DNA from: Candidatus Dojkabacteria bacterium
GTDB lineage: Bacteria; Patescibacteriota; Dojkabacteria; J137
Length of the DNA: 64,000 nucleotides
Direction of reading: 5' to 3'
NCBI GenBank assembly: GCA_041750555.1
Contig: JBGSZB010000016.1
Span: 19,725 to 83,724 of the forward strand
Part shown: positions 1 to 64,000 of the stretch, piece after piece
Layout of the letters: each line of letters opens with the position of its first letter
Numbering within the stretch: the first letter of the stretch is position 1
Notes under the pieces: model-generated
The model's input: only the letters and a program-made list of their open reading frames with translations
Told to the model about the DNA's origin: nothing
The model's database searches: none
Made by a program: the position numbers and the translations under genes

Positions 1-46
1 TGTTTCAATTCTAATTAGGTTTTGCATAAATTAACATATTATTAGG

Positions 47-688
47 CTAGATATCATTTATAAGAGTCTTTATTAAAAGTTCTATCTGATTAGGGCTTTT
101 TACATATACACCTTTAAATCCATAGTGCTCAGCTGGAATAATATCTTTACCTACTTCATCACCAACTGAGTACTTCTCGAAATCCTTATGCTCTAAAGCA
201 ATCTTTTTAAAAATCTCTTCCTTGTTATTAAAATCATTTGCTGTATAGATTTCATAAAAAACATCCTTAATATTTAGCCTATCTAGTACTTTTTCAGCCC
301 ATACTAGAGGAGAATAAGTTAAAAGAATTAATTTAAAATCTTTGCTTTTTAAGTTGTAAAGAAAATTAATAATAGATTCCTCTCTTTTTACATATTTATT
401 TACGTCAATTTGTCCGAAAGCTTCGTGAAAAAAGTCCTCTTTTTTAACACCGTATTTACTCACATAATACTCAAAATATACTTGATATTCTTTTGATTCA
501 GCATGTTTTATTATCTTCAAAATCTTTCGCCTTGAAATTTTTCTCTTCTCTCTTGCTAAAATAAATTTATGAATATTTGATTTTACTTCAAGATGATAGT
601 AACTATTATAGAATTGATTAACTCCTTTACTATGTTTATATGAGTAAAGTGTACCATCCATGTCAAAAATTAAAATCCTTTTGTTCAT
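47..688 (-). CDS. HAD-superfamily hydrolase
   Basis: N-terminal FDMDGTL motif (HAD motif I); 213 aa. Confidence 0.6.
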   Translation of the reverse strand: MNKRILIFDMDGTLYSYKHSKGVNQFYNSYYHLEVKSNIHKFILAREKRKISRRKILKIIKHAESKEYQVYFEYYVSKYGVKKEDFFHEAFGQIDVNKYVKREESIINFLYNLKSKDFKLILLTYSPLVWAEKVLDRLNIKDVFYEIYTANDFNNKEEIFKKIALEHKDFEKYSVGDEVGKDIIPAEHYGFKGVYVKSPNQIELLIKTLINDI

Positions 689-861
689 TGTATATTTAAA
701 TATTATAGTAAAAACATAATGGCCACTTTTTTATTATGTAATCATGTAAATTAATACCTGTTTTGGAACTATAAAAGAATTCAATCAAGATCTGTGGTTG
801 ATTACTACTGGTTAACCTTATGATTAACTCATGGCTCAGTAACCTAAGTATCATTTCAGTA

Positions 862-1449
862 CTAATTTAAATATAAATACTTTCTTGTTCTTTCAATTAT
901 GCTTTCATAGGGGAAAGAGTCTATAACATTGAGACCTAGCTTCTTTGCCTGCTTTGAAATTCTTAAAGCATTCTGAAATTCAAATTCTAAAATCTTATCG
1001 AGCATTATTTTATCATTTGGAATATCTCGAGCTCTTTTTAAGTGATTCTTCTTGTATTCGTCAAACAAATCAATGTTTAAGAATACTTCATAGATATTAC
1101 TGTATTTCTTTTTCAGCTCAACAACAAAGAGAGGGTCAATATCTACACCTTCTATAACAATAGATTCATTGATTACTTGGTGATGAGCGATTATTATCTT
1201 TAAGCCTTTAGATACTTGACTGGCAATCTTTGCATGGGTTTTAACTAGATTTTCTACAGAAGAATTCAAGACAAATTCACTGTCTCGTAATCTATTAATT
1301 TTTCGTTTACTAGAGGAGATTGACTGCATTGCGATTCTTACATCATCAGCATAAATCCTAAGCAGCTTATACTCCTCTGAAAAATATTTTGCAAGTGTTG
1401 ACTTTCCTACTCCACTTCCTCCCCCAATCAGTATTATATAATTTTTCAT
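862..1449 (-). CDS. P-loop NTPase / small-molecule kinase (2-phosphoglycerate kinase-like)
   Basis: Walker A ILIGGGSGVGKSTLA near N-terminus; 195 aa. Confidence 0.5.
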   Translation of the reverse strand: MKNYIILIGGGSGVGKSTLAKYFSEEYKLLRIYADDVRIAMQSISSSKRKINRLRDSEFVLNSSVENLVKTHAKIASQVSKGLKIIIAHHQVINESIVIEGVDIDPLFVVELKKKYSNIYEVFLNIDLFDEYKKNHLKRARDIPNDKIMLDKILEFEFQNALRISKQAKKLGLNVIDSFPYESIIERTRKYLYLN

Positions 1450-1829
1450 AGATCAGATTATATCAAGTTTAATAAATATATTGGACACTTTATAGGTTTT
1501 TTTTCTAGGTAGTTTATATCAAAGTTAAGAATGTATAACAATGTATTGTAATACAAAATACTGTGTTTTTATGAAGATCAGAGATCTACTTAAACTAAAA
1601 GATTGGATAGAGTAGAATCACAATAAAACTTAGGGCGATAAGTATTTTATGATAAAGATATATGTAACATTGTTCCTATATATAATCCGCTTGTGGGTTC
1701 AAGAACAGGTTTAACAACTGACCCCATCTTAGAATCACATTATTCCCTATTTAATTAAACTCATTCAAATATTGTATTTCAACAAAATTATTTGTAGAAT
1801 CAGCTATAATTCACTAGGTATTATCAAAC

Positions 1830-2420
1830 ATGCAACAAACAGAAAAACAAATATCTAAAAAAATGCTTTTAATCATAGGAGGTGTATTAATACCTGTACT
1901 ATTAGTTATAGTTTTCCTTTTAGCATCTTTTTTTAATAATCTACCTGAATCAAAAAATGAAGTTCAAAATAACAATACTGTTTCATACCCTGTAGAAGAT
2001 AGTTCAACTCAAATAGAAAAAGGCCCTAGTGATTCTAACCTACCATTTGTAATAGATAGCCTAAAGGAAATTGATAATTTTGAATTCGCATACCACAAAA
2101 CTATTGGGAAAAAGGAATATATTTACCTTCAAAAAGGTAGAAATAATCCTGAATTAATCACTGAAGGAATAAGTCCATTAATATCTCCAGACCATACTCA
2201 ACTTGCTTATATAAAACTCAAGGAAGGAGTAGAAAGACCTTATGATACTTTTAACTACGATGGCGGTGATTTATATGTTTTAGATTTAAAAAATAATACT
2301 GAAAAACTTATTCAATATCATTCATTACTTACACAACCTGTTTTATGGTCAGATGATAGCAAGTATCTTGTCGTTGACACCAACTATACAATTCTCGTGG
2401 CTCTTGTAATTGAGTCTTAA
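1830..2420 (+). CDS. membrane-anchored PD40/TolB-like beta-propeller repeat protein
   Basis: N-terminal TM helix; ISPDHTQLAY...GGDLYVLDL and SDDSKYLVVD PD40-like repeats. Confidence 0.4.
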   Translation: MQQTEKQISKKMLLIIGGVLIPVLLVIVFLLASFFNNLPESKNEVQNNNTVSYPVEDSSTQIEKGPSDSNLPFVIDSLKEIDNFEFAYHKTIGKKEYIYLQKGRNNPELITEGISPLISPDHTQLAYIKLKEGVERPYDTFNYDGGDLYVLDLKNNTEKLIQYHSLLTQPVLWSDDSKYLVVDTNYTILVALVIES

Positions 2421-2421
2421 A

Positions 2422-2847
2422 CTATAAAAACAAGGTTAGTGTAAAACTCATTAATAAATAAACAACAAAGCTATATGCTGTATTTAATAAAAAAAGTTTT
2501 TTACTAGATCTTTCAAAAATTACTGGATTAAATAGTGTTGTAATAACAAAAGTTAATGTAATCATAAAGCTAGTTGCAATTGCATTAGGAAATTTATCTA
2601 AACCTGATAACATTAAAGAATATTGTAGTACAGAGTTAATTCCGGTTGTTATTAATAATGCATTAATTATGGTAAACAAAATCTCTTTATTACTCATGTG
2701 ATTTAAACCTTCTCTTCTATTTACTAACTTTCTCCATGTGTTTCCAAAAAGATATGGTGAATACCAAAACATTCCTATTACAATATTTACTATAGCGGTA
2801 ACAATTATAGCTAAGATATTTACATTAACGTTAAATACTTCAAACAT
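2422..2847 (-). CDS. DUF1761-like small membrane protein
   Basis: FWYSPYLFGNTW motif; several TM helices. Confidence 0.4.
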   Translation of the reverse strand: MFEVFNVNVNILAIIVTAIVNIVIGMFWYSPYLFGNTWRKLVNRREGLNHMSNKEILFTIINALLITTGINSVLQYSLMLSGLDKFPNAIATSFMITLTFVITTLFNPVIFERSSKKLFLLNTAYSFVVYLLMSFTLTLFL

Positions 2848-2960
2848 ATTTTATTGATAATAAATAAGATTAAATAATTATACATAATTATTAACTCATA
2901 AGTATGGACATCACCTTGAAAAAAATATATATTTGTTAGTAAGTATTTTAAAAGATAATT

Positions 2961-5900
2961 ATGCCAAAAGGACACATAAAGATTGGTAAGTATAAAATCC
3001 ATCATCATCATTTGTTGATGTTTGTTATTATATCCTCCCTTGTGATAATTGGTGTATTAGCTTCTAAAGGCGTGTTCTTATTAAACGCAGCAACTTCTCC
3101 TTGGAATCAAACAGATTGGAGTGCTGGAGTTGGAGGATCTACTACAGATCAATTTGCTTCATCTACAAATATAGATTTTACAAATTCCGGTGAAATAGCT
3201 CTTGAAAAATCAAGTGCATTAGATTGGTACAATACAAGTTGGTTACATAGAAGAAAGATAGTTTTTAATAATACTGATGCAAATATTGGTGTAACCTCTC
3301 AAGCACTTGTAGATTTTTCATTTCCTGTTAAATTTACTGATGGAGTTAATATAGATTATGCTAAAACACAAAATGCAGGTCAAGATATTAGATTTACTGA
3401 TTGTGATGGAACTACAGAACTAAGTTACCAAATAGAAAAGTGGGATGAACTGGGAGAATCATTAGTTTGGGTAAAAGTTCCACAAATTGATCAAAATTCA
3501 AGTACAGATTGTATATACACTTATTATAATAATGTTGCAGCTACAGATGGACAGGGAGTAACAAGTAATGTTTGGAGTGATAATTACAAGCTTGTATATC
3601 ATATGAATGAAGCAGAAACTGTCCAAGCTACAGATTCATCCCCTAAGGGCAATAATATTGCAGCAAGTGGAACTCCAAATCAACCTAAATCTGCTACAGG
3701 TCAACTATCATTGGGTAGACTTACAGGTAGAGACGAAACAACAGGGAACAACACAAGAGGATTCTCAAACTTTAATACTTTAGACTTTGATCTAGAGGGA
3801 AAAACTAGCTTTACTGTTTCTCTTTGGTTAAACAGACAGAATGACTTTAGTACAGCTACAGGAGAGATCATCTACTTCGCTGGTAATACTGGCGGTGGAA
3901 CATCAGGACAAAGAGATATTTATCTGTCATTAGTTAATGGTACTATGGGTTCACCAGGTATAAGTACTAATTACTTTGTACCTAAAAATACTTGGGTGAA
4001 GTTTACTATTAGTTATGATAGTCCTAATAACCTAATGTATTTGTATGGAAATAATGAGCTCGTATCTACAACTACATATTCAACTGTAAATTTTTCACCC
4101 CTTGGGTTTAACGTAAACAGACTAGGGGTAAGATTTAATGGAACACAAAGATTTGGTGCTTACCTTGATGAAGTAAGAATAATCGCTGAGCACAGAACAA
4201 GAGCTGAATTAAATGCAGAGTACTTGGCAGAGACCAGTGGATTTACATCATATCAAGCTGAAGTTGGTTACTATAAAACAAGCGCAACACTTTTATCTAA
4301 TATATTTGATACAGAGCAAAAGAGTGATTGGGGTAATATAACATATACAGTTTCAGGTAGCGGATTAACCCTTAAAGCAAGAAGTGGTGCACAAGCTAAC
4401 CTAAGTGATGCTGATAATTTTAATACTTGTGATGCTATAACATCAGGTACAGATTTAACAGATAATGATTGTGTATATGATTCTGATAGATATATACAAT
4501 ATCAGGTTGATTTAACTTCAGATGGAGGAACAACGCCTGTATTAACTGATGTATCACTAGTATTTAGTCCAAGTGAATTAACTGATCCAGATGTGAATGC
4601 AACAAGTGTAGAAATATCAGGTGTAAGTGAAGGCGATTGGATAAACTATGAACCTACATTTACTTGGGATGATGCAACAGATAATTTGGGAGGTAGTGGA
4701 ATTTTAGGATATTGTTTAGCATTAGAAGAGGCAACAATTGAAAGTCCAACGAACTTAGATCCAGAAATAACATCTGGAGTTTTAGGTAGCGATAATTTAA
4801 GATGGGGATTCTGTCCATATATAGTTACAACTACTTCCCTTGATGTATCTGCAGTTACAGGATTAGATTTAACATCAAATAAACAATACTATTTATCTGT
4901 AAGAGCTATAGATAATTCAGGTAATATTTTTGATAGTGGAGATGTAAATGATTACCGAAATCTCTTTTCATTTAAACATGATAACGTACCACCAACTAAT
5001 CCTACATATGTTAGTTTACCTGGTAACTTTGTATCTTCTAAAGATGTAACACTAACTTGGCCTGTAGCCTCAGGTGGAGCAGATGATGATGCATCACTTG
5101 TTGCAGGTCTTCAATACAAGATTGGAGATAGTGGAACATGGATGGGAGACTTACACCTAGGTACAGAAGATCTAACTGACTTATTAAATAATGATGGAAG
5201 TTATACAACTGATGTTACAACTGATTATCCTGTTATTTTAGATGGATTAAATAACTTATATTTAAGAACACTTGATAATGCAGGAAATATTAGTAGCAGT
5301 AACTTAAGTGCTGTTTTAAAAATAAATACTAATGCACCATCAGAACCACAAAATCTAACTGTTTCAGAAACACCTCGTACTGAGAATGATTATTCATTTT
5401 CATGGGAACCACCTGCTACATTTACTGGAAGTGTTAATGGAATTACATATTGTTATACCATTAATGAGTTACCTTCCCTTAGTACTTGTAACTATACATC
5501 TCCTGGAAGTTTAAGTTTAGCTAGCGATGCATACGCTAATCAACCAGGAAACAATGTTTTTCGTATTGCCGCAAGAGATGAGGCTTTTAATATTAATTAC
5601 AGTGTATTTACTTCAGTTAACTTTGAATATACAGGAGATGCTCCAGGAATGCCACAAAACTTAAGCATTGCTGATGTATCCATAAAAGATCAAAGTGATT
5701 GGAGATTAGTTGTTTCTTGGATTGAACCTAGTAGTTTAGGAGCAGGAGTATCTAACTACAAAGTATATAGAAGTACAACTGAAGCTACATGTTCTAGTAA
5801 TCCTGGTGCATTTAGCGAAGTTGGAACAACTACAAGTCCATCAAAAATATTTTCAGATACGGGTTTAACCCAACAAACTTACTATTACTGTGTTAAAGCT

Positions 5901-7196
5901 TGTGATAACGCTAATAACTGTGGGGCATATTCTTCAACTGTTAATCTATTACCTACAGGAAAGTTTACAGTTCCAGCGTCTCTAATAACAGAACCAAGTG
6001 TCTCAGCTGTTAGTACTCAAAAAGCAGTTATTAACTGGGTAACAGAGAGAGCATCTGATTCTAGAATTGAATACGGATTATCTAGTGGTCAATATTTTGA
6101 TGAAGAAGTTGGATCATCAGCTCAGGTAAGCGCACATACTGTAACACTAAACAATCTAACTGCAGGAACAACATATTACTTTAGAGCTAAATGGAGTGAT
6201 GAAGATGGTAATACAGGTATTAGCGAAGAAAAAACATTTGTAACTTCCCCACCACCTCAACTTATTGAAGTTAGTTCAAGTTCTGTAACTGTAAGTTCAG
6301 CACTTATTCAATTTACAAGTTCAAGTGCATATAAAGCAATAGTATTCTATGGCAAATCAACTAGTTTTGGATCAAGTCAGGAGATTAATATATCACCTAA
6401 CCAATCAACATATACAATATCTCTAACAGAGTTAGATGATGAAACTAAATATTACTATACAATATCTCTAATTGATTTAGAGGGAGTTACTTACCCTGGT
6501 GATACATATTCATTAACTACACTTGCAAAACCTAGAGTCGAAAATATAACAATTGAAGAACAAAAAGATACTGCTAGTCCAACCGTAAGTGTTGTATGGA
6601 CTACAAATGTTAATACAACTTCAATACTTGCATATAGGGAAGAAGGATCTAGTGATGATGAACTTCAAGTTATAAATATTGATCCAACAACAGAGCACTC
6701 ACTTGAAATTGTTGGATTAAAACCTACAACTAATTATGAATTAAGAGTTAGAGGTGTAGATGGATTTGGTAACATAGCAGAATCTAGTTTGTTTAAATTT
6801 ACAACTGCAACAGATAATAGAGCACCTTTAATATCAAATGTAATAGTAGAAAGTAATATAGTTAATAATTCAGCTAGTGGAGAAAGTAGAGCACAATTAA
6901 TAGTTTCTTGGGAGACTGATGAACCATCAACCAGTTTAGTTGCATTTGGAGAAGGTTCTATAGGAGCTTACACACAAACATCACAATCTGATTTAAACTT
7001 TAAACAAAAACATGTAATTATAATTAACGATTTAAATTTCTCAACTGTATATAGTTTACAAATACAAACTAGGGATCAAGCTGATAATGAGAGAAAGGGT
7101 AGTAACTTTATTGCTATTACTCCTAATAAAACAGAGAATGCCCTAGATTTAGTTATAATAAATCTTAGAGATATATTTGGTTTCTTAAATTTCTAG
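2961..7196 (+). CDS. giant cell-surface protein: N-terminal TM anchor, DUF2341, LamG/concanavalin-like lectin domain, array of fibronectin type III repeats
   Basis: 1411 aa. W-HRRKIVFNN...DIRFTD...VWVKVP...YTYYNN matches the DUF2341 signature. LamG_3-like end motif YLDEVRIIAEHRTRAELNAEY. Repeated PxxPQNLTV/PQNLSI FN3 starts; purple-acid-phosphatase-like FN3 (NWVTERASDSRIEYG). Confidence 0.8.
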   Translation: MPKGHIKIGKYKIHHHHLLMFVIISSLVIIGVLASKGVFLLNAATSPWNQTDWSAGVGGSTTDQFASSTNIDFTNSGEIALEKSSALDWYNTSWLHRRKIVFNNTDANIGVTSQALVDFSFPVKFTDGVNIDYAKTQNAGQDIRFTDCDGTTELSYQIEKWDELGESLVWVKVPQIDQNSSTDCIYTYYNNVAATDGQGVTSNVWSDNYKLVYHMNEAETVQATDSSPKGNNIAASGTPNQPKSATGQLSLGRLTGRDETTGNNTRGFSNFNTLDFDLEGKTSFTVSLWLNRQNDFSTATGEIIYFAGNTGGGTSGQRDIYLSLVNGTMGSPGISTNYFVPKNTWVKFTISYDSPNNLMYLYGNNELVSTTTYSTVNFSPLGFNVNRLGVRFNGTQRFGAYLDEVRIIAEHRTRAELNAEYLAETSGFTSYQAEVGYYKTSATLLSNIFDTEQKSDWGNITYTVSGSGLTLKARSGAQANLSDADNFNTCDAITSGTDLTDNDCVYDSDRYIQYQVDLTSDGGTTPVLTDVSLVFSPSELTDPDVNATSVEISGVSEGDWINYEPTFTWDDATDNLGGSGILGYCLALEEATIESPTNLDPEITSGVLGSDNLRWGFCPYIVTTTSLDVSAVTGLDLTSNKQYYLSVRAIDNSGNIFDSGDVNDYRNLFSFKHDNVPPTNPTYVSLPGNFVSSKDVTLTWPVASGGADDDASLVAGLQYKIGDSGTWMGDLHLGTEDLTDLLNNDGSYTTDVTTDYPVILDGLNNLYLRTLDNAGNISSSNLSAVLKINTNAPSEPQNLTVSETPRTENDYSFSWEPPATFTGSVNGITYCYTINELPSLSTCNYTSPGSLSLASDAYANQPGNNVFRIAARDEAFNINYSVFTSVNFEYTGDAPGMPQNLSIADVSIKDQSDWRLVVSWIEPSSLGAGVSNYKVYRSTTEATCSSNPGAFSEVGTTTSPSKIFSDTGLTQQTYYYCVKACDNANNCGAYSSTVNLLPTGKFTVPASLITEPSVSAVSTQKAVINWVTERASDSRIEYGLSSGQYFDEEVGSSAQVSAHTVTLNNLTAGTTYYFRAKWSDEDGNTGISEEKTFVTSPPPQLIEVSSSSVTVSSALIQFTSSSAYKAIVFYGKSTSFGSSQEINISPNQSTYTISLTELDDETKYYYTISLIDLEGVTYPGDTYSLTTLAKPRVENITIEEQKDTASPTVSVVWTTNVNTTSILAYREEGSSDDELQVINIDPTTEHSLEIVGLKPTTNYELRVRGVDGFGNIAESSLFKFTTATDNRAPLISNVIVESNIVNNSASGESRAQLIVSWETDEPSTSLVAFGEGSIGAYTQTSQSDLNFKQKHVIIINDLNFSTVYSLQIQTRDQADNERKGSNFIAITPNKTENALDLVIINLRDIFGFLNF

Positions 7197-7200
7197 ATAT

Positions 7201-7914
7201 ATGAAAGATAAAGAATATACTCTTAAATCATCAATAATTTCTGATTTAGATGGTAAATATGGTTATCCAATAGATGAGGATGGGGTATATAAAGTAAGTG
7301 TAACTGCTTCAGGATATAAGCCTTATGAAAAGTTTTTAAACTTATCTCGTGGTAATGAATTAATTGAAGAAGTTGCCCTTACTAAAGTTAATGATATATC
7401 AAGTGTTGCTAATGATCTAGATAAAATTAAAAAATATCAAATGTTAGAGGCTGTTAAGATTATTAACGTCTTAGTATTTCTTTTAATAACTCTAGGCTTT
7501 TTATTTAATTTATACAATGTAGCAAGTAGTCCAACATTATTTAATTTAATAGTATTTGTAATATATTCATTAATAATGATGGTTAATATATATCTATTTA
7601 TTAAAAAGAATAAATCTACTTCTAAAGCTAGAATTATTGATCAGAATAAAAACCCAGTATCTTCAGCAGTTGTTAAAGTATATAGCGATAATAAACAGGT
7701 TGGAGTATATGTAACAAATGGTAGTGGTGAATTTAAAGCTAAACTACCATCAGGAGAGTATAAGATAATGATTAGTAAAACTGGAATTGTATTGGGAGAT
7801 AGAATGTATAAAGTATTTGTTAACCGCGATGGCTATATCGTTGACGATGTAGTAATAGAAACTAAATTCCCTAACTTTGATAAAGATAACTTGGTAGTTA
7901 ACCCTTTCTCTTAA
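7201..7914 (+). CDS. membrane protein with two carboxypeptidase-regulatory-like (CarboxypepD_reg) beta-sandwich domains
   Basis: Starts 5 nt after the giant protein stop. GVYKVSVTASGYKP and SGEYKIMISKTG motifs flank two TM helices. Confidence 0.6.
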   Translation: MKDKEYTLKSSIISDLDGKYGYPIDEDGVYKVSVTASGYKPYEKFLNLSRGNELIEEVALTKVNDISSVANDLDKIKKYQMLEAVKIINVLVFLLITLGFLFNLYNVASSPTLFNLIVFVIYSLIMMVNIYLFIKKNKSTSKARIIDQNKNPVSSAVVKVYSDNKQVGVYVTNGSGEFKAKLPSGEYKIMISKTGIVLGDRMYKVFVNRDGYIVDDVVIETKFPNFDKDNLVVNPFS

Positions 7915-8632
7915 GATAACTTGTATAAACCCCTGAGAATATAAAGGCTGTAATAATAGCTACACAAATTAATGCAGTGTAAAGAATTACTAATACATCT
8001 GAGAATTTAACTGCTATTCCTACACTTGCCCATACAATTACCAGGGCATACGCGTAATCTCTAGACTTATACATTGCATAAATAGCTAGAAGCATTGCTA
8101 CAACTATTAATAATGCACTCCAGACTGATCCACTTAAAACTAAAGATTCTATTCCAAAGTAGTTTAAAAATACTGTTACATTAGCAACTGTTGCTACTGT
8201 AATCCAACCTAAATATATTGAGAAGGGTATTTTTACAAAGATATTAAAGTTTCTAGTTGTTGATTTTAAACTATATATACTTGTATATATTTTAATTAAT
8301 ACTAGAAGTAGAGCAAGCATTATAGGTAGAGTTGATGGTATAAAATTATAGTGCCAAAGAATAATCCATAAGCTATTTAATAGACCAGCTAATACTACAT
8401 ACCAAGAAATCTCTTTAAACACTTTATAGTTATTTCTTAACTGATATATTGCAAAAGCTATTAAACCTAAATATATTACTCCCCAGATAGAAAACACATA
8501 ACCTGCGGGAACAAAAAATACACTAAATGAATCTGAAACTTCTGCTGTAGTTACTCCGTTATACGGAATAATATTTGCAAGTAGGTTAATAACTATAGTC
8601 ACAACAACTGATAGGGCAACCACAATTTTCAT
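7898..8632 (-). CDS. TspO/MBR-like tryptophan-rich multi-pass membrane protein
   Basis: FFVPAGYVFSIWGVIYLGLIAFAIY resembles the TspO core; 5-6 TM helices; longer than canonical TspO. Confidence 0.4.
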   Translation of the reverse strand: MKIVVALSVVVTIVINLLANIIPYNGVTTAEVSDSFSVFFVPAGYVFSIWGVIYLGLIAFAIYQLRNNYKVFKEISWYVVLAGLLNSLWIILWHYNFIPSTLPIMLALLLVLIKIYTSIYSLKSTTRNFNIFVKIPFSIYLGWITVATVANVTVFLNYFGIESLVLSGSVWSALLIVVAMLLAIYAMYKSRDYAYALVIVWASVGIAVKFSDVLVILYTALICVAIITAFIFSGVYTSYLKRKG

Positions 8633-8727
8633 ATTTTTTATATAACTACATTAGTCTAAAACTATTTAATAAAGAATTCCAGTATATTTAATATATTTAT
8701 ATATATCTAATTAAATGTACTTAATTT

Positions 8728-8736
8728 TGATATAAT
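8728..8736 (+). promoter_or_regulatory. extended -10 promoter (TGaTATAAT) for tRNA-Arg
   Basis: TGATATAAT ends 7 nt before tRNA position 1. The 13-mer TATAATCACATAT recurs at 34250. Confidence 0.35.
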
Positions 8737-8743
8737 CACATAT

Positions 8744-8818
8744 GCGCCTGTAGCCTAATGGATAGGGCACTTGTCTTCGGAACAAGGTTATGTGGGGGTT
8801 CGACTCCCTCCAGGCGTA
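8744..8818 (+). tRNA. tRNA-Arg (anticodon TCG)
   Basis: Cloverleaf read by eye: acceptor GCGCCTG/CAGGCGT (G1-U72); D-arm GCCTAATGGATAGGGC; anticodon stem CTTGT/ACAAG with loop CTTCGGA; T-arm GGGGGTTCGACTCCCTC; no encoded CCA. Confidence 0.85.
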
Positions 8819-8874
8819 AATACTTCTTGTAAATTAAGAGTTCATATATTACAATTCCAAGCTTAAATATAGTT

Positions 8875-10209
8875 ATGAAGGACAATAAATTATCAGGTGA
8901 ACCTACGTCAAGACCAGTAGAAATGGTTTTTGTAAGTGATGGCGGATTACTAGGTAATGAAATTACGTACTTAGCTCAATTTGGAGATATAAATATAATC
9001 TCTGAAGAATTTATGCTTAATGAAGTTAGAGCAGCAATTTTTTCTGAGCTTATTAAAACTTGGTCTCTTTTAAGATTTAGAGGAATAACCCCATACTTTA
9101 GTATATTTGATGCATACAGTATTGCATCTACCTTAGAAGAGGAAAAACTAATGGAATATGTAAGAGATGTTGATGATATACGGTCGGCAAGGTTAGCGAA
9201 TGGCCTAAGAGAGGAAAGCGCAAATAGCGATTTAGATATGTTGGCAGGAGATATCTGTAAAAGAATATTTTTTATTGTTGATAAGATTGACCCATATACA
9301 GGAGAAATTACCCAAGTAGTTCAATTAAAAAAGACAGATATGTTTAAAGCTAGAGATTTAGTTAAAGCTAAAGAAAGAACATTAAAAAAAGCTAAGGGTG
9401 GAATGCAGGACTATGACCTTGAATTAATAGGAAGGATAAAAAAGTTAAGTACTATTCTAGATAAACTTCCTCATATACTACTAAATACAATAATACTTCC
9501 ATTAACTCAAGAGGAAAGTGACGCTATTAAAAATATAGGGAGATCAATTCAACTACATTATGATACATTGAATTGTTCTCGAGGGATTGTAAAGAATTTT
9601 GAAGAAGCTTCAATTGAATTTGATACTAATGTTTTAGAATGGATAAGAATATCAAAAGGTAGAATTGAAAGAATAAATGAAATATTAGCAGGTTTACCTG
9701 TGGGAAACACACTAGTTTCATCAGGTTCTTCTGCAATATACCAATTTGCAGAGTATATAAAAGTAGAAAATGTAAATTTTGGCGTTAAGCATGCAAAAGT
9801 ATATGCCCCATTTCAATATTTAGTTAACCTACAAATATCAATAGATAGAGGTGATATGTACGAGAACGTTAATATTATTAAAAACAGGCTATATCTTTCC
9901 CACTATCTATATGGAGCTTTAATTGCTGAACATAGTTTAGGTAACCAAGACGCTGCAGAAATATCTATAGCTTTAATAAATTCACTATCAGATGAGCAAA
10001 TTAATAAATTAATAAGTGAGTTTAATAATGATAAACAGAGAAGAGGATTAACTAAGTTAATGGTTACGCTTTTTGGAAATGATTATGATATAGGTTCAAG
10101 AAGTATATTAAAAAGAACCTGGGGTAATAACTTTGGTCATATACCTGAGGTGATTATTAATACAGAAGTAGTTGAGAATGCAAGAGATATTAATACTGCT
10201 GAAGCTTAA
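8875..10209 (+). CDS. hypothetical protein, no recognisable domain
   Basis: 444 aa uninterrupted ORF directly downstream of tRNA-Arg; soluble; no motif recognised. Confidence 0.5.
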   Translation: MKDNKLSGEPTSRPVEMVFVSDGGLLGNEITYLAQFGDINIISEEFMLNEVRAAIFSELIKTWSLLRFRGITPYFSIFDAYSIASTLEEEKLMEYVRDVDDIRSARLANGLREESANSDLDMLAGDICKRIFFIVDKIDPYTGEITQVVQLKKTDMFKARDLVKAKERTLKKAKGGMQDYDLELIGRIKKLSTILDKLPHILLNTIILPLTQEESDAIKNIGRSIQLHYDTLNCSRGIVKNFEEASIEFDTNVLEWIRISKGRIERINEILAGLPVGNTLVSSGSSAIYQFAEYIKVENVNFGVKHAKVYAPFQYLVNLQISIDRGDMYENVNIIKNRLYLSHYLYGALIAEHSLGNQDAAEISIALINSLSDEQINKLISEFNNDKQRRGLTKLMVTLFGNDYDIGSRSILKRTWGNNFGHIPEVIINTEVVENARDINTAEA

Positions 10210-10646
10210 TCTTTAGAGTATCTTCTATTAAGTAATGTTACTACAATAATAGCTAGAAATGCTAAGAAAGATAGTAATGGTATTGTTACAAAACCTAATA
10301 CTTCAAAATCAATTTGAGTACATGAAATACCATCTCCACAAGCTAAGAATTGAGTTCCAATAGAAAACTTTTGAACAATATAATGATATCCTGAAAATAA
10401 TAGTCCTGGAATACAAAGAGCAATAATATATTTAAAATTTAATTTATCTTTAAAAGATATAGCTACACTACTTAGAATAAATAGTGAATACATAAATATT
10501 CTTTGATACCAACATAAGTTACAGGGAGGTAATTTAACAACTTCACTAAAGTATAAACTTCCAAAAGTAGATACAAATGTTAAAAGGAATATAATATTTA
10601 GGCTGTTATCTCCTAAAAACTTTAGTAATTTATTAATAATCTTCAC
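10206..10646 (-). CDS. DsbB/BdbC-like disulfide bond formation protein
   Basis: PPCNLCWYQRIFMY (CxxC followed by YQR) in TM1-2 loop region; second Cys pair CGDGISC; 4 TM helices; 146 aa. Confidence 0.55.
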   Translation of the reverse strand: MKIINKLLKFLGDNSLNIIFLLTFVSTFGSLYFSEVVKLPPCNLCWYQRIFMYSLFILSSVAISFKDKLNFKYIIALCIPGLLFSGYHYIVQKFSIGTQFLACGDGISCTQIDFEVLGFVTIPLLSFLAFLAIIVVTLLNRRYSKD

Positions 10647-10654
10647 AAGGTAAA

Positions 10655-11980
10655 TTATGCCACACTTTTTAAATTTTCTCTAACATATTCCTTAGATTCT
10701 TCTACACCTGGTTGATTAAATACATTAACTTCAAGTAAGTTACCTAAAATCAAGGTTACTAATTCAAAAAAATAAAATAATTGGCCTAAATAGTATGCAT
10801 TAACCTCAACAATTTCTAATGTAATATTAGGTATTTCATTATTATCCATTGAAGTTTGTGTACCTCTATACTCTAAATTTAAAATACTGTTAAATGATTT
10901 ATTACTTAAGAAACTTAATTCATTAATATCATTATTATCTATAGCAATATCCAAAGTATTAGAGGCATTAGTAACATTAATAAATGTAATAACTTTATTC
11001 TTAATACCATCAATATATAATTGTAATTGAGAATGTTGATCAAGGGGACCTAGGTTAGATATTGGTGTAATACCCTGAGTTACATTGTTATTATCCACTT
11101 TACCAAGAGATTCAGAGATTAACTGTACATACCATTTAGAAAAGTATGTTAAATATTTAGAATAAGGCATTAAAACATTAATATTTTTATTTTTTAAATA
11201 TTCTGAATAAATAAAACTAACATACTTAGTTACTTCATCTAAATTATTATCTAAATCAATAGCTCCCTTAATTAAACTATTAACATCTAAGTTTAATAAT
11301 AGAGATGGTATTAAACCAACACTAGATAATACTGAAAATCTACCTCCTAATTCTTTAGGAATATCAATAGTTATTACATTATGTTTTAAAGAGATATCCC
11401 TTAAAATATTAGAGCTATTAGCATTTGTATTAATTTCTTTTTCTTCAACTTCATTTGTTATAAATACAAAATGTTCTTTAATATTTAAATTTAATTTCTT
11501 AACTTTAGTGTAAAAGAATAAAAAGCTACTTAATGTTTCTATAGTATTTCCCGATTTAGATAAAACTAGGAATAAGGTTTTTGATAAATCTAAAACATCT
11601 AATAATTCATTTAAATATTTAGGTTCTGTAGTGTCTCCTGCAAAATATACTTTTTTAAAGTTAGTTAAGTTTTTATCATTACTTAAGCTATTAACGTTAC
11701 TTGAACTTACATTATCCAATTCATTAAAGTTAGAGTGAGTTAGGGCATTAAATATTGCTCTAAAACCTAAATCACTACCTCCTACACCTAGAATTACTAA
11801 AGTATCTTTATTTTTTTTAACATTATCTAGTTTACTAAATTCTAATAGTACCTTATCTAATTGATATATCTCCTTAATAAACACAGGTGGATTATTTATT
11901 AACTCTTTCTTAACTTGCTTAATTTTGTTTAATAACTCTAAGTCAATCTTATCTACAATCTTGGAGGTTACTTTAATCAT
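10655..11980 (-). CDS. pgi: glucose-6-phosphate isomerase (short bacterial/archaeal type)
   Basis: LVILGVGGSDLGFRA motif (GxGGS-LG); 441 aa. Confidence 0.75.
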   Translation of the reverse strand: MIKVTSKIVDKIDLELLNKIKQVKKELINNPPVFIKEIYQLDKVLLEFSKLDNVKKNKDTLVILGVGGSDLGFRAIFNALTHSNFNELDNVSSSNVNSLSNDKNLTNFKKVYFAGDTTEPKYLNELLDVLDLSKTLFLVLSKSGNTIETLSSFLFFYTKVKKLNLNIKEHFVFITNEVEEKEINTNANSSNILRDISLKHNVITIDIPKELGGRFSVLSSVGLIPSLLLNLDVNSLIKGAIDLDNNLDEVTKYVSFIYSEYLKNKNINVLMPYSKYLTYFSKWYVQLISESLGKVDNNNVTQGITPISNLGPLDQHSQLQLYIDGIKNKVITFINVTNASNTLDIAIDNNDINELSFLSNKSFNSILNLEYRGTQTSMDNNEIPNITLEIVEVNAYYLGQLFYFFELVTLILGNLLEVNVFNQPGVEESKEYVRENLKSVA

Positions 11981-12073
11981 AAATGAATATTTAATAGATA
12001 TTAATATATTACTTTAAATAAAGTATCTTTAATATATAATAATACAGAGATTATTAATTGTTAAAAAATATAT

Positions 12074-13093
12074 ATGACATCAAGATTAGCTATAAATGGA
12101 TTTGGAAGAATAGGTAGATTGTTTTTAAGAAGTTTAATTGAAAAAAACTATTTAAATAATAGTGTTGAAGTTGTAGCTGTTAATGATTTAACAGATGCTT
12201 TTAATTTAGCTTATCTTTTAAAGTATGATAGTGTTCATGGTGTAATGAAATCTGATGTTAAGGCTCTTGATGAATCAACTTTAATGATAGATGGTAAAGA
12301 GATTAAGGTATTAAATTTAAAGGTTAAACCAACTGAGTTACCTTGGAGAGATTTAAATATTGATGTAGTAGTAGAATCCACCGGAGTTTTTGAGAAGAAG
12401 GAAGATGCTAGTGGACATATTAGGGCTGGAGCTAAGAAGGTAATAATTTCAGCTCCAAGTGATAGTGATGTTAATACATATTTAGTGGGTGTTAATTCTG
12501 ATAAATACTTAGGAGAAGATATTATCTCTAATGCAAGTTGTACTACTAACTGCATTGCTCCAATGGTTTATGCTTTAATTAGAGAGGGTATTGGATTAGA
12601 GGAAGGGTTAATGAATACTATGCATGCATATACTGCTACTCAATCTTTAACTGATTCTCCATCATCTAAAGACTTTAGAAGAGGAAGAAGTGCCGGTTTA
12701 AATATTGTTCCATCAAGTACAGGAGCTGCAAAAATGATTGGAGAGATATTACCTGAAGTTAAAGGTAAATTAACTGGTATGTCTTTTAGAGTTCCTGTTG
12801 CTTGTGGTTCTGTAATTGATTTAACTTTTAAACCAACAAGAGAAACCTCTCTTGAGGAGATTAATTCTTTAATGAAGAAAGCTTCTGAAACTTATCTTAA
12901 AGGAGTAATGGAGTATACAACTGATCCTATTGTATCTAGTGATATTATTCATAATTCTCATTCATGTGTTTATGATTCTACTAGTGGTATACAATTAAAT
13001 TCAAGATTTTTTAAAATTGTTGGTTGGTATGATAACGAATGGGGTTACTCTAATAGGTTAGTGGATTTGTTAGGGAGTGTACTAACTAAGTAG
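12074..13093 (+). CDS. gap: glyceraldehyde-3-phosphate dehydrogenase, type I
   Basis: INGFGRIGR NAD-binding motif and catalytic SCTTNCIAP. Confidence 0.95.
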   Translation: MTSRLAINGFGRIGRLFLRSLIEKNYLNNSVEVVAVNDLTDAFNLAYLLKYDSVHGVMKSDVKALDESTLMIDGKEIKVLNLKVKPTELPWRDLNIDVVVESTGVFEKKEDASGHIRAGAKKVIISAPSDSDVNTYLVGVNSDKYLGEDIISNASCTTNCIAPMVYALIREGIGLEEGLMNTMHAYTATQSLTDSPSSKDFRRGRSAGLNIVPSSTGAAKMIGEILPEVKGKLTGMSFRVPVACGSVIDLTFKPTRETSLEEINSLMKKASETYLKGVMEYTTDPIVSSDIIHNSHSCVYDSTSGIQLNSRFFKIVGWYDNEWGYSNRLVDLLGSVLTK

Positions 13094-13250
13094 TAAATTT
13101 ATCTTTTACCATTTGCGTTTTTTACTATAGCTTTATACCTTTCTAAGAATTTTTCTGTTCTAGGAACTTTTCCTCCAGAATTTTTAATTCTATTTATTAA
13201 TACTTCAAGTCTTTGGAGTAGTTTAATATTTATTAAAATTTCTATAGAAC

Positions 13251-13790
13251 TTACATTAAAACAGAACCTTGACCACTAGGTGGATTGTTTCTGAATTTTC
13301 TAGATCTCATCTGCTCTACTGTTTCAAAATCAATATTTATACCTGTAAAATATATTGTATTTAATCTTTCTAATCTTACTAACCAGTGCATTAATATATT
13401 TCTATGACTAATACCTTCAACATCTACCATGTATGATGGCAATTCCACTTTTAATATAGGTAAGTTAGTATATACATGTTTAAGAAATATTGTTAAGTTA
13501 ATTAATGTTTCATACATTTCTCTACTAATATCTGGAACAGCAAGTGAACCTGAAACTGGGAATAACAGATTTAAAAAGCTATCAATTACATAAGTTTCTT
13601 CTAATGACATCTCTACAATTACACTGTCCTTAAAGCCTGAGATAACTAAGCTTTTATTTGGAAGTGTAATAAATGAATTAGCATATTTTTGGTAAAGAGT
13701 TTGAACTAAAGGCATGTATCTTTCAATCGAATTTATACATTCAAGCAATCTAATTCTATCTAAATCTTCAACAGAAGTAGTTCTTTCCAT
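13251..13790 (-). CDS. hypothetical protein
   Basis: 179 aa ORF convergent with gap; basic C-terminal tail; no motif recognised. Confidence 0.4.
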   Translation of the reverse strand: MERTTSVEDLDRIRLLECINSIERYMPLVQTLYQKYANSFITLPNKSLVISGFKDSVIVEMSLEETYVIDSFLNLLFPVSGSLAVPDISREMYETLINLTIFLKHVYTNLPILKVELPSYMVDVEGISHRNILMHWLVRLERLNTIYFTGINIDFETVEQMRSRKFRNNPPSGQGSVLM

Positions 13791-13896
13791 TTACAAAAAA
13801 TTAATAAGTTATATTAACACACTAAATTATTTTATAGGTTAGTTTAAAAATGGGATTGTGATATATAATCAAATATACATTTTATTATTAATATAT

Positions 13897-14157
13897 ATGT
13901 CTTCAATTTCAAAGGTAGAGGTGATTCCTACTAAACAATCAAAAGAAAGCGTAAGAGATTATGTGAAAACGCTAACTTTACCTCTTCTATTACTTCTAGC
14001 AACAATGCTAGGATTTGAAAGAACGGTAAATGAAAAGGTTTCAGAATTAACTGAAGAAGTTAAAAATAACTTAGCTGAAAGTATCGTAGCTAGAATTCAA
14101 CCACAAGACCTTCCAGGTATTCAAGAACAGTTGAGGGAATTTAACAACGAAGGCTAA
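13897..14157 (+). CDS. small hypothetical protein with one TM helix
   Basis: Short ORF upstream of pgk; the ORF track starts at GTG 13858, and ATG 13897 is an alternative. Confidence 0.3.
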   Translation: MSSISKVEVIPTKQSKESVRDYVKTLTLPLLLLLATMLGFERTVNEKVSELTEEVKNNLAESIVARIQPQDLPGIQEQLREFNNEG

Positions 14158-14193
14158 ACTATCATTCATAATTAATTCTGCTAAAATATCCTT

Positions 14194-15399
14194 ATGGAAT
14201 TAAATAACTATTCATATACAAATATTAACTTAACTAAAGAATTAAATATTGTAGTTAGATCATGTTTAAATGTAACACAAGATAGTGATGGTAACGTATT
14301 AGATAATTCTAGAATAATTGAATCTTCAAAACTAATTAAAGAGTTAGGGGGTAGGGTTAATAGGGTAGTAATACTAGCTCACTTAGGAAGACCGAGTGAA
14401 TATTCTAAAGAATTTAGTTTTGTAAATGTTGTTAAAGAGTTAGAGGGTGAAGTAAATAAAGGAGTTAATGATAAATTTAGTATTACTTTAGTTAATACTT
14501 TAGAAGAATTAGAAAACTTAGTTAATCAAAATGCTAGGGGAATATATTTACTAGAAAATATTAGGTTTAATAATGATGAAGAGAGTAGTGATTTAAATAT
14601 TAGAAGTGAATTTGGTAAAAGATTATCTAAGTTAGGTGATATATTCATTAATGATTCATTTGCAGACTATAGAGAGAGTGCATCTAACTATGATATTGCT
14701 AAAAATATGCAGTCATATTTAGGCCCTGTATTTATTAATGAAATAAATAATTTAAATAAATTAAAGAATCCAAGTACTCCATACATTGCAATATTAGGTG
14801 GTGCTAAATTAAGTGAGAAGATAGATATTTTAAATTCACTACTTGATACTTGTGATAAAGTTTTAATAGGTGGAGCAATGAGCTATACAATATTAAAAGC
14901 TAAGGGTATTAATGTAGGGAACTCTTTAATTGAAGAAGATAAAATAGATGTTGCAGTAGAGATATTAAATAAATATTCAGATAAGTTAGTATTACCCCTT
15001 GATCATTTAGTGAGTAATGAATTTAATGAAGAGAGTCCCTATCAATATATTAATGAAGTTAACATTAGTGAAAATAGAGTAGCAATAGATATTGGGTGGG
15101 AAACTATTAAGTTATTTAGGGATGAAATATTAAAAGCTAATACAATCCTTTGGAATGGTCCAATGGGTGTATTTGAATGGGAACACTCAAGTGTAGGAAC
15201 TGTAGAAATAGCTAAAGCTATAGTTAACAATGTAAATGCATACAAGGTAGTTGGTGGAGGAGATAGTATTACAGCTCTCAATAAATTTAATATATTAGGA
15301 TTTGATCATATATCAACAGGAGGAGGAGCTATGATTAAATATTTATCAGGTGATGAGTTTAAAACATTAGAGGTTATACTCAATCAGCATAACAAGTAA
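14194..15399 (+). CDS. pgk: phosphoglycerate kinase
   Basis: RVVILAHLGRP; GGAKLSEKI; GGGDS; C-terminal GGGAM motif. Confidence 0.9.
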   Translation: MELNNYSYTNINLTKELNIVVRSCLNVTQDSDGNVLDNSRIIESSKLIKELGGRVNRVVILAHLGRPSEYSKEFSFVNVVKELEGEVNKGVNDKFSITLVNTLEELENLVNQNARGIYLLENIRFNNDEESSDLNIRSEFGKRLSKLGDIFINDSFADYRESASNYDIAKNMQSYLGPVFINEINNLNKLKNPSTPYIAILGGAKLSEKIDILNSLLDTCDKVLIGGAMSYTILKAKGINVGNSLIEEDKIDVAVEILNKYSDKLVLPLDHLVSNEFNEESPYQYINEVNISENRVAIDIGWETIKLFRDEILKANTILWNGPMGVFEWEHSSVGTVEIAKAIVNNVNAYKVVGGGDSITALNKFNILGFDHISTGGGAMIKYLSGDEFKTLEVILNQHNK

Positions 15400-15400
15400 A

Positions 15401-15943
15401 TTACCTCCTATCCCTTAACAACATACTTAAGAATAGATATCCAAAACTAAATAGTATTAGATAAAATATTAAATTACTAACTTGAGAATATATATTGTTA
15501 TTGTAGTAAAACGATACTAAGTTACATCTAATTTCACAAAAGAAAGAATCATAGTTATACATTCTTTGTAAAGATTTCATTACAATACTTAATATTACAT
15601 TAGAATAAAATAGAGGTAATATTAAACCTAAGAATGAATTTAATGTAATAATTACTGGTAAATGATTTAAGTTACTGTAATAACTTCTAGCAATAAATCT
15701 AAAGTAATTAATAATTACTAATAAATTTAAGAATATTAATATTAAACCAAATATACTAACAAATGCTTTAGTAAAATCTCCTCCAGTTTTAGTTAATCCA
15801 TTAAAAAAAAGTATAGATAACATAAAGAAGGATATAGATAAAAAGCTTCTAAACATTATAGAGTGATCTAACATTTTTGAATTAAATCTACGTGCTTTAT
15901 TTGGAAGTGATTTAATATTAGAAGTTAATTTATCAAGAAACAT
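15401..15943 (-). CDS. hypothetical multi-pass membrane protein
   Basis: 180 aa, 4-5 hydrophobic helices. Confidence 0.4.
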   Translation of the reverse strand: MFLDKLTSNIKSLPNKARRFNSKMLDHSIMFRSFLSISFFMLSILFFNGLTKTGGDFTKAFVSIFGLILIFLNLLVIINYFRFIARSYYSNLNHLPVIITLNSFLGLILPLFYSNVILSIVMKSLQRMYNYDSFFCEIRCNLVSFYYNNNIYSQVSNLIFYLILFSFGYLFLSMLLRDRR

Positions 15944-15979
15944 TTAAATTAGATAATAAATATATTAATTTATTATATA

Positions 15980-17065
15980 CTACACACCCATAAATATACC
16001 TAACTTTTTTGCAGTTTGATAAACATGAGAATTTATTGTTACCTTTTTAAGAATATTAATAGCTTCTGTAATTGGAACTTCAACAATCTCATTATCTTTT
16101 AAAGACACCATATACCCGAATCGTAAATCTAGTATTAAATCAATAGCCCTAATACCATATGATTTAGCTAATATTCTATCCATTGAATCAGGAGAACCAC
16201 CTCTTTGTAAATGTCCTAAGACTAAGTTTCTTAAATCAAATTGATTAGGAGCTCTTTTATTTATTTCATTAATTATTTCACTTGAGATACCACCTAATTT
16301 AATTTCACCTTTTTTAATATTTTTATCACTAATTACTTCACCATTAATTGCTTTAGCTCCCTCACTTACAACTATTATTGAATAATCTCTACCTATATGT
16401 TTTTTCCATTTTAAAAATCTTACTAATGCATTGTAATCAAAATCAAATTCAGGAAGTAGTATTACATCAGCACCACTAGCTAGCCCAGAATGTAGTGCTA
16501 TCCAACCAGAATATCTACCCATAGTTTCAATTACCATAACTCTTTCATGACTCTCCGCACTTGTTCTTACTTTATCAATTGCATCAACGACAATATTTAC
16601 AGCACTACTAAATCCAAAGCTTTGATCAGTATTTGTAACATCATTATCTATTGTTTTTGGAATACCAATAATATTTATACCTCTATCCATAAACTGTAAT
16701 GCACCACTTAATGTTCCATCTCCACCTATTAATATTATTCCATCTAAATTAAGTCTATGATAATTTTTAACAACCTTATCAATTAAGTCTTTATCTATCT
16801 TTCTTTTTTTACCTTCATCTCCTCTTTTAGAACCAAATAACCCTCTGTTAGAGGTTTTTAAAATTGTTCCACCAAGACTTCCTATACCTTTAACGCTACT
16901 TGAGTTTAATTCTATGTATTCATTATCATATACTCCTTCCCAACTTCTTAAAAATCCAAAGAACTTAATATGTCTCTTAACTCCATAAGTTACACATGCT
17001 TCTATTACAGCATTTGTACCTTGTGCATCTCCTCCTCCTGTTACTATTCCTATTCTTTTATACAT
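15980..17065 (-). CDS. pfkA: 6-phosphofructokinase (PfkA family; ATP versus PPi dependence not decided)
   Basis: IGIVTGGGDAQGTNA and IILIGGDGTLSGA motifs. Confidence 0.9.
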   Translation of the reverse strand: MYKRIGIVTGGGDAQGTNAVIEACVTYGVKRHIKFFGFLRSWEGVYDNEYIELNSSSVKGIGSLGGTILKTSNRGLFGSKRGDEGKKRKIDKDLIDKVVKNYHRLNLDGIILIGGDGTLSGALQFMDRGINIIGIPKTIDNDVTNTDQSFGFSSAVNIVVDAIDKVRTSAESHERVMVIETMGRYSGWIALHSGLASGADVILLPEFDFDYNALVRFLKWKKHIGRDYSIIVVSEGAKAINGEVISDKNIKKGEIKLGGISSEIINEINKRAPNQFDLRNLVLGHLQRGGSPDSMDRILAKSYGIRAIDLILDLRFGYMVSLKDNEIVEVPITEAINILKKVTINSHVYQTAKKLGIFMGV

Positions 17066-17209
17066 AAATACCTAGATATTTAATTAATATATTTCTTACT
17101 TAGTTTACAATTATTAAAAAAGTTTTTGAAGTAATATGTTTTATATTTAATATATATTACTTTAAACTCAAGTTTATTGATAAAATATTAATAATTAATA
17201 TTAAAAGTT

Positions 17210-18268
17210 ATGGATAAATACACTGAATTCTTAAAAGAATTAGATTCAACTAGATATATATTAAATGAGCCATTATCTAAACACTCTACTGTTAGAATTG
17301 GAGGACCTGCTGATATTTGGTATGAAGCTCTAACTAATGATGACTTTATACAAACTATTAAACTAGCTAGAGAGTACAATGTCCCAGTAACTATACTTGG
17401 TAGAGGAGCTAATGTATTAATTGGAGATTTGGGTATTAGGGGATTAGTTATTAAAAACTCTAGTAAAAATATTAAGATATCAAGTGAAGAGAGTGTTAGT
17501 GAAACTAAAGAGTTAGAAGATGAAGTTCAAGCTAGATGGGATTCTGCTACAGAAGAGGAGGGTGCTAGATCAATGTATGAATTTAAAGATTTAGATTATT
17601 CAGAAGAAGAGTATCCAAGAGTTGATGTAACAATAGATAGTGGTGTAGATATGCCTTTTGCAATTAATTATTTAATTCAAAATGGTGTTACAGGATTACA
17701 ATGGTATTCTAGAATTCCAGGAAGTTTAGGTGGTTGGATTTACAATAATGTTCATGGTGGAACACACTTTATCCATGAAGTTATTAAAGATGTTACTGTT
17801 TTAACTCCTGATAACAAGATTGTTGTATTAGGTAAACAAGATTTAGGCTTAGATTATGATTTATCTAGGTTTCATACATCTAACGAGGTAATTATTAAAG
17901 CAACACTACTGTTATACAAAGGTGATACACAAAAAGCTAGATATGTAGCTATGGAGTGGGCTAAGAGAAAAAGTATCCAACCATCAATTTCTATTGGTTG
18001 TATATTTAAAAATATCTCTAATGAGTCTAAAGAGAAGTTTAATTATCCAACTACTAGTGTTGGATACATTGTAGAGCATGTACTTAATATGAAGGGTTTT
18101 CATATTGGAGATGCATATATTTCTCCTAATCATCATAACTTTATTGAGAATAAAGGTAATGCAACAGCTAAAGATTACCTAGCTGTTATTAATGAAATAG
18201 TTAATAGAACTAAAGAGAAACTAGGTATAGATTTAGAATTAGAGATATTTAAGTTAGGGGAGTTTTAA
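17210..18268 (+). CDS. murB: UDP-N-acetylenolpyruvoylglucosamine reductase
   Basis: FAD-binding PCMH domain (VRIGGPADIW...ILGRGANVLI); carries a ~50 aa acidic insertion. Confidence 0.8.
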   Translation: MDKYTEFLKELDSTRYILNEPLSKHSTVRIGGPADIWYEALTNDDFIQTIKLAREYNVPVTILGRGANVLIGDLGIRGLVIKNSSKNIKISSEESVSETKELEDEVQARWDSATEEEGARSMYEFKDLDYSEEEYPRVDVTIDSGVDMPFAINYLIQNGVTGLQWYSRIPGSLGGWIYNNVHGGTHFIHEVIKDVTVLTPDNKIVVLGKQDLGLDYDLSRFHTSNEVIIKATLLLYKGDTQKARYVAMEWAKRKSIQPSISIGCIFKNISNESKEKFNYPTTSVGYIVEHVLNMKGFHIGDAYISPNHHNFIENKGNATAKDYLAVINEIVNRTKEKLGIDLELEIFKLGEF

Positions 18269-19596
18269 TCTTTAAAAAGACCTATTTTAAATATAACTGA
18301 ACCTTCTGAAGTACCTCGTTTGGATGACCAGAAGGTTTTATTATCATTAACTTTAAAGTATAGATTTAAGGAACTTATTATGGATTCAAGATCTTCTGCT
18401 ATCTTCGCATGAAGTTTGTAGATACTGGTTTCATCAGTAATACTTAAAGCTGTTTTTTGTTTAATAGTTATCTCAATTGATTCATTGGCAAATAGACTTT
18501 CAAGGTTTTGCTCTATTGCCCCAATAATCTCATCTTTATATAACATTCTACCATGATCTTCTTCATTAAAACTTCTCTTCCATAACTTAAAGTTATCTCT
18601 GAATTTATCTAAAGGTGTTTTTTTACTTTCAATGTATTCAGCTTTAATATCATCTAAATTTTTCTTTAATGAGGTACTTTCGCTTAACTCTTTAAGCGTT
18701 TGAACTAATCTCAAAAATGACTCTACTAGACTCTCTCTTTTACTCGTATCCTTTGTTAAGTCTGTATTTTGAAAGGTTGTAAATAGTTCGGCTAAATCTC
18801 TATATGAGTCTACAAATCCCCTTAAATCCGTTCCTAGCTTGTCTTCAGGGAGTGAATCAACTGACATTAAGGAATCCAAAACATCTGTAACTGATTTTGT
18901 ATCATAAGATTTCTGGTTACCTCCTATAATTTTTAATTCACCACCTAAAAATATAAGACGAGGTTCTATATCTTGGAATTCAACTTTAAAGTAGGCTTTA
19001 TTTTCAGAATCCAAACCATAACTTTTAAATATTAATCCAATAAACTTACTTAGAATTGTTGGATCAATAACAGTAGGCATCTCAATAGGAGGTTCCACAG
19101 GAGTATCCAATACATCTATGGGTTGATTATCTCCTCTAGGGTTCTCTGCAAGAAGCAAAGGTACTTCTTGATTCTGATGCAGAGGAGCTATAGCTTCATC
19201 AACAGTTTCAAGTGGTAAAAATAACTTATCAATACTATCAAAAGTTTTATGGACAAGATATTCTAGATTCCTCTCATATTCATTATATGCTTGATTATTT
19301 TTTAATTTATCTAAGTAATAAAGTATATTACTTAAATCAAAAAAGATTTCATTATACTCATCTTTTTTAATATCTGCCGACTTTCTCTTTAATTCAAAAA
19401 AACGAATAAGATCTTTAAGCAACGATTCTACATCATGATATTTTCTTTCATCTTTTATTAAGTAATATATCGGATATTCTGGAGAATCTTTAGGGAAATA
19501 ATGGCCAAGTAATTTTGGCTTCAATTTGCTATAAATTAATTTAGCCTCATCTTCTCCCATATTGTTATCAACTACTTTTTCAATAGATCCTTGCAT
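18265..19596 (-). CDS. hypothetical protein
   Basis: 443 aa ORF overlapping the murB stop by 4 nt, convergent; no motif recognised. Confidence 0.5.
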   Translation of the reverse strand: MQGSIEKVVDNNMGEDEAKLIYSKLKPKLLGHYFPKDSPEYPIYYLIKDERKYHDVESLLKDLIRFFELKRKSADIKKDEYNEIFFDLSNILYYLDKLKNNQAYNEYERNLEYLVHKTFDSIDKLFLPLETVDEAIAPLHQNQEVPLLLAENPRGDNQPIDVLDTPVEPPIEMPTVIDPTILSKFIGLIFKSYGLDSENKAYFKVEFQDIEPRLIFLGGELKIIGGNQKSYDTKSVTDVLDSLMSVDSLPEDKLGTDLRGFVDSYRDLAELFTTFQNTDLTKDTSKRESLVESFLRLVQTLKELSESTSLKKNLDDIKAEYIESKKTPLDKFRDNFKLWKRSFNEEDHGRMLYKDEIIGAIEQNLESLFANESIEITIKQKTALSITDETSIYKLHAKIAEDLESIISSLNLYFKVNDNKTFWSSKRGTSEGSVIFKIGLFKD

Positions 19597-19605
19597 TTAA
19601 ATTTA

Positions 19606-20562
19606 TTAATAAATAACATTTAAACTCTTAACAATTAATTCTAATTCTTCATCACTTACTTTATAATCTACGTTAACAACTCCATTACCATTAACCATAC
19701 ACATGATCCCAATTATATCATTTTCATAACCTTTAATAGTAGTATAGTAACTTAATGGAATAACACTATCTTTGTTTAAAACAATAGCTTCAATAATATT
19801 AGAAATAACAGTTGATATACCATAATAAGTAGCATTCTTACCTTTAATAATATTGTATGCTTTATCTCTAACAATATTTGTAAATTCCTCTAACTTCTTA
19901 TCTAAATTATTTGTATAGTAACTACTTAATGGTTTAGCTTTAATTAAAACTTTAGTGAATATTGGAACACTACTATCCCCATGTTCCCCTAAAACAATAG
20001 CTTCTACATCATTAACACTAACTTTTAAATCTTGAGATATGGCTAATCTTAACCTTAGAGAATCTAAGTATGTACCACTACCAAATACTCTACCACGAGG
20101 TAACTTTAATGAATTAATAGCAATATGTGTTAAATAATCTACTGGATTAGTAACCATTAAAACAATAATATCCTTTTTTATTTTATTTAAATTACTACAT
20201 ATATCTAAAACTATTCCTTCATTTTTCTTTTTTAAATCTAACCTAGATTCACCATCCTTTTGATTACATCCTGCAGTAATAACTACAATGTCATTATTTT
20301 TAATATCACTGTAACTAGAGGTTTTAATTGTAGAATTAAATAGTATTGTAGAATCTTCTAAATCCATAACCTGTGAGGTTTCTAATTCCTGATTAATATC
20401 AAGTAACAATACTTCATTAATATATTCTTTTGAGAGTAGAGAATAAGCTGTTGTAGAACCAACTAACCCTGCTCCAATAATTACAACTCTACCTGATGGT
20501 TTAAAACTCTTAGAATTTAAAGAAGTATTATCCATCTTTAATATTTTAGTAAATAGTTTCAT
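19606..20562 (-). CDS. ldh: L-lactate/malate dehydrogenase family (probably L-LDH)
   Basis: RVVIIGAGLVGSTTAYSLL Rossmann motif; ITAGC-QKDGESRLDL; GEHGDS catalytic region. Confidence 0.85.
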   Translation of the reverse strand: MKLFTKILKMDNTSLNSKSFKPSGRVVIIGAGLVGSTTAYSLLSKEYINEVLLLDINQELETSQVMDLEDSTILFNSTIKTSSYSDIKNNDIVVITAGCNQKDGESRLDLKKKNEGIVLDICSNLNKIKKDIIVLMVTNPVDYLTHIAINSLKLPRGRVFGSGTYLDSLRLRLAISQDLKVSVNDVEAIVLGEHGDSSVPIFTKVLIKAKPLSSYYTNNLDKKLEEFTNIVRDKAYNIIKGKNATYYGISTVISNIIEAIVLNKDSVIPLSYYTTIKGYENDIIGIMCMVNGNGVVNVDYKVSDEELELIVKSLNVIY

Positions 20563-20563
20563 A

Positions 20564-21637
20564 TTAACTTCTATTAATACAATTTAAAACTTCAAACCAT
20601 TTAATAATTCTATCTCTCATGCTTTCTTCACCATGTCTTATCCAATGTCTTGGATCAAAGTATTCTTTATTTGAAGAATTCTTATCATCAATACTCCCTA
20701 TCATACTTTGTAAATATTGATTATTTTTTTCAATATATGTTTTAACACCCATCCAATAGCTCCATTGCAAATCTGTATCTAAATTAACTTTTGTAATTCC
20801 ATACTTTAATGTATCACTTACCTCATTAAATGGAGTACCTGATGTACCATGAAATACTAAATTAACTGGGTTATTAATGTTTTCAGAATTAGTTAAATTA
20901 TTACTAACTAAATCTTGTATATCTTTCAAAATCTCTGGTTTTAACTTTTGTACACCCTCACTAAATACACCATGTAAATTACCAAATATTGCAGCTATTA
21001 AAAAATTATCACTAACACCCTTTAATGCATTAAACATCTTTAATACATCTAAAGGATTAGAATAAACATTATCACCTAAGTTATTAATATTAATTTGATT
21101 ATTTAAGCTAACTAATTTATCTTCTTCTCCTGCCACTCCTATTTCAACTTCTAAGAATGCTCCAATATCTTTAATATCATTTAATATATTTAGACTTTCA
21201 TTAATATTATCTTCCAGAGTTTCAAGAGAGTAATCTAACATATGACTAGAGAATAGAGGATATCCATTTTCATTAAAAAATTCTTTAGAATATTTAATAA
21301 TACCTTTAAGCCAATCAATATGTTCTCTTTTACAATGGTCTGTATGAATAATTACATCTACATTGTATATATTTGCTAATTGATGAACTAACTTAGCCCC
21401 ACTTATAGCTCCTAAAATATTAGATTCTAAGTTATCTACTCCTAATCCTTTAAAAGCTTTAGATCCACCTACTGAGAATTGTACAAATATTGGTGAATTA
21501 ACTTTTCCTGCTGCTTCTAATGTTGCAATAATAGTGCTACTAGAACTAACATTAATAGCAGGAATAGCATAACCTTCATTTTTAGCTTTTAAAAGTGCTT
21601 GTTTTAATTTATCTCCATAAAGTATTTTAGATTGCAT
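20564..21637 (-). CDS. fba: fructose-bisphosphate aldolase, class II
   Basis: AIPAINVSSS N-terminus; IHTDHC metal site; LHGVF; class II FBA length. Confidence 0.85.
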   Translation of the reverse strand: MQSKILYGDKLKQALLKAKNEGYAIPAINVSSSSTIIATLEAAGKVNSPIFVQFSVGGSKAFKGLGVDNLESNILGAISGAKLVHQLANIYNVDVIIHTDHCKREHIDWLKGIIKYSKEFFNENGYPLFSSHMLDYSLETLEDNINESLNILNDIKDIGAFLEVEIGVAGEEDKLVSLNNQININNLGDNVYSNPLDVLKMFNALKGVSDNFLIAAIFGNLHGVFSEGVQKLKPEILKDIQDLVSNNLTNSENINNPVNLVFHGTSGTPFNEVSDTLKYGITKVNLDTDLQWSYWMGVKTYIEKNNQYLQSMIGSIDDKNSSNKEYFDPRHWIRHGEESMRDRIIKWFEVLNCINRS

Positions 21638-21674
21638 ATGTTTTTTTAATTTCTTATATATATTTTTTAATTCA

Positions 21675-22346
21675 CTAATTGTTAATGAATGGTTTAGTTA
21701 ATTCTATTAGTTTGTCATAATGATTATTTGCTTTTACAAAACTAGAAGCTAGAGCAACTCCAGTTGCCCCTAACCTTAATGAATTAACTACATCTTCAAC
21801 TGTTGTTACACCTGCTCCAATTAATAACTTAGTGTTTGTATTTTTAAATGTATTAATAAATTGAGTAACTGCTTCAGGTCTAGTTGTAACTGATATACCA
21901 CTACCTATTAAATCTTGGGGCTCATATATTAAATACTCTGGATTTGTTTTAATTAATTCCTGAGCCTCACTAACACTTTCAGTAAATACCATTAACTTTA
22001 AACCCCTGGATTGAATATTTATTATTTCCTCTATATCTAACTCACTTTTACATTCAGAATGGTTATAGAGTGAATATTTAACACCCAAAGATAATAAATT
22101 TTCTACAACTATTGCACCTGTAGATTGTCCCTCTAATTTACTACTTACATTTTGAGAAACAAAATGAATATTTGGATATTTATTAATAACTTCAGAGAGA
22201 TAAATTAAGGGTGGAGCAATAAATAATTTATTACTATCACGATTAAACATTGGGTAATCAGTTACAAATCTACTCACTTCATCTAGCATTTTAAATAGGG
22301 TATCAGCATTTGATTCGGAGTAGGTTTTTAAATTTAAAATTAACAT
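21675..22346 (-). CDS. tpiA: triosephosphate isomerase, short archaeal-type
   Basis: ILNLKTYSES N-terminus; YNHSECK (HSER-like); IYEPQDLIGSG (YEPxxxIGTG); GVALASSFVKA; 223 aa is the archaeal-type length. Confidence 0.7.
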   Translation of the reverse strand: MLILNLKTYSESNADTLFKMLDEVSRFVTDYPMFNRDSNKLFIAPPLIYLSEVINKYPNIHFVSQNVSSKLEGQSTGAIVVENLLSLGVKYSLYNHSECKSELDIEEIINIQSRGLKLMVFTESVSEAQELIKTNPEYLIYEPQDLIGSGISVTTRPEAVTQFINTFKNTNTKLLIGAGVTTVEDVVNSLRLGATGVALASSFVKANNHYDKLIELTKPFINN

Positions 22347-22524
22347 TAAGAACTTTTTAACAATAAACTCGGTATTAAATATATCTAATATCTTTAATAC
22401 ATATTCATAATATTACTAAACATGAAATAATTAAAGTCATACTTTAATTTAAAAAGATAATCTACTAGCTAATATTTTAAATTTTAAGTAATATGACAAC
22501 TAAAGTACTTATTAAATTTTTTAT

Positions 22525-22938
22525 ATGGCAGATGATAATGTTTCAGATTTATTAACTAATGAGAATCTAGATAAGGTTGAAGAATATTTTAAATTAAAGG
22601 GAGTAATGAGAACCTTAAGAAATGATTTAAAAGATTTAAAAGCTCAATCTGAAGATTATGCTGAATTAACAAAAATTGTTAAAAAAGCTAAAGAATTAAG
22701 AGATAAGATTAAAGAGGATGAAAATATTAGAAATATAACTGAAAAATTAGAAGTAACTAAAGAGAGAGCTGAACTATTAAAAGAACTAATTAGAATAGAA
22801 CTTTTAGAAACTGCTCAAGAAGAAGTTAAGAGAAATGGTAGAAAGTTAAAGATTGTAAATATTCTTAAAGAGATGAAAGATGAAGATGATAAAAAGAAGA
22901 GTAAGTTTAAAGGTGGTAAATCAATATTTAGATCGTGA
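22525..22938 (+). CDS. K/E-rich coiled-coil protein
   Basis: 137 aa, heptad-like charged sequence; TGA stop. Confidence 0.4.
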   Translation: MADDNVSDLLTNENLDKVEEYFKLKGVMRTLRNDLKDLKAQSEDYAELTKIVKKAKELRDKIKEDENIRNITEKLEVTKERAELLKELIRIELLETAQEEVKRNGRKLKIVNILKEMKDEDDKKKSKFKGGKSIFRS

Positions 22939-22970
22939 GTTTGAATAATAAATTTGTGATTTAGGTTTTA

Positions 22971-23711
22971 ATGAGAAAGTTTAGTGCTTATGAAATTAAT
23001 CTATTATCCCGTTATGGAATAGATTATCAAAGTGTAGATGATTTAAATATTCCAGTTGAATATATTATTGGTACCGCAATTTTTTGTGAAAATGAGTTTT
23101 TTGTTAATGAATCTACATTAATTCCAAGAATAGAGAGCGAATTTTTAATTGAATTAGCTCTTAGAGATATCTGTAATAAAGAGTTTAAAGATATTAAATA
23201 TATTGATATTGGAACAGGAAGTGGAGCTATTGGATTAACTTTTGCTATTGAATTAACAAGAAGGCATATTAATTTTGAAGGGACTTTAAGTGATATTTCA
23301 GATAAAGCCCTAAAGATTACTAAAAAGAATTTAAATAATTTAAAAAAATATATTAATGGGGATATTAATATTTTAAATTCAAATCTATTCTCAAATATTC
23401 CAAAAATTAAATTTAAATATATATTTGCTAATCTTCCATATATTCCAAGTAGTAGAATATATAACTTACCTGTAAGCGTTAAAGGATACGAACCTCTTAA
23501 TGCTCTTGATGGAGGAGAGGATGGATTAAATTTAATTAGAGAGTTATTAAATGTAGCATCTAAGTTTTTAGAAGATGATGGTTTAATTTTGCTAGAGGTT
23601 GATGATTCTCACACTTCTAAATATATTGATGAATTTAAGAGTAATTGGGATATATCTATTAAAAATGATTTTAATGGGAAGAATAGATATTGGTTGTGTA
23701 GAAAAAAGTAA
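22971..23711 (+). CDS. HemK/PrmC-family N5-glutamine (protein or RNA) methyltransferase
   Basis: IDIGTGSGAIG SAM motif and NLPYIP (NPPY-type) motif. Confidence 0.7.
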   Translation: MRKFSAYEINLLSRYGIDYQSVDDLNIPVEYIIGTAIFCENEFFVNESTLIPRIESEFLIELALRDICNKEFKDIKYIDIGTGSGAIGLTFAIELTRRHINFEGTLSDISDKALKITKKNLNNLKKYINGDINILNSNLFSNIPKIKFKYIFANLPYIPSSRIYNLPVSVKGYEPLNALDGGEDGLNLIRELLNVASKFLEDDGLILLEVDDSHTSKYIDEFKSNWDISIKNDFNGKNRYWLCRKK

Positions 23712-23832
23712 TCTCCTTTAAATACTATATGTTTAATATTTCTATATATATCTTAACCCCATAGTAATTATTTAATTTACAATATATTTTTAAACACTTA
23801 GACTAAAGAACATAGTAATTATCTTTCAAACT

Positions 23833-25494
23833 ATGTTTAATCCTAAATACATTTTTATATCTGGCGGCGTAATTTCAGGTCTTGGTAAGGGAGTAGCAGC
23901 AGCTTCCTTAGGTGTGTTATTAAAATCTCGTGGATACAAGGTTACTGCAATTAAGTGTGAAACTTATCTAAATGTAGACTCAGGAACAATTAATCCAATT
24001 GAACATGGAGATCCATTTTTATGTGGTGATGGATTAGAGGCAGATATGGATTTAGGAACATATGAAAGATTTTTAGAAGTTGAAGTTGGGCATAAAAACT
24101 TTGTAACAATGGGAAAGGTATACAAAGAGATAATTGATAAAGAGAGATCAATGGGATATGAGGGAAGAACAGTAGATGCAATTCCTGAAATACCAAATAA
24201 AATAATTGAAAAGATTAGAGAGGCTTCAAAAGACTTTGATATTTGTTTAGTTGAATTGGGGGGAACTGCGGGTGAATATCAAAACGTATATAACTATGAG
24301 GCTGCTAGGATGATGAAGTTAGAGAATCCAAGTGACGTTATTCATGTTCATATTACATATGTTCCACTTCCACCACATTTAGGAGAACCTAAAACTAAAC
24401 CTACTCAGTTATCTATGAGGTTTTTAAACATGGCAGGTATTCAACCTGAATTTTTAGTTTTAAGATCTAATGCAAAAATGGATCAATTAAGAGCTAAAAA
24501 GGTATCCGTACAATGTAATATTCATGAAGATAGAATAATCTTTAACCCTAATGTTAAAAGTATTTATGAGCTCCCTATTCTTTTTGAAGAGCAGGAGTTT
24601 GATAGAAAAGCTCTAGAACTTTTAGGACTACCTGTTAAAAGATTAGAATTTAGTAAATGGCAAAACCTAGTTAGGACAGTTACAACTGTTAGAAAAAAGA
24701 GGGTAAACATTGCAATTGTTGGTAAATATATATCAACTGGATCATATGAATTACCAGATGCATATAACTCATTAACTCACTCCCTTAAACACGCTAGTTG
24801 GGGAACAGGGATAGGGGTAGATATACATTTCATTAACTCTGAAAGTTTTGAAAAAGAATTAAATAAAAAGAAGGATCTATTAAAAGGAATGGATGGAATA
24901 ATTGTACCAATAGGGTGGGGTAATAGGGGAAGTGAGGGTAAAATTAGGGCTATAGAATATGCAAGAGTTAAAAAGGTTCCATATTTAGGGCTATGTTTTG
25001 GTATGCAATTAGCCTGCATTGAATATGCAAGAAATATATTAAAGATTAAAGATGCAACTAGTGAAGAATTAAATGAAAAATCTAAAAACAAGATAATTCA
25101 TTCAATACCGTTTGATCCTAAGTATCAAACTATTAAGGGAGAAGGTACTTCAATGAGGTTAGGAACTTTCCCATGTGTTGTTAAAAAGAATAGTTTAGCT
25201 TATGAAATATATACTAAACATAATGAAGGTGTATTAGATAAAAATGGTAATTTAATAGTTGAAGAGAGACATAGACATAGATTTGAATTTAAGAACGAGT
25301 ATAGATCCGAAATGGAGAAGAGTGGATTTGTATTTAGTGGAACTTCCCCTGATGATTTCTTTGTGGAAATGATTGAGTTACCAAGAAAAGTTCACCCATT
25401 TTTCTTAGCAACACAAGCTCATCCTGAGTATAAATCTAGTCCATTAAAACCTCATCCATTTTTTATTGAATTTATTAGAGCATGTTTAAAATAG
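23833..25494 (+). CDS. pyrG: CTP synthase
   Basis: MFNPKYIFISGGVISGLGKG N-terminus; GLCFGMQ glutamine amidotransferase active site. Confidence 0.95.
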   Translation: MFNPKYIFISGGVISGLGKGVAAASLGVLLKSRGYKVTAIKCETYLNVDSGTINPIEHGDPFLCGDGLEADMDLGTYERFLEVEVGHKNFVTMGKVYKEIIDKERSMGYEGRTVDAIPEIPNKIIEKIREASKDFDICLVELGGTAGEYQNVYNYEAARMMKLENPSDVIHVHITYVPLPPHLGEPKTKPTQLSMRFLNMAGIQPEFLVLRSNAKMDQLRAKKVSVQCNIHEDRIIFNPNVKSIYELPILFEEQEFDRKALELLGLPVKRLEFSKWQNLVRTVTTVRKKRVNIAIVGKYISTGSYELPDAYNSLTHSLKHASWGTGIGVDIHFINSESFEKELNKKKDLLKGMDGIIVPIGWGNRGSEGKIRAIEYARVKKVPYLGLCFGMQLACIEYARNILKIKDATSEELNEKSKNKIIHSIPFDPKYQTIKGEGTSMRLGTFPCVVKKNSLAYEIYTKHNEGVLDKNGNLIVEERHRHRFEFKNEYRSEMEKSGFVFSGTSPDDFFVEMIELPRKVHPFFLATQAHPEYKSSPLKPHPFFIEFIRACLK

Positions 25495-25608
25495 TATCCT
25501 GTAGTATTTTATTATTTGCATGTTTTAATTTAATTTTGTAATCTACTCAAAGTATAAAAACATAATGTGAAGAAGATTATTAATTTAAATATCAATATTT
25601 AACTCTTA

Positions 25609-25632
25609 AAGAGCCGGAAGGCTCTTTTTTTT
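25609..25632 (+). terminator. Rho-independent terminator
   Basis: Stem AGAGCC, loop GGAA, stem GGCTCT (extendable to 8 bp), followed by T8; ~115 nt after the pyrG stop. Confidence 0.7.
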
Positions 25633-25650
25633 AATTTTTATTTTTTTATT

Positions 25651-26664
25651 ATGATAGCTTTAGATAATTTAGAAGGTAAAATCCCTGAAGGGTTTGGTGT
25701 AAAACCATTGTTTGAGGAATTACATCCAAATGGTCATATAGACGAAGAAACATATGAAAGAATTTTTGCAACAATAAATGTAAATCATCCAACTGATTGG
25801 ATGAGAGATAATCTTGATCAAAATGCAGAAGCTAATCCTGATAGTTTACCTAATGAATTTAAAAAGATATTTGAAAATTTCAGTCCAGAAGAAAGATTGG
25901 AATTAAGTGATTGTGCAGATGTTTTAAGTGAAATCGCGAATATGAATTTTGATGAACTTAATGTTAATCAAGTAAATGAATTAAGAAGAATATATAGAGA
26001 AGCTGAGATGAGAATTATGTATATGGTGAGAGTTAAGATTAAAGAGTATTTAGGAATAGATGTAGGTAATTTTGAAGCAATTAAAGAAAAATCATTATGT
26101 TTATACGCTCTTAGAGGAGCTAAGATAATGAAAAAAGGATTTGAACCATTAGCTAAGTATAACTATGAAGTTGAAATGAAAAGATTAGTTATGATGGATG
26201 GCCATTTTGAAGTAGGGGTGGGTTATGACTTTTTTAATATTCTAAGAAATTTATCACAAGAGGAAAAAGATAGTATTGAGAATGTATATTTACCAGATGA
26301 TTGTATATCAACTGGTATGAGTCAATTTGCAATGCTTAAGTTATTAAAAGCATTAGGATTAAATAATTTAAAAAAAATTATTATTCCAGCAAGTGTAGCA
26401 GTATCTGGTGGTATTAAACATTTAGTAAGTGAAGCAAAAAAGTTATTCCCAAATTGTGAAATAATTGTTGGTGCAGGAGAAGTTGCATACAGAGTTAATC
26501 AATTAATGTATCTATTAAAGCAGGATGGTAACTTTAAAGTAGGTGATATGGGGAAATTTAATGATATGGATGCATATGATTATATACCAGAGGGAGATCA
26601 ACCTATTAATGCTAATGAATTAATTAATCAAGCTAGACAAATTGGGGGAGTAGTTGAAGCATAA
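25651..26664 (+). CDS. protein with C-terminal phosphoribosyltransferase-like (PRPP-binding) domain and unknown N-terminal half
   Basis: VYLPDDCISTGMS resembles the PRTase PRPP loop (hhhhDDhhsTGxT). Confidence 0.4.
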   Translation: MIALDNLEGKIPEGFGVKPLFEELHPNGHIDEETYERIFATINVNHPTDWMRDNLDQNAEANPDSLPNEFKKIFENFSPEERLELSDCADVLSEIANMNFDELNVNQVNELRRIYREAEMRIMYMVRVKIKEYLGIDVGNFEAIKEKSLCLYALRGAKIMKKGFEPLAKYNYEVEMKRLVMMDGHFEVGVGYDFFNILRNLSQEEKDSIENVYLPDDCISTGMSQFAMLKLLKALGLNNLKKIIIPASVAVSGGIKHLVSEAKKLFPNCEIIVGAGEVAYRVNQLMYLLKQDGNFKVGDMGKFNDMDAYDYIPEGDQPINANELINQARQIGGVVEA

Positions 26665-26688
26665 TAAGCCATTGAATAAACTCTTGGG

Positions 26689-28260
26689 ATGTATTATCCT
26701 ATCTTAATGGCTACATTTTTTAAAAGACCAAAACCTATCGTATTAGCAATAATGGATGGAGTAGGTGTAGCTCCTCCAGGGCAGGGTAATGCAGTAACAT
26801 TAGCTGACACACCTAACCTTGATAAACTATGGCCAATGTATCCTCATGCATACTTAGAAGCTAGTGGATTAAATGTAGGGCTACCTCAAGGAACAGATGG
26901 TAATAGTGAAGTGGGACATATGACATTAGGAGCAGGTAAAGTAATATTTCAAAACCTACCTAGAATTGATAACAGTATTGCAACAGGAGATTTCTTTAGA
27001 AATGAACAGATTAAAAGAGCTTTTGATCATGTAAAAGAAACTAAAGGTGTAGTTCATATTATGGGGTTAGTAGGAAATGGATTTGTACATGCTTCAGTTG
27101 AACATCTATATGCATTAATTAAAATGGCAGCTAGTGAAAAAATTAAATCAGATAGACTTGCAATACACTTATTTACAGATGGAAGAGACTCTGCTCCAGA
27201 TGCTTCAATTGATGTAATTCAAAAGATAGAAGCTGTATGTATACAAAAAAGAGTAGGTAAAATTGCATCAATTATTGGTAGAGCATATGCAATGGATAGG
27301 AATAGGAATTGGAAGAAGACTCAATTAGCATATGATATGTTAGTTAATGGAAAAGCCCAAAGGGTTACAGATTGGGAAAAAGCTATTAAAGAGTCATACA
27401 AAAAAGAGATAACTGATGAATATATTGAACCAATATTAATTGACTACAATGGTGAAGTTTATCAAATACAAGATAATGATAGTGTAATATTTTTTAACTA
27501 CAGACCTGATAGAGCTTATCAATTAACACTAAGTTTAGAAGATCCAACCTTTAAAGAGTTTGAAACTAAAAAGTTTAAAGACTTCTACTTTGTAGGTATG
27601 ACTGATTATGAGAATGGATATCCAAAGAATAAAGCATTTCCTCCTGAAAAAGTATTAAAACCATTAGGAAGTATATTGTCAGATAATGATTTAAAACAAT
27701 TAAGAATTGCTGAATCTGAAAAGTTTCCTCATGTTACATACTTTTTTAATGGAGCAAATAAAGAGATATACAAAGGAGAAACATGGGTAGAAGTTCCATC
27801 TCCTAAAGATGTAGCTACGTATGATAAAAAGCCAGGAATGAGTATGGAGTGGGTTACTGAGATGTTAATTGATAAATTAGATAAAAATGATTATGACTTT
27901 GTATTAGTTAACTATGCAGGACCTGATATGGTAGCTCATACAGGAGTAATGGATGCAAGTGTAGAGGCTATGGAAATTTGTGATAAATGTGTTGGAACAC
28001 TTGTTAATGAAGTATTAAAAAGAGATGGAATACTTTTAATTACTGCTGATCATGGTAATTGTGAAGAATTAATTGATCCTAAAACTGGAAATGCTGATAC
28101 TAAGCATTCTACTAACCAAGTACCTTTCTTAGTTGTTAGAAATGGTTTAAAGGGTAGAGAATTAACAGTTGGTGGATTAAGTGATATAGCTCCTACAATA
28201 TTAAAGCTTATGGGAATTGAAATCCCCCCCGAAATGACCGGGAGGGATTTATTAGCTTAA
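26689..28260 (+). CDS. gpmI: 2,3-bisphosphoglycerate-independent phosphoglycerate mutase
   Basis: LAIMDGVGVAPPGQGNAV and TADHGN motifs; 523 aa. Confidence 0.9.
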   Translation: MYYPILMATFFKRPKPIVLAIMDGVGVAPPGQGNAVTLADTPNLDKLWPMYPHAYLEASGLNVGLPQGTDGNSEVGHMTLGAGKVIFQNLPRIDNSIATGDFFRNEQIKRAFDHVKETKGVVHIMGLVGNGFVHASVEHLYALIKMAASEKIKSDRLAIHLFTDGRDSAPDASIDVIQKIEAVCIQKRVGKIASIIGRAYAMDRNRNWKKTQLAYDMLVNGKAQRVTDWEKAIKESYKKEITDEYIEPILIDYNGEVYQIQDNDSVIFFNYRPDRAYQLTLSLEDPTFKEFETKKFKDFYFVGMTDYENGYPKNKAFPPEKVLKPLGSILSDNDLKQLRIAESEKFPHVTYFFNGANKEIYKGETWVEVPSPKDVATYDKKPGMSMEWVTEMLIDKLDKNDYDFVLVNYAGPDMVAHTGVMDASVEAMEICDKCVGTLVNEVLKRDGILLITADHGNCEELIDPKTGNADTKHSTNQVPFLVVRNGLKGRELTVGGLSDIAPTILKLMGIEIPPEMTGRDLLA

Positions 28261-28273
28261 TACTCACTTAATG

Positions 28274-29161
28274 TTATCTATTTGTAGTGTTACTTGTTGA
28301 ACTACTAGGTACGGGACATCCTTTATTTAAGTTTTTAACGAAGTAGTTATAGTCAGTTCTAGTTACATATCCATCACCATTTGAATCAGCAGTAACATCA
28401 CAAGTATTTGTTTTAGGAGCTGATACAGGAGTTCCTGCAACTACATCCTTACATTTATATGGGAAACCTCCTGCAAAAGAACTAGTAAAATCTCTAACTG
28501 TTATATTACCATCGTTATTTGTATCAATTGATGCACAAGGTTGTTCTATAAACTTATCACACTTCATTCCAAAGAACTCACTAAAGATTTTAAAATCATT
28601 GTAATCTAAAACGTAATCTTTATTTGCATCCATTGGACCACAGTGTTGTGTAGATAAATATGCTTCATCTGTTGGATCACACTGCTTACCCATGTTTTGA
28701 GCTAAGAAAGAAAAATCTCTTATTGTAATTCTATTATCTCTTGTTCCAGTAATCCCTTTAGAGTCCGTTGGCAATACATCCATTGTTCCGCAATTAATTG
28801 TTTTATTAGTAGAGCTAGAAGAAGTTGAGCCTTTATTTGAAATTACATTTGAGATTTCAGTTAAACTCTCATCATTTATCTCACTATCTTCATCTAATAG
28901 AGAGGTAGTTAAACAATTGTTAACATATGTATCTGTTAAGAATAGTTTTTCATCTTCATAATCATCACTAGAGGCTAAATCTAATTCAGGAAATGTTGTA
29001 CAGAAATCTTCAGTATTAACGTATTCTACAATTTTACTATCTATATCAGTTGTATTTACTGTTGCAGTATTAACCATCATGGTTGAAGCTAGTACTCCAA
29101 CTATAAAGAATCCAAGTGCAACTGAGAGAAGTAGTATAGTTAAAATATGGTGTCTTTTCAT
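28274..29161 (-). CDS. membrane-anchored secreted protein with four Cys-bracketed dockerin-like calcium-binding repeats
   Basis: N-terminal TM. Repeats: C..DxNxDGxITVRDF...C, e.g. CASIDTNNDGNITVRDF and CDVTADSNGDGYVTRTDYNYFVKNLNKGC. Confidence 0.55.
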   Translation of the reverse strand: MKRHHILTILLLSVALGFFIVGVLASTMMVNTATVNTTDIDSKIVEYVNTEDFCTTFPELDLASSDDYEDEKLFLTDTYVNNCLTTSLLDEDSEINDESLTEISNVISNKGSTSSSSTNKTINCGTMDVLPTDSKGITGTRDNRITIRDFSFLAQNMGKQCDPTDEAYLSTQHCGPMDANKDYVLDYNDFKIFSEFFGMKCDKFIEQPCASIDTNNDGNITVRDFTSSFAGGFPYKCKDVVAGTPVSAPKTNTCDVTADSNGDGYVTRTDYNYFVKNLNKGCPVPSSSTSNTTNR

Positions 29162-29214
29162 AAGTGTCTATTAAAATATATATTGTTAATAGTTTACATT
29201 ATGGATTGTTAATG

Positions 29215-30330
29215 TCAATTAGAAGACAAACTAGTGTTGAGTAATTTCATCCAGTTACTATAGAAAGTTAAGTTATGTATTGTTAATAATCTTAAAGCAC
29301 TGCTTTCCTTAAGTCTTAATAAATGTCTAATATAGCTTCTTGAATAATTAGAACAAGCCTCACATTTACAAGTACTATCTATTGGGTTTAAATCATCTTC
29401 ATATCGTTTACTTTTAATATGCATTACATCATATTTTAAATTTTTGTATCCCCGATTTACATCACCATTTCCTTCACTTACATATATATATCCATGTCTT
29501 GCATTACGGGTAGGTAGCACTGTATCAAATAGATCCCAACCTTTTTCTACACAGTAAGCTATATCTTCAGGTTGTCCAACTCCCATAGCATATTTTATTT
29601 TATTTTCTGGTATTAAATTAGATACATACTCAAGCATTTCATGATAAAACCCTGTATAGTTATCATTTCTCCAAGTTTCTCCAGAAGTTAGTGGTACTCC
29701 CCCATAGTTAAATATATCAAAATCTAATTCAAGTAATTCTGATGCTGATTGTTTTCTTAATTCAAAATCATTAGCTCCCTGTATTACACAACCTAATAAC
29801 TTAGCATTATCTAACTCTTTAAACTTCTTTAATGATCTCTTAGCCCATTTAGTATTTAATTTAACACTTTCACGTCTTTCTTTAAGTGTTGAGTTAATTA
29901 ATATTGGATGATCTAATACTGTTAATATGTCACTTCCTAAGTTATCTTGTATTTGAATTGAATTTTCAGGTGTTAACAGAGATGATTTATTTGTATTAGG
30001 ATTTACAAATGTACAACCTAAATCACTTATTGCATTTTTAGAGTATCCACTTTTTGAATTAATTAAACTAAATACTTGCCAACCACCACTATCTGTTAAT
30101 ATTGGTCTATCCCAGTTAAAGTATTTATGTATACCACCCATCTCTTTAATTCTATTACTCCCAATATTTTGTTCAATATGAAGAGTAGTTGTAACTATCT
30201 CTTTAACTCCACATGATTTTGCATCTTCAAATGTTATTGATTTAATAGATCCATATGTAGCATCTGGCATAAAGCTAGGTAGAGATATTTCACCATGTTT
30301 AGTTTTTAATATCTTTTTATTCTTTATCAT
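29215..30330 (-). CDS. tgt: queuine tRNA-ribosyltransferase
   Basis: LTDSGGWQVF catalytic motif; Zn site CKCEACSNY...H. Confidence 0.9.
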   Translation of the reverse strand: MIKNKKILKTKHGEISLPSFMPDATYGSIKSITFEDAKSCGVKEIVTTTLHIEQNIGSNRIKEMGGIHKYFNWDRPILTDSGGWQVFSLINSKSGYSKNAISDLGCTFVNPNTNKSSLLTPENSIQIQDNLGSDILTVLDHPILINSTLKERRESVKLNTKWAKRSLKKFKELDNAKLLGCVIQGANDFELRKQSASELLELDFDIFNYGGVPLTSGETWRNDNYTGFYHEMLEYVSNLIPENKIKYAMGVGQPEDIAYCVEKGWDLFDTVLPTRNARHGYIYVSEGNGDVNRGYKNLKYDVMHIKSKRYEDDLNPIDSTCKCEACSNYSRSYIRHLLRLKESSALRLLTIHNLTFYSNWMKLLNTSLSSN

Positions 30331-30378
30331 TAATTAATAACTTAATCTAATTTCTATATTCTGTATTGATTTTTATAC

Positions 30379-31536
30379 ATGAGATTATATAATACTTCTA
30401 TATTATTAAATACCCATATGAATATTAATAGCATTACCCCGACTTCTCAGGACTTTGAACCCAAAGTAGCAGATTACCGCAGATTTAATCTTGAACCTTA
30501 TCAAAAAAGAATAATTGATTTACGAAATAAATTAAATAGTGTTTATGATACTCTAAATAATCTTGTAAAAGACCCTGACTATGAAACTAAAGAAGTTTCG
30601 ATTGAAGACTATGAAGCTATTATTGAACATCTTAGATTACTTAATAATGAGTATGAAAAGTTAATAAAATACTTTACAAAAAGGAATGTTGCAAATTATT
30701 TGTATCCGCTTATTCTTCATGATTCTATTAAACCACTTTATACTCTTATACCTTATTTAGGTATGCTTACTTATGGTATAGATGATTACAAAGTTATTGT
30801 TAAAGAGAGCTTAGATTCCACTTTTACTAGTATAAGAACCTACTTAGATATCTTAGAGAAAATATCTACTTCTAATTTATTTGATACAAACCTCTCTTGC
30901 TTAGATCTAGCCAATGCACAAGGCTTAGATAGCACAGAAAGGGGAGGACTGTATCAAATCACATATAATGGGAAACTAAAAGAAATTGATTTAACAGACT
31001 TAAAAGGATTTTCGACACTTGAAATGTTTTTCCCAATCAATACAGCATTAATTAATGCTATACGAAGAGAAGATGTAACAAAGATAAAAATATCAGAAGT
31101 TCATGACGAAGCTACAGGAAATACGACATACTTAATTGCTGATAATTCACCAGTTAAATGGAATACCTCCCAAGATGAAACTCCTGAAGGATTTACAAAA
31201 CTGGCTATGGAAGCATATTTTTTAGGTATGGAATTCCCAGAATCTCCTGTTAAATCAGTATCGGGTGGTGCCCAAATGTCAATAGAACTTGCAGGTAAAA
31301 GAGATGCGAGATCAAATGATACTGATAAATCTTATCAATTAATAGAACAAAACCAAGTTGAGATAGAGTCTGCTAAAGCTGAGAATAAGTCACTTCATTT
31401 AGAACAATTTATTGGATATAAAGTTTTAGTATTAAAATTTAAGAAAGGTACACTAATAGTAGATTACCTATCTAAAAACCCTAAGAAGAATCAGGATACT
31501 GAAGCAGATGAAGAAGCTCTTATTGCTGCCGCCTAA
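30379..31536 (+). CDS. hypothetical protein
   Basis: 385 aa ORF, soluble, no motif recognised. Confidence 0.5.
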   Translation: MRLYNTSILLNTHMNINSITPTSQDFEPKVADYRRFNLEPYQKRIIDLRNKLNSVYDTLNNLVKDPDYETKEVSIEDYEAIIEHLRLLNNEYEKLIKYFTKRNVANYLYPLILHDSIKPLYTLIPYLGMLTYGIDDYKVIVKESLDSTFTSIRTYLDILEKISTSNLFDTNLSCLDLANAQGLDSTERGGLYQITYNGKLKEIDLTDLKGFSTLEMFFPINTALINAIRREDVTKIKISEVHDEATGNTTYLIADNSPVKWNTSQDETPEGFTKLAMEAYFLGMEFPESPVKSVSGGAQMSIELAGKRDARSNDTDKSYQLIEQNQVEIESAKAENKSLHLEQFIGYKVLVLKFKKGTLIVDYLSKNPKKNQDTEADEEALIAAA

Positions 31537-31569
31537 TTTGACAAAAAAAAATTACTTAATATATAATTT

Positions 31570-31607
31570 AGCAGGTGATACATTCACCTGCTATTTTACT
31601 TTTTAAT
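31570..31607 (+). terminator. probable intrinsic terminator (9-bp stem AGCAGGTGA/TCACCTGCT, loop TACAT, T-rich tail)
   Basis: Perfect inverted repeat followed by ATTTTACTTTTT; sits between ORF 30379-31536 and hsp20. Confidence 0.5.
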
Positions 31608-31616
31608 ATATATATT

Positions 31617-32051
31617 ATGAATAACAGAAGAATATCATTAATTAGACCATCACAAGTGTTTGATACATTCTTTGATGAGTTCTTTAATGCACCTAGTAGT
31701 AGTAACTTAAATACTGTATTTACAGATTCTATGGATGTAGATATGTATGAAGAAAAAGATAGTGTAGTAGTAGAAGCTAGAGTTCCTGGATTTAAAAAAA
31801 ATGATATTAATGTAAAGATAGAAGATAACATGTTAATTATTGAAGGTAGTAATAAACATGAAGAGGAAAGAAAGGATGGAAGGAAGTATCATATTAAAGA
31901 AGTAAGTTCTCAAAGTATTTATAGATCTATAATGCTTCCTCATAAGGTTGATTCTGATAAAACAGTAGCTGAATTTAAAAATGGTATATTAAAGATTATT
32001 ATGCCTAAAATGGGAGAAGGTAGAGCTAAGAGTATTTCAATTAATGAGTAA
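31617..32051 (+). CDS. Hsp20/alpha-crystallin small heat shock protein
   Basis: Alpha-crystallin domain (VDMYEEKDSVVVEARVPGFKKNDINV...GILKIIMPK). The ORF track starts at 31575; ATG 31617 is the likelier start because it lies after the terminator. Confidence 0.85.
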   Translation: MNNRRISLIRPSQVFDTFFDEFFNAPSSSNLNTVFTDSMDVDMYEEKDSVVVEARVPGFKKNDINVKIEDNMLIIEGSNKHEEERKDGRKYHIKEVSSQSIYRSIMLPHKVDSDKTVAEFKNGILKIIMPKMGEGRAKSISINE

Positions 32052-32083
32052 TTAAAATACTTCTTAAAAAAGATTGAAGTTAA

Positions 32084-32842
32084 TTAATCTCCCAAAGTTT
32101 TCTTTGGGAGATTTCTAATATTTCTAGTAGCGTGTTTAACTATCCATTTAGTATTTACATTATCACTTTTACTCCATTCATTAATTACTTTAATAGCATA
32201 ATCATAGTTATCTTTAAGCATATCATTTAAGTTATTAGCTACTGATTTTTTAACAAAGAGTATATTATCTTCTTTTAAATTATTTATTACACTTAATACT
32301 AATTCTGGATTTTTTATACTCTCATCTAATTTAAAGCTCCATGGTAATCTAGATCTAACTCCTTCACTAGCTAATCTTCTAATATGAAAGTTAGAGTCCA
32401 ATGACCATTTTTTCATTAAGTTATATGTTTTCTTTGGATATTTTTTTAAAAATGGTCTAATTGCATATTCTCCAGTATTTCTTTTAGTTAATTCATATAT
32501 TGCATTTATACTTTCATCATAGTGATCTAATCCGTAAAGAATAATAAAAGTACTAATAGGGAGTAACCAATAATATTCTTTAAACATTCCAGTTTCTTTT
32601 AAATTTTCATTACCCATTATACTTATTAATATCTTAATAGCTTTAGAATATTCTTTAGGTAAATGTTTATGTAATGCTTTAGCTATTAATTCAACTCTAC
32701 CACTGTATTCTAGGTCTAAGTATTCCCTAGCTATGTAATTAATAAATGAAGTAGTATTAAATTCTGGATATTCCTTTATTATCTTTAAAGATAAATCTAT
32801 AGCTAATTGTGTATCAAACCAATCTTTTACTTTTTTAGTCAT
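32084..32842 (-). CDS. DNA alkylation repair enzyme family (AlkC/AlkD-like HEAT-repeat glycosylase)
   Basis: HEAT-like repeats; WSLDSNFHIRRLASEGVR and KKSVANNLND motifs typical of PF08713. Confidence 0.55.
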   Translation of the reverse strand: MTKKVKDWFDTQLAIDLSLKIIKEYPEFNTTSFINYIAREYLDLEYSGRVELIAKALHKHLPKEYSKAIKILISIMGNENLKETGMFKEYYWLLPISTFIILYGLDHYDESINAIYELTKRNTGEYAIRPFLKKYPKKTYNLMKKWSLDSNFHIRRLASEGVRSRLPWSFKLDESIKNPELVLSVINNLKEDNILFVKKSVANNLNDMLKDNYDYAIKVINEWSKSDNVNTKWIVKHATRNIRNLPKKTLGD

Positions 32843-32843
32843 A

Positions 32844-33254
32844 CTATTTTATACTAATTTCTTTATTTAATACTAAACCAGCTAATCTTGCATATTCTTC
32901 AAAATCAGGTATTAACTTATCTTCTTCTATCATCTTGTCATAAATTCTTTGCGAAGCATATCCATAAAAACCAAATCTTTCGAATCTGAAATTTGATATT
33001 TTAACTTCCTTCCCATACCTCCATAATAGATAAAGTAATCTGTGATTGCCTTCAGCAGCAAAGAATCTCTTTTTACCATTAATATCTGTTACTTCTGTTA
33101 TTAAGATATCTGTACTTGATACATCTAATGTATTATTACTTGTTATAGGTCCTTCATCCCATAAATGATAAGGTTGTCCATTAAAAACTTTTTGTAAACT
33201 AAAACTTCTAGGTAAATCATGAGGAATTATATCCATTACTCTTATAGGTTCCAT
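32844..33254 (-). CDS. ParB/sulfiredoxin-like nuclease-domain protein
   Basis: FFAAEGNHRLLYL matches the ParB/Srx xxGxHRxxA motif; 136 aa. Confidence 0.4.
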   Translation of the reverse strand: MEPIRVMDIIPHDLPRSFSLQKVFNGQPYHLWDEGPITSNNTLDVSSTDILITEVTDINGKKRFFAAEGNHRLLYLLWRYGKEVKISNFRFERFGFYGYASQRIYDKMIEEDKLIPDFEEYARLAGLVLNKEISIK

Positions 33255-33313
33255 ATTTCTTAAACTAAATAGTTATATAATCTCATAAATATTGTATAAT
33301 TCAAATACCTTAA

Positions 33314-33403
33314 GGAGGGGTACCCAAGTGGCTCAAGGGGAGGGTTTGCTAAACCCTTAGTACGGAGTAATCCGTAGCGCAGGTTCGAATCCTGTTCCCT
33401 CCG
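33314..33403 (+). tRNA. tRNA-Ser (anticodon GCT)
   Basis: Acceptor GGAGGGG/TCCCTCC; anticodon stem GGGTT/AACCC with loop TTGCTAA; long variable arm (TTAGTACGGAGTAATCCGTAGC); T-arm GCAGGTTCGAATCCTGT; no encoded CCA. Confidence 0.85.
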
Positions 33404-33433
33404 TATTTTTCTAAAGACAGTTTAATTACCTAA

Positions 33434-34183
33434 ATGAGAAGACCCAGAGAAGATTTGATAGCTATTATAAATGATGCCAACTCATTATTGTACGATTCAT
33501 CAATTTATACAGTACTAGGGACAAATAACCCCTACGATGAGGTTTACGAAAATTTAACTGAAAAGGGATACTATCTTACTGCTTTCTCCGGCATGACGAT
33601 ACTAGGATTTTATTCAAGAATATTTTATATGATAAAACTATTTAAGCCTAAAGTATTATCTCCCAAACAAGTCAATGCACTAAATGAAATAAAGGAAATA
33701 GCTAAAAATAATAAAATTAAAGGACTTTGTTATATAAAAAATCCCGAATCTAATCTAACTAGTGATTTAGATCATTTTAGGAGTTTCATGAAGTACCTAT
33801 TGAATCAAGGATTGGATCTTGGATTAAACTCAAATAATTATGAATCTGCTTGGAAACAGTTTAGAAATACGATCGCTCATCTTGCTTTTCCAGGACTTCC
33901 AATCGGTGGGAAACATATACCTAAAGATGATAAGGATGCAATATTACGACTTGGACTACCTATATATGATGCCGAAAAAGCTTTTGATATACTTAGAAAA
34001 GGATCTAAACCAACAGATACTTTTACTTATACTGACGGTACGCTGCACCTAAACAGTTATGTTCTTATTTCATATATTCCTATAATTAGAAATCACTTAA
34101 TATCTATTGTAAATGATGTAAGTGAAGAGAAATGCCAATTTGCAATAGATGACTTAAAGGAAATCTGGAACAGACAAAAATAA
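33434..34183 (+). CDS. HEPN-like / Abi-like protein (RNxxAH motif)
   Basis: FRNTIAHLAF fits the Rx4-6H HEPN motif in the RNxxAH variant found in Abi_2/Swt1-type HEPN proteins; first gene after tRNA-Ser. Confidence 0.4.
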   Translation: MRRPREDLIAIINDANSLLYDSSIYTVLGTNNPYDEVYENLTEKGYYLTAFSGMTILGFYSRIFYMIKLFKPKVLSPKQVNALNEIKEIAKNNKIKGLCYIKNPESNLTSDLDHFRSFMKYLLNQGLDLGLNSNNYESAWKQFRNTIAHLAFPGLPIGGKHIPKDDKDAILRLGLPIYDAEKAFDILRKGSKPTDTFTYTDGTLHLNSYVLISYIPIIRNHLISIVNDVSEEKCQFAIDDLKEIWNRQK

Positions 34184-34277
34184 GAAATACACAAACAAAA
34201 TGCAATTTAGAAGATATTCTTAATAATTTGACCGGGACAATTTTTGTTTTATAATCACATATATTAATACATATAAC

Positions 34278-35219
34278 ATGACAAAACCTCTTTCAAAATT
34301 GGTTAAAGTAGAACTTAGGGAAGTATGGGGACATGAAGCTATAGATTTTACTAATTGGTTAGCAATGCAAGAGAATTTAGATATTTTAGGCAAAGAGATA
34401 GGAGTTGAGATTAAGCTTATAAAGACAGAGGCAAGTGTGGGTAAATTTAACGTTGATATATTAGCTGAAGAGGAGTCCTCTGGGAGAAAAATAATAATTG
34501 AAAATCAGCTCGAAGATACTAATCACGATCATTTAGGCAAAATTATTACTTATGCTTCAGGATATGACTCAGAAATTATTATATGGATTGTTAAAAATTT
34601 TAGAGACGAGCATAAGAAAGCAATTGAGTGGCTAAACGAGCATACAGATGAATCTATTAACTTCTTTTTAATAAAAGTTGAACTATGGCAAATAGATAAT
34701 TCATATCCAGCTCCAAAGTTCGAAATTATTTCAAATCCCAATGAGTGGGCTAAAGCAATTAAGACCATATCTCTTTCAGGTGAGTTAACGGAGACAAAAT
34801 TACAGCAACTAGGATTTTGGGATAAATTTAAAAATTATGTTAGGGAAAGAGATCAAAATATTAGGTTACAAACACCTCGACCTCAACATTGGTATGATGT
34901 AAGTATGGGAAGTTCTTATGGTCATGTTGCACTTACCTTAAATACTCGGGAGAACTTAATAGGATGTGAGGTCTATATCGATAGGAATAAAGATCTTTAT
35001 AAGTTCTTAATTGAAAAGAAAGAATTAATTGAAAGCGAAATTGGTGAATCTTTGAAGTGGGTCGATGCATCTGTAGCTTCAAGAATTAAAATAAAGAAAA
35101 AGATTTCAAACTTGTTCAATGATAATAGTAACGAAGAAAAATTTAAATGGATGTATGAAAAGACCATTCTTTTCCAAAAAGTTTTTATCAAACACTTTAA
35201 GGAATTTAAAAATGAATAA
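34278..35219 (+). CDS. DUF4268 family protein with N-terminal NucS/PD-(D/E)xK-like nuclease domain
   Basis: VELREVWGHEAIDFTNWL...VGKFNVDILAEEE...IIENQLEDTNHDHLGKIITYASG...EHKKAIEWLNEHT...FFLIKVELWQI is the stereotyped DUF4268 signature. Confidence 0.65.
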   Translation: MTKPLSKLVKVELREVWGHEAIDFTNWLAMQENLDILGKEIGVEIKLIKTEASVGKFNVDILAEEESSGRKIIIENQLEDTNHDHLGKIITYASGYDSEIIIWIVKNFRDEHKKAIEWLNEHTDESINFFLIKVELWQIDNSYPAPKFEIISNPNEWAKAIKTISLSGELTETKLQQLGFWDKFKNYVRERDQNIRLQTPRPQHWYDVSMGSSYGHVALTLNTRENLIGCEVYIDRNKDLYKFLIEKKELIESEIGESLKWVDASVASRIKIKKKISNLFNDNSNEEKFKWMYEKTILFQKVFIKHFKEFKNE

Positions 35220-35220
35220 T

Positions 35221-35760
35221 ATGACAATAGAAATAATCCAAGGTAACAAAGTAACTAATGAAGATTTAGAATTAATTAATAAATATAGAAAGATTAGATT
35301 ATCTAGAGATAGAGTATGGGATCATAAAATAAATAACGAATTCCATGATAGAACATTCTTTCTAGTTAGAGATAATAATCAATTAGTAGCATTTGGTACA
35401 TTAAGAGATATTAAGATATATATAAATGATATAGAAGTAACTATTAAAGGTATACAAGCAATAATATCAATAATACAAGGTATGGGTTATGGTAAATACT
35501 TAATGCAAAACATGATTAAATATGCAATTAATAATAATTTAATATTAATAGGATTTTGTGAAAGAAAGAATAAAGAATTTTATATTAAAAGTGGTTTAGA
35601 AGTATTTGAAGATAAAAACTTAAACTTTATATACATTAATGAAAAACTTGAAGAATATAGTGAAGAGGGAGATGTAATATATTATTCAAAGGAAAATAAC
35701 ATTGTAAGAGAAGCTATAGTTAGTAATATTAAGATTAAACACTTTATTCCCCATTGGTAA
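35221..35760 (+). CDS. GNAT-family N-acetyltransferase
   Basis: IQGMGYGKYLMQ resembles GNAT motif A (Q/RxxGxG/A). The track ORF (35119) overlaps the upstream gene; ATG 35212 or 35221 abuts its stop at 35217-35219. Confidence 0.55.
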   Translation: MTIEIIQGNKVTNEDLELINKYRKIRLSRDRVWDHKINNEFHDRTFFLVRDNNQLVAFGTLRDIKIYINDIEVTIKGIQAIISIIQGMGYGKYLMQNMIKYAINNNLILIGFCERKNKEFYIKSGLEVFEDKNLNFIYINEKLEEYSEEGDVIYYSKENNIVREAIVSNIKIKHFIPHW

Positions 35761-35831
35761 AACTGAATTTGTATTACAATACAATGCAATTATTTAAGAA
35801 TCATTGTATAAATAAATATTTAAATTTACAA

Positions 35832-36611
35832 ATGACCACACTTAGTTTATATATAGATGAGACTGGTAATGATAATCCTTTAAACAAGCAATCTGAATAC
35901 TATATTCTTTGTGGAATAGTTGTGTTAAAAGATAAACAAGAGGATTTAAAAATCTTATCTGATCAAATTAAATTCAAATATTGGAATCGAACTAATATTG
36001 TTTTCCACTCTATAGATATTCAGAGGAATCAAAAAGATTTTATTCTTTTTAATCAAAACCCAACTTTTAAAGATGAATTTTTAAAGGATTTATTCAAACT
36101 TTTGAATAGTGGTCCCTTCAAAATACTCTCCTGTGTAGTTAATAAAGATAAAGCAAGAGAAAAAGGATGGAATAGAGTAAAAGTTTTACAAGAAACATCT
36201 AAGTCACTTTTTAAAAACTATCTTGTACTTTTAACCTCAATTAAAAATACAAATGGAAGAATTATTGTAGAAGCTAGTAGTTCGGAGAAGGATATCTTTT
36301 ACCTAAAAGCCTTAAGTTATTTTTTAACAAATGGTATTTATAGTTTAAAAATAGACTCTTCTATGGTTAGATCTAGATTAACTTCAATTTCATTTGTTTC
36401 TAAGAAAAATAATGACATTGAAGAACAGATAGCTGATTTAATAGCATATGGAATAAAATGTTACCTTGAATATGAAAAAGGGGAAATATTTCATAAAAAC
36501 TCTTATGAATACAAAATCTTACAAGTCGTTAAGTCTAAACTATATTCAAAACCTTCAAACACAAGAAAGAATTTATTAAATGAAGTGAATCCTTTAGAAC
36601 TTATTATATAG
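35832..36611 (+). CDS. DUF3800 domain protein
   Basis: N-terminal LSLYIDETGN, the DUF3800 signature (YIDESG). The track start (TTG 35754) overlaps the GNAT stop; in-frame ATG at 35832. Confidence 0.6.
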   Translation: MTTLSLYIDETGNDNPLNKQSEYYILCGIVVLKDKQEDLKILSDQIKFKYWNRTNIVFHSIDIQRNQKDFILFNQNPTFKDEFLKDLFKLLNSGPFKILSCVVNKDKAREKGWNRVKVLQETSKSLFKNYLVLLTSIKNTNGRIIVEASSSEKDIFYLKALSYFLTNGIYSLKIDSSMVRSRLTSISFVSKKNNDIEEQIADLIAYGIKCYLEYEKGEIFHKNSYEYKILQVVKSKLYSKPSNTRKNLLNEVNPLELII

Positions 36612-36723
36612 ATATAAAAAAACGAGATTGAGCCTAAACGGTCTCGCCCTCGCCTTTTATAAGAATATTATATCACCACAAACTTTTCATTTCAAACAAT
36701 AAAAAATATAATATAATTCACTA

Positions 36724-37461
36724 ATGAACATCCTAGAAAAAATAAAAGATAAATTACTTAAAGATCAGAAATATACAATAGTATTCTTTGGAGATTCAAC
36801 AATTTCTACAGAGTGGGTACATCCTAATACAAGAGAGATAATAGAATATGTATTAAAAGACACGTTAGAAAAGACAATGCAAGATTGGAGACTCCCTAAT
36901 TGGAATATTAGATTTATAAATGCAGCACTAAATGGTGGATCAACTAAAGATTTCTTAAAATATATGGTTAGTGAAATAGATGATTATAAACCAGATATGG
37001 TTATATTAATTGGAGGAGATAATGATTTAGAAGATAATGAAATAATTGATGATATTCATGCTAATAACTTAAATAAAATACTTACATTTCTAAAAAGTAG
37101 AGTAGAGGATGTTGTATATGCAACAGCTCTATACCATGCATTAATACCTAATAGAAATACTAGATATCTAAAGTTTTTAGAAAAGATTAAGAATTTAGAA
37201 ATTCTAAAAAGTATTCACTTTATTAATTTATATGATTTTTTTAACTACGAAGAATCTAATAGATTCTTTACATTTAAATTATCTAAGGAAGAAGCATATT
37301 TATTTAATTTGAGAGAGGGAGATATTGATCCATCACATATGAATCAATTAGGACAAGCATATGTGGCCTCTAGAATATTAAAAGAAATATTTAATATTGA
37401 ATTTGATCCAGAGAAATATATTAAAACTAATAATTTAGGGTATAAATATCCAGAATATTAA
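36724..37461 (+). CDS. SGNH/GDSL-family hydrolase
   Basis: IVFFGDSTIS (block I GDS) and LIGGDNDL (block III). Confidence 0.7.
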   Translation: MNILEKIKDKLLKDQKYTIVFFGDSTISTEWVHPNTREIIEYVLKDTLEKTMQDWRLPNWNIRFINAALNGGSTKDFLKYMVSEIDDYKPDMVILIGGDNDLEDNEIIDDIHANNLNKILTFLKSRVEDVVYATALYHALIPNRNTRYLKFLEKIKNLEILKSIHFINLYDFFNYEESNRFFTFKLSKEEAYLFNLREGDIDPSHMNQLGQAYVASRILKEIFNIEFDPEKYIKTNNLGYKYPEY

Positions 37462-37551
37462 TAATCCCCATTGTTTAACTTCTCTAGAAGCTTAATTCCA
37501 ATTATTACGGATAAGTACTAAAATGTAGATATATTTTTAAAACATATATCT

Positions 37552-37953
37552 ATGAAAAAAGGGTTTTTTGCAAATATAGAGGAATTAACAATAAATAACT
37601 CTAACTTTAGACAAGTACTATACACTGGTAAATACTCCCAATTAGTATTAATGACTTTAAAGCCAGGAGAAGAAATTGGAATGGAAGTACATAATGGAAC
37701 AGATCAATTCTTTAGATTTGAAAGTGGAGAAGGTAAGGTAATTGTAAATGATAGTGAGTATATAGTTACAGATGGAGATTGTGTAGTAATACCAAGTGAT
37801 TGTAGCCATAACGTTATAAATACATCAAGTACAGTAGACTTAAAAATGTATACAATATATTCTCCATCACACCATAAGGATAAAGTAATACATCCAACAA
37901 AAACTGATGCATTAAATGACGATGAAGAGTTTGATAATGTTACCACTGAGTAA
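37552..37953 (+). CDS. cupin-domain protein
   Basis: GEEIGMEVHNGTDQFFRFESGEGKV...GDCVVIPSDCSHNVIN two-motif cupin signature. Confidence 0.7.
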   Translation: MKKGFFANIEELTINNSNFRQVLYTGKYSQLVLMTLKPGEEIGMEVHNGTDQFFRFESGEGKVIVNDSEYIVTDGDCVVIPSDCSHNVINTSSTVDLKMYTIYSPSHHKDKVIHPTKTDALNDDEEFDNVTTE

Positions 37954-37999
37954 TAATTATAGTTGTAGTGAGAATAATATTTTGCAATAATAGGCATGT

Positions 38000-40900
38000 A
38001 TGAAGATCCTAATAATTGAAAAGGACTTAATAGCGAGGCTTGTTATTAAGAATATAATATACAAAAGCTTAAGTGTTGATAGGAATCAATTAGACATATA
38101 TACAACCCCTAATCCACTACAAGGAATTGGAACATGTTTTGTAATTAATCCAGATATAATAATTTTTGATGAAAAAGAATATATAACTGATGATAAAAGT
38201 ATTAGTGAATATATCTCTTCAAATAAAAATATATTAATTAATTCACCAATAATAATTAAAAACTTCTCTAGATTTACTGAAGATCGTAACTATGTAGAAC
38301 ACTATTCACAATTCTTAGAGGCTAAATTAAAAGAATTTAACTTAAGTAATGGTTTAAAAATAGATACTATTGAAAAAATATTACTTAAGTTACTGTATCC
38401 ATCTAAAAAAGAAAAAAGATATAAGAATAATATTTTAAATAAATCGTATATAGTTTTAAATAACCTTTATTTAGATTTATTAACTGGTGTATATAGATTA
38501 CTTTGGGATAGGAAAGAAATTGAGAGAGATGATTTAACAGTAACTTATGAAAAGAAAACATTTAATCAAAGAATTTATCCTAAGCTATTTATAGCGTCCT
38601 CTATTACTCTATCTATACTTTTAAATGTATCGCTATCTCTTCTTCCAATACTTGGATTAGGATACTTATCACAAAGAGATGCTACAGCTCAGATTACTGA
38701 TAACTGTATAGCTATAGATAAAGACTTTAATCAAGAAATAGGTTTAATAGATTTAGCAAGTATTGCAACTAAATACAATGATGAATGTGTTAATACAAGT
38801 TATCATTGGGGATGTGGTTCTATGGATAGCAATAGTGATAGTAGTGTAGATGTAATAGATTTAGCATATTTAGTTCAAAGATATAATCAAAGTTGTTTTA
38901 AAGGTGGTGAATGGTTTGTTTCAACCACTGGAAGTCCTACAGGAGATGGAAGTATAGATGATCCATGGGATATTGCTACAGGGTTAAATAGTTTTAATAC
39001 AATTCAACCTGGAGATACATTATGGTTAAGAGGTGGAACTTACGGAACTGGAGCGGGAACTATTTATCAAACTAAATTAATAGGTACAGAAGAAAGTCCA
39101 ATCGTTATTAAAAGTTATCCAAATGAATGGGCTGTAATAGATGGAGGAATACAACAAGTAGCGCTATCTGGAGCTGCACATATGTGGTTTTGGGGATTTG
39201 AAGTAACTAATTCAAGTATAGTAAGGCCAATAGATAATGTAAGTGCATTTAGATCTGCAGGATTTGATCTTCATGGTCCTGGTACAAAAGTAATAAATCT
39301 ATATATAAATAATACTGGACATCCCTCTATTGGTTTCTGGGATAGAATTGAAGATGGGGGAGAGGTATATGGGACAGTATCTTGGGGGGCAGGGGTTAGA
39401 GATGATACTCCAGAGTACGGAGGAGCTTGGAGAGGAGCTTCAATTTATGGACAAAACACTATTGGAAATAGAAATATTGAAAACAATATATTCTTTTCTA
39501 ATTCAACTACAGGTTTAAGTACTCACGGTGTTGATGGACATGTTAATAACTTTACATATAGATATAATTCAGTATTTAACAACAACCAAGCTGATTTAAT
39601 AGCCTACAGTACAAATCACGGAGCATCAGGATTAGTAATTGATAATAATAGTTTTTATTCTGAAAGAGGAATGGCTGTAGGAAGTATGCTAATTGGAACT
39701 TTTGGAAATAATTACGATGCAACAATTACAAATAATATAGTTTTTAACCCATACAAAGGAATATATTTTAGAAAATATGAAACAATAAATTTAACTAATA
39801 ACTTAATTATCTCTGATACCGACTTAGTAATTCAAGATAGTTCAGTTACAACATATAACTCAAGTAACAACAAATTTATATCTAGAGGTGGATCAATATT
39901 AAAACTTGATGGTGTAAGTTCAAGAACATTTAGTGCTCTAACTACACATTTATCAGATTCAACCTCAACTTACTCTAGATATATAGATGAAAGCAATAAA
40001 GTACTATTAAAACCTAATAAGTATGAATATGGGAAAGCTCATTTAACTGTATATAACTTTGAAAATAAGATTACTGAGAGCATTAATCCTTCAACTTTTT
40101 TATCGTATGGTGATTACTACATTGTAAGAGATGTACTAGATTACGATAATCCAATAATAAAAGGTAGATATTTAGGTAGTAATATAACTATTCCTCTACA
40201 TCTATATGTTTATCAACCAATTACAGGAACAGTATTTAATGCTAATCATAAGCACTTTGCTCCTATGTTTAATAACTATTCAATAGAGAGAGTAAACTCT
40301 AGTAGTGGGAATAAAGTAAATGCCCCAGTATTAGTGGGAGATCTTGAATACTCAACATCTGTTTATTCTGTAGAATTAACTTCAACTACACCTAATGCCC
40401 TAATATATTACACAACAGATGGAAGTGAACCAACAACATCCAGCACTCTATACTCTGGGGCGTTTAATATCTCAAGCACTGTAGAGATTAAAGCAATAGC
40501 AGTATTAGACGGTTATGAAGATAGTACAAAGGTAAAATACAATATATATAAAATTGATTTAGAGGATGGATTAAAAGGATATTACAAACTAGATGAAGAG
40601 AGTGGTACAACAGTACTAAACTCATCTAACGATCCATCTAAATTCCCTGTAGGTACAACAGTTGGAACAGGTATTGAAAGAATAAGTGGAATTGATGGAG
40701 GTGCATATAGACTAGATGGAGCGGGGAGTTACTTTAACGTGTTATCAGTTTCAGGATTAACAGAAGCTTATTCAATATCAGGGTGGGCAAAATTAAGTGG
40801 TAATTCAGGAACCTTACTAAACATAGGATCAAGTGCATGGAGTACTGTAAACTTTAGATTAACCCTAACAGCATCTACTAATATGGTAAACAATATGACT

Positions 40901-41209
40901 CATTTTCCTGGAGATTTCTCTGGAACTGGAGTAGAAAGTAATAATTGTAACAGTGTAACTGAATGGAACTTTTATACTGTAACTTTTGATGGAACAAGTC
41001 AAAGAATATATTGTAATGGAATATTTAAAAGTATAACAACAAGAGAGGATGGCCCCCTAGTTGCGGGAACCCGAACAACTATGAATGTTGGATTTAATGG
41101 ATTTGACCAATCGTTTACTGGAGATATTGATGAGATAAGGATATATAATAGAACTCTAAACGAAAGAGAGGTTTATTCATTATTTAATCAATTTAAAGAC
41201 CAAATTTAA
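38000..41209 (+). CDS. large surface protein: N-terminal receiver-like domain, TM helix, dockerin-like Cys-bracketed repeats, parallel beta-helix (pectate-lyase fold), chitobiase/hexosaminidase-C-like domain, C-terminal LamG_3 lectin domain
   Basis: MKILIIEKDL...DIIIFDEK receiver-like; TM ~aa 195-215; CIAIDKDFNQEIGLIDLASIATKYNDEC and CGSMDSNSDSSVDVIDLAYLVQRYNQSC; DGSIDDPWDIATGLNSFNTIQPGDTLWLRGGTYG beta-helix start; ALIYYTTDGSEPTTSS; C-terminal DIDEIRIYNRTLNEREV LamG_3 end motif. Confidence 0.75.
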   Translation: MKILIIEKDLIARLVIKNIIYKSLSVDRNQLDIYTTPNPLQGIGTCFVINPDIIIFDEKEYITDDKSISEYISSNKNILINSPIIIKNFSRFTEDRNYVEHYSQFLEAKLKEFNLSNGLKIDTIEKILLKLLYPSKKEKRYKNNILNKSYIVLNNLYLDLLTGVYRLLWDRKEIERDDLTVTYEKKTFNQRIYPKLFIASSITLSILLNVSLSLLPILGLGYLSQRDATAQITDNCIAIDKDFNQEIGLIDLASIATKYNDECVNTSYHWGCGSMDSNSDSSVDVIDLAYLVQRYNQSCFKGGEWFVSTTGSPTGDGSIDDPWDIATGLNSFNTIQPGDTLWLRGGTYGTGAGTIYQTKLIGTEESPIVIKSYPNEWAVIDGGIQQVALSGAAHMWFWGFEVTNSSIVRPIDNVSAFRSAGFDLHGPGTKVINLYINNTGHPSIGFWDRIEDGGEVYGTVSWGAGVRDDTPEYGGAWRGASIYGQNTIGNRNIENNIFFSNSTTGLSTHGVDGHVNNFTYRYNSVFNNNQADLIAYSTNHGASGLVIDNNSFYSERGMAVGSMLIGTFGNNYDATITNNIVFNPYKGIYFRKYETINLTNNLIISDTDLVIQDSSVTTYNSSNNKFISRGGSILKLDGVSSRTFSALTTHLSDSTSTYSRYIDESNKVLLKPNKYEYGKAHLTVYNFENKITESINPSTFLSYGDYYIVRDVLDYDNPIIKGRYLGSNITIPLHLYVYQPITGTVFNANHKHFAPMFNNYSIERVNSSSGNKVNAPVLVGDLEYSTSVYSVELTSTTPNALIYYTTDGSEPTTSSTLYSGAFNISSTVEIKAIAVLDGYEDSTKVKYNIYKIDLEDGLKGYYKLDEESGTTVLNSSNDPSKFPVGTTVGTGIERISGIDGGAYRLDGAGSYFNVLSVSGLTEAYSISGWAKLSGNSGTLLNIGSSAWSTVNFRLTLTASTNMVNNMTHFPGDFSGTGVESNNCNSVTEWNFYTVTFDGTSQRIYCNGIFKSITTREDGPLVAGTRTTMNVGFNGFDQSFTGDIDEIRIYNRTLNEREVYSLFNQFKDQI

Positions 41210-41277
41210 ATTCTAGTGAGAATCTTTAACCCTGCAATGATATAATCTATGCTGTTAATTTATTAATTAAGATTAAG

Positions 41278-41829
41278 ATGTATCCATATATAATTTTAAA
41301 GATAGAAAACTATATACCACATTTATACTTAAGAACTTCAGAAACTTTAGAAACTCAAATTGAAGACGAAGATATTAGTTTATTAGATACCGTATTAGAA
41401 TTAGGAGAAAAATTAAACTTGAGTGATTCTAACTTAGATTCTAAATCTCAATATAACTATCTCATAAATTTAGCTAGAGAACATGATGAGACATATGCAA
41501 CAAGTAATAGTGATATTGATAATACAACTTTTTTTAGATTGAAAGAGTATTTAGATAGATTTTTAGAAGAGAATAAAGTAGAGCCCCTATACCTTGATGT
41601 AGAAGTTAGTGATGAAATTAGAGATCAATTAAATAGAGAACAAGGTGCAGATTTATTAGCTAGTATATTAGACTATATCTATACAATATTAATAGCTAAA
41701 AGCGTTATAGCTGCATCCGAAATGGGAATAGGTGTTATACATTTAAATGATGAAACTAAAAACAGTAGACTTCAAGAAAAAATGGCAATGGAGTTAGAAA
41801 AAATTGATGTTGAGTTAATAATAGATTAA
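41278..41829 (+). CDS. hypothetical acidic protein
   Basis: 183 aa, D/E-rich, no motif recognised. Confidence 0.4.
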   Translation: MYPYIILKIENYIPHLYLRTSETLETQIEDEDISLLDTVLELGEKLNLSDSNLDSKSQYNYLINLAREHDETYATSNSDIDNTTFFRLKEYLDRFLEENKVEPLYLDVEVSDEIRDQLNREQGADLLASILDYIYTILIAKSVIAASEMGIGVIHLNDETKNSRLQEKMAMELEKIDVELIID

Positions 41830-42254
41830 TCAGGTTTACTACTATTTAACCATTCAAAAACTTCAGTTAAATTATCTCTATGAGTATTATCAAATACTTT
41901 TAAATCATATTTATGCCTTAAATCAGTTATACCTAATCCATAAGTAACTATTGGTATAAATTTACTAACGATACTTAAGTCTTCTGGCATAACAACAGCA
42001 TAAGCTCCCCAATTAACGTCAAATGGGAATTGTACAAAATTTAAAATAGCAGTTAATGGTGGTGTTTTATCTACAACATATATTATTCTACAGTTCCTAT
42101 CTTTATCTAACCTTTTTAATACACCCTCATCAAACTCTTTTCCTTTCTCTAAAAAAAGTTTAGTATCAGTTGTATTGATTCTTAGGATATGAGCTCCCTT
42201 AAAATCATAGATTATCTCCATCTCTTTTGAATTATCAAAATCAAGTTTAATCAT
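41826..42254 (-). CDS. hypothetical protein
   Basis: 142 aa; ends 1 nt from the FNR-like gene (stop-start overlap at 42254). Confidence 0.4.
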   Translation of the reverse strand: MIKLDFDNSKEMEIIYDFKGAHILRINTTDTKLFLEKGKEFDEGVLKRLDKDRNCRIIYVVDKTPPLTAILNFVQFPFDVNWGAYAVVMPEDLSIVSKFIPIVTYGLGITDLRHKYDLKVFDNTHRDNLTEVFEWLNSSKPD

Positions 42255-42961
42255 TAACCATATTTTTCCATAAATATATTACTTACCCCAAGGGATTTTA
42301 AAACAACAGTAGTGTCATTTATCATTTCATTACTACCACATAGATAAAACTCTGTATTATTAATATCAATATTTAAATTAGAGTATTTATTATCTAAAAT
42401 ATCACTAACTACAGTGTTTACCCTACCTTTAAAAGAGTATTCGTTTATGGGGTCTTCTCTAGTTACACATTGAACATATTTAAATTTAGAAGAATCTATA
42501 TCTTTAAAATATATATATGCAATATCTAATTCACTTGTTCTTGTACCAAATAACAGATAAATACTTCCATTAAAACTATTATCATTAATTAACGAATAAA
42601 TCATTGGAATAAATGGAGCTATACCACTTCCTGTTGCTATAAATACTTTATTCTCAACAACATTTTTAATATTAAATATTCCATAAGGCCCTAAAATATT
42701 AATTTCATCATTAATTTTAGTATCTATAAAATACTTAGAAGCTAATCCCATTGGTTTAACATCTATTAAAAGTTTTAATAAATTATCCTTAACTTCTACA
42801 ATTGAATAGGCTCTTGTATATGTTGGATTAAATTTAATTACTACAAATTGTCCAGCCTTATATTCAAAATCAATTGGAACTCTATAGTAAAGTTCATAAG
42901 TTGTTTCATTTATCTGTATCTTTTTTTCTAAAAGGGATTTGAAATTTAATATTTTTAACAT
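42254..42961 (-). CDS. ferredoxin-NADP-reductase-like FAD/NAD(P)-binding oxidoreductase
   Basis: RAYSIVEV (RxYS FAD motif) and FIATGSGIAPFIPMI (GTGIAP NAD(P) motif); no Fe-S domain. Confidence 0.6.
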   Translation of the reverse strand: MLKILNFKSLLEKKIQINETTYELYYRVPIDFEYKAGQFVVIKFNPTYTRAYSIVEVKDNLLKLLIDVKPMGLASKYFIDTKINDEINILGPYGIFNIKNVVENKVFIATGSGIAPFIPMIYSLINDNSFNGSIYLLFGTRTSELDIAYIYFKDIDSSKFKYVQCVTREDPINEYSFKGRVNTVVSDILDNKYSNLNIDINNTEFYLCGSNEMINDTTVVLKSLGVSNIFMEKYG

Positions 42962-43098
42962 AGTTTTGTAATAATTTAATGTTAATGTATAACCTTTGAT
43001 TTACTGATACACTTTAACATATAAATATATTTGGATGTAGAGAATTATTAGAATATAATGCTGTAACTGAACTAAATATTAAATAATAATTAATTAAT

Positions 43099-44067
43099 AT
43101 GAAAAAGAATAATTTAATTAGTGTAATTATTACAGCCTTTAGAGAAGAAGCTACTATTGGAAAAGCTATTGAATGTATAGCAAATCCTGAGTATTCAGGA
43201 ATACCTGATGATTATGAAATAATATTAGCTGCTCCAGATAAAGAAACTCATAATGTAGCAACCCTTAAAGCAAGGGAATTAAATATTGAAGATAAATTAA
43301 TTCATGTTTATGACCCAGGTAAAGCAGAGGGCAAGGGGAAACCAACTGCCTTAAATATGGCCCTAGATATCGCAAAAGGGAGCATTTTAATATTTACTGA
43401 TGGAGATGTACATTTAGGTAAATTTGCCCTTAAAAGGCTTCTTAAACACTTTAGAAATCCTAGTGTAATGTTAGTAACTGGAAGACCAGTATCTAGTGAT
43501 TCTAAGAGTACTTTAATGGGATATTTTGGTAATTTATTAGCTGATGCAGCTCATCATAAAAGAACAATAGATTTAACAGATAACCCAGAAGGTTTAAGTT
43601 TAAAGCTTGTTAGGAAAAGAGCATTCTTTCCAGTTTCTGGATATGTATATGCTATGAGAAAAAATGATATTCGTTTTCCTGAAGATTGTTTAGTTGATGA
43701 TGCATATATCTCATATATGATTTTTAATATGGGGGGTAGAATTGAGTATGAACCAAGAGCTCTAGCATATGTTAAGTATCCAACTAATTTATCTGACTAT
43801 TTTAAACAAAAGAAAAGATCAACTGGTGGATATATGCAGTTATGGGAGTATGGTATTGTTAAAAAAAGTACTAAAACTAGATCATTCTGGAGAGAGTTAG
43901 AGTATGTTTGGTTTCCCCTAAGATACTCTAAAAATATTAAACAATTATTCTTTTCATTCTTAATGTATCCAATTAGATTATGGTTATGGATTCAAATATA
44001 TTGGGAGAGAAAGGTTGTTAAGAAAAACTTTGTTAAAACTTGGGTTAGAGTTGAAAGTACTAAATAG
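43099..44067 (+). CDS. family 2 glycosyltransferase
   Basis: ISVIITAFREEATIGKAI N-terminus; FTDGDVHL DxD motif; C-terminal hydrophobic/W-rich segment. Confidence 0.75.
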   Translation: MKKNNLISVIITAFREEATIGKAIECIANPEYSGIPDDYEIILAAPDKETHNVATLKARELNIEDKLIHVYDPGKAEGKGKPTALNMALDIAKGSILIFTDGDVHLGKFALKRLLKHFRNPSVMLVTGRPVSSDSKSTLMGYFGNLLADAAHHKRTIDLTDNPEGLSLKLVRKRAFFPVSGYVYAMRKNDIRFPEDCLVDDAYISYMIFNMGGRIEYEPRALAYVKYPTNLSDYFKQKKRSTGGYMQLWEYGIVKKSTKTRSFWRELEYVWFPLRYSKNIKQLFFSFLMYPIRLWLWIQIYWERKVVKKNFVKTWVRVESTK

Positions 44068-44148
44068 CTATACCTAAATTAGAAATTAAATTATCCCCTT
44101 GCCATATTTTCTCTTTGGCTGTTAGAGTAGGTTAGTTAAATTTTCTTT

Positions 44149-44556
44149 ATGTTAAATTTAGATGATACCCAAACACTTCCAGTTATTGAAACTTCGCATG
44201 AACATGATTTGTATGTTGGAACTCCCGATCCTCAAGTATCTCAGAAAAACAAGATTTCAATTAGAAGTTTTCAAATTGGAATGATATATCAAAGAGTTAT
44301 GTCTCCTGAATTTGCATCTGAGTGGAACTCTACTTTATATGGGAGTAGAACATCTGATGATAAATTTAAAGTTACCTACTCTGAATTACATAGGGCATAT
44401 ATCGATTTAAATTTCCACTTAAATAGGGGAGATGTTGCATTTGAAGCTTTTATTGCAGAATTATTAAACCTTAAGTTAATTACAGAGGAGAGATCAAATG
44501 GAGTTACTTTGTTTACTCTTAGTCCATCTGAGTATAATTTTACAGATGAGGGATAA
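44149..44556 (+). CDS. hypothetical protein
   Basis: 135 aa ORF, no motif recognised. Confidence 0.4.
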   Translation: MLNLDDTQTLPVIETSHEHDLYVGTPDPQVSQKNKISIRSFQIGMIYQRVMSPEFASEWNSTLYGSRTSDDKFKVTYSELHRAYIDLNFHLNRGDVAFEAFIAELLNLKLITEERSNGVTLFTLSPSEYNFTDEG

Positions 44557-44609
44557 GTGTTGTATAAAAAATACCATGGGTATATAATCCCGACAATTAT
44601 ACGAATTCA

Positions 44610-45074
44610 ATGACTGATCAGATAAGTGATTTTCTTAAAAGAGTTAAAATAGGTTCACTTTACATAGCTATAGCATATATGTTTGGTGCTCCATATATTA
44701 ATGATATTAACTACTCACCTCAAAACAATTATGGATTACCGATTCAGAGAGATATTACTCCACTGGCTTTAGTTGTAGAAAGTGATACAGCTAATTTACC
44801 ATCTTTTAGAATCCAAAATGCTATTCCACAAACAGGTTCTATCCCCGATGGTTTTATAGATAGCGCATTTTTAAATAAATTAGATGAACTATACAAATCT
44901 CCCAACTTAAGTGAAGAAGATAGAAAGAAATTTTTAGAATTTCTAGAAGTATATATTAATACTCTTGCATACTTAAACAATGCAAATGATACTCATGCAT
45001 ATGAAATTGCTACATTTACAAATAATGTAAAAGGTGAACTTATGGCAATATACTTTAGAAATTCTGAAGCTTAA
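44610..45074 (+). CDS. hypothetical protein
   Basis: 154 aa ORF, no motif recognised. Confidence 0.4.
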   Translation: MTDQISDFLKRVKIGSLYIAIAYMFGAPYINDINYSPQNNYGLPIQRDITPLALVVESDTANLPSFRIQNAIPQTGSIPDGFIDSAFLNKLDELYKSPNLSEEDRKKFLEFLEVYINTLAYLNNANDTHAYEIATFTNNVKGELMAIYFRNSEA

Positions 45075-45493
45075 TTAATCTCTAATACTTCAAATCCATT
45101 AACAATATCTCCTATACCTTTATTTAATAACTCCTTACCAATTACTGAACTTACTGTAACTGCATTAGGATATATTCTAGATTTAAATATATCTTCATCT
45201 ACTAATACTAATTCTTTAATATTATTATCCCTTAATAATTTAATTTTAGAACCTATTACTATTACTTCGCTTTTCTTTTTATTCTTTAAAGATTTTATAG
45301 CGTCACTAATCTCTACAATTCTAGCTTCATTTAATCTTTGTTGAGCTACTGCATCATCAAATGGAAAGTTTTCTCTAAATAAATCCCCTATATCAGAAGC
45401 TTTAATTAAATCAGAAGTTATACTATCTCTTAGAATTGTACTTCTATACTTTAATTCATCCTCTAACTTTTTAATATCTTCTATATTATTCAT
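45071..45493 (-). CDS. greA: GreA/GreB-family transcript cleavage factor
   Basis: N-terminal coiled coil; C-terminal FKBP-like domain (VTVSSVIGKELLNKGIGDIVNGFEVLEI resembles the GreA SPxGxALxGkxxGD motif). Confidence 0.6.
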   Translation of the reverse strand: MNNIEDIKKLEDELKYRSTILRDSITSDLIKASDIGDLFRENFPFDDAVAQQRLNEARIVEISDAIKSLKNKKKSEVIVIGSKIKLLRDNNIKELVLVDEDIFKSRIYPNAVTVSSVIGKELLNKGIGDIVNGFEVLEIN

Positions 45494-45546
45494 ATATACT
45501 AATTAAAGGTAAACCTGATTGTATCAAATTATTAATTTTAAAAAAA

Positions 45547-45560
45547 TGTATTGCAATACA
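45547..45560. promoter_or_regulatory. perfect 14-bp palindrome TGTATTGCAATACA (TGT-N8-ACA) in a divergent promoter region
   Basis: Read directly; flanked by A/T runs; lies between the greA-like gene (-) and ORF 45634 (+). Confidence 0.3.
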
Positions 45561-45633
45561 AATTTTTCTATAAGATATTGTTTAAATTAAATATGAGAGG
45601 TATATTCCACAAGTATTTGTTAAATTAAAAAAT

Positions 45634-45900
45634 ATGGACGGAATGAAGGAATCAGAACAAGTGTCAAGTATTATTAATGGTGCTGAATTAGCTGATGCAC
45701 TCTCTAAGAGATATTTAAACACTGAATTATCTGTCATAAGACAAATCCCAAGGGCAACAATTATCGACGCAATAGTAAAATTAAATGGGAATAAAATATC
45801 AGTAGAGTTGGCAAATACATATTTAAGTGAGTTGGAGGATTTACGAGTTATTAGTTTTGACCAAGGATTTCTAAGTGATAGACCTCAATTAGAAGCCTAA
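45634..45900 (+). CDS. small hypothetical protein
   Basis: 88 aa ORF. Confidence 0.35.
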   Translation: MDGMKESEQVSSIINGAELADALSKRYLNTELSVIRQIPRATIIDAIVKLNGNKISVELANTYLSELEDLRVISFDQGFLSDRPQLEA

Positions 45901-46563
45901 TCACCACTCTACAACTGGTATATTATGTAATGTTAAAAACTCATTAGCTTTGCTAAATGGTTTAGAACCAAAAAAACCTCTATCAGCAGAGAATGGAGAG
46001 GGATGAGGTGACTTAATTATTAATTGTTTTGAACTATCAATAAACATTTCCTTCTTTTGTGCATATGCACCCCAAAGAATGAAAACCATATGTTCCTTTT
46101 TATCCGATAGTAACTTAATAACGCTATCTGTAAAAGTTTCCCAACCCTTATTCTGATGAGAACCAGCTAACCCACTTCTTACAGTTAATGTAGCATTTAA
46201 AAGTAATACACCTGATTGAGCCCAATGTGTTAAATCTGGAGTTATTGGTGGAGTAATGCCTAAATCACTTTTTAACTCTTTAAAAATATTTCTTAAAGAT
46301 GGAGGAATTGGATTTCCTGGATTACTAGAGAATGCTAATCCATTAGCAACATTTGGAGTATGATATGGATCTTGACCTAAAATTAAAACTTTAACATCTT
46401 CGAATGAAGTTTCATTTAATGCTCTAAAAATATGTTTACCTAATGGATAAACAGTATTATTCTCATACTCACCTTTAACAAAAGTTACTAACTTTTTAAA
46501 ATACTCTTTATCAAACTCTTCACTTAAATATTTTCTCCATGAATTAGAAATTTTAACTTCCAT
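45901..46563 (-). CDS. ung: uracil-DNA glycosylase, family 1
   Basis: ILGQDPYHTPN and HPSPFSA motifs. Confidence 0.9.
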   Translation of the reverse strand: MEVKISNSWRKYLSEEFDKEYFKKLVTFVKGEYENNTVYPLGKHIFRALNETSFEDVKVLILGQDPYHTPNVANGLAFSSNPGNPIPPSLRNIFKELKSDLGITPPITPDLTHWAQSGVLLLNATLTVRSGLAGSHQNKGWETFTDSVIKLLSDKKEHMVFILWGAYAQKKEMFIDSSKQLIIKSPHPSPFSADRGFFGSKPFSKANEFLTLHNIPVVEW

Positions 46564-46954
46564 AAAGTTCTTTTAATGGTTTAAAGTAATATTCTTCCCA
46601 ACCATCCTTAATATCATCAGCATACATTTCAGGAATATTGTTATGAGTTAAAGTTAACTTAGTAACATTATCACCTAAATCTTCAAATTCAATAGTAACT
46701 TCAGAATAAAAATCACTTGGCCAATCCTCATAATCATATCTCCATTTCTGAACAATCTTTAATGGAGGTTCTAATTCCTCTGTTACTCCTGTAATACTAC
46801 CTCCCCATAAACTAAATTCACCTTCTTCTGTGGCATCAACTACTGCTTCATCATTAATTAAATCAGAATGTTTCTCTGCATCCATAAAAGTATCATAAAG
46901 TTCTTGTGGAGTAGTATCTAGCTTAAGGGTTAACAATATATCTTTAGTCTTCAT
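46553..46954 (-). CDS. SRPBCC / AHSA1 (activator of Hsp90 ATPase)-like protein
   Basis: 133 aa; overall SRPBCC pattern (PQELYDTFMD ... VTKLTLTHNNIPE ... EGWEEYYFKPLKEL). Confidence 0.6.
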   Translation of the reverse strand: MKTKDILLTLKLDTTPQELYDTFMDAEKHSDLINDEAVVDATEEGEFSLWGGSITGVTEELEPPLKIVQKWRYDYEDWPSDFYSEVTIEFEDLGDNVTKLTLTHNNIPEMYADDIKDGWEEYYFKPLKELYGS

Positions 46955-47915
46955 TTTTTAAGGATAAAATATAAAAGTTGTATTTATCAGATTTAGATTC
47001 ATTTAAAATATTAAAGCCTGTCTTATCTAACATCTCTTTAAAGTAAAGAAATGGTGTTTCTTTACTAAAGTATTCTAATTCATTTTTACCTTTTATTAAA
47101 ACATTCCAAACTTCTTTAATTTCTAAACTCTCTTTAAAGTTAATTAATACTATACCCTTATCTCTAATTATCCTTTTAACTTCCATTAAATACTTATATT
47201 CACTCTCTAAAGGTATAAATTGCCAATAAGAATTAATAATAATTAAATCAAAGCTATTATCTTTAAATGTATTCTTTAATAAATCTTTAACAATTATCTT
47301 TCCCTTAATTAATGTCTTTAAGTCTAAAGTTAACTCCCTAGAGATTTCAATAATATTAAATTTTAATTTATGTTTCTTTTCTACCTCTTTATTTAATTCA
47401 TTAATACCCTCATTAATCTCTTTAAAACTTGGTATTGGCCCTATACTTAATATATTAATATTGTTTGAGTTTAGGGATATTAATGCACTAATTAAATTAG
47501 TTAATGTTTCTTTTGATAATATCCCTATACTTTTATCTAATAAATTGCTCTTTAACTGATCTCTAAACTTTGACATCTTTTTAATTACAAATGAGTATTC
47601 AAAGTTTTTTTTATCAATAGCCTTTTTATTCTCTTCTCTTAATTGTTTTAATTTCCATAAAAACACTCTTCCTTTAAATTCTGATGTTGAGTCAATTGCA
47701 TATGAGTAAGCTCTCTCCATTACTGATCTATCAATATTTTTAGCTAATTTCATATATATTCCTAAATGATCAGGGTCATTTAAATCTTTAGATAACTTAT
47801 ATGCAAATGCTTGAAATTCTTTAGAGGCATGTCGTCTTCCCTTAGACGCTTTTACATCTTCAATGTCTAATATATTAATATTTGTTAGTATTGATTTAGC
47901 TGATACAAATGCCAT
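46944..47915 (-). CDS. putative class I SAM-dependent methyltransferase with long N-terminal extension
   Basis: C-terminal FDLIIINSYWQFIP...KRIIRDKGIVLINF resembles methyltransferase motifs II-III. Confidence 0.45.
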   Translation of the reverse strand: MAFVSAKSILTNINILDIEDVKASKGRRHASKEFQAFAYKLSKDLNDPDHLGIYMKLAKNIDRSVMERAYSYAIDSTSEFKGRVFLWKLKQLREENKKAIDKKNFEYSFVIKKMSKFRDQLKSNLLDKSIGILSKETLTNLISALISLNSNNINILSIGPIPSFKEINEGINELNKEVEKKHKLKFNIIEISRELTLDLKTLIKGKIIVKDLLKNTFKDNSFDLIIINSYWQFIPLESEYKYLMEVKRIIRDKGIVLINFKESLEIKEVWNVLIKGKNELEYFSKETPFLYFKEMLDKTGFNILNESKSDKYNFYILSLKNED

Positions 47916-47976
47916 ATGTAATTATACAATTAAGTGTTAACTTAATTCTTACAATAGTTAAATATATATTGAAAGA

Positions 47977-49482
47977 TTAATCTAATTCCTTAGCTAAGTT
48001 ATTAGCCATAGCAGTTAACCTATAGCTACTAAAGAATACAAACAATGTTTTTTTATTCTCCCCTAAATTAACTGTATACTTATCCTTTAAAAGACTAGGT
48101 AACGTTTCTGTTTTAGAAAACATTGCATTAAACCCTAAGTTATTTAATTGTGTAACCATATTTTCTCCATCAATTAATTCACTATTACTAGTTGATAACT
48201 CAGGGATAATTACTAAGTTACTGTAATTAAATGATTCTTTATACATTTTATTAAACAATTCTAAATTAGATGGTCTACTACCACTATTAGGTTCATAAAT
48301 ACCAATAATTTCAAAATCATTAAAATTATCTTTTAATGTTTTTAAACTATTAAAAGCTCTTTCAGGAGTTACTCCAAAGTCATCAATTATTACTAAATTA
48401 CTACTTACCTTTAATTTCTGTAATCTCTTTTTAGGACCTTTAAATGTATTAATACTTGTTTTTAAGAATTCTGAATTATTAATTAATTTTCTATCTAAAC
48501 TAGATTTAAGAGCTGGTACTTCATTAATTAAAATATATGAAGCTAATATATTTTCTAAATTGTAATCTCCCAAAAGTATTGTTTCTGATTCAAATACTAG
48601 TTCTTTAAGAGGATTATATATTTGAAATTTTGTATCTCCATTCTCGTTTTTACTATCTTTAACAATTGTATATATCCCATCAACTAAGTTATTAACATTT
48701 TCTACAAATTTGTATCTTATTACCCTTACTTTATTTATATTACTTTCTAATACCTTTTCAATATTTAAGTCACCATCATGAGCTATTATTAATCCATTGC
48801 TCGGGATAATCTTTACACATTTAGCAAATTCTTCAATGTATCGTTCTTCTGTGGGAAATATATCTTGATGTTCCCAACTAACTTTAGTGATTAATAAATA
48901 TTTAGGTTTGTATTGAAGAAATTTAGCACCTTTAGATAATACTGGGTTATGGTATTCATCACCCTCAAGTACTGACCAATTAGAATCTGTATTTCCTATT
49001 GATTCTTCAAAATCAATAACATCTGCTCCAATCATATAGCTTGGATTTAAATCTAAATCTTTAAGTATTTTTGTAATTAAAGTAGTAGTTGTTGTTTTAC
49101 CTGCTGTTCCAATTACAACAATTGATTCATCTTTAACTAAATAATCGTGTAATATTTCACTAAAAGGCCTAACATCAAGTCCAAGTTTTTTAGCATATAA
49201 ATATTCTTTGTTCTTATCAGTTACTGATTCTACAAGTAGTAACAGGTCTGGGTGATTAGGTATATCAAGAGATTTATTTAACTTCTTTTCCCAAAATTCT
49301 TTATCTAAATGGTAGTAGATATAATCTAAATCAAAAGGGATGTCATTATTTTTAATAATATCACTAGCAGGAGCTATAAATTGTGAATCACTACCTGTAA
49401 CAAACCAACCCATATCTTTAAACATTTTACATACATTTGCAGTTGTTTTACCACTAGCTCCAATTGCATGAAACCATTTCAT
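47977..49482 (-). CDS. Mur ligase family (MurC/Mpl-like UDP-N-acetylmuramate ligase)
   Basis: HAIGASGKTT N-terminal nucleotide motif; central GTAGKTTTTTLI P-loop; 501 aa. Confidence 0.75.
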   Translation of the reverse strand: MKWFHAIGASGKTTANVCKMFKDMGWFVTGSDSQFIAPASDIIKNNDIPFDLDYIYYHLDKEFWEKKLNKSLDIPNHPDLLLLVESVTDKNKEYLYAKKLGLDVRPFSEILHDYLVKDESIVVIGTAGKTTTTTLITKILKDLDLNPSYMIGADVIDFEESIGNTDSNWSVLEGDEYHNPVLSKGAKFLQYKPKYLLITKVSWEHQDIFPTEERYIEEFAKCVKIIPSNGLIIAHDGDLNIEKVLESNINKVRVIRYKFVENVNNLVDGIYTIVKDSKNENGDTKFQIYNPLKELVFESETILLGDYNLENILASYILINEVPALKSSLDRKLINNSEFLKTSINTFKGPKKRLQKLKVSSNLVIIDDFGVTPERAFNSLKTLKDNFNDFEIIGIYEPNSGSRPSNLELFNKMYKESFNYSNLVIIPELSTSNSELIDGENMVTQLNNLGFNAMFSKTETLPSLLKDKYTVNLGENKKTLFVFFSSYRLTAMANNLAKELD

Positions 49483-49650
49483 ATAACTTAATAATAACTT
49501 GTATAAATATTATCACTTATTTATGTTTTAGAATATAACTATAGAAAAATGGAGATTATTATTTAAAATCTATAACCACTTTTATATCAAATATATATTA
49601 AATCTAAAAAATTATAATACCATAAACACTATTCATAAATTACGTTGACT

Positions 49651-49666
49651 ATACTATATCTAGTGT
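49651..49666 (+). promoter_or_regulatory. candidate NrdR box 1
   Basis: ATACTATATCTAGTGT matches the NrdR-box consensus acaCwAtATaTwGtgt at 14 of 16 positions. Confidence 0.45.
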
Positions 49667-49682
49667 GTATTCTATAAGTTAC

Positions 49683-49698
49683 ATACAATTAGTAGTGT
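49683..49698 (+). promoter_or_regulatory. candidate NrdR box 2 (weaker)
   Basis: ATACAATTAGTAGTGT matches at 12 of 16; starts 32 bp after box 1, the canonical tandem spacing; ends 4 bp before the nrdR ATG. Confidence 0.3.
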
Positions 49699-49702
49699 TT
49701 TT

Positions 49703-50179
49703 ATGATTTGTCCATACTGTAAAAATAATGATACAAGAGTAATAGATAAAAGAGAAAGTGGAGAATCATCTAGACGTAGAAGAGAGTGTGATAACTGTAA
49801 AAAAAGATTTACAACATATGAAAGAGTAGAGCATGTACTACTAAATGTAATAAAAAGAGATGGGAGAGTAGAAGAGTTTGATAGAGATAAATTAAAAAGA
49901 GGAGTAATGAAAGCAGTTAACAAAAGAGGTATACCGTCTAATATAATAGATGAGATGATATCCGATATTGAGTACTCATTACTAACCTCAGAGAAATCAG
50001 AAGTAAAATCAGTAGATATAGGAGAGATGGTGTTAAAGAGATTAACTAAAATAGATAAACTAGCAAGTTTGTTATTTGCTGCTGTATACAAAGAATTTAA
50101 TTCTTTAGAAGAGGTAGAAAAAGAACTTGAAAGATTATCTAATATTAAAATTAGAGTAAACAAAAATATTAATTCTTAA
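49703..50179 (+). CDS. nrdR: transcriptional repressor NrdR
   Basis: MICPYCKNNDTRVIDKRE...CDNCKKRFTTYERVE zinc ribbon plus ATP-cone. Confidence 0.9.
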   Translation: MICPYCKNNDTRVIDKRESGESSRRRRECDNCKKRFTTYERVEHVLLNVIKRDGRVEEFDRDKLKRGVMKAVNKRGIPSNIIDEMISDIEYSLLTSEKSEVKSVDIGEMVLKRLTKIDKLASLLFAAVYKEFNSLEEVEKELERLSNIKIRVNKNINS

Positions 50180-50189
50180 TAAAAATATT

Positions 50190-53100
50190 ATGGCAATAGA
50201 AGCTGTTATTACTAACAAAGATTACTCAACTAGACTTAAAAAAAATATTGGAACTAAAGGACTTAAGATTGAAAGAGTATTTACAAAGAAAGGTAGTGAT
50301 AGGTATGAAGGCATTGAATTTGATTTAAGAGATTCAAGGATATCTAACCCTGATGGATCAACAGTCTTTGAAATGAAGGATGTTGAAGTACCACTTGAAT
50401 GGAGTCAAATTGCAACAGATATATTAGTTCAAAAATATTTTAGAAAGAAAGGTGTTCCTCAAAAGGATAGAAATGGAAATGTATTAAAAGATAAATCAGG
50501 GGAGGCAATATTAGGTAGTGAAAAAAGCGCTAAAGAAACAATTAATAGATTAGCTCTAGCTTGGAGATGGTGGGGTGAACAATATGGATACTTTAATTCA
50601 AAAGATGATGCAGATAGCTTTGAGGATGAATTAGCATATATATTAATGAAACAGATTGCAGCTCCAAATAGTCCTCAATGGTTTAATACAGGATTAAACT
50701 TAGCTTATGGAATAAATGGTAAAGCTCAAGGACACTGGTATGTTGATCCAGAAACAAAAAAATCTAAATTATCTGAAGATGCATATACAAGAGGACAACC
50801 TCATGCATGTTTTATACTTTCTATTGAAGATGATTTAGTAAATGAAGGCGGAATTTTTGATGTATTAAAAACTGAAGCTAGAATATTTAAATATGGATCA
50901 GGAACTGGAACTAACTTTTCTTCTATTAGAGCTAGTAATGAGACATTATCAGGAGGAGGAATCTCTAGTGGATTAATGAGTTTTTTAAAAATATTTGATG
51001 CAGGAGCAGGAGCTATTAAATCTGGAGGGACTACACGAAGAGCTGCTAAAATGGTTACTCTAGATATGGATCACCCAGAAATTGAACAATTTATTGTTTG
51101 GAAAGCAAGAGAGGAACAAAAGGTAGCAGCATTAGTTACAGGTTCCTACATTAACTACGATCATTTAAAACGAATAATGTTATCTGCAGAAACTAATGGT
51201 ATTGATCCAGTTAAAAATCCAGGATTAAAAAAATTAATAAATCAAGCTAAGTTAGATTATGTACCAGAAAACTACATTAAAAGAATATTAATGTTGGTTG
51301 AAAATGGAATTAAAAGTGAAGATTTTACTTTTGAAAGATATGATACAGATTTTAGATCTGAAGCATATTATACAGTTTCAGGACAAAATTCTAACAACTC
51401 AATTAGAGTTACTAATGAATTTTTTGAAGCCCTAAAAAATGATAGTGATTGGAATTTAATAAATAGAACTAACAGGGAAGTTTCTAAAACATTAAAAGCT
51501 AGATATTTATGGAATAAAGTTATTGAATCAGCATGGCAAAGTGCTGATCCTGGAGTTCAATATGATACAACTATTAATGAATGGCATACATGTCCAAGCG
51601 ACGGCAGAATTAATGCATCTAATCCATGTTCAGAATATATGTTTTTAGATAATACTGCATGTAACTTAGCTTCAATTAATTTAGTAAAATTTTATAATCC
51701 AGAAACTGGAGTATTTGATGTAGAAAGTTATAAACATGTTATTAGATTATTTACTATTGTATTAGAGATCTCTGTATTATCAGCTCATCTACCAACTAAA
51801 TCTGTTGCTGAAAGAACTTACCTTTATAGAACATTAGGATTAGGATATGCAAATATTGGAGCACTTTTAATGCAACAAGGTGTAGCTTATGAGAGTGAAA
51901 AAGGTTATGCAATAACTGGAGCCTTAACTTCAATTATGTGTGGAGAATCATATGCAACTTCTGCAGAAATGGCAAAAGTATTAGGTACTTTTGATAAATA
52001 CGAAGATAACAAAGATTCTATGCTTAGAGTTATTAGAAACCATAGAAGAGCATCATATAACACTCCTGATAGTGATTACGAAGATTTAACAATTAAACCT
52101 CAAGGTATTAATTCTAGTTTAATTGATGCAAGTTTGGGATATAACGCTATGGCTTCTTGGGATTACGCTTTAAAAATGGGAGAAGAGTTTGGATATAGAA
52201 ATGCACAAGTAACTGTTATTGCTCCAACTGGGACAATAGGCTTAGTTATGGATTGCGATACTACAGGTATTGAACCTGATTTTGCTGTTGTTAAATTTAA
52301 AAAATTAGTTGGGGGTGGATACTTTAAGATTGTTAATCAATCAATAAGACCAGCTCTTAAAAACTTAGGGTATTCTGAAACCGAAATAAATGATATTGAA
52401 AAATATATTATTGGAACTCCAAGTATTAAAGATTCTCCATATATTAATTTTGAAAGTTTAAAAGCTAAAGGCTTTACCGAAAAAGAACTAACAATTATTG
52501 AAAACAACTTAGAGAATGCATATAACTTAAGTAGTGTATTTTCTAAATGGAACCTAGGTGAAGACTTTCTTAAAAATACTTTAAAGTTAAGTAATGAGGA
52601 TATTAATTCTTCTAACTTATTAAAAAGTTTAGGGTTTAGTAATGAACAAATTGAATTAGCTGAAGAGTATGTTTGTGGAGCAATGACAATTGAAGGAGCT
52701 CCTCATTTAAAGCTTGAACATTATTCTGTTTTTGATTGTGCTAATAAATGTGGTAAAAAAGGAAAAAGATATATCTCTACAATGGGTCATTTAAGACAGA
52801 TGGCTGCAGCTCAACCTTTTATTAGTGGAGCTATTAGTAAAACTGTAAATTTACCTGAAGAAGCGACCTTAGAAGATATAGATGAAGCATATGTTAAAGG
52901 ATGGGAGTTAATGTTAAAAGCAAATGCACTTTACAGAGATTCTTCAAAATTAAGTCAACCACTAAATACTTCTAGTGATTCTAAATATGCTGAGTTATTT
53001 AATTTCAAAGAGGAGGACATTAAAGAAGAGGTAAGTTTAATTCAAATGCAAAAGGCTATTAAAGAAGAAGTTAGTGCACCAAGAAGAAGAAGATTACCTG

Positions 53101-53816
53101 AAGAGAGACATAGTCTTACACATAAGTTTAGTGTTGCAGGTCATGAAGGATATATTACTGTAGGACTATTTGAAGAAGGTACTCCCGGAGAAGTCTTTAT
53201 TACAATGAGTACTGCAGGAAGTTTCTTATCTGGAATTATGGATGCATTAGCTGTAAGTTTATCTCTTAATTTACAATATGGAGTGCCCCTAGAAGCTATT
53301 GTTAGAAAGTTAACTAGTACTAAATTTGAACCATCTGGCATGACTTCAAACAAAGAAATACCATTAGTTAAATCTATTACTGACTACATTGGTAGATGGT
53401 TAGGATTAAAGTTCTTACCTGCAGAAAAAGCTAAACTTTATCATAATGAAGAGTTAGTTGAAAGATCATATAGGGAGGGTAGTAATTTTAGAATTTTAAT
53501 TCCATATGTAAATGGAAGTGGTCATACCGAGGTTAAATCTAGACAAATCTTACACATTAATGAAGAGGAGAGTATAAAGGTTGTAGAAGTTCAAGCGATA
53601 ACTCAAGCTGAACCTTCTCAAATGACTTTAGATCATACTAAACCATTAGAAGATTTAAATGACTCTAAGATTGATTCAATAGGAGATAAGATTAGAATTG
53701 CTAAAGAAAAAGGTTTTACAGGAGAGATGTGTAGTAACTGTGGTAGTATGAATGTGAAACAAAACGGTAGTTGTACTGTATGTGCTGATTGTGGTACTAC
53801 TACTGGTTGTAGTTAA
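50190..53816 (+). CDS. nrdJ: adenosylcobalamin-dependent (class II) ribonucleotide reductase, long form
   Basis: Class II RNR motifs (NPCSEYMFLD-NTACNLASINL, ISKTVNLP); C-terminal Cys-rich zinc ribbon CSNCGS...CTVCADCG; 1208 aa. Confidence 0.9.
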   Translation: MAIEAVITNKDYSTRLKKNIGTKGLKIERVFTKKGSDRYEGIEFDLRDSRISNPDGSTVFEMKDVEVPLEWSQIATDILVQKYFRKKGVPQKDRNGNVLKDKSGEAILGSEKSAKETINRLALAWRWWGEQYGYFNSKDDADSFEDELAYILMKQIAAPNSPQWFNTGLNLAYGINGKAQGHWYVDPETKKSKLSEDAYTRGQPHACFILSIEDDLVNEGGIFDVLKTEARIFKYGSGTGTNFSSIRASNETLSGGGISSGLMSFLKIFDAGAGAIKSGGTTRRAAKMVTLDMDHPEIEQFIVWKAREEQKVAALVTGSYINYDHLKRIMLSAETNGIDPVKNPGLKKLINQAKLDYVPENYIKRILMLVENGIKSEDFTFERYDTDFRSEAYYTVSGQNSNNSIRVTNEFFEALKNDSDWNLINRTNREVSKTLKARYLWNKVIESAWQSADPGVQYDTTINEWHTCPSDGRINASNPCSEYMFLDNTACNLASINLVKFYNPETGVFDVESYKHVIRLFTIVLEISVLSAHLPTKSVAERTYLYRTLGLGYANIGALLMQQGVAYESEKGYAITGALTSIMCGESYATSAEMAKVLGTFDKYEDNKDSMLRVIRNHRRASYNTPDSDYEDLTIKPQGINSSLIDASLGYNAMASWDYALKMGEEFGYRNAQVTVIAPTGTIGLVMDCDTTGIEPDFAVVKFKKLVGGGYFKIVNQSIRPALKNLGYSETEINDIEKYIIGTPSIKDSPYINFESLKAKGFTEKELTIIENNLENAYNLSSVFSKWNLGEDFLKNTLKLSNEDINSSNLLKSLGFSNEQIELAEEYVCGAMTIEGAPHLKLEHYSVFDCANKCGKKGKRYISTMGHLRQMAAAQPFISGAISKTVNLPEEATLEDIDEAYVKGWELMLKANALYRDSSKLSQPLNTSSDSKYAELFNFKEEDIKEEVSLIQMQKAIKEEVSAPRRRRLPEERHSLTHKFSVAGHEGYITVGLFEEGTPGEVFITMSTAGSFLSGIMDALAVSLSLNLQYGVPLEAIVRKLTSTKFEPSGMTSNKEIPLVKSITDYIGRWLGLKFLPAEKAKLYHNEELVERSYREGSNFRILIPYVNGSGHTEVKSRQILHINEEESIKVVEVQAITQAEPSQMTLDHTKPLEDLNDSKIDSIGDKIRIAKEKGFTGEMCSNCGSMNVKQNGSCTVCADCGTTTGCS

Positions 53817-53837
53817 TTATTTTGTAATATTAAATTT

Positions 53838-54107
53838 ATGCAGACATCAATGTTAGGATCTAATGATCCCTTAATAGAATCAGTTGACACTTCTGTGTTC
53901 AATAATGCAATAAAAGAAAGTGTTATAAAATCGATTAAAGCTTTAATTCAGGCAGGCAATCTAACCTTAGAGGATGTAATTACTGGGCAACAATTAGATA
54001 GTATAGTAGCAGACTTAGTAAAAACATTTAAAACCATTCCTGAAGATAACTTAAGAGGAATTGCAAGATATGTTATAGCTAATGAATACAGTAGATTAGA
54101 AGTTTAA
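53838..54107 (+). CDS. small hypothetical protein
   Basis: 89 aa ORF, 21 nt after nrdJ. Confidence 0.35.
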   Translation: MQTSMLGSNDPLIESVDTSVFNNAIKESVIKSIKALIQAGNLTLEDVITGQQLDSIVADLVKTFKTIPEDNLRGIARYVIANEYSRLEV

Positions 54108-54123
54108 TTATTAATTTTAATAT

Positions 54124-54714
54124 ATGTTCGATAAAGATAATGAAGGTTACAGAAAAACAAAATCTAGTCAGATCGGGTATCTAGAAGATGGAACTGTGGT
54201 TGACGATACTTTAGAAGCACTTGAGAGAATGAATAATATAAACTCCAGATTAGACTTACTAATAGACAGTATTAAAGAGAAAGATCCTGAGATGTTCTCT
54301 GAGATGAAAATTAGCCAAGAATATATGGCTATGTTAATTTTGTTAGAAATTAGGATTTTAGCAGAAACGTATCCTAGAGTTAAAGCAACTCTTGATGAAA
54401 TCCAAGGAACAGGTAGTGCCCAAACTATGAATGAAACGGCAATAGAGGCAATAAAAAGAAGATTGGAATCTAGAGCAACTGTAGAGGTTAGAAAAACAAG
54501 AGAACAACTGGTTATTGATGCTATTATGGAATATACCTATATACAAGAAGCAGTAAAGAGAAAAGGCATAAAATACTTACAAGATTATGAAACATTAAAT
54601 TCGCTTTGCCGTAATATTCAAGACGATATTATTCCTGATGTTAATTTCCAGGAAATACAATTGGCGATGGATAGCATTGTATCAAAATTAGAAGGCCAAA
54701 CTATTGAAGGTTAA
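54124..54714 (+). CDS. hypothetical protein
   Basis: 196 aa ORF, predicted helical, no motif. Confidence 0.4.
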   Translation: MFDKDNEGYRKTKSSQIGYLEDGTVVDDTLEALERMNNINSRLDLLIDSIKEKDPEMFSEMKISQEYMAMLILLEIRILAETYPRVKATLDEIQGTGSAQTMNETAIEAIKRRLESRATVEVRKTREQLVIDAIMEYTYIQEAVKRKGIKYLQDYETLNSLCRNIQDDIIPDVNFQEIQLAMDSIVSKLEGQTIEG

Positions 54715-55823
54715 CCTTTAATACTTTTAGATACCTCTAATACAATAATTTGAATTAATGCAGCAATTGGTATAGCAATTAAAGCTCCAATAGGACCTGC
54801 TAATTCTAACCCTGCAATAGCTGCAAAGATACTAAGAATAGGGTGTAAGTCAATAGCTTTTTTAAATATGTATGGAACAATTAATAACCCCTCTAATTGT
54901 TGAAGTAAGCCAAAAGATACAATTACATAGATAATTAAGGGGATACCACCACCACTTAATACAGCAACTAACACACCAATAATTAAAGTAATTAATGGAC
55001 CAATATTTGGAATCGACTCTAAAAGAGCTGCTACTATTGCAATAACTAATGCATATTCAGTTAAAGGAAAATCAGGAATAAAAAGAGATGGAATAGTTAA
55101 AATTAAATATGTTAATACACCAATAAAACCCATTAAAATTAATTGACCTCTAAACCATGCACCTAAACTGTTTTCAATTCTCTCCATGACAGGATTAACT
55201 CTTAAAATATACTTTTGAGGTAATAAATTAGTTAGAGGTTCATAAACATGGTTCTTGTTACCAACCATATATGCTGAAAGAATTATTACAATAAAGAAAC
55301 TAAATATTAACCCTATGCCACTACTAATAAATGAAATACTATTTAATCCAATAAAGTTAAAAGCTTGAAAGATCAAATTTAATAAACTATTAAGATCTAA
55401 ACCCTGTAAACTAGTTAATGATAAATCAGCAACCGATTTAATATTATCTAAACTATTAATACCAATATATTCCTTTAAGAAAGGTAAATTAATTTCAATA
55501 AAGTTAATTAAATTAATAACTTTAATATCAATATCACTTAAAAAATCTCTTAATTGATTAATTCCTGTTAAAACAATAATTAAGGATAAAAGTATAAAGA
55601 GTATAAAAAATATTAAGTATGTTAGAAAAATAGAAAAATTTCTAGGTAGCTTTTTACTTACAAAAAAATTAACGAAAGGTCTAAGTCCTGCATTAACAAT
55701 GTATGCAACAAATAACAAAAGAATTACACCTCTTAAAAGATAAGCTAAATATAAGAACATAGCTACTCCAAAAACTAAAAGTATACTTTTATAAGAAATA
55801 TTTATATTAATGTTTTTCATCAC
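54711..55823 (-). CDS. AI-2E family transporter (PerM/UPF0118)
   Basis: 8 TM helices with the AI-2E family architecture; 370 aa. Confidence 0.65.
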   Translation of the reverse strand: MMKNININISYKSILLVFGVAMFLYLAYLLRGVILLLFVAYIVNAGLRPFVNFFVSKKLPRNFSIFLTYLIFFILFILLSLIIVLTGINQLRDFLSDIDIKVINLINFIEINLPFLKEYIGINSLDNIKSVADLSLTSLQGLDLNSLLNLIFQAFNFIGLNSISFISSGIGLIFSFFIVIILSAYMVGNKNHVYEPLTNLLPQKYILRVNPVMERIENSLGAWFRGQLILMGFIGVLTYLILTIPSLFIPDFPLTEYALVIAIVAALLESIPNIGPLITLIIGVLVAVLSGGGIPLIIYVIVSFGLLQQLEGLLIVPYIFKKAIDLHPILSIFAAIAGLELAGPIGALIAIPIAALIQIIVLEVSKSIKG

Positions 55824-55827
55824 TTAA

Positions 55828-56946
55828 TTATAGCGTATATATCCAAATACCAATAACCATACATGCGATAGAGAATAGTGTTAATCTCATAACTACCTTT
55901 TCTTCACTCCAACCATACTTCATTTGAAAATGATAATGAATAGGAGCCATTGCAAATATTCTTCTACCTAAAACTCTTCTACCAATACCTTGTATAACTG
56001 TTGATAGTAGAGTAACAGCAAATGGGAGTGAAATAATTAATAACATTAAAGGTTCTTGAAGTATAAATGCAACTGACGCTAATAGTGTTCCTAAACTTAA
56101 TGAACCAATATCTCCCATTTGAAATCTTGCTGGGGGAATATTAAAGTAGATATAACTTAATATACTTCCAATAATTGTAGCTATTAATATAACTGATCTA
56201 ATATCTTCTTTAAGTAGGGCAATAACTAAAAATCCAACAAAAGAGTAAAGTAATTGATTAGCAGCTAAACTATCCATTCCATCTGCTAAATTAACAGCAT
56301 TTGTCATTAAAACAGTTGTAATCCATGTAAATGGAATTAGAAATAGTCCAATATTAATAGATGTATTAAGTATTGGTATGTTTAATAACTCAGGATTAGA
56401 TAATGGAGTAAAGTAATATAGGGCAATACCTAGTCCAATTCCTACAATTGATTGTACAATAATTTTTTCATGAGCTTGAATACCTTTACCGGGATTTGAA
56501 CCTAACATGTAAAAGAATGCTTTATATAAACTCCAAGGTAGTGTTAAAACTAATAGAACTCTTTTAATCTTACTTTTATGAACCTTAATTAACTTAATAG
56601 TTCTACTAAAACTTCTAGGTTTATCTCTATCTCTTCCAAATATATTTAAAATATCATCTAAGCCCCCTAATATTGCAGAGAGTATAAATAATACTAATAA
56701 TAAATATATACCTCTATTAGGATTAAATAATAAATTTAAAACAACAACTGATATCACTACAATTAAACCACCCATTATTGGAACTCCAACTTTTAAGTTT
56801 CGTTTTTCAATTAACGATGATATATCAACTGCCATTCTTCTCGTAATATTTAATTTATATAAAATATTAATTACAGGAAAAGCTATTAAAAAAGAAAATA
56901 CTCCAGAAAGAAGTATTATTGAAAATATTTGGTGTAGATCTATCAT
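55828..56946 (-). CDS. mraY: phospho-N-acetylmuramoyl-pentapeptide transferase
   Basis: MraY/glycosyltransferase-4 topology; NAVNLADGMDSLA and DxxD motifs; contains a basic insertion (RDRDKPRSFSRTIKLIKVHKSK). Confidence 0.8.
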   Translation of the reverse strand: MIDLHQIFSIILLSGVFSFLIAFPVINILYKLNITRRMAVDISSLIEKRNLKVGVPIMGGLIVVISVVVLNLLFNPNRGIYLLLVLFILSAILGGLDDILNIFGRDRDKPRSFSRTIKLIKVHKSKIKRVLLVLTLPWSLYKAFFYMLGSNPGKGIQAHEKIIVQSIVGIGLGIALYYFTPLSNPELLNIPILNTSINIGLFLIPFTWITTVLMTNAVNLADGMDSLAANQLLYSFVGFLVIALLKEDIRSVILIATIIGSILSYIYFNIPPARFQMGDIGSLSLGTLLASVAFILQEPLMLLIISLPFAVTLLSTVIQGIGRRVLGRRIFAMAPIHYHFQMKYGWSEEKVVMRLTLFSIACMVIGIWIYTL

Positions 56947-57030
56947 ATTATTATTTAAATTACCTTATTCTACCAATGAATATATTTAGGTGCAATTTAA
57001 AATTAATGTGCAATTAAGATATAATCAATT

Positions 57031-58551
57031 ATGAATTCAATACTCTCTAGTAAAAATACAACTTTCCAAGAAAAAATCATTAATGCATCTAAACTACCTG
57101 GTTGTTATCTATACAAAGATAATAGGGGTAAAGTATTGTATGTTGGTAAAGCTAAAGTGTTAGTTAATAGAGTTAAAAGCTACTTCATTAACTATAAAAA
57201 GCTAGATATCAAAATACAACAAATGTTAGATCAGGCTTTTGATATAGAATTAATAACTGTAGATTCAGAGATTGAGGCTTTAATTCTAGAAACTAACTTA
57301 ATAAAGAAATATAAACCTAAATATAACTCATTAATGATAGATGATAAAAACTATACATGGGTTAAATTTGAGAAATATATTAAAGGTGTTAAAGATTTTC
57401 CAAGAATAAAACTTGTTAGAGAAAAGTTAGATGATGGAAGTGAATACTTTGGACCATTCCCAGATAGAGTTCCATTAAGAAATGTTTTAAAAAGACTTAG
57501 GAAGGTATTTCCATATGTAACTTGTAATAGGAAATTAATACAAAAAACAGATAATCCCTTACTTATAGAAACTAATAATAGTACTCCATGTTTGTACTAC
57601 CATATAGGATTATGTAATGCTCCATGTGCCAGTTTAGAATCTAGAGATGATTATTTAAAAAGATTTAATGAAATTAAGAGATTTTTTAGAGGAGAAAAGC
57701 TAAGTATTATTAATTCCCTAGAACGGGAGATGGGTAGCTTTTCAAAAATTAAAAACTATGAAGAAGCTGCAATAATTAGAGATAAGATAAATGATATTAA
57801 ATATGTAACTAAAAATATTAGAATTGATAGTGATGTAGATGATATTGTTGTATCTAATTTAAAACTAGAGGAGAGGAGAGAAGGTTTAAATCAATTAATT
57901 GAAGAATTAAAGTTCCCAAGTGATAAATTAAGTTACCATAAAGATTTTAAAATAGAGTGTTATGACATTAGTAATATTCAAGGTAGTAATCCAGTTGGAG
58001 CTATGACTGTAATGATTAATGGTAGTTTATCTCCAAGTCTTTACAGAAAATTTAAGATTAGGGGGAAGAATACTCCTAATGATTTTTTTATGCTTCAAGA
58101 GATGCTTACAAGAAGATTTAGCCATGTAAATATTAATACCATACAAAATTCAGATATAGTTTTAAATGATAATTTGGAAAATATTGAAGATTATAAAGAG
58201 AGTAAAGATATTGATCCATCATTTAGTGTACTACCTGATTTAATAATAATAGATGGAGGTAAAGGGCAATTAAGTTCAAGTTATAAAATTTTATACAATT
58301 TAGGATTACATAATATTATTCCAATAATTGGTTTAGCTAAAAGAGATGAAGAAGTTTTTAAATTAACTCATCAATTTAGAGAAGATTTTAGTGAATACAA
58401 TTTAGAATTTGAAAAAGTATTTACAAGAATATATCTACCTAGAAGATCAGAAAGTCTTTACTTAGTTCAAAGAATTAGAGATGAAGCTCATAGATTCGGA
58501 ATAACATTTCATAGAAAATTAAGATCTCAGAGTTTAATTAAGAAAGATTAA
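57031..58551 (+). CDS. uvrC: excinuclease ABC subunit C (short form)
   Basis: N-terminal GIY-YIG (PGCYLYKDNRGKVLYVGKAK...R...E); UvrC C-terminal RNase-H-like region; 506 aa. Confidence 0.85.
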   Translation: MNSILSSKNTTFQEKIINASKLPGCYLYKDNRGKVLYVGKAKVLVNRVKSYFINYKKLDIKIQQMLDQAFDIELITVDSEIEALILETNLIKKYKPKYNSLMIDDKNYTWVKFEKYIKGVKDFPRIKLVREKLDDGSEYFGPFPDRVPLRNVLKRLRKVFPYVTCNRKLIQKTDNPLLIETNNSTPCLYYHIGLCNAPCASLESRDDYLKRFNEIKRFFRGEKLSIINSLEREMGSFSKIKNYEEAAIIRDKINDIKYVTKNIRIDSDVDDIVVSNLKLEERREGLNQLIEELKFPSDKLSYHKDFKIECYDISNIQGSNPVGAMTVMINGSLSPSLYRKFKIRGKNTPNDFFMLQEMLTRRFSHVNINTIQNSDIVLNDNLENIEDYKESKDIDPSFSVLPDLIIIDGGKGQLSSSYKILYNLGLHNIIPIIGLAKRDEEVFKLTHQFREDFSEYNLEFEKVFTRIYLPRRSESLYLVQRIRDEAHRFGITFHRKLRSQSLIKKD

Positions 58552-59340
58552 TTATTTTTCATTATCCATATCCTTAATACTATCCTCTACATCTTTAATT
58601 AATTCATCAGAGAGTGGAGTACTTTCCCCATATGTTGTTTCAACAGGTTTAGATGGAATATTCTTTTTATTTAATCTTGGAGCTTTTAATTTAGGCATAG
58701 AAACTTTAGATAATTTAACTCTACTAGAGTAATTTGATAAAACTTTAGAACTACCTCCAAATATTAGAATAAGTCTATCTACAATTCGTTCAGTATATAT
58801 ATCTAATATTATTACTATTACTAAAACTAAAATTGCTGATAAATCAATACTTCCATTTAAAAAGCTAATTTCAAATAAATTACCTTGAGACCACTCAGTT
58901 GTTGAATAAATTATTGTAATTATAGCTGGAGAATTTGTTGTAACACCTATACCAAATAACTCTAAAACTATTCTTAAAAAAAGAAATGCTTCTACAATCT
59001 TATACAATGCATCTAAAAAGTTTTGAAATACATCTTTAAAAGTCTCAAAAAAGAATGATGTAATTAATTCTGAAATAGCTATTGAAAATATTGAATAGAT
59101 AATCATACCTATTACACAATCAAAATTAATTTTTTGAAGGAAACCATCAAAAGGAATACTTACTAAGCCATTAAAAGGGGATAAAAAGAAATCACTTATG
59201 GAATATATTAAACCAATTAATCCTTGATTTTCTAGTTCAAAATATTGAAAAAGTATTCTTAAAATGAAAAAGAGAACTATAAAGGAAACTATTAAAAAAA
59301 TTACTGCTCTTATTCTTCCTCTTATATCAGGTAATTCCAT
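58552..59340 (-). CDS. hypothetical multi-pass membrane protein (possibly tandem YggT-like)
   Basis: 262 aa, about 6 TM helices; K/S-rich C-terminal tail. Confidence 0.35.
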   Translation of the reverse strand: MELPDIRGRIRAVIFLIVSFIVLFFILRILFQYFELENQGLIGLIYSISDFFLSPFNGLVSIPFDGFLQKINFDCVIGMIIYSIFSIAISELITSFFFETFKDVFQNFLDALYKIVEAFLFLRIVLELFGIGVTTNSPAIITIIYSTTEWSQGNLFEISFLNGSIDLSAILVLVIVIILDIYTERIVDRLILIFGGSSKVLSNYSSRVKLSKVSMPKLKAPRLNKKNIPSKPVETTYGESTPLSDELIKDVEDSIKDMDNEK

Positions 59341-59427
59341 TTAATGTTAATATACATAAGTAAATTATATCTCTAGATATGTTATTTTATACTAAAGTAT
59401 ATTGTATTTAAATAACTTAATTAACAA

Positions 59428-60315
59428 ATGACTAATACTAAAAGATTAGAACAAAAATTAGATAACCAAAACTTAATCTGGGCTTTGGATAAATATGCAG
59501 ATTTTGGAGTTTTACATTTATATAAAGAGTTATCTCAGGATGAAGAGAGTAATTTAAATGAGGTTAAATCTCTTTCAAATTCTTTATTAACTAAATATGA
59601 ACTTAAAGGTATTTATTTAAAAAAGAGATATATTAATGATCCTAAACTTGATAATTTAACCGTATTAGTTGCAGGAGTTGAATCAGAAGACGAAATTATT
59701 GTAATAGAAAATGATATTAAGTTTATTATAAGACTTAAAGATAAATTAGATGTTGGATTATTTTTAGATCATAGAATTTCAAGAGAACTAATTCAGGGTT
59801 ATTCAAAGAATAAAGATGTTTTAAATCTATTTAGCTATACTTCATCTTTTAGTGTTTATGCTGCCCTTAATGGTGCTAAAACTACTACAAGTGTAGATTT
59901 ATCTAATACTTATTGTTTATGGTCTCAAAAAAACTTTGAAATTAATGATTTAAAAGTTAATTACAATAATTCAGATAGTAGTGCTACTAACTATATTTGG
60001 AAAGAGGATGTTTTTGATTTTATTAATGTTTGTATAGAAACTAATACAACTTATGACATTATAGTTTTAGATCCTCCATCATTTTCTAGAAATAAGGGTA
60101 AAGTATTTAGTATTCAAAAAGATCATGAAGAGTTAATTAGAAATATTCAAAATCACCTATTAAATCCTGGAGGTATTTTATTCTTTAGTAATAACTTAAG
60201 TGATTTCCAATTAAGTAAATATATTAGACCAGGAGCTGATAAATTAACTAAAAAAACTATTCCTGAAGAATTTTTACCATACAGAGCTCATCAATCTTTT
60301 GCTTTCTATAACTAA
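59428..60315 (+). CDS. class I SAM-dependent rRNA methyltransferase (RlmI/RlmK-like)
   Basis: VLNLFSYTSSFSVYAA and IIVLDPPSF (DPPxF) motifs. Confidence 0.7.
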   Translation: MTNTKRLEQKLDNQNLIWALDKYADFGVLHLYKELSQDEESNLNEVKSLSNSLLTKYELKGIYLKKRYINDPKLDNLTVLVAGVESEDEIIVIENDIKFIIRLKDKLDVGLFLDHRISRELIQGYSKNKDVLNLFSYTSSFSVYAALNGAKTTTSVDLSNTYCLWSQKNFEINDLKVNYNNSDSSATNYIWKEDVFDFINVCIETNTTYDIIVLDPPSFSRNKGKVFSIQKDHEELIRNIQNHLLNPGGILFFSNNLSDFQLSKYIRPGADKLTKKTIPEEFLPYRAHQSFAFYN

Positions 60316-60316
60316 A

Positions 60317-60335
60317 TGACATCATTTTGATGTCA
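60317..60335. promoter_or_regulatory. perfect inverted repeat TGACATCA-ttt-TGATGTCA, probable toxin-antitoxin operator
   Basis: Read directly; lies 43 bp upstream of the antitoxin ATG; TATAAT at 60342-60347. Confidence 0.45.
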
Positions 60336-60377
60336 ATATGATATAATAATACATATTAAATGTAATATTTTTATATT

Positions 60378-60644
60378 ATGTCAACTAAATTAAAAAGTAT
60401 AAGGTTTCCAAACACTGTTGTAAGTGTTTTAGATGATTATTCTAAAAAGAATTACGGTATTTCATTTTCAAAGTATATTGTGCACTTAGCTATTGATAAA
60501 GTAGAAGAGATTAACTCTACATCAATTTCACTTCAGGATATATTTGAAGAAAGTGAAAATGATATAGTATCAGGGAATGCACTAATTCTTAAAGATGAGG
60601 AGAGTGTAAAATCCTATCTTAATAGTTTAAAGGAAGATGAATAA
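60378..60644 (+). CDS. putative antitoxin (DinJ/RelB-like) of a type II TA pair
   Basis: 88 aa, overlaps the downstream toxin gene by 8 nt; the assignment rests on position. Confidence 0.5.
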   Translation: MSTKLKSIRFPNTVVSVLDDYSKKNYGISFSKYIVHLAIDKVEEINSTSISLQDIFEESENDIVSGNALILKDEESVKSYLNSLKEDE

Positions 60645-60921
60645 ATATAGTCTTTATTTTTCCAACGAGTTTAAAAGAAACTATAAATCTTTTAAGAAAA
60701 GAAGGGATACACAATACAAAATTGATGATGTAATTGTTCTAATTGGGAAAGACCCCTACAGTAAAGGACTTAAATCTCATATGGTTAACCTTTCTAAAAT
60801 TGGTAAATGTTGGAGTTCAAGAGTTGATGGTGATATTAGAATTATATGGACATTTAGTAAAAAGGATACCAACATAATTATTGTATTAAGAGTAGGAGGA
60901 CATGATATTGTATATAGCTAA
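60637..60921 (+). CDS. YafQ/RelE/ParE-superfamily type II toxin (mRNA interferase)
   Basis: FKRNYKSFKKR...KDPYSKGLKSHMVNLSKIGKCWSSRVDGDIRIIWTFSKKDTNIIIVLRVGGHDIVY parallels the YafQ fold motifs (kdH.L.G....R.cHi.pDwlLIY........l.RtGsH). Confidence 0.75.
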   Translation: MNKYSLYFSNEFKRNYKSFKKRRDTQYKIDDVIVLIGKDPYSKGLKSHMVNLSKIGKCWSSRVDGDIRIIWTFSKKDTNIIIVLRVGGHDIVYS

Positions 60922-60957
60922 AAAAATGAGACTACGTGGTGTATAATCCCCCTAATT

Positions 60958-61362
60958 ATGGATTTAGCAGGATTACCTACAAACATTTCTTACTCTGATG
61001 GAGAATTTAACCCTAATAATATTGTTTTAGGTTCAAGCTTTGAGAAACTTCATAGAATGCATTTATTTCCAGATTCTGAGAGAGTGAGGAAACATATTAT
61101 TAAAGCTAAATTAGGTAAAAGTGGAGTATATAGAGTTAAGGGACTAGAGTTTCAAATTCCATATAGTGGCATTATCAATATACCAGGAATAATTATTGAA
61201 AATTGTGATATAGAAAAATTAGATTGTTTTAGAGTGTTAATAATTGAATATTGTGAGTGTGAAAGTAGCTTTAGAGTAAGATTAGCAGAGTATAGTGAGG
61301 TTAATGGGTTAGTTAGTATTAATGAAGTTTCAGATTTAATTAATGAATTAATTGAAGCTTAA
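60958..61362 (+). CDS. hypothetical protein
   Basis: 134 aa ORF, convergent with the ligase. Confidence 0.35.
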   Translation: MDLAGLPTNISYSDGEFNPNNIVLGSSFEKLHRMHLFPDSERVRKHIIKAKLGKSGVYRVKGLEFQIPYSGIINIPGIIIENCDIEKLDCFRVLIIEYCECESSFRVRLAEYSEVNGLVSINEVSDLINELIEA

Positions 61363-63152
61363 TCTTTAGCTTTTCTTAACTCATACATTCTAATTATTTC
61401 ACTTACGTTATTTGGATAATCACGATCAACTCTGTTCCATATCTTCATTCTTGGAAATCTTATTGATAAGCCTTTAGTTGAATCATCGTTTTTAACTTTA
61501 GAAGATATATTAATAGCTGCAGTATGGTTAGGACTTCTAGTTATTTCATCAGCAATAATTTCCATGATAATTTTTGGAGTTACCCAAACATCTGGAGTTA
61601 ATGAGTTATTTACTACATAATTTTTAGGCATTACGTTTGTTGAAATATTTTCTAAATCCTTATACATTGTATTCATTAATTCTTCACTAAAACCACTACC
61701 TACTTTTCCAATTGTATAGTATTTTTCATCCTCTGGGTTATATACTCCTGCTAAAAGAGTTCCAAAACCAAATCTAGATCTGTCTCCTTTACCTCTGTAA
61801 TACCCCAAAACTACTACATCTATAGTATCTACCATTTCTGTTAATGTATTAGCTTTTAATTTAATCCATTTAAAGTTTCTAGTACCTGGTTCATAATTTG
61901 TATTATTATCTTTAACAATAATTCCCTCTAAACCCCTACTAACTTTATCTCTAAAGTAACTCTCTAACTCTTCTAAGGTATTTATTCTTTTAGTTTCTAA
62001 CATCTCTAATGAATCTCTGTTATTCTTTAAAATATCTTCTAGTAACTTTAATCTTTCATCTATTGGTAATTCAGTTAAATCTTTTCCATTTAAATACAGA
62101 ATATCAAAACACATTGCTTTAACAGGTATATCTTTAGAAAATGTTTCAATTTCATACTTTCTTCTTCTTTTCATAGTATCTTGATAAGTTGCATAACCTA
62201 AATCTTTTACTCCAATTATCTCTGAATCTAATATTATTGATTTCACCCCAAGGGATTTTAAAGAAGTGGTTAACTCAGGAAACTGGTTAGTCATTAATTC
62301 CATATTCCTACTATATATTGCAACATTAGTATCTAATTCTTCGAAGTTATTAATAGAGTAGTGTAGTTGTCCTCTTAAACCATCTAATTTAGGTTGTACA
62401 TAACTATCATTCATTCTTTTAAATACAGATTCTGAATCTACTTCTCTTTCAACTAATTTAGATGCAACAGGCACTCCAGGTTTTAATTTAATAGTCTCTA
62501 ATGTTTTAATAACAAAATCTCTGTATTCAGTACTTTCTTTAATATTATCTAACTCTTTAACAAAACTTAATATTCCACCTAAGTCTGCATATTTACCATA
62601 AGCACTATCTAATATTTTTCTAATTGATTTATCTCCTGTTACATACCATGATATTGAATCTAATATTGTTTTATCACTCATACCAAGTCTTAAATCTCCA
62701 ACAATTATTCTTGTTACATATTTACTACTTTGAAAATCTAATTGAGTTATTAATTCTAAATATTTATTTATTTTATTCTCTTGAGAACCACTTCCACTAA
62801 TTACTGCTATCTCTTTTAATTTTTCAAATACAGTTGATATATCTAGATCTACCTCAACATTATCATTAAGTTTTAATTCTTCTATTAATGTTCCTAAATC
62901 TCCATATTTCTTATATTTTTCTAAAACATTACTGTATTTAGTATCTAGCGCTTTTACTATTAATTTAGATGAGAAGTTAAATTCCAATGGTACAAATTTT
63001 GGAGCTATACGTCCCATTATTAAATACATTGCAAGTCTAGATTCCTCTAATTGTAGAGAAGATATTAATTCACTTACAACAATTGTAATATCATTTCTAG
63101 ATGAGATATCTTCTATTTTTTTTAAGTAGTTTGAGAAATTTTTAAATGTCAT
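61359..63152 (-). CDS. lig: ATP-dependent DNA ligase (Lig I/archaeo-eukaryotic type)
   Basis: KLDGLRGQLHYS (KxDG adenylation motif I); nucleotidyltransferase and OB domains; 597 aa. Confidence 0.85.
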   Translation of the reverse strand: MTFKNFSNYLKKIEDISSRNDITIVVSELISSLQLEESRLAMYLIMGRIAPKFVPLEFNFSSKLIVKALDTKYSNVLEKYKKYGDLGTLIEELKLNDNVEVDLDISTVFEKLKEIAVISGSGSQENKINKYLELITQLDFQSSKYVTRIIVGDLRLGMSDKTILDSISWYVTGDKSIRKILDSAYGKYADLGGILSFVKELDNIKESTEYRDFVIKTLETIKLKPGVPVASKLVEREVDSESVFKRMNDSYVQPKLDGLRGQLHYSINNFEELDTNVAIYSRNMELMTNQFPELTTSLKSLGVKSIILDSEIIGVKDLGYATYQDTMKRRRKYEIETFSKDIPVKAMCFDILYLNGKDLTELPIDERLKLLEDILKNNRDSLEMLETKRINTLEELESYFRDKVSRGLEGIIVKDNNTNYEPGTRNFKWIKLKANTLTEMVDTIDVVVLGYYRGKGDRSRFGFGTLLAGVYNPEDEKYYTIGKVGSGFSEELMNTMYKDLENISTNVMPKNYVVNNSLTPDVWVTPKIIMEIIADEITRSPNHTAAINISSKVKNDDSTKGLSIRFPRMKIWNRVDRDYPNNVSEIIRMYELRKAKD

Positions 63153-63153
63153 T

Positions 63154-63942
63154 TTAGAATGATCCAGCTGGTAATATATCTAATATATTAACACCTATTA
63201 TTCTTAATATTAACACACTAAATACTAATACTGCTAAACCTGTTAATGTAGCTATTAATTGTTCTCTAGCTTTTTTAATTTCAGCTTCATTACCTCTTTG
63301 ATAGTTAATACCAACTAGTATTAATTGTACTAAAGCAACTCCACCCATTACTCCTAATGATATTCTAATTAACCCTGTTATTATTCCAATTGGTGTTGTA
63401 TCTATACATCCTATTGCTGTAGGGATACCTCCTTGAGCTCTACAGTTTTCAATATATTCTGCATTATCTTCATCTTGAGCTGCTAACCATGCAATAGTAT
63501 CGGTGATGCTATTATTTTTTAAAGGAATCCCATAAGTAAGACTCCCTTTTGAGCAAAATAGTAACTCATTACCTCTAACAGCCAATGCCTCTTCATCAGA
63601 ATAACACCTAACACACTCAGCCTCACCCAGACTACTATCCTTTAATTGATCTGAGTATATAACGTTTAGGTCTTCGTCATCTAGCGCAACTCCTATCCCT
63701 AGGAAATTATCTGAAGGGTTAACAATAGCACAAACAGAATCATCTGGGCATATATTTTCTGAACCACTCACCTCAGAGCCATAAGTAAATGTACCAAAAG
63801 GAAGTCCTCTTACAAAAGATTCTGTTATTATTTTTTCTAAATCTTTCTGTGACTCTGAATATACAACCTCAGTTCTATCATCTAATGCACTGTTCCTATG
63901 GTAACAAACAGGCGAAGCATTATCAATATATTCATTAGGCAT
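63154..63942 (-). CDS. Cys-rich protein with C-terminal pair of TM helices; possibly N-terminally truncated by the window edge
   Basis: About 12 Cys in the N-terminal 180 aa; C-terminal GGVALVQLILVGINY...LAVLVFSVLILRIIG hydrophobic hairpin; 1 nt from the ligase gene. Confidence 0.4.
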   Translation of the reverse strand: MPNEYIDNASPVCYHRNSALDDRTEVVYSESQKDLEKIITESFVRGLPFGTFTYGSEVSGSENICPDDSVCAIVNPSDNFLGIGVALDDEDLNVIYSDQLKDSSLGEAECVRCYSDEEALAVRGNELLFCSKGSLTYGIPLKNNSITDTIAWLAAQDEDNAEYIENCRAQGGIPTAIGCIDTTPIGIITGLIRISLGVMGGVALVQLILVGINYQRGNEAEIKKAREQLIATLTGLAVLVFSVLILRIIGVNILDILPAGSF

Positions 63943-64000
63943 GTTCCCAGGGCTCTGATCATTAGGAATAAGACAACACGCTGCAGCATAGGTCCTATTC

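Follow-up and report, generated by a model that had tools for sequence, protein, structure and literature searches.

The window analysed here is a 64-kb stretch of DNA from a Candidatus Dojkabacteria (Patescibacteria/CPR) bacterium, and the part of interest holds two genes on the same strand, a convergent gene for a membrane protein and a tRNA gene. The first gene encodes a protein of 1411 residues, referred to here as the giant, and the second (ORF2) a protein of 237 residues. Both reading frames are as first described for this DNA, except that the spacer between them measures 4 nt (TAG-ATAT-ATG) and not 5 nt. The features, with the evidence for each, are as follows:

2961..7196, + strand: giant gene, 1411 aa (ORF, Pfam, 10 collinear orthologs, AF2 models)
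2997..3098, + strand: N-terminal hydrophobic helix of the giant, residues 13-46 (hydropathy; AF2 helix at residues 15-40)
3240..3575, + strand: DUF2341 domain of the giant, residues 94-205 (PF10102, 53 bits; pLDDT >90; compact all-beta)
3576..4256, + strand: Laminin_G_3 / concanavalin-A-like lectin domain of the giant, residues 206-432 (PF13385, 49.8 bits)
4257..4580, + strand: extra non-FN3 beta-sandwich of the giant, residues 433-540 (AF2, pLDDT >90)
4581..5960, + strand: four divergent FN3/Ig-like beta-sandwiches of the giant, residues 541-1000 (AF2; Foldseek FN3/Ig arrays)
5961..7130, + strand: four clear FN3 repeats of the giant, purple-acid-phosphatase-N type, residues 1001-1390 (Pfam, own HMM, AF2)
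7131..7193, + strand: conserved C-terminal tail of the giant, ...ITPNKTENALDLVIINLRDIFGFLNF, a short amphipathic helix (AF2 helix at about residues 1395-1405)
7201..7914, + strand: ORF2, 237 aa (Pfam, hydropathy, homology to the C-terminal module of CPR giants)
7898..8632, - strand: gene for a 244-aa multi-pass membrane protein (ORF; convergent with ORF2, whose end it overlaps by 17 nt)
8743..8819, + strand: tRNA-Arg(TCG) (ARAGORN, Rfam; blastn breakpoints)

From its N-terminus to its C-terminus, the giant consists of a hydrophobic helix, DUF2341, Laminin_G_3 (LamG), an extra beta-sandwich, eight FN3-like sandwiches and a C-terminal helix. The original prediction had named DUF2341, LamG_3 and FN3 domains, and all three are borne out by profile matches above the Pfam gathering scores: DUF2341 (PF10102) at 53.0 bits against 23.4 (E 4.8e-14, residues 140-200), Laminin_G_3 (PF13385) at 49.8 bits against 27.6 (residues 276-417), fn3 (PF00041) at 62.3 bits against 25, and the FN3-type domain Pur_ac_phosph_N (PF16656) at 69.7 bits against 30. 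The signature residues that it had quoted for DUF2341 (W94, RRKI 97-100, DIRF 142-145, VWVKVP 169-174 and YYNN 188-191) are invariant in 10 orthologs. A PDB profile search with the DUF2341 region gave no homolog, and Foldseek results for the multidomain model were dominated by LamG, so that the DUF2341 fold is resolved only as compact all-beta. The LamG domain, modelled by AF2 with only moderate confidence, has PDB profile matches to 5hon and 4qvs and Foldseek matches to ConA-like modules, namely the neurotoxin Hc-N domain, the trans-sialidase lectin domain, pentraxin and the pilin PilC (7oa8). Because orthologs share only 25% identity in LamG, no conserved ligand site is definable there. The extra sandwich that follows has no Pfam match and contains a conserved cysteine pair (Cys490/Cys504).

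Residues 541-1390 form eight consecutive beta-sandwiches in the AF2 model (mean pLDDT 80.6), and the array superposes on the FN3 arrays of titin, contactin, gp130 and LAR in Foldseek. The predicted count of eight to ten FN3 repeats therefore holds at its low end by structure, but only the last four of the eight are recognisable as strong repeats by sequence, each of them (within residues 1006-1390) being matched by our own FN3 HMM at E 1e-23 to 1e-30. The same HMM matches the motif only partly in the four divergent sandwiches, for which a match to a titin FN3 profile was obtained. A Pfam profile search of the giant detected no catalytic domain, and no SLH or other wall-binding domain was detected in it.

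The N-terminal signal-anchor of the original prediction is recovered as the single hydrophobic segment of the protein, and hydropathy places such a segment in all orthologs. A (V/I/L)-x-A|ATSPW motif, kept across orthologs, follows the helix, which may be either a putative uncleaved anchor or a putative cleavable Sec signal peptide. The 12 cysteines of the giant make up six intradomain pairs, four of which are invariant or nearly so, and a DsbB gene lies at a distance of about 3 kb (10206-10646 of the window; the Pfam DsbB call was made on the ortholog in the sister contig L085). With its N-terminal signal or anchor, its cysteine pairs and the DsbB gene, its lectin-type head and its FN3 stalk, the giant resembles a protein exported to the cell surface.

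At its other end the giant has neither a C-terminal TM segment nor a basic tail and finishes in ...FGFLNF. LPXTG, PEP and PGF motifs are absent, and sortase or PEP/PGF sorting was dismissed on that ground. The giant was also rejected as a pilin or pilus-tip protein, as it has no class III (prepilin) G-F/M-T-L-x-E motif and pilus genes are absent both from the 64-kb window and from the surroundings of the orthologs; a functional analogy is retained. The C-terminal tail is conserved in all orthologs, the last 45 aa being identical in L085, and the same tail terminates giants with other heads. Its consensus is (I/L)TP(K/R)...(A/V)(L/I)(D/N)(L/I)(V/I)..N(L/F)...FG(F/W)(L/M), with which the window giant agrees (tail HMM E 6e-18).

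The giant family comprises 10 orthologs that are collinear over their full length of 1395-1444 aa, with 34-44% identity, and its named records are from Dojkabacteria, WWE3, Microgenomates and WS2. The CTP synthase encoded in the window places this DNA in Dojkabacteria. Mean pairwise identity between orthologs is highest in DUF2341 (62%) and lowest in LamG. Between tandem paralogs within one genome, the stalk is 74-89% and the tail 96-100% identical, as against 14-63% for DUF2341 and 10-31% for LamG. These alignments point to a DUF2341-LamG head that diversifies on a stalk and tail that stay constant across the family. Variation in repeat number between genomes, which had been anticipated at this locus, was not seen; Tandem Repeats Finder found no DNA tandem repeats in 2900-8000, and their absence, together with the same domain count in the orthologs, rules out a contingency locus. 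The dN/dS of the giant is 0.13 (window against L085), and within its family the protein is unremarkable, if well preserved.

Patescibacteria/CPR live attached to other microbes, and their attachment molecules beyond type IV pili are largely unknown. We favour the view, at a probability of roughly 0.6, that the giant is a Sec-exported, non-enzymatic cell-surface binding fibre and an adhesin candidate of this bacterium. In such a fibre, eight FN3-like domains would form a constant stalk, some 30 nm long when extended, which ends in the conserved amphipathic helix and carries an N-terminal head composed of the conserved DUF2341 and the hypervariable LamG lectin-type domain. The ligand of the head would be a glycan or a protein, borne by a polymer or by the cell of a partner or host, with LamG setting the specificity, and the conserved stalk and tail would contact the cell's own machinery. 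The fibre may thereby serve in attachment to a host. Were the N-terminal helix retained as an anchor, the head would lie close to the membrane, contrary to the picture of a distal head.

The giant might instead be no host adhesin at all, and be a structural envelope component (S-layer-like or a sheath) or a protein that captures polymers for nutrient scavenging. This we consider unlikely, although full-length conservation over deep CPR lineages and purifying selection are more reminiscent of a core envelope protein than of a contingency adhesin. The LamG profile matches are to an S-layer-domain protein (4qvs) and a CBM-like domain of an arabinanase (5hon), and exoproteins that bind glycans often contain LamG_3 and FN3, which would also suit such a role. 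The lack of SLH, other wall-binding and catalytic domains argues the other way, as does the combination of variable head, constant stalk and tandem paralog arrays, which is typical of receptor-binding repertoires. A further point concerns the genes beside the orthologs, where the polymer-capture variant would assign substrate handling to a MacB-type transporter; MacB-family (type VII ABC) transporters, however, are not known to act as importers.

That transporter (ABC_tran plus MacB_PCD/FtsX, on the same strand) is the sole conserved neighbour of the giants, being present at 11 of 15 informative loci, usually downstream of one to four tandem giant paralogs. One of the 11 linked loci (L091) encodes a tail-bearing giant without DUF2341, and the transporter is absent at about 65 loci that encode tail-less DUF2341-LamG proteins. 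The giants of L001, L090 and the window have no such transporter nearby, and tblastn with five of these transporters as queries (E 1e-3) found none in the 64-kb window; the proposed partner may thus sit elsewhere in the genome or be dispensable. The MacB/FtsX-type (type VII) ABC family acts by mechanotransmission to periplasmic or extracellular partners. For the giant as a binding fibre, the probable partner of the tail in related lineages would be the MacB-type transporter, which would dock, handle or actuate it; in the window lineage the transporter is not adjacent to the giant.

A bolder and rather doubtful proposal is that the tail is a new sortase-independent handling signal, through which the MacB-type ABC transporter docks, anchors, releases or actuates the fibres. 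The setting would be bacteria without an outer membrane, and the signal would be common to CPR FN3-array giants with unrelated heads (DUF2341-LamG, Kelch, RCC1). The window lineage would then have uncoupled its fibre from the transporter, and the adjoining detached anchor module, ORF2, might substitute. No MacB system is known to handle 1400-aa FN3 fibres, and a literature search on Patescibacteria with LamG or FN3, or on CPR bacteria with MacB, returned nothing relevant.

ORF2 consists of a truncated CarboxypepD_reg domain (residues 1-62), a TM hairpin at about residues 80-135 (nt 7438-7605) and a second CarboxypepD_reg domain (residues 140-237). Pfam (PF13620, 50.0 bits against a cut-off of 32.3, in two stretches) and hydropathy agree with the earlier description of two such domains around a hairpin, with the qualification that the first is short by about 24 N-terminal residues relative to complete copies of the module. 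The hairpin and both sandwiches match full-length in 123 representative proteins (E down to 1e-33). The whole module sits at the C-terminus in 83 of these, mostly proteins of 1-2.7 kaa, and one module-bearing giant was found in a typical CPR gene context. An additional TM helix precedes the module in 101 of the 123 relatives; ORF2 itself is free-standing and truncated, with neither this upstream TM nor a fusion to a large protein. By homology, ORF2 appears to be a copy, detached and shortened at its N-terminus, of the "TM - CarboxypepD_reg - TM hairpin - CarboxypepD_reg" module with which other CPR giants end.

No signal peptide was found in ORF2. The flanks of its hairpin are both K/R-rich and the loop is neutral, flank net charge among the 123 relatives being +2.4 and +1.1, and in a fused relative (L086) RRKNKND comes after the upstream TM. 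From the missing signal peptide, the K/R-rich flanks and the upstream TM of the relatives, both beta-sandwiches are predicted to be cytoplasmic. Going by topology rules only, ORF2 is probably not surface-exposed, with a loop of about 10 residues outside, and its original designation as a surface component is not upheld. A cytoplasmic site is unusual for the CarboxypepD_reg (transthyretin-like) fold.

This bears on the idea of a dedicated two-component surface apparatus, in which ORF2, exposed at the surface or lying in the membrane, would hold or present the adhesin. We regard such an apparatus as improbable, even though the two genes lie on the same strand at close spacing, remain adjacent in L085 and are both under purifying selection. 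Other giant surface proteins have at their C-terminus a membrane-anchor module to which ORF2 is homologous, and the giant, lacking a C-terminal TM of its own, could therefore use ORF2 in trans. However, ORF2 stands behind the giant only in the window genome and in L085, which are closely related; its sole close homolog is the syntenic copy in L085, behind a giant C-terminus 82% identical to that of the window, and no homolog was found at any of about 15 loci orthologous to the giant. Where the module occurs in cis, the giants are built differently (with beta-helix, Big and receiver domains, and DUF2341 in none), the tail of the giant is conserved in lineages without ORF2, and the predicted topology would expose very little of ORF2. 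The two-gene surface operon of the original prediction is not supported, the pairing occurring in two genomes only and the conserved partner being the MacB-type transporter.

It is very unlikely that ORF2 is a decaying remnant, severed by rearrangement from an earlier giant gene whose 3' end it was, and now functionless. Its start within the first CarboxypepD_reg domain and the missing upstream TM would fit such an origin, as would the finding that a "stand-alone" relative, P0082, is a frameshift fragment of a larger gene. Nevertheless, ORF2 is intact at 237 aa in both genomes despite a dS of about 0.93, its dN/dS is 0.26, its truncated N-domain is 74% identical against an ORF2 average of 68%, and no trace of the missing part occurs upstream in any frame. 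The latter ground also disposes of a concealed upstream extension of ORF2, like that of the frameshifted P0082/L086: no remnant of the missing TM or strands was present. Fusion of the giant to ORF2 by programmed +1 frameshifting or readthrough was excluded: ORF2 lies in the +1 frame, which a TAA closes at 7186-7188, TTC-TAG gives no re-pairing site, and the L085 spacer is 56 nt long with stops in all frames. ORF2 is a maintained gene for a lineage-specific membrane protein, possibly a membrane partner acting in trans and possibly unrelated to the giant. With the giant taken as a binding fibre, ORF2 would stand outside the conserved system.

The giant, ORF2 and the 244-aa membrane protein gene (dS 1.03) lie in one block with 76% nucleotide identity to L085, which tRNA-Arg(TCG) separates from a conserved core at 91%. 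The dS of the block is about 1.0 against 0.2-0.4 in the flank, a contrast that comes from one genome pair (window and L085, the latter ending inside the giant gene) and may look larger than it is if codon usage is more strongly constrained in the flanking glycolytic genes. The block is still under purifying selection, both genes having a low dN/dS, and the prediction of a rapidly evolving locus is right as to divergence from the flanks. With tRNA-Arg as its boundary, the block would be a divergent allele that is either old or recombined. The 244-aa protein has no Pfam, PADLOC or PHROG match; PADLOC and PHROG matches are also lacking for ORF2 and for a 444-aa orphan, and an origin in defence systems or phages was rejected for all three.

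These results delimit one conserved and tractable family of candidate attachment fibres, of about 1400 aa, with constant stalk and tail, a diversifying head and often tandem arrays. The experimental handles that they offer are the head domains, for binding screens, the tail, and the candidate partner, a MacB-type transporter. They also correct the annotation of the neighbouring gene, ORF2 being a predicted cytoplasm-facing detached anchor module and not a second surface protein.

Several known systems resemble parts of the giant. It is like the sortase-anchored (LPXTG) MSCRAMM-type adhesins of monoderms in having a putative signal peptide, a candidate ligand-binding head and a repetitive Ig/FN3-like stalk, and differs from them in lacking LPXTG or a related sorting motif, a C-terminal TM and a basic tail. 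The placement of ABC_tran and MacB_PCD/FtsX genes after giants at 11 of the 15 related loci recalls FtsEX-EnvC/PcsB, LolCDE and MacAB, although the coupling of giant and transporter is suggested by synteny only and the window has no such transporter. The LamG domain is structurally like modules of Streptococcus sanguinis PilC (7oa8), the neurotoxin (Hc-N) and the trans-sialidase lectin (Foldseek E about 1e-5 to 1e-6), all of which bind a receptor or a glycan and are grafted on a carrier, as LamG would be; the likeness is at the level of the fold, at 9-16% identity, and the carrier here is an FN3 stalk rather than a pilin or toxin.

In archaeal Epd type IV-like pilus loci, DUF2341 (COG "MJ1470") occurs in a large extracytoplasmic protein that is a predicted adhesin (PMC4858521). 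Among DUF2341 proteins, a phenotype is known only for one from such loci, MMJJ_08210 of Methanococcus maripaludis, in which transposon insertions abolish natural transformation (PMC10133366). The giant shares with these archaeal proteins the presence of DUF2341 in a large extracytoplasmic protein, but has no pilus genes nearby and no class III (prepilin) signal; it has LamG, eight FN3 domains and a tail in addition, and the neighbour in its family is a MacB-type ABC transporter. From the same phylum come the giant DUF2341/FhaB/FN3 proteins noted in the description of Patescibacterium danicum, which exceed 4000 aa, have no full-length homologs and have been proposed, without experiments, to act in adhesion or host interaction (PMC11809585). 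The window giant has the same domain vocabulary (DUF2341, FN3), but at 1.4 kaa it belongs to a well-populated family of collinear orthologs and has a defined C-terminal tail.

The two genes lie where the original prediction had placed them, in an AT-rich window (24-34% G+C), on the same strand and separated by a 4-nt spacer (TAG-ATAT-ATG):

2961..7196, + strand: DUF2341-LamG-FN3 protein of 1411 aa (the giant)
7201..7914, + strand: CarboxypepD_reg membrane protein of 237 aa (ORF2)

The predicted domains were all recovered, each by a Pfam match exceeding its curated threshold. In the giant these were DUF2341 (53.0 bits, threshold 23.4), Laminin_G_3 (49.8, 27.6), fn3 (62.3, 25) and the FN3-type domain Pur_ac_phosph_N (69.7, 30), and in ORF2 CarboxypepD_reg matched in two stretches (50.0, 32.3). 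The DUF2341 signature residues that had been quoted are present and form invariant columns in a ten-ortholog alignment. The only hydrophobic segment of the giant spans residues 13-46; none lies at its C-terminus, and no catalytic domain was detected.

An AlphaFold2 model of giant residues 1-560 (32-sequence alignment, mean pLDDT 77) shows first a helix (residues 15-40) and a small beta element. DUF2341 follows as a compact all-beta domain (about residues 96-190), then LamG as a jelly roll modeled with lower confidence; DUF2341 and the extra beta-sandwich after LamG (residues 433-540) both exceed pLDDT 90. Foldseek matched this model in the PDB to concanavalin/LamG-type receptor-binding modules, among them the clostridial neurotoxin Hc-N domain, a trans-sialidase lectin domain, pentraxin and the lectin-carrying pilin PilC of Streptococcus sanguinis. 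Residues 535-1411 (pLDDT 80.6) form eight beta-sandwiches in a row and a terminal helix (~1395-1405), and superpose end to end on the FN3/Ig arrays of titin, contactin, ROS1, gp130 and LAR. The expected 8-10 FN3 repeats are thus borne out by the model at the count of eight, but only the last four (1006-1390) are strong repeats by sequence, each scoring E 1e-23 to 1e-30 against an HMM made for this analysis; in the four upstream domains the same HMM matches just a short C-terminal motif. The 12 cysteines fall into six intradomain pairs, four of them invariant or nearly so, and a DsbB gene lies 3 kb away, which fits an extracytoplasmic location. Taken together, these data show a non-enzymatic, disulfide-containing protein of secreted type whose lectin-type head (DUF2341 and LamG) sits on a stalk of eight FN3-like domains.

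Besides the identical NCBI entry, about ten full-length relatives (1395-1444 aa; 34-44% identity, 99-100% query cover) were recovered from 5.8 billion proteins; they are collinear with the giant from the post-signal motif ATSPWxQTDWSGG to the conserved C-terminal tail, TPKATxNALDLVIxNLxEAFGFL. Among GTDB species genomes, full-length members turned up in Candidatus Dojkabacteria, WWE3, the Microgenomates group and WS2, and others occur in some MAGs with evidently automatic labels. Repeat-number variation between related genomes, which had been anticipated, was not seen: because the orthologs are collinear and Tandem Repeats Finder detected no tandem repeats within the gene, the FN3 array is ancient and fixed in number. 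Between orthologs, mean pairwise identity is highest in DUF2341 (62%) and lowest in LamG (25%).

The family is usually present as one to four tandem paralogs, and within one genome these are 96-100% identical in the tail and 74-89% in the stalk, as compared to 14-63% in DUF2341 and 10-31% in LamG, a classical arrangement of constant shaft and variable receptor-binding head. Arrays of up to four copies occupy L012 1-14287, L015 7100-20000 and L016 2914-14251, three related loci in which the stalks are near-identical and the heads very unlike; the DUF2341 region of L012 copy 1 is 14-19% identical to those of copies 2 and 3. The sequences of these arrays suggest gene conversion of the stalk together with diversification of the head.

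ORFs were clustered from 16 related loci and the first 20 kb of the window, and the only conserved neighbor of the family in this set was a MacB-type ABC transporter (ABC_tran, MacB_PCD and FtsX, split or fused), which follows the giant paralogs on the same strand in L003/L008, L004, L005, L006, L007, L010, L011, L012, L015 and L016. The tail also terminates giants with unrelated heads (Kelch, RCC1 or FN3 only), and one of these tail-bearing proteins, P0039 (L091), lacks DUF2341 and directly follows a MacB-type transporter. Such a transporter adjoins the giant in 11 of 15 informative tail-bearing loci but in none of the roughly 65 loci whose DUF2341-LamG proteins lack the tail; the association therefore tracks the stalk-tail module and not the head.

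The window itself contains no MacB-type gene across all 64 kb. Its giant is surrounded by housekeeping genes (PGI, GAPDH, PGK, PFK, aldolase, LDH/MDH, iPGM, CTP synthase, RNR, Mur ligase, UvrC, DNA ligase), and the nearest named relatives of the CTP synthase are from Dojkabacteria/WS6 (~74% identity). Two other proteins of the window were noted:

28274-29161, - strand: 295-aa protein; calcium-binding repeats of EF-hand and dockerin type match weakly near the C-terminus
38000-41209, + strand: second large surface-type protein, 1069 aa, with CHB_HEX_C_1/Fn3_assoc and a C-terminal Laminin_G_3, without the tail motif

Upstream of the 1069-aa protein are tRNA-Ser (33314-33403) and genes for DUF4268, DUF3800 and GDSL-lipase proteins, so its region may be a further variable one.

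Across the conserved family, then, the head diversifies while stalk and tail remain constant and syntenic with a MacB-type transporter. We favor, at an overall probability of about 0.6, a reading in which the giant would act as a surface binding fiber, a candidate adhesin, with LamG as its specificity module, and in which its conserved tail and stalk would interact with the machinery of the cell itself, probably with the MacB-type transporter where there is one. Cleavage of the signal peptide at the conserved (V/I/L)-x-A|ATSPW site would make the head the distal end. Less likely is a structural or polymer-capturing role for the same lectin-headed, non-enzymatic protein, a rival reading to be weighed against the variable-head pattern of the paralogs.

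A second rival holds that the giant and ORF2 form a true two-component surface apparatus. The pair proposed as a surface operon does recur in the syntenic sister contig L085, where P0081, the sole ORF2 relative in a word-indexed search (68% identity), directly follows a giant C-terminus 82% identical over 335 aa, the last 45 identical; no other orthologous giant locus has an ORF2 homolog, and the ORF2 sandwiches are predicted to be cytoplasmic. That prediction draws on an exhaustive HMMER search of 1.84 billion representatives, in which 123 of 669 matches contained the complete module (sandwich, two-helix hairpin, sandwich). In 83 of the 123 it forms the C-terminus of a larger protein, often of 1.6-2.7 kaa, with a signal peptide or an N-terminal receiver domain followed by a TM helix, and a body of beta-helix or Big domains, not DUF2341; one such gene has a typical CPR context (RuBisCO and an IF-2B-like gene). 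In 101 of the 123 the hairpin is preceded, at a distance of 60-260 residues, by an extra TM helix, and the flanks of the hairpin carry a net positive charge (+2.4 and +1.1). ORF2 has no signal peptide, and its hairpin is preceded by KIKK and followed by KKNKSTSKAR, with a neutral 10-residue loop between the helices. By the positive-inside rule, the flank charges and the upstream helix place both sandwiches in the cytoplasm.

Eight HMMER matches (P0088, P0090, P0096, P0097, P0100, P0105, P0116, P0117) are CPR-type giants of 1.9-2.5 kaa that start with a response-regulator receiver domain, followed by a TM helix, and end, ORF2-like, with TM, CarboxypepD_reg, TM hairpin and CarboxypepD_reg; this would give them cytoplasmic domains at both ends of a transmembrane protein, an unusual architecture. 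The closest distant relative of ORF2, P0082 (L086 3-972), had been predicted as a stand-alone protein of 239 aa but corresponds to the 3' part of a larger gene that a frameshift has split, and the ORF upstream ends with a TM helix, then RRKNKND, then the first strands of the same domain 1.

Complete copies of the module have an upstream helix and about 24 residues of domain 1 that are missing from ORF2, which could on this account be a remnant. A hidden longer ORF2 was rejected: a stop closes its frame 13 nt before the ATG, and other frames hold no remnant of the missing part. ORF2 is nonetheless a maintained gene: it is 237 aa in both genomes, with a dN/dS of 0.26 and a truncated domain 74% identical. 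We regard it as a lineage-specific neighbor of the giant with predicted cytoplasmic domains, and as at most a possible partner in trans.

The pair sits in a block that differs from its flank:

7898-8632, - strand: 244-aa multi-pass membrane protein, convergent with ORF2 and overlapping its last 17 nt
8743-8819: tRNA-Arg(TCG)
8822-10211: 1.39-kb insertion relative to L085, immediately 3' of the tRNA
8875-10209, + strand: orphan 444-aa ORF within the insertion

L085 ends inside the giant gene, and the comparison covers the block from the giant 3' part rightward: 6188-8821 is 76% identical in nucleotides (giant 3' end, ORF2, 244-aa gene) and 10212-19088 is 91% identical, the switch falling at the tRNA, which L085 shares. 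The giant C-terminus, ORF2 and the 244-aa gene have dS 0.93-1.03 and dN/dS 0.13-0.26, as compared to dS 0.17-0.39 for six flanking genes. The 244-aa protein, without a family match, is kept in L085 (80% amino acid identity, dS 1.03). The 444-aa orphan has no Pfam, PADLOC or PHROG match, and the insertion is possibly the remnant of an integrated element. To judge from these substitution patterns, the block is probably an old or recombined allele beside a tRNA gene. Calling the locus accessory and rapidly evolving was therefore half right: it is divergent beside the tRNA, but its proteins are constrained and their architecture stable.

The DUF2341 family is annotated as a predicted component of type IV pili-like systems. 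DUF2341 occurs in archaeal Epd pilus loci (PMC4858521), natural transformation in M. maripaludis requires the DUF2341 gene MMJJ_08210 (PMC10133366), and fusions to ExbB/TolQ-like motor subunits are known (PMC12505986). The giant shares DUF2341 with the pilus-associated systems but has no detectable prepilin motif, and the window no pilus genes. Unlike sortase-anchored surface proteins, it has no LPXTG motif (nor were PEP or PGF sorting motifs found), and the window holds no sortase genes. By its domains it belongs to the DUF2341, Laminin_G_3 and FN3 families, and to neither of these two classes. Giant DUF2341/FN3 proteins of Patescibacteria have been noted earlier as possible adhesins (PMC11809585), and the giant is an uncharacterized DUF2341-LamG-FN3 surface protein of CPR bacteria, of a kind already known. 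We found no literature on the tail motif, the MacB linkage or the ORF2-type module. The newer aspects, which bear on the wider family more than on the transporter-less window, are the co-occurrence of the tail with MacB-type transporters, the detached cytoplasm-facing anchor module and the tRNA-bounded divergent block.

Follow-up and report, generated by a model that had tools for sequence, protein, structure and literature searches.

Cysteine-bracketed modules of probable dockerin type in surface proteins of a Dojkabacterium and other CPR bacteria: a candidate docking unit of the cell surface

The modules described here have their closest known counterparts in type I dockerins (PF00404), in the Cys-flanked 'GC-type' dockerin that is already modelled in NCBIfam (dockerin_GC, NF041540) and in the EF-hand pairs of calmodulin, centrin and EhCaBP. 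Type I dockerins consist of duplicated F-hands, in each of which a 12-residue loop of the form D-x-N-x-D-G-x-I/V-x-x-x-D is followed by a helix ending near Gly. In solved dockerins, the Ca-bound fold is stabilised by a contact between the C-terminus and the residues just ahead of loop 1 (positions -1 to -3), an arrangement referred to as the clasp (PMC3821032). Dockerin-like modules outside cellulosomes are well known according to a passage of PMC9012536 that cites Peer et al. 2009, and in a Saccharibacterium that is in culture and open to genetic work, an envelope protein with a dockerin domain is essential (PMC10633639). The 295-aa protein that is the subject of this analysis is itself already tagged as dockerin/EF-hand by Pfam, its precomputed annotation carrying both PF00404 and PF13499; for the 'GC-type dockerin' we found no description in the literature. 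What appears to be undescribed there is a CPR-specific module of 28 residues from Cys to Cys with longer inner linkers, the arrays of such modules in anchor-only proteins, and their membrane-adjacent position in an enzyme with beta-helix and LamG domains.

CPR bacteria (Patescibacteria) spend their lives attached to host cells, and little is known about the biology of their surface. The DNA analysed here, a 64-kb stretch which we refer to as the window, is AT-rich, with a GC content of about 24-34% and a figure of ~28% for the genome. The CTP synthase that it encodes shares 80% identity with that of an uncultured Patescibacteria MAG and 64-69% with those of Candidatus Dojkabacteria (WS6) MAGs, which places the organism in the CPR, most likely near Dojkabacteria. 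Positions 10655-28260 are dense in genes of glycolysis and fermentation, among which PGI and PGK were confirmed by Pfam and further ORFs resemble GAPDH, iPGM, PFK, aldolase, TIM and LDH; part of this block is syntenic with a related locus (L081) around the ortholog of a 1069-aa protein discussed below. Three overlapping or adjacent ORFs with no assigned function (34278-36611, plus strand) lie just after a tRNA-Ser gene (33314-33403) and may be an inserted island, and a TSCPD-domain class II ribonucleotide reductase (50190-53816, plus strand) is, at 1208 aa, long for its family and may contain an insertion.

A first, sequence-only reading of the window had placed an ORF encoding 295 aa at 28274-29161, which proved exact, the strand being minus. 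The features of this gene are given below, with modules scored by an HMM made without any window sequence, to which 13 other proteins contributed 37 modules (the external HMM).

28274..29161, minus strand: gene for P0001, the 295-aa membrane-anchored, module-only protein (ORF with two homologues; Pfam Dockerin_1 and EF-hand_7)
29081..29149, minus strand: N-terminal hydrophobic anchor or signal anchor of P0001, residues ~5-27 (hydropathy scan)
28913..29002, minus strand: M0, acidic segment of 30 aa bracketed by the Cys pair C54-C83 (Cys invariant in 3 homologues)
28679..28792, minus strand: M1, C124-C161, degenerate module with a 10-residue insertion inside the Ca loop (alignment)
28559..28642, minus strand: M2, C174-C201, 28-aa module with loop DANKDYVLDYND (external HMM, 35.1 bits)
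28451..28537, minus strand: M3, C209-C237, module with canonical loop DTNNDGNITVRD (EF-hand families match residues 212-227)
28316..28402, minus strand: M4, C254-C282, module with canonical loop DSNGDGYVTRTD and GC at its end (best Dockerin_1 stretch 258-283)

The hydrophobic segment is followed by an acidic stretch, a Ser/Thr-rich linker and a Cys-rich C-terminal half. The protein has 10 Cys (3.4% of its residues, against a mean of 0.72% over 62 window ORFs), and 10/10 of these Cys are invariant in the only two close homologues, of 83% and 69% identity, that a set of 5.8 billion clustered proteins yielded. A search of GTDB representative genome contigs gave 45 pattern matches with 0 confirmed, and the gene is absent from them at that sensitivity. 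The Cys form five consecutive brackets (M0-M4), of which four are F-hand modules; the external HMM gives no match to the fifth conserved pair (M0, C54-C83), which is not a recognisable F-hand. Four uniform modules sharing one strict motif had originally been described, and while the number of F-hand modules stands, the strict motif fits M3 and M4 only. The loop of M2 has Tyr instead of Gly at position 6, and M1 is recognised by the external HMM in its C-terminal half alone (18.3 bits), the 10-residue insertion in its loop being missing from the orthologous modules of relatives.

Modules M2, M3 and M4 are 28-29 residues long, and each comprises a 12-residue EF-type loop and then an amphipathic stretch ending near Gly-x-x-Cys. 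M2 and M3 are joined by a 7-aa linker that is kept in relatives, with a loop-to-loop spacing of 35 residues, and as a pair span 64 aa. The loop spacings of M1-M2 (40 residues) and M3-M4 (46 residues) are both non-canonical, which implies that not every module is able to pair as in a classical dockerin; the M3-M4 linker is made of Pro, Ser and Thr and has low pLDDT.

When the six-frame translation of the window was searched with the external HMM, only two ORFs matched (E 5.4e-22 and 9.6e-10; next best 0.52), and consecutive Cys-Cys gaps of 27-28 residues likewise occur in only two of the 62 window ORFs, those of 295 aa and 1069 aa. The second protein, for which the following features were recorded, is a surface enzyme.

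38000..41209, plus strand: gene for the 1069-aa bitopic surface enzyme
38585..38665, plus strand: TM segment of the enzyme, residues ~196-222, just before the modules (hydropathy scan; equivalent in P0051)
38705..38788, plus strand: N1, C236-C263, module with semi-canonical loop DKDFNQEIGLID (Cys kept in P0051)
38813..38896, plus strand: N2, C272-C299, module with loop DSNSDSSVDVID (external HMM, 32.8 bits)

In this enzyme a 190-aa N-terminal region is followed by the TM segment, the two modules, a Pel9A-like beta-helix (by homology), CHB_HEX_C_1 and Laminin_G_3. N1 and N2 are separated by an 8-aa linker, have a loop-to-loop spacing of 36 residues and span 64 aa as a pair. P0051, an ortholog with 40% identity, has the hydrophobic segment at its very start and retains the two modules and all four Cys, including the WGCGS[ML]D of N2. 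Residues 1-190 of the 1069-aa ORF (38000-38569, plus strand), which precede the sole TM segment and are missing from P0051, have no Pfam match at E<=10; they are either a lineage-specific cytoplasmic domain or the product of a start codon called too early. The expectation that both window proteins carry the same module family was borne out, as the external HMM finds both, the modules not being close copies. Two modules at about 38700-38900 had been called very similar to those of the 295-aa protein: their position is right (nt 38705-38896), and the similarity was overstated, since an HMM made from the modules of the 295-aa protein misses N1 and N2.

The family extends well beyond the window. 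When 1.84 billion representative proteins were searched exhaustively with a profile, only 45 matched at E<=0.001, of which ~14 share a very regular module with the consensus CGALDTNGDGKIDIEDFSLLSSKYGKKC, Cys to Cys almost always being 28 residues. The pattern of this 28-aa module is C-G-x-Φ-D-x-N-x-D-G-x-I-x-x-x-D-F-x-x-L-x-x-x-Y/F-G-K-x-C, and it recurs in many proteins of independent samples; the 19-unit family alignment had no match at E<=0.001 when used in a word-indexed protein search. The proteins fall into two groups by architecture. P0004, P0005, P0008 and P0010 consist of an N-terminal anchor, a linker and 4-6 modules with nothing else, the anchor being a long hydrophobic stretch like that of the 295-aa protein. 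The second group comprises enzymes and repeat proteins with 2-4 C-terminal modules, namely a GH39 protein (P0029), a BNR_4/rhamnosidase-like protein (P0043), an NHL protein (P0006) and a GH5+CBM6/35 cellulase (on L085). A restriction of the repeats to the two window proteins, which had been named as part of the outcome that would speak for generic Ca-binding loops, is therefore excluded, as relatives occur on other CPR contigs and include CAZyme-like enzymes, the kind of protein on which dockerins are used. The module is further a mobile accessory unit, because it is N-terminal and near the membrane in the 1069-aa protein and P0051, and C-terminal in P0052, which has the same beta-helix domain (37% identity with the 1069-aa protein over 477 aa; Pfam PF22842, Pel9A-like).

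Several features of the related contigs were recorded in passing. P0004 and P0008 are six-module, anchor-plus-modules-only genes that lie in tandem on one contig (L082, 2403-3215 and 3254-4282), which suggests local duplication of the module family. In the GH5 cellulase with CBM6/CBM35 (L085, 19711-21804), the C-terminal unit has four Cys and two segments, its third Cys lying inside the second, degenerate loop. On the same contig a giant protein of 3119 aa with Ig repeats adjoins P0006, and on L087 a 2167-aa surface protein with a weak N-terminal Response_reg match adjoins P0010.

The loops of the 295-aa protein had been read as dockerin- or EF-hand-like, and a search against PF00404 had been proposed as a check. 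The protein scores 27.3 bits against Dockerin_1 (PF00404; gathering score 22.9), with one segment only that covers profile positions 2-24 of 57, and 30.0 bits against EF-hand_7 (PF13499; cutoff 30). In relatives the Dockerin_1 match spans the full 57-position profile across two adjacent modules, and 16/19 two-module family units match this profile at E<=0.01, while 11/19 match EF-hand Pfam families; the N1+N2 unit of the 1069-aa protein matches no Pfam family at E<=0.01. Both N1+N2 and M2+M3 fit the type I layout of two tandem F-hand segments (a 12-residue Ca loop with D/N at positions 1, 3, 5, 9 and 12, then a helix) within ~60-70 aa. Among solved structures, the family profile matches EF-hand proteins (calmodulin, centrin and CaBP, E 1e-10 to 1e-7), and there is no dockerin in the top 60. 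Thus, the loops alone do not separate dockerin from EF-hand, and the loop spacings of 36 (N1-N2) and 35 residues (M2-M3) are those of dockerins and of EF-hand pairs alike.

The predicted structure and the residues around the loops point to dockerins. An AF2 model of the modules of the 295-aa protein has pLDDT 75.5 and pTM 0.64, and the predicted fold can be superposed on dockerins but not on the pairs or lobes of EF-hands; in a Foldseek search with the first AF2 model the top match was the dockerin 2y3n_B with a probability of 0.99, the best E of 0.043 being not significant. The model of the N1+N2 unit is weak (pLDDT 69), and its Foldseek search gave a best E of 1.5. Each loop is preceded by C-G-P/x-hydrophobic, which is helix-breaking and so argues against an entering E-helix, as in dockerin F-hands. 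The modules therefore share with calmodulin-type pairs the Ca-loop consensus, the 36-residue spacing and the best profile matches among solved structures, and differ from them in having C-G-P before the loop in place of an E-helix, in being extracytoplasmic and Cys-rich, and in their predicted packing, which is dockerin-like. Thrombospondin type 3 repeats and the Excalibur domain also combine Asp-rich Ca loops with disulfides in secreted proteins, as is proposed here; they are without an exiting amphipathic helix, and both were ruled out, as neither PF02412 nor PF05901 matches the 295-aa protein even at E<=10.

With type I dockerins, the modules have in common the duplicated F-hands with their loop and helix, the ~35-residue loop spacing of N1+N2 and M2+M3, a Pfam score above the gathering threshold, and the occurrence of the unit in relatives as a C-terminal appendage of glycoside hydrolases. 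They differ in having four conserved Cys per two-segment unit (two per segment), in forming 4-6-module arrays with variable linkers (7-17 aa) in proteins with no other domain, in their N-terminal, membrane-adjacent position in the 1069-aa enzyme, in the degenerate loops of M1 and N1, and in that no cohesin was detected in the window and seven related loci. GC-type dockerins resemble them in the Cys that flank both F-hand segments and in a unit ending in G-x-x-C or GC. A true member of NF041540, P0018, is a T9SS-sorted, Bacteroidota-type protein (77.9 bits) with an inner linker of 2 aa (C-x-x-C), whereas the linker is 7-8 aa or longer here. The 295-aa protein scores 27.2 bits against this model (cutoff 29), M4 residues 255-282 aligning to profile positions 34-67/67; 5/19 family units match at E<=0.01, P0043 and P0013 reach 23.9 and 18.7 bits (cutoff 29), and besides these sub-cutoff scores the CPR lineage and the architectures differ. 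Taken together, we are fairly confident that the modules belong to a dockerin-type Ca-binding family, and we read them as a divergent dockerin variant of CPR bacteria that is probably stapled by disulfides.

A candidate source for the putative disulfides is encoded in the window itself, where a DsbB-like oxidase had been noted at 10206-10646; Pfam agrees.

10206..10646, minus strand: DsbB-family disulfide oxidoreductase (Pfam PF02600, 55.3 bits, cutoff 22.1)

Disulfides are likely given the export of the proteins, the conservation of the Cys, this DsbB gene, and the even Cys counts of the exported parts (10 in the 295-aa protein, 6 in the 1069-aa protein and 6 in P0051), and DsbB is a candidate for the enzyme that supplies them. 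For their connectivity, two patterns are equally open. In a cross pattern (C1-C4 and C2-C3), the outer bond would resemble the dockerin clasp (Slutzki et al. 2013, PMC3821032), given that C1 is at clasp position -3 and C4 just past the last helix; the clasp is non-covalent there and is here proposed to be a covalent disulfide. Natural variants among dockerin-like domains of other lineages also favour the cross pattern, as they keep C1 and C4 alone (P0016, P0017, P0039 and P0052) or C2 and C3 alone (P0025). Closure within each module is favoured by the presence of both Cys in every module whatever the linker length (7-17 aa) or module number, by P0009, in which five Cys-modules are followed by a sixth with neither Cys, and by the confident prediction of M4 although it is set apart by a disordered linker.

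No obvious cohesin-like partner had been seen in the window, and the domain searches agree: cohesin (PF00963) is absent from the exported proteins of the 64-kb window and from the ~90 neighbouring genes in seven related loci (precomputed Pfam lists), across which the module proteins have no conserved gene neighbour. By hydropathy scans, the only other exported, non-polytopic proteins of the window are those of 196 aa (1830-2420, plus strand) and 1411 aa (2961-7196, plus strand), and both were rejected as cohesin candidates. The former, which is anchored, has no Pfam or PDB match and resembles PD40/TolB-type beta-propeller blades, and the latter has DUF2341, Laminin_G_3, Pur_ac_phosph_N and fn3 and is not cohesin-like by sequence. 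The 1411-aa protein is a large surface protein with 12 cysteines.

We propose that the cell displays the 295-aa protein at its surface in type-II orientation, anchored by the N-terminus, and that the exported part consists of dockerin-type F-hand modules in an array. In each of them, two conserved Cys 27-28 residues apart would enclose a 12-residue Ca2+ loop and a short amphipathic helix; where neighbours have canonical spacing (M2+M3 and N1+N2), the prediction is that the two together form a single dockerin fold. Oxidised outside the cell, the Cys would staple this small, Ca-dependent fold, either by a covalent clasp of the N- and C-termini (C1-C4) together with a closed inter-helix linker (C2-C3), or by closing each module on itself. 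Loaded with Ca2+ and displayed on the outer face of the membrane, the modules may function in the docking or targeting of surface enzymes, and the anchored proteins with 4-6 modules and nothing else may be membrane-bound docking platforms or adaptors. Taken as a whole, this statement of dockerin-type, stapled Ca modules that dock surface enzymes seems to us slightly better than even; that the modules engage in Ca2+-dependent protein-protein docking, taken by itself, is a tentative suggestion.

Other explanations of the modules need to be weighed against this proposal. That the repeats are a chance or low-complexity pattern with no real domain might be suspected in a genome of ~28% GC, the 295-aa protein being rich in N, D, S and T; this is refuted by the conservation of all Cys and loops in its homologues, by the relatives from the profile search, in which the regular module recurs across many proteins of independent samples, by Pfam matches above threshold and by the specificity of the external HMM for two window ORFs, and we give it practically no credence. 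A more serious possibility, which we nevertheless regard as unlikely, is that the modules are generic extracellular Ca2+-binding units of EF-hand type with neither docking function nor partner. They would then either be rigid spacers or stability elements, stabilised by Ca and stapled by disulfides, or buffer or sense Ca2+ at the cell surface. The calmodulin-type best matches among solved structures, the EF-hand families found in 11/19 units and the lack of a cohesin in the window and seven related loci all speak for such units, and PMC9012536, where it cites Peer et al. 2009, describes non-cellulosomal dockerin-like modules as widespread and their role as unreadable from genome presence alone. 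Generic units accord less well with loops that have no entering E-helix and with a predicted fold that superposes on dockerins rather than EF-hand pairs. The module has also been shuffled between the N- and C-termini of homologous enzymes and added to several CAZyme families, which is typical of targeting or docking rather than of a stabiliser of a particular domain, and proteins that consist of an anchor and modules only are hard to explain as spacers.

The modules could also bind glycans or cell-wall polymers, of the cell's own envelope or of the host surface, and so tether enzymes to their substrate. Consistent with this is a speculation by Wang et al. on a Saccharibacterium, in which host glycans are the targets of envelope proteins that carry dockerin, VCBS and Fn3 domains (PMC10633639). 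The modules described here do occur alongside carbohydrate-active domains, namely the Pel9A-like beta-helix with LamG, GH5 with CBM6/35, GH39 and BNR_4; the GH5 enzyme, however, already has CBMs besides the module. No case of a dockerin fold that binds carbohydrate is known to us, which counts against glycan binding, and we consider this reading improbable. The docking of surface enzymes by dockerin-type modules remains the reading that we prefer.

A more speculative version of docking would dispense with cohesins altogether. In CPR bacteria, the module-only anchored proteins with their 4-6 stapled F-hands could act as inverse scaffoldins that capture module-bearing surface enzymes, and this capture may proceed through Ca2+-dependent pairing of F-hands between proteins ('half-dockerin' complementation) or through a receptor fold not yet recognised. 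We put this forward as a long shot; if true, the enzymes with which an epibiotic, ultrasmall cell faces its host would be arranged into a coat by inverse scaffoldins. The non-covalent clasp of dockerins may have a covalent counterpart in a disulfide, which could possibly be of use in engineering stable cohesin-dockerin parts. For the biology of CPR bacteria, the finding means that a compact, sequence-recognisable module of 28 aa is a marker of exported enzymes and of a protein family made of an anchor and modules only, and thereby provides a concrete handle for finding the ligands of the proteins that bear it.

Follow-up and report, generated by a model that had tools for sequence, protein, structure and literature searches.

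The stretch of DNA analysed here (the window, 64 kb of a Dojkabacteria-like genome) contains an intact tRNA-Ser(GCT) gene, followed on the same strand by six open reading frames (Table 1). The ATG of ORF1 is the 31st base past the tRNA end, with 30 nt between the two genes, which confirms the six co-directional genes of the initial annotation and their start 31 bp past tRNA-Ser. ORF1 thereby lies directly 3' of a tRNA, the classical location of tRNA-associated islands. The starts of ORF3 and ORF4 are corrected ones, and identical products are on record.

Table 1. Features of the tRNA-Ser(GCT) locus, in positions of the window
Feature	Positions	Strand	Basis or remark
tRNA-Ser(GCT), intact, candidate integration target	33314..33403	+	ARAGORN; Rfam tRNA, 52.1 bits
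ORF1, 249 aa, rare all-alpha protein	33434..34183	+	Foreign-looking cargo, candidate HEPN-like RNase
Sigma-70-like promoter, TTGACC-16-TATAAT, 11/12 matches, just upstream of ORF2	34228..34255	+	Consensus match only
ORF2, 313 aa, N-terminal nuclease-like domain and C-terminal DUF4268	34278..35219	+	PADLOC PDC-S11 member
ORF3, 182 aa, GNAT acetyltransferase	35212..35760	+	8-nt overlap with the end of ORF2; host-like codon usage
ORF4, 259 aa, DUF3800	35832..36611	+	Pfam DUF3800; motifs read from the translation
Hairpin, stable, G+C-rich, between an A run and a U run, after ORF4	36613..36661		Terminator-like on both strands
Sigma-70-like promoter, 10/12 matches, upstream of ORF5	36684..36712	+	Consensus match only
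ORF5, 245 aa, SGNH/GDSL hydrolase	36724..37461	+	Pfam; host-like codon usage
ORF6, 133 aa, single-domain cupin	37552..37953	+	Pfam; host-like codon usage

An att-like direct repeat of the tRNA-Ser 3' end is absent: no second copy of this end occurs in the 64 kb window at up to three mismatches, and short repeats are at chance level only. The earlier statement that no integrase is visible holds, as no ORF between about 28 and 46 kb carries a recombinase domain and tblastn finds no serine-recombinase remnant in the window. Serine integrases (phiC31/Bxb1-type att sites) do not leave long direct repeats, which would explain the missing repeat; in the case of such an integrase its lack is not a decisive argument. 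The right edge proposed at 37953 is arbitrary, since the run of + strand genes extends past ORF6 through 38000-41209 and 41278-41829 with no boundary signal. Nor are the surroundings uniformly dominated by core metabolism, as had been described: many flanking ORFs are hypothetical, and abundant hypothetical ORFs are typical for CPR genomes.

The absence of att repeat, integrase and recombinase remnant is compatible with there being no island, that is, with vertical inheritance of all six genes in a sparsely sampled CPR clade and a coincidental tRNA adjacency. This reading, which we consider unlikely, also draws on the many unannotated small genes of CPR genomes, on the overall GC of the block, which falls inside the range of the window, and on all six proteins being singletons at 90% identity, so that the lineage is under-sampled. 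In the nearest genomes TGT is about 63% identical and synteny is lost after Hsp20, before this region; the exact tRNA-Ser is absent from metagenome contigs.

The initial annotation had taken the six genes (33404-37953) for a single accessory island or multi-gene defence/stress module. The genes are tightly packed as well as co-directional from 30 nt past the tRNA, synteny with distant relatives stops before them, ORF2 with its DUF4268 is a defence candidate, and retrons and CRISPR loci are reported settings of DUF3800, the domain of ORF4 (PMC7736814, PMC13594972). The block is nevertheless interrupted by promoter-like and terminator-like signals, which would divide it into at least three transcription units. 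The hairpin after ORF4 folds with z-scores of -4.2 (+ strand) and -3.8 (- strand), and none of 200 shuffles folds as well. Composition splits the block too: judged against 60 genes, the only outliers are ORF1 and ORF2, with a moderate deviation of z about 2 (GC3 z +1.7 and +2.8, codon score z -2.2 and -1.3, respectively), whereas ORF3, ORF5 and ORF6 resemble the host. The codon usage of ORF4 deviates mildly, a point in favour of the single island. Adding the co-directional run beyond 37953, the lack of repeat and integrase, the four proteins without a PADLOC match and the absence of co-occurrence in about 140 related loci (both below), one island or module of six genes appears quite improbable.

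The domain calls for GNAT, DUF3800, SGNH, cupin and DUF4268 all stand above the Pfam gathering thresholds. ORF3 matches Acetyltransf_1 (E 1.3e-05, 25.8 bits against a threshold of 20.7), ORF4 matches DUF3800 (PF12686, E 1.8e-11, 45.4 bits against 21), ORF5 matches Lipase_GDSL (6.5e-10, 39.9 bits against 23.6) and Lipase_GDSL_2 (3.1e-08), and ORF6 matches Cupin_2 (E 1.5e-17, 63.5 bits against 27.2) as well as phrog_13536, with 60% identical homologs in three IMG/VR contigs. The idea of a defence-type domain set survives for ORF2, a full-length PDC-S11 protein, but not for ORF3, ORF4, ORF5 and ORF6, none of which has a match in PADLOC. DUF3800 proteins are reported to have an RNase H-like fold, and ORF4 keeps the N-terminal D-E motif (LYIDETG) and the Q-x-x-D motif (QIAD), compared with PMC7736814. 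ORF4 might also be cargo, because the literature ties DUF3800 to mobile elements and defence (PMC13594972). On the whole ORF3 to ORF6 look like ordinary host enzymes; they would be small, separately transcribed enzymes with host-like codon usage, without a demonstrated tie to defence or among themselves.

That ORF3 starts 8 nt inside the end of ORF2 is suggestive of translational coupling, and the GNAT could be functionally coupled to the nuclease. A two-gene unit, in which the GNAT serves as regulator, antitoxin or modifier of a tRNA or protein target, would agree with the promoter-like site upstream of ORF2 and the lack of a strong one before ORF3; GNAT toxins and regulators do occur in toxin-antitoxin and defence systems. 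We regard it as very unlikely: a GNAT of the ORF3 kind is absent from 51 downstream neighbours of DUF4268 genes and from viral loci, the PDC-S11 candidate consists by definition of a single gene, compact genomes often show short overlaps, and ORF3 has, unlike ORF2, the most host-like codon usage of the block (synonymous-codon score z +1.7). ORF3 probably lies outside the islet formed by ORF1 and ORF2.

The alignment of ORF2 with three PDC-S11 models (E 4e-117, 3e-110 and 8e-82) runs from end to end; in the best of them (PADLOC PDC-S11, E 4.2e-117) residues 1-309 cover profile positions 1-314 of 318. Pfam DUF4268 (PF14088) occupies residues 177-305 (E 1.2e-26, 93.9 bits, above the cutoff of 27), and the PHROGs match is phrog_27742. 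Pfam and PDB give no match for the N-terminal domain, which carries the invariant residues D60, E75-N-Q77, H83-D-H85 and K88 (E75 is invariant in 26 homologs). More than 7900 homologs exist, the best of them, 77-79% identical, in other CPR phyla (WWE3, Peregrinibacteria, Pacebacteria and Magasanikbacteria), whereas core proteins of the window reach only 62-74% identity with those of the nearest genomes. DNA homology of ORF2 to other loci ends at the CDS boundaries. The PDC-S11/DUF4268 nuclease has clearly moved between CPR phyla, which argues against six vertically inherited genes, as do the deviating GC3 and codon usage of ORF1 and ORF2.

By analogy with MdgA and MdgB, characterised DUF4268 nucleases that defend against T4 and not against the unmodified T4-GT7 (Cell Host Microbe 2025, PMC12366544), ORF2 is most likely a type IV-like restriction enzyme. 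The C-terminal DUF4268 domain would recognise modified phage DNA, and the N-terminal domain with its acidic motif (D60, E75-x-Q77, K88) would cleave it.

Homologs of ORF2 are found on plasmids and proviruses and in 56 IMG/VR contigs, and their immediate neighbours are enriched in restriction-modification (R-M) methylases, type IIG enzymes and type I HsdR. A serine recombinase lies about 0.1-4 kb from the DUF4268 gene in 19 loci. Two of the loci (L024 and L149) have the order tRNA-Ser, serine recombinase, DUF4268, and in two others the DUF4268 gene follows tRNA-Ser(CGA) by 75 nt (L022) and 320 nt (L010). Where a tRNA lies upstream on the same strand at homolog loci, it is a tRNA-Ser in four of eight cases with the window left out (binomial P about 0.005 at a Ser share of 10%, a post hoc value). 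Relatives of ORF1, ORF3, ORF4, ORF5 or ORF6 occur in none of about 135 other loci with an ORF2 homolog, and GNAT, DUF3800, SGNH and cupin genes are never found beside homologs of DUF4268 or ORF1 in about 140 loci. CPR bacteria may possess tRNA-Ser-specific serine-recombinase islands that shuttle PDC-S11 nucleases between phyla.

ORF1 is the less familiar of the two genes. Its family comprises five members among 1.84 billion representative proteins and is marked by an invariant W-x3-R-N-x3-H-x3-P motif; R144, N145 and H149 are invariant in five sequences (22-41% identical to ORF1) and satisfy the Rx4-6H pattern of HEPN proteins. The predicted structure is HEPN-like and helical, of moderate confidence, with a poorly modelled segment right after the motif. 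Neither ORF1 nor any of its relatives has a match in Pfam, NCBIfam or PHROGs; PADLOC yields a weak Cas13a match only (E 0.006), and its Abi models match neither ORF1 nor the relatives. Profile comparison with HepT and Ymh by hhalign gives probabilities below 1%, and Foldseek finds nothing with the ORF1 model. Of the earlier label "HEPN/Abi-like", the HEPN part is thus kept as a candidate assignment based on the motif and the moderate-confidence model, but neither a HEPN HMM nor any Abi match backs the label. ORF1 would most likely be an abortive-infection or toxin-type RNase.

The neighbourhoods of ORF1 relatives contain a serine recombinase, a type I R-M operon and a tRNA. For ORF1 and ORF2 alike, homologs lie among recombinase and R-M genes and repeatedly follow directly 3' of a tRNA, which is difficult to reconcile with a coincidental tRNA adjacency. 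Tentatively, ORF1 may found an undescribed and extremely rare HEPN-like family of about 250 aa, carried as single-gene cargo on serine-recombinase/tRNA-associated islands beside restriction systems, and acting in CPR bacteria and further uncultured ones as a new RNase of abortive infection.

With moderate confidence, we read the six genes as a mixture and not as one system, in which ORF1 and ORF2 alone are imported-looking defence genes. Of the proposed tRNA-Ser island, what remains is apparently horizontally acquired cargo of defence type directly 3' of the tRNA, not all six genes, and the island-like part would be the first 1.8 kb past tRNA-Ser (about 33404-35219). ORF1 and ORF2 would act as two independent single-gene defence modules. 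Their probable vehicle was an integrative element with a large serine recombinase and a tRNA-Ser target; the recombinase and the remainder of the element would since have been lost, leaving a recombinase-less remnant of roughly 1.8 kb. As the window holds neither a recombinase remnant nor an att repeat, we infer this decayed island from the other genomes. Directly observed are the domain memberships, the composition, the settings of the homologs and the lack of repeat and integrase, whereas the enzymatic activities and a defence role in this organism are, like the history of the island, inferred.

The defence systems of CPR/Patescibacteria have been little charted, and the tiny genomes of these bacteria are thought to hold few of them. 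A PDC-S11/DUF4268 nuclease found again and again directly downstream of tRNA-Ser genes, sometimes with the serine recombinase still present, offers a concrete and testable vehicle for defence-gene exchange among them, and ORF1 flags a tiny new candidate HEPN-like family. The locus also illustrates that defence-flavoured Pfam names in a row beside a tRNA do not make a system: here only one third of the block behaves as imported defence cargo.

Among known systems, MdgA and MdgB resemble ORF2 in combining a nuclease or nuclease-like domain with DUF4268, and both groups are spread widely across phyla. The acidic E77 of MdgA is essential, the E77A variant being inactive (PMC12366544), and the invariant E75 of ORF2 may be likened to it by position. 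PDC-S11 is a computationally defined single-gene family of phage-defence candidates, and ORF2 is likewise a stand-alone gene of a family found among R-M and other defence genes. DUF4268 is also a recurrent accessory domain of the GmrSD type IV restriction enzymes (PMC4619093), but ORF2 lacks the DUF262 and DUF1524 domains of GmrS/GmrD in Pfam searches and has a different, nuclease-like N-terminal domain; the WWE3 homologs of ORF2 have a GmrSD gene as the second gene downstream. In comparison with HEPN toxins (HepT/MNT, HI0074, Abi-type HEPN RNases), whose minimal forms are half its size, ORF1 matches no HEPN HMM (profile-profile probability below 1%) and, unlike HepT with its MNT antitoxin partner, has no adjacent MNT antitoxin in the window. 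ORF4 shares the DUF3800 match and the D-E and Q-x-x-D motifs with the accessory DUF3800 proteins of type VII retrons, Cas12a3 and type III systems; near ORF4 there is no reverse transcriptase, cas gene, CRISPR array or TPR fusion, and Rfam detects none of the DUF3800-I to -XI RNA motifs even at E up to 10. As for islands in which a large serine recombinase targets a tRNA gene, the window is without recombinase, second boundary or detectable att site, but it has the position 3' of tRNA-Ser and the cargo gene in common with L024 and L149.

Six plus-strand genes follow closely behind an intact tRNA-Ser(GCT), as the initial annotation had described, with the first ATG (33434) situated 30 nt past the tRNA end. 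They had been combined into a single accessory island (33404-37953), of which about 1.8 kb stands, namely 33404-35219 with ORF1 and ORF2. This islet is read here as two independent single-gene defence modules of predicted activity at the tRNA-Ser 3' end; ORF3-ORF6, which come after it, are four unrelated genes of host-like character. Five of the six proposed domain calls are backed by Pfam (ORF2-ORF6), and the exception is the HEPN-like candidate ORF1. The starts of ORF3 and ORF4 were corrected, each with an exact product on record; ORF3 now shares 8 nt with the end of ORF2.

Coordinates of the tRNA gene, the six ORFs and the predicted transcription signals
Feature	Position	Strand	Remarks
tRNA-Ser(GCT)	33314-33403	+	intact; ARAGORN and Rfam agree
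ORF1	33434-34183	+	no Pfam, NCBIfam or PHROGs match
Promoter-like site	34228-34255		TTGACC-16-TATAAT, directly before ORF2; top-scoring in region
ORF2	34278-35219	+	Pfam DUF4268, E 1.2e-26
ORF3	35212-35760	+	182 aa; Pfam GNAT, E 1.3e-05; corrected start
ORF4	35832-36611	+	259 aa; Pfam DUF3800, E 1.8e-11; corrected start
Hairpin	36613-36661		stable, G+C-rich, between A run and U run; ORF4-ORF5 spacer
Promoter-like site	36684-36712		before ORF5
ORF5	36724-37461	+	Pfam GDSL/SGNH, E 6.5e-10
ORF6	37552-37953	+	Pfam Cupin_2, E 1.5e-17

The right-hand edge of the proposed island is arbitrary, because the co-directional run goes on past ORF6 through a gene for a 1069-aa protein and then a 183-aa ORF, leaving the block without a natural right boundary. 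The 1069-aa protein (38000-41209, plus strand, 46 nt past the cupin gene) possesses CHB_HEX_C/Fn3-associated and LamG domains and is probably a cell-surface protein. Left of the tRNA, the minus-strand region 32084-33254 encodes an AlkD-like DNA alkylation repair protein and a family-less 136-aa ORF. Because both genes fall outside the synteny common to relatives, the left limit of the variable region may be upstream of the tRNA, at about 32.1 kb.

A scan of GTDB species representatives with the tRNA-guanine transglycosylase (TGT) gene near the block returned four genomes, all CPR (62-64% identity), one of them a Candidatus Dojkabacteria MAG. The syntenic block with these four starts at 22.5 kb and reaches as far as the Hsp20 gene, which ends at 32051; from 32.1 kb onward the window has no counterpart in them, and no tRNA-Ser is present in their corresponding flank. 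Within the syntenic block, genes at 25651-26664, 28274-29161 and 30379-31536, one of them bearing dockerin/EF-hand-like repeats, lack counterparts in the four Dojkabacteria-like genomes; they appear to have been inserted among core genes in this lineage specifically. At 90% identity, each protein of ORF1-ORF6 is a singleton in a collection of 15 billion. An exact-protein look-up gave an identical Logan contig of 1.4 kb as its sole result, and the exact 90-nt tRNA-Ser(GCT) sequence was not found in metagenome contigs.

Composition, transcription signals and co-occurrence contradict the view of the six genes as one unit. Measured against 60 genes of the window, ORF1 (GC3 z +1.7, synonymous-codon likelihood z -2.2) and ORF2 (GC3 z +2.8, the second highest in the window; synonymous-codon likelihood z -1.3) are compositional outliers. 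Codon usage is host-like in ORF3 (z +1.7), ORF5 (+0.9) and ORF6 (+0.4), and only mildly atypical in ORF4. Promoter-like sites precede ORF2 and ORF5, and the proposed transcription units are tRNA-ORF1, ORF2-ORF3 (perhaps with ORF4) up to the hairpin at 36613-36661, and thereafter ORF5 and ORF6. The hairpin between ORF4 and ORF5 is probably a bidirectional intrinsic terminator, because it is far more stable than shuffled sequences on both strands (z -4.2 on the plus and -3.8 on the minus strand; 0 of 200 shuffles fold as well); a consensus terminator scan overlooked it. Among about 135 loci with an ORF2 homolog, tblastn detected no relatives of ORF1, ORF3, ORF4, ORF5 or ORF6, and none of the other block genes is present at the loci of ORF1 homologs. 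Elsewhere in the window, the genes at 862-1449 (minus strand) and 54124-54714 (plus strand) show the largest or near-largest codon and GC3 deviations (GC3 z +3.5 with codon score z -3.5 for the former, +2.5 with -1.8 for the latter) and are candidates for further horizontal acquisition.

ORF3 (GNAT), ORF5 (SGNH hydrolase) and ORF6 (cupin) are generic small enzymes without a PADLOC match. Homologs 60% identical to ORF6, which also matches phrog_13536, occur on three IMG/VR contigs of 46-260 kb (L018-L020), all without any other block gene. ORF4 carries the D-E and Q-x-x-D motifs and is a genuine member of DUF3800; no further solved-structure or Pfam-based relative turned up. The literature ascribes an RNase H-like fold to DUF3800 proteins and associates them with retron type VII, with Cas12a3 and type III loci and with eleven RNA motifs (PMC7736814, PMC13594972, PMC5737381). 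None of these partners is found at the ORF4 locus, and Rfam yielded no DUF3800-associated RNA motif, whether searched at the gathering threshold or with E values of up to 10. ORF4 has almost no relatives among phage or plasmid records, and single-protein IMG/VR scans with ORF4 and ORF5 found none.

ORF1 is rare. Among 5.8 billion proteins, a word-indexed search recovered nothing beyond ORF1 itself, and when 1.84 billion representatives were scanned exhaustively with HMMER, four relatives of 28-41% identity were recovered; the family alignment contains no conserved 7-mer. A single-protein IMG/VR scan gave no relatives. W140, R144, N145, H149 and P153 are invariant in the five sequences, and the R-N-x3-H motif corresponds to the Rx4-6H signature of HEPN RNases. 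The five-member family has no sequence match in Pfam or PDB, PADLOC gives ORF1 only a weak Cas13a match (E 0.006), and hhalign aligns the motif to the R-N-x3-H of HepT with negligible probability. The single-sequence structure model is unusable (pLDDT 39), and Foldseek returns no significant match in PDB and BFVD; 1ylm, 8xdj, 2hsb, 1wwp and Csm6 6tug are listed for ORF1 at lower Z. The four relatives are found convergent with a large serine recombinase (P0126), directly upstream of hsdM-hsdS (P0127), on a 1.2 kb contig (P0128), and 130 nt after a tRNA-Trp, followed by an unannotated 359-aa ORF and a nucleotidyltransferase gene (P0129). These settings are consistent with mobile or defence cargo. 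ORF1 is a probable but unproven HEPN-like RNase, its activity predicted. The Ymh HEPN protein encoded 3' of a DUF4268 gene in WWE3 was considered as kin of ORF1 and shows no similarity to it.

The ORF2 family is large (>7900 homologs). PADLOC matches ORF2 end to end with the single-gene candidate defence family PDC-S11 (E 4e-117), in line with its expected place among defence genes. The closest homologs, 77-79% identical, are annotated as belonging to other CPR phyla (WWE3, Peregrinibacteria, Pacebacteria, Magasanikbacteria), whereas housekeeping proteins of the window are 62-74% identical to those of the nearest genomes. DNA similarity to homologous loci starts and stops with the coding sequence, which makes the gene itself the conserved unit. 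In the N-terminal half, D60, E64-66, E75-N-Q77, H83-D-H85 and K88 are invariant among 26 homologs. Neither this domain nor the family profile has a Pfam or solved-structure (PDB) relative, so that we label the N-terminal half a PD-(D/E)XK-like nuclease only by inference. A single-protein IMG/VR scan with ORF2 gave no relatives.

Homologs of ORF2 occur as lone insertions between core genes (L006-L009) and, as a family, on plasmids, proviruses and 56 IMG/VR contigs. Restriction-modification components are enriched among the immediate DUF4268 neighbours in 83 metagenome and assembly loci, with N6_N4_Mtase (×3), N6_Mtase/Eco57I (×3), an EcoRI methylase and HsdS downstream, and type I HsdR (×3-4) upstream. 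In WWE3 (L012-L014, 6001-12656) the DUF4268 gene heads a compact defence island, followed by Ymh (HEPN), an EcoRI-like methylase, GmrSD, an SLFN/AlbA_2 ATPase and a HepT/MNT toxin-antitoxin. The island provides a second instance of a DUF4268 gene adjoining a HEPN-type gene, of a different HEPN family.

Same-strand tRNAs upstream of DUF4268 genes within 3.3 kb are tRNA-Ser in 4 of 8 cases, the window excluded (binomial P ~0.005 at a 10% Ser share, computed post hoc on non-independent loci). The DUF4268 gene starts 75 nt after tRNA-Ser(CGA) in L022 and 320 nt after it in L010. These tRNA-Ser sequences are strongly unlike one another, hence tRNA-Ser plus DUF4268 is not one inherited arrangement. 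In L010 the stretch 5594-5809, just before the DUF4268 gene, holds the tRNA and, 33 nt past the tRNA end, an incomplete second copy of the tRNA 3' half (5714-5756 and 5792-5809), split by a G+C-rich 35-nt insert; 32 nt (5770-5801), comprising most of the insert and the bases just 3' of it, are repeated 470 nt upstream (5300-5331). The arrangement resembles a scar left by integration or excision.

No recombinase domain is present among the ORFs at about 28-46 kb, in agreement with the initial annotation, and three large serine recombinases of related loci, used as tblastn queries, revealed no pseudogene remnant in the window. The suspected att-like repeat did not materialise: with as many as 3 mismatches allowed, the 21-mer and 16-mer of the tRNA 3' end have no second copy in the 64-kb window, and direct repeats in 33250-42500 do not exceed chance level. 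Large serine integrases use short att sites with a 2-bp crossover and make no long direct repeats; the missing repeat is therefore compatible with a serine-integrase route. A large serine recombinase lies about 0.1-4 kb from the DUF4268 gene in 17 IMG/VR loci and two metagenome loci (L024, L055). In L024, EF-G and tRNA-Ser(CGA) are followed by a serine recombinase, two small ORFs, DUF4268, a type IIG R-M enzyme, two HsdS and a second serine recombinase. The two recombinases are paralogous (57% identical, separated by 7.1 kb, flanking segments repeated; 3578-12423), and the locus looks as if integrative elements carrying DUF4268, the type IIG enzyme and both HsdS had accreted in tandem. L149, from a high-GC organism, displays tRNA-Ser(GGA), a serine recombinase, two ORFs and DUF4268.

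ORF1 and ORF2 would most likely be leftovers of a serine-recombinase element like those that L024 and L149 still carry intact, an acquisition history that we infer. The novelty is small and consists of the ORF1 family and the recurrent link of tRNA-Ser, serine recombinase and PDC-S11. ORF2 itself is most likely a type IV-like, modification-dependent nuclease by predicted activity. DUF4268 is also found with GmrSD type IV enzymes (PMC4619093), and the characterised DUF4268 nucleases MdgA and MdgB guard E. coli against T4 but not against unmodified T4-GT7, MdgA degrading modified DNA in vitro and the E77A substitution leaving it dead (PMC12366544).

Follow-up and report, generated by a model that had tools for sequence, protein, structure and literature searches.

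A putative stand-alone HEPN-superfamily ribonuclease of a very rare family, encoded behind a tRNA gene in a Patescibacteria genome

The HEPN core is a four-helix up-and-down bundle of about 100-120 residues. The signature of the superfamily is Rx4-6H with a polar residue (N, D or H) right after the arginine (PMC3710099). The described proteins closest to the one reported here include the Abi_2 proteins (lactococcal AbiD/AbiD1/AbiF and C. difficile AbiF; PF07751) and the HepT-type minimal toxins of MNT-HEPN pairs (HI0074, HepT/SO_3166, DUF86/YutE; PF01934). Abi_2 members occur in restriction-modification (R-M) operons and mobile contexts (PMC3710099, Table 1), and Abi_2 HEPN toxins are neutralised by upstream structured RNA (bioRxiv 10.1101/2025.04.15.648962). 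PrrC and RloC are anticodon nucleases, that is, HEPN RNases tied to type I R-M systems (PMC3710099). Defence genes also have preferred locations: 18 E. coli defence hotspots are located in tRNA loci (PMC10121019). DUF4268, a domain linked to defence, is found alongside type IV restriction enzymes and also within the selected defences MdgA/MdgB (bioRxiv 10.1101/2025.02.28.640651).

We analysed a 64,000-nt stretch of DNA, here called the window, with a G+C content of 28.5% from a Patescibacteria (CPR) bacterium. A preliminary description had reported an ORF carrying FRNTIAHLAF and read its product as an Abi_2/Swt1-like HEPN RNase at the head of a defence island. The ORF and its coordinates proved exact on the + strand, and the motif occupies residues 143-152 of 249 (nt 33860-33889; R144 codon, 33863-33865; H149 codon, 33878-33880). 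The gene adjoins a candidate type IV-like defence gene (PDC-S11/DUF4268), and its interest lies in its occurrence in a CPR genome, where the defence repertoire is poorly charted. The features of the locus are as follows.

33295-33300, + strand: perfect TATAAT -10-like hexamer (from the sequence), 13 nt upstream of the tRNA-Ser gene; candidate promoter for a putative transcript of tRNA-Ser and the ORF
33314-33403, + strand: tRNA-Ser with anticodon GCU, its 3' end 30 nt ahead of the ORF start codon (ARAGORN; Rfam RF00005, 52.1 bits, E 6e-10)
33434-34183, + strand: 249-aa ORF (ATG-to-stop ORF listing), encoding a putative stand-alone RNase from a new orphan family of the HEPN superfamily
33815-33817, + strand: codon for D128, a residue of the LDLGL block that is invariant in alignment A1; candidate second acidic active-site residue
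33851-33892, + strand: active-site-like conserved segment W140-x3-R144-N145-x3-H149-x3-P153 (invariant alignment columns; aligns to HepT W70/R77/N78/H82 and to Abi_2 RNxCAH)
34228-34255, + strand: sigma-70-like strong promoter for the PDC-S11 gene, TTGACC-16-TATAAT, 11/12 (consensus scan)
34278-35219, + strand: PDC-S11 defence candidate with a C-terminal DUF4268 (PADLOC, full-length, E 4e-117; Pfam DUF4268, E 1e-26; phrog_27742, E 8e-55)

The family and its R-N-x3-H motif

An exhaustive phmmer search of 1.84 billion cluster representatives yielded four full-length relatives of the ORF protein, P0002 (41% identity), P0003 (31%), P0004 (28%) and P0005 (29%), and no further homologues. All four are singletons from metagenome assemblies. 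Profile and word-indexed searches up to E=10 returned only family members and added nothing, and tblastn against plasmid and phage collections gave no match. Scanning genome, metagenome and viral contigs for DNA patterns contributed a partial sixth member on a metagenome contig (L130) and no other new member. The family is thus extraordinarily rare, with five full-length members and one partial member across the collections searched. Pfam, NCBIfam, PHROGs and PADLOC gave nothing credible for the ORF protein, and neither did Pfam, NCBIfam and PADLOC for all five members; matches to BTRD1, T7 terminase and ferredoxin were rejected as noise. Neither the single sequence nor the profile retrieved any PDB sequence.

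R144-N145-T-I-A-H149 is the sole Rx4-6H within the protein, and its asparagine directly follows the arginine. Among 20,000 shuffles of the ORF protein, Rx4-6H arose in 46% and R[NDH]xxxH in 3.4%. Because shuffles yield such patterns so often, the motif in one sequence alone is weak evidence. What raises it above chance is its invariance across homologues. The five-sequence alignment (A1; 22-41% identity) contained about 19 invariant columns, including D128, W140, R144, N145, H149 and P153, whereas none of the other nine arginines and four histidines of the ORF protein is invariant. Lack of conservation of the R/H pair among homologues had been named beforehand as one finding that would refute a HEPN assignment; R144 and H149 were invariant in all five members. 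The motif had originally been written RNxxAH, of which R, N and H hold throughout the family but the alanine varies (A/S/T/T/A). The family motif is W-x3-R-N-x-[ILM]-[AST]-H-x3-P, and it lies around residue 145 in proteins of 233-266 aa.

An upstream acidic residue, typically in the form Ex3[KR], is an optional feature among HEPN families. The present family has no Ex3[KR]; position 113 is acidic (D or E) throughout. The invariant D128 adjoins an invariant glutamate of HepT solely in a low-confidence, permissive alignment.

Profile comparisons and predicted structure

To compare the family with Abi_2, a back-translated RNxxAHHxR[LIV]WN pattern was used to fish a reference set out of viral contigs. 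Of the 107 ORFs extracted, 30 diverse ones were aligned, and every one was confirmed as Pfam Abi_2 at E<=1e-3 (best, 4e-60). By contrast, none of the five family members matched Pfam Abi_2 (PF07751) even at E<=1, and the Pfam Swt1 and DUF4145 models gave no match to any member at the same threshold. In hhalign, the family aligned to Abi_2 with a probability of 1.4% (P 0.038) over just 25 columns (residues 127-151). The alignment placed DLGL...W...RNxxxH of the family in register on fGL...sWL...RNxCAH of Abi_2, and no domain-wide similarity was found. The observed score was 21.3, versus 14.1 +/- 2.4 for column-shuffled profiles, 1% of which reached it. The 30-sequence alignment defines R215, N216, A219, H220, H221, R223, W225 and N226 as Abi_2 invariants. 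The family matches these at R, N and the first H alone; it has no equivalent of A219, H221, R223, W225, N226 or the N-terminal YYRL and FD..LR blocks. The profile searches against Abi_2, Swt1 and DUF4145 that the preliminary description had proposed as a check therefore did not bear out its Abi_2/Swt1-like assignment.

A second reference set comprised 16 HepT/DUF86 proteins fished by pattern from viral contigs, of which 12 non-redundant sequences were confirmed as PF01934. In hhalign, the family aligned to HepT with P 0.031 over 31 columns, W140, R144, N145 and H149 falling on the HepT invariants W70, R77, N78 and H82. The score of 20.2 compared with 12.1 +/- 2.2 for shuffles, 0.5% of which reached it, and with 15-16 for reversed-sequence controls. 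None of the five members matched PF01934 in Pfam. As a calibration, Abi_2 was compared with HepT: just 13 motif columns aligned, with P 0.1. Since these two undisputed HEPN families score no better against each other, weak profile-profile scores are normal between HEPN families and are neither an argument against superfamily membership nor proof of it.

Structure prediction with AlphaFold from the single sequence was unusable (pLDDT 39). With the five-sequence alignment, the model reached a pLDDT of 66 and a pTM of 0.68 and was all-helical except for one hairpin. Its helices span residues 4-22, 24-31, 36-69, 77-92, 111-124, 136-151, 208-227 and 231-248. Residues 148-188 are modelled with low confidence. 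Helix 136-151 carries the motif residues 144-149 at its C-terminal end and leads into the invariant P153 and a loop; model confidence in this part is moderate to low. Foldseek searches of the model against PDB and BFVD returned no significant match. HEPN structures listed with the model were the toxins 7ae2, 5yep and 8xdj, YutE, AF0298, TTHA0636, the integron HEPN 3jrt and Csm6. We also considered a membrane protein and rejected it: averaged over 19 residues, the Kyte-Doolittle hydropathy of helix 46-68 peaks at 1.1-1.8, and the model confidently makes this hydrophobic helix part of the core.

Overall, these data make membership of the HEPN superfamily likely, and we infer a HEPN fold on moderate evidence. 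Another reading is a helical protein unrelated to HEPN, in which W-x3-RN-x3-H-x3-P serves ligand or nucleic-acid binding or some other catalysis, its likeness to HEPN coming down to a short motif carried by a widespread type of helical bundle. We consider the unrelated helical protein rather unlikely, yet a serious contender.

Genomic neighbourhood and tRNA adjacency

The ORF is the first gene after tRNA-Ser(GCU). Because the strong promoter at 34228-34255 lies between them, sequence marks the ORF and its PDC-S11 neighbour as putatively separate transcription units. Downstream of PDC-S11 are genes for a GNAT protein, a DUF3800 protein, a GDSL hydrolase, a cupin and a 1069-aa protein, with housekeeping genes from about 45 kb. 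The GNAT gene overlaps the start of the DUF3800 gene (TTG at 35754) by 7 nt (window 35212-36611), which suggests a translationally coupled pair. The 1069-aa protein (38000-41209), in the accessory stretch after the tRNA, has CHB_HEX_C/Fn3-associated and LamG (concanavalin-like) domains and is probably surface-located or secreted.

The preliminary description called the ORF the first gene of an island. Its position as first gene after tRNA-Ser agrees with that claim, but no integrase, tRNA 3'-end repeat or composition shift delimits an island. Specifically, a search for an att repeat found no copy of the 22-nt tRNA 3' end within three mismatches, no junction repeat of at least 13 nt was found, the downstream ORFs scanned included no recombinase or integrase domain, and the window showed no composition shift. 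The TGT protein of the window is 62-64% identical to proteins of Dojkabacteria, Saccharibacteria and other Patescibacteria MAGs. Synteny with relatives spans only TGT, Hsp20 and a 523-aa gene, too little to define island borders. An island is therefore plausible and not delimited.

Several further observations concern the window and its relatives. Between TGT and Hsp20, a 385-aa ORF (30379-31536) with no Pfam match had no tblastn match in the related Patescibacteria loci L005-L007, where TGT and Hsp20 are present, and may be another lineage-specific insertion. One of these, L006 (JACSRR010000269.1), is labelled Ignavibacteriaceae; its genes for TGT, Hsp20 and the 523-aa protein, 50-65% identical, are arranged as in the Patescibacteria loci and point to a CPR contig that was binned wrongly. 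The window also encodes a 1208-aa class II ribonucleotide reductase (50190-53816) with a TSCPD domain; Pfam matches its barrel domain in two separate stretches, perhaps because of an insertion such as an intein.

The loci of the homologues were compared with that of the window. P0003 (locus L002) is the first gene of a type I R-M operon, 16 nt ahead of hsdM-hsdS in the same orientation. A gene for a large serine recombinase converges on that of P0002, and the neighbours of P0004 and P0005 are convergent and uninformative. Beside P0005, L003 2583-4298 (- strand, convergent with P0005) encodes a Polbeta-type nucleotidyltransferase, cut by the contig end, and then a 359-aa protein without a Pfam match; the nucleotidyltransferase is two genes from P0005, on the opposite strand and unpaired. 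Small Cupin_2 genes are present both in the window (37552-37953) and in L002 (379-687). They showed no tblastn similarity to each other at E<=1e-3, and their shared presence may be coincidence. Because no neighbour gene is conserved across the family loci, the family gene is a single-gene module. An RNA antitoxin of the type III-like or abiF kind was also looked for and rejected: neither tandem-repeat RNA nor an abiF motif was found. For the ORF itself, Rfam at E<=1 over 32800-34400 gave only the tRNA and chance-level matches, with no abiF RNA motif upstream.

A same-strand tRNA gene lies just before the start codon in three of the six family loci, and the tRNA identities differ (Ser, Gln and Trp). 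Besides the tRNA-Ser of the window, tRNA-Trp (CCA) ends 130 nt before the start codon in L003 (1656-1860), and a 5'-truncated tRNA with a CUG (Gln) anticodon ends 17 nt before it in L004 (1-73). The latter is truncated by the contig end and scores 30.4 bits against RF00005, above the gathering score. L001 has no tRNA within its 104 nt of upstream sequence, and in L130 and L002 protein-coding genes are directly upstream of the family gene. At a background rate of tRNA adjacency of 4%, the probability of at least three of five such loci is about 6e-4, and none of the 107 Abi_2 control genes in viral contigs follows a tRNA. In L002, positions 1-26 (+ strand), 3 kb upstream of P0003, read as a tRNA T-arm and acceptor 3' end, CGCGAGTTCGAATCTCGCACTCTCCG. 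The Rfam model RF04351 (plastid psbI-rps4 3'UTR) matches the antisense of L002 1-26 and window 33349-33403 (- strand); this model seems to capture antisense tRNA-Ser, and the L002 fragment may also be tRNA-Ser.

Consensus scans of the window detected no promoter-like site in the gap between tRNA-Ser and the ORF, and 33150-34400 contained nothing resembling a terminator. The very short gaps, with neither promoter nor terminator between, suggest co-transcription of tRNA and ORF, which is probable for the tRNA-Ser of the window as judged from sequence. The adjacency might then be functional: the protein could be a HEPN RNase whose function concerns the upstream tRNA, not phage defence, whether as an RNA-processing enzyme, as an anticodon-type nuclease, or as a toxin whose cis RNA partner is the tRNA or its 3' trailer (compare AbiF-RCd22). 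Same-strand tRNAs at 17, 30 and 130 nt in three of six loci, as against none of 107 controls, speak for such a link (P about 6e-4), as do the gaps of 17 and 30 nt, which are too small for a promoter, the absence of a terminator in the region scanned, and the precedent of Abi_2 HEPN toxins neutralised by upstream structured RNA (bioRxiv 10.1101/2025.04.15.648962). Yet adjacency is not obligatory, as the protein-coding genes upstream in L130 and L002 show, and the tRNA identity varies between loci. Moreover, tRNA loci are ordinary integration hotspots for mobile elements and defence islands (PMC10121019), and the apparent tRNA 3' end 3 kb away in L002 fits island cargo rather than a fixed unit with a tRNA gene. 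Such hotspots for defence-carrying elements are the ordinary explanation of the adjacency, and a tRNA-linked RNase is improbable.

The recurrent position behind different tRNA genes is nevertheless the only feature that could lead somewhere new. Its boldest form would be a tRNA-coupled HEPN module of ultra-small CPR genomes, with the gene placed deliberately 17-130 nt behind a co-transcribed tRNA and the tRNA or its 3' trailer acting as cis RNA partner (antitoxin, sensor or substrate). Such a module would be a tRNA-based analogue of the type III-like AbiF-RCd22 system or of anticodon-nuclease defences. We regard this as a long shot.

Proposed function and comparison with known systems

We return to the reading in which the gene is a single-gene HEPN effector. 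Most likely, the ORF founds a previously unrecognised, very rare stand-alone family of HEPN type, and it probably encodes a new stand-alone HEPN-superfamily RNase that is neither Abi_2 nor Swt1. The protein would be soluble, stand-alone and all-helical, and on the model of characterised HEPN enzymes it would be a metal-independent endoribonuclease. The general base would be H149, with R144 and N145 stabilising the transition state, and the cleaved RNA would carry 2',3'-cyclic phosphate ends; D128 may assist catalysis. The protein is probably a dimer that juxtaposes two R-N-x3-H motifs. Since no partner gene is conserved, the protein most likely works alone, as a toxin or abortive-infection-type effector kept latent in cis or through a cue from the host or a phage. 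Its gene would travel as cargo of variable, often tRNA-proximal accessory regions. As a whole, a soluble, all-helical HEPN RNase of a rare new family, acting as a single-gene toxin or abortive-infection-type effector, is the best explanation, and we favour it by a slim balance of probability. The defence role that had been proposed for the gene is circumstantial: it draws on the PDC-S11 neighbour, on P0003 in an R-M operon and on P0002 beside a serine recombinase, but not on a delimited island.

Of the original reading as a HEPN-type RNase, the superfamily is likely to stand, with R, N and H invariant, and the Abi_2/Swt1 family does not. Although RNTIAH fits RNxxAH, aligns in register with the Abi_2 RNxCAH and belongs to a family with one homologue in an R-M operon, like many Abi_2 genes (PMC3710099, Table 1), a divergent Abi_2 (AbiD/AbiF) or Swt1 member is largely refuted and highly improbable, given no Pfam match at E<=1 where 30/30 controls match at E<=1e-3, an hhalign probability of 1.4% over 25 columns, the missing Abi_2 invariants and N-terminal blocks, no abiF RNA motif upstream and an equally good match to HepT.

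The family nonetheless resembles Abi_2 in being a single gene with an RNxxxH core after a G-L ... W block, and RNxxAH is the Abi_2 form of the motif. Abi_2 proteins differ in length (about 300-330 aa), in the position of the motif (about 205-225) and in their signature RNxCAHHxRlWN; the ORF family is shorter and has no such extended signature.

Compared with the HepT-type minimal toxins, the ORF protein has twice their length: it adds about 35 residues at the N-terminus, a low-confidence insert of about 55 residues after the motif and two C-terminal helices. The tyrosine of the HepT RNxxxHxY motif is the AMPylation site in HepT-MntA. This residue, invariant in HepT (Y84 in alignment A5), is absent from the family, which has H-L-A, H-A-T, H-I-S and the like at this point. 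Whereas HepT toxins form MNT-HEPN pairs, no MNT nucleotidyltransferase gene is adjacent to the ORF in the window, its neighbours being the tRNA and PDC-S11.

Residues 98-151, which include the RNxxxH segment, marginally match the 139-position PADLOC Cas13a model (E 0.006). The match was obtained for one of the five members, and the protein has one HEPN-like motif rather than two, with no CRISPR array or other Cas13 features.

Finally, the family shares with PrrC and RloC a HEPN-type R...H motif, and the position of P0003 directly upstream of hsdM-hsdS recalls their linkage to type I R-M systems. Unlike them, the ORF protein has no N-terminal ABC-type ATPase domain, is much smaller and shows no sequence match, and the link of the family to tRNA is solely positional here. 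The family is new and very small but of a well-known kind; if the assignment holds, the large superfamily of HEPN RNases gains a further small family.
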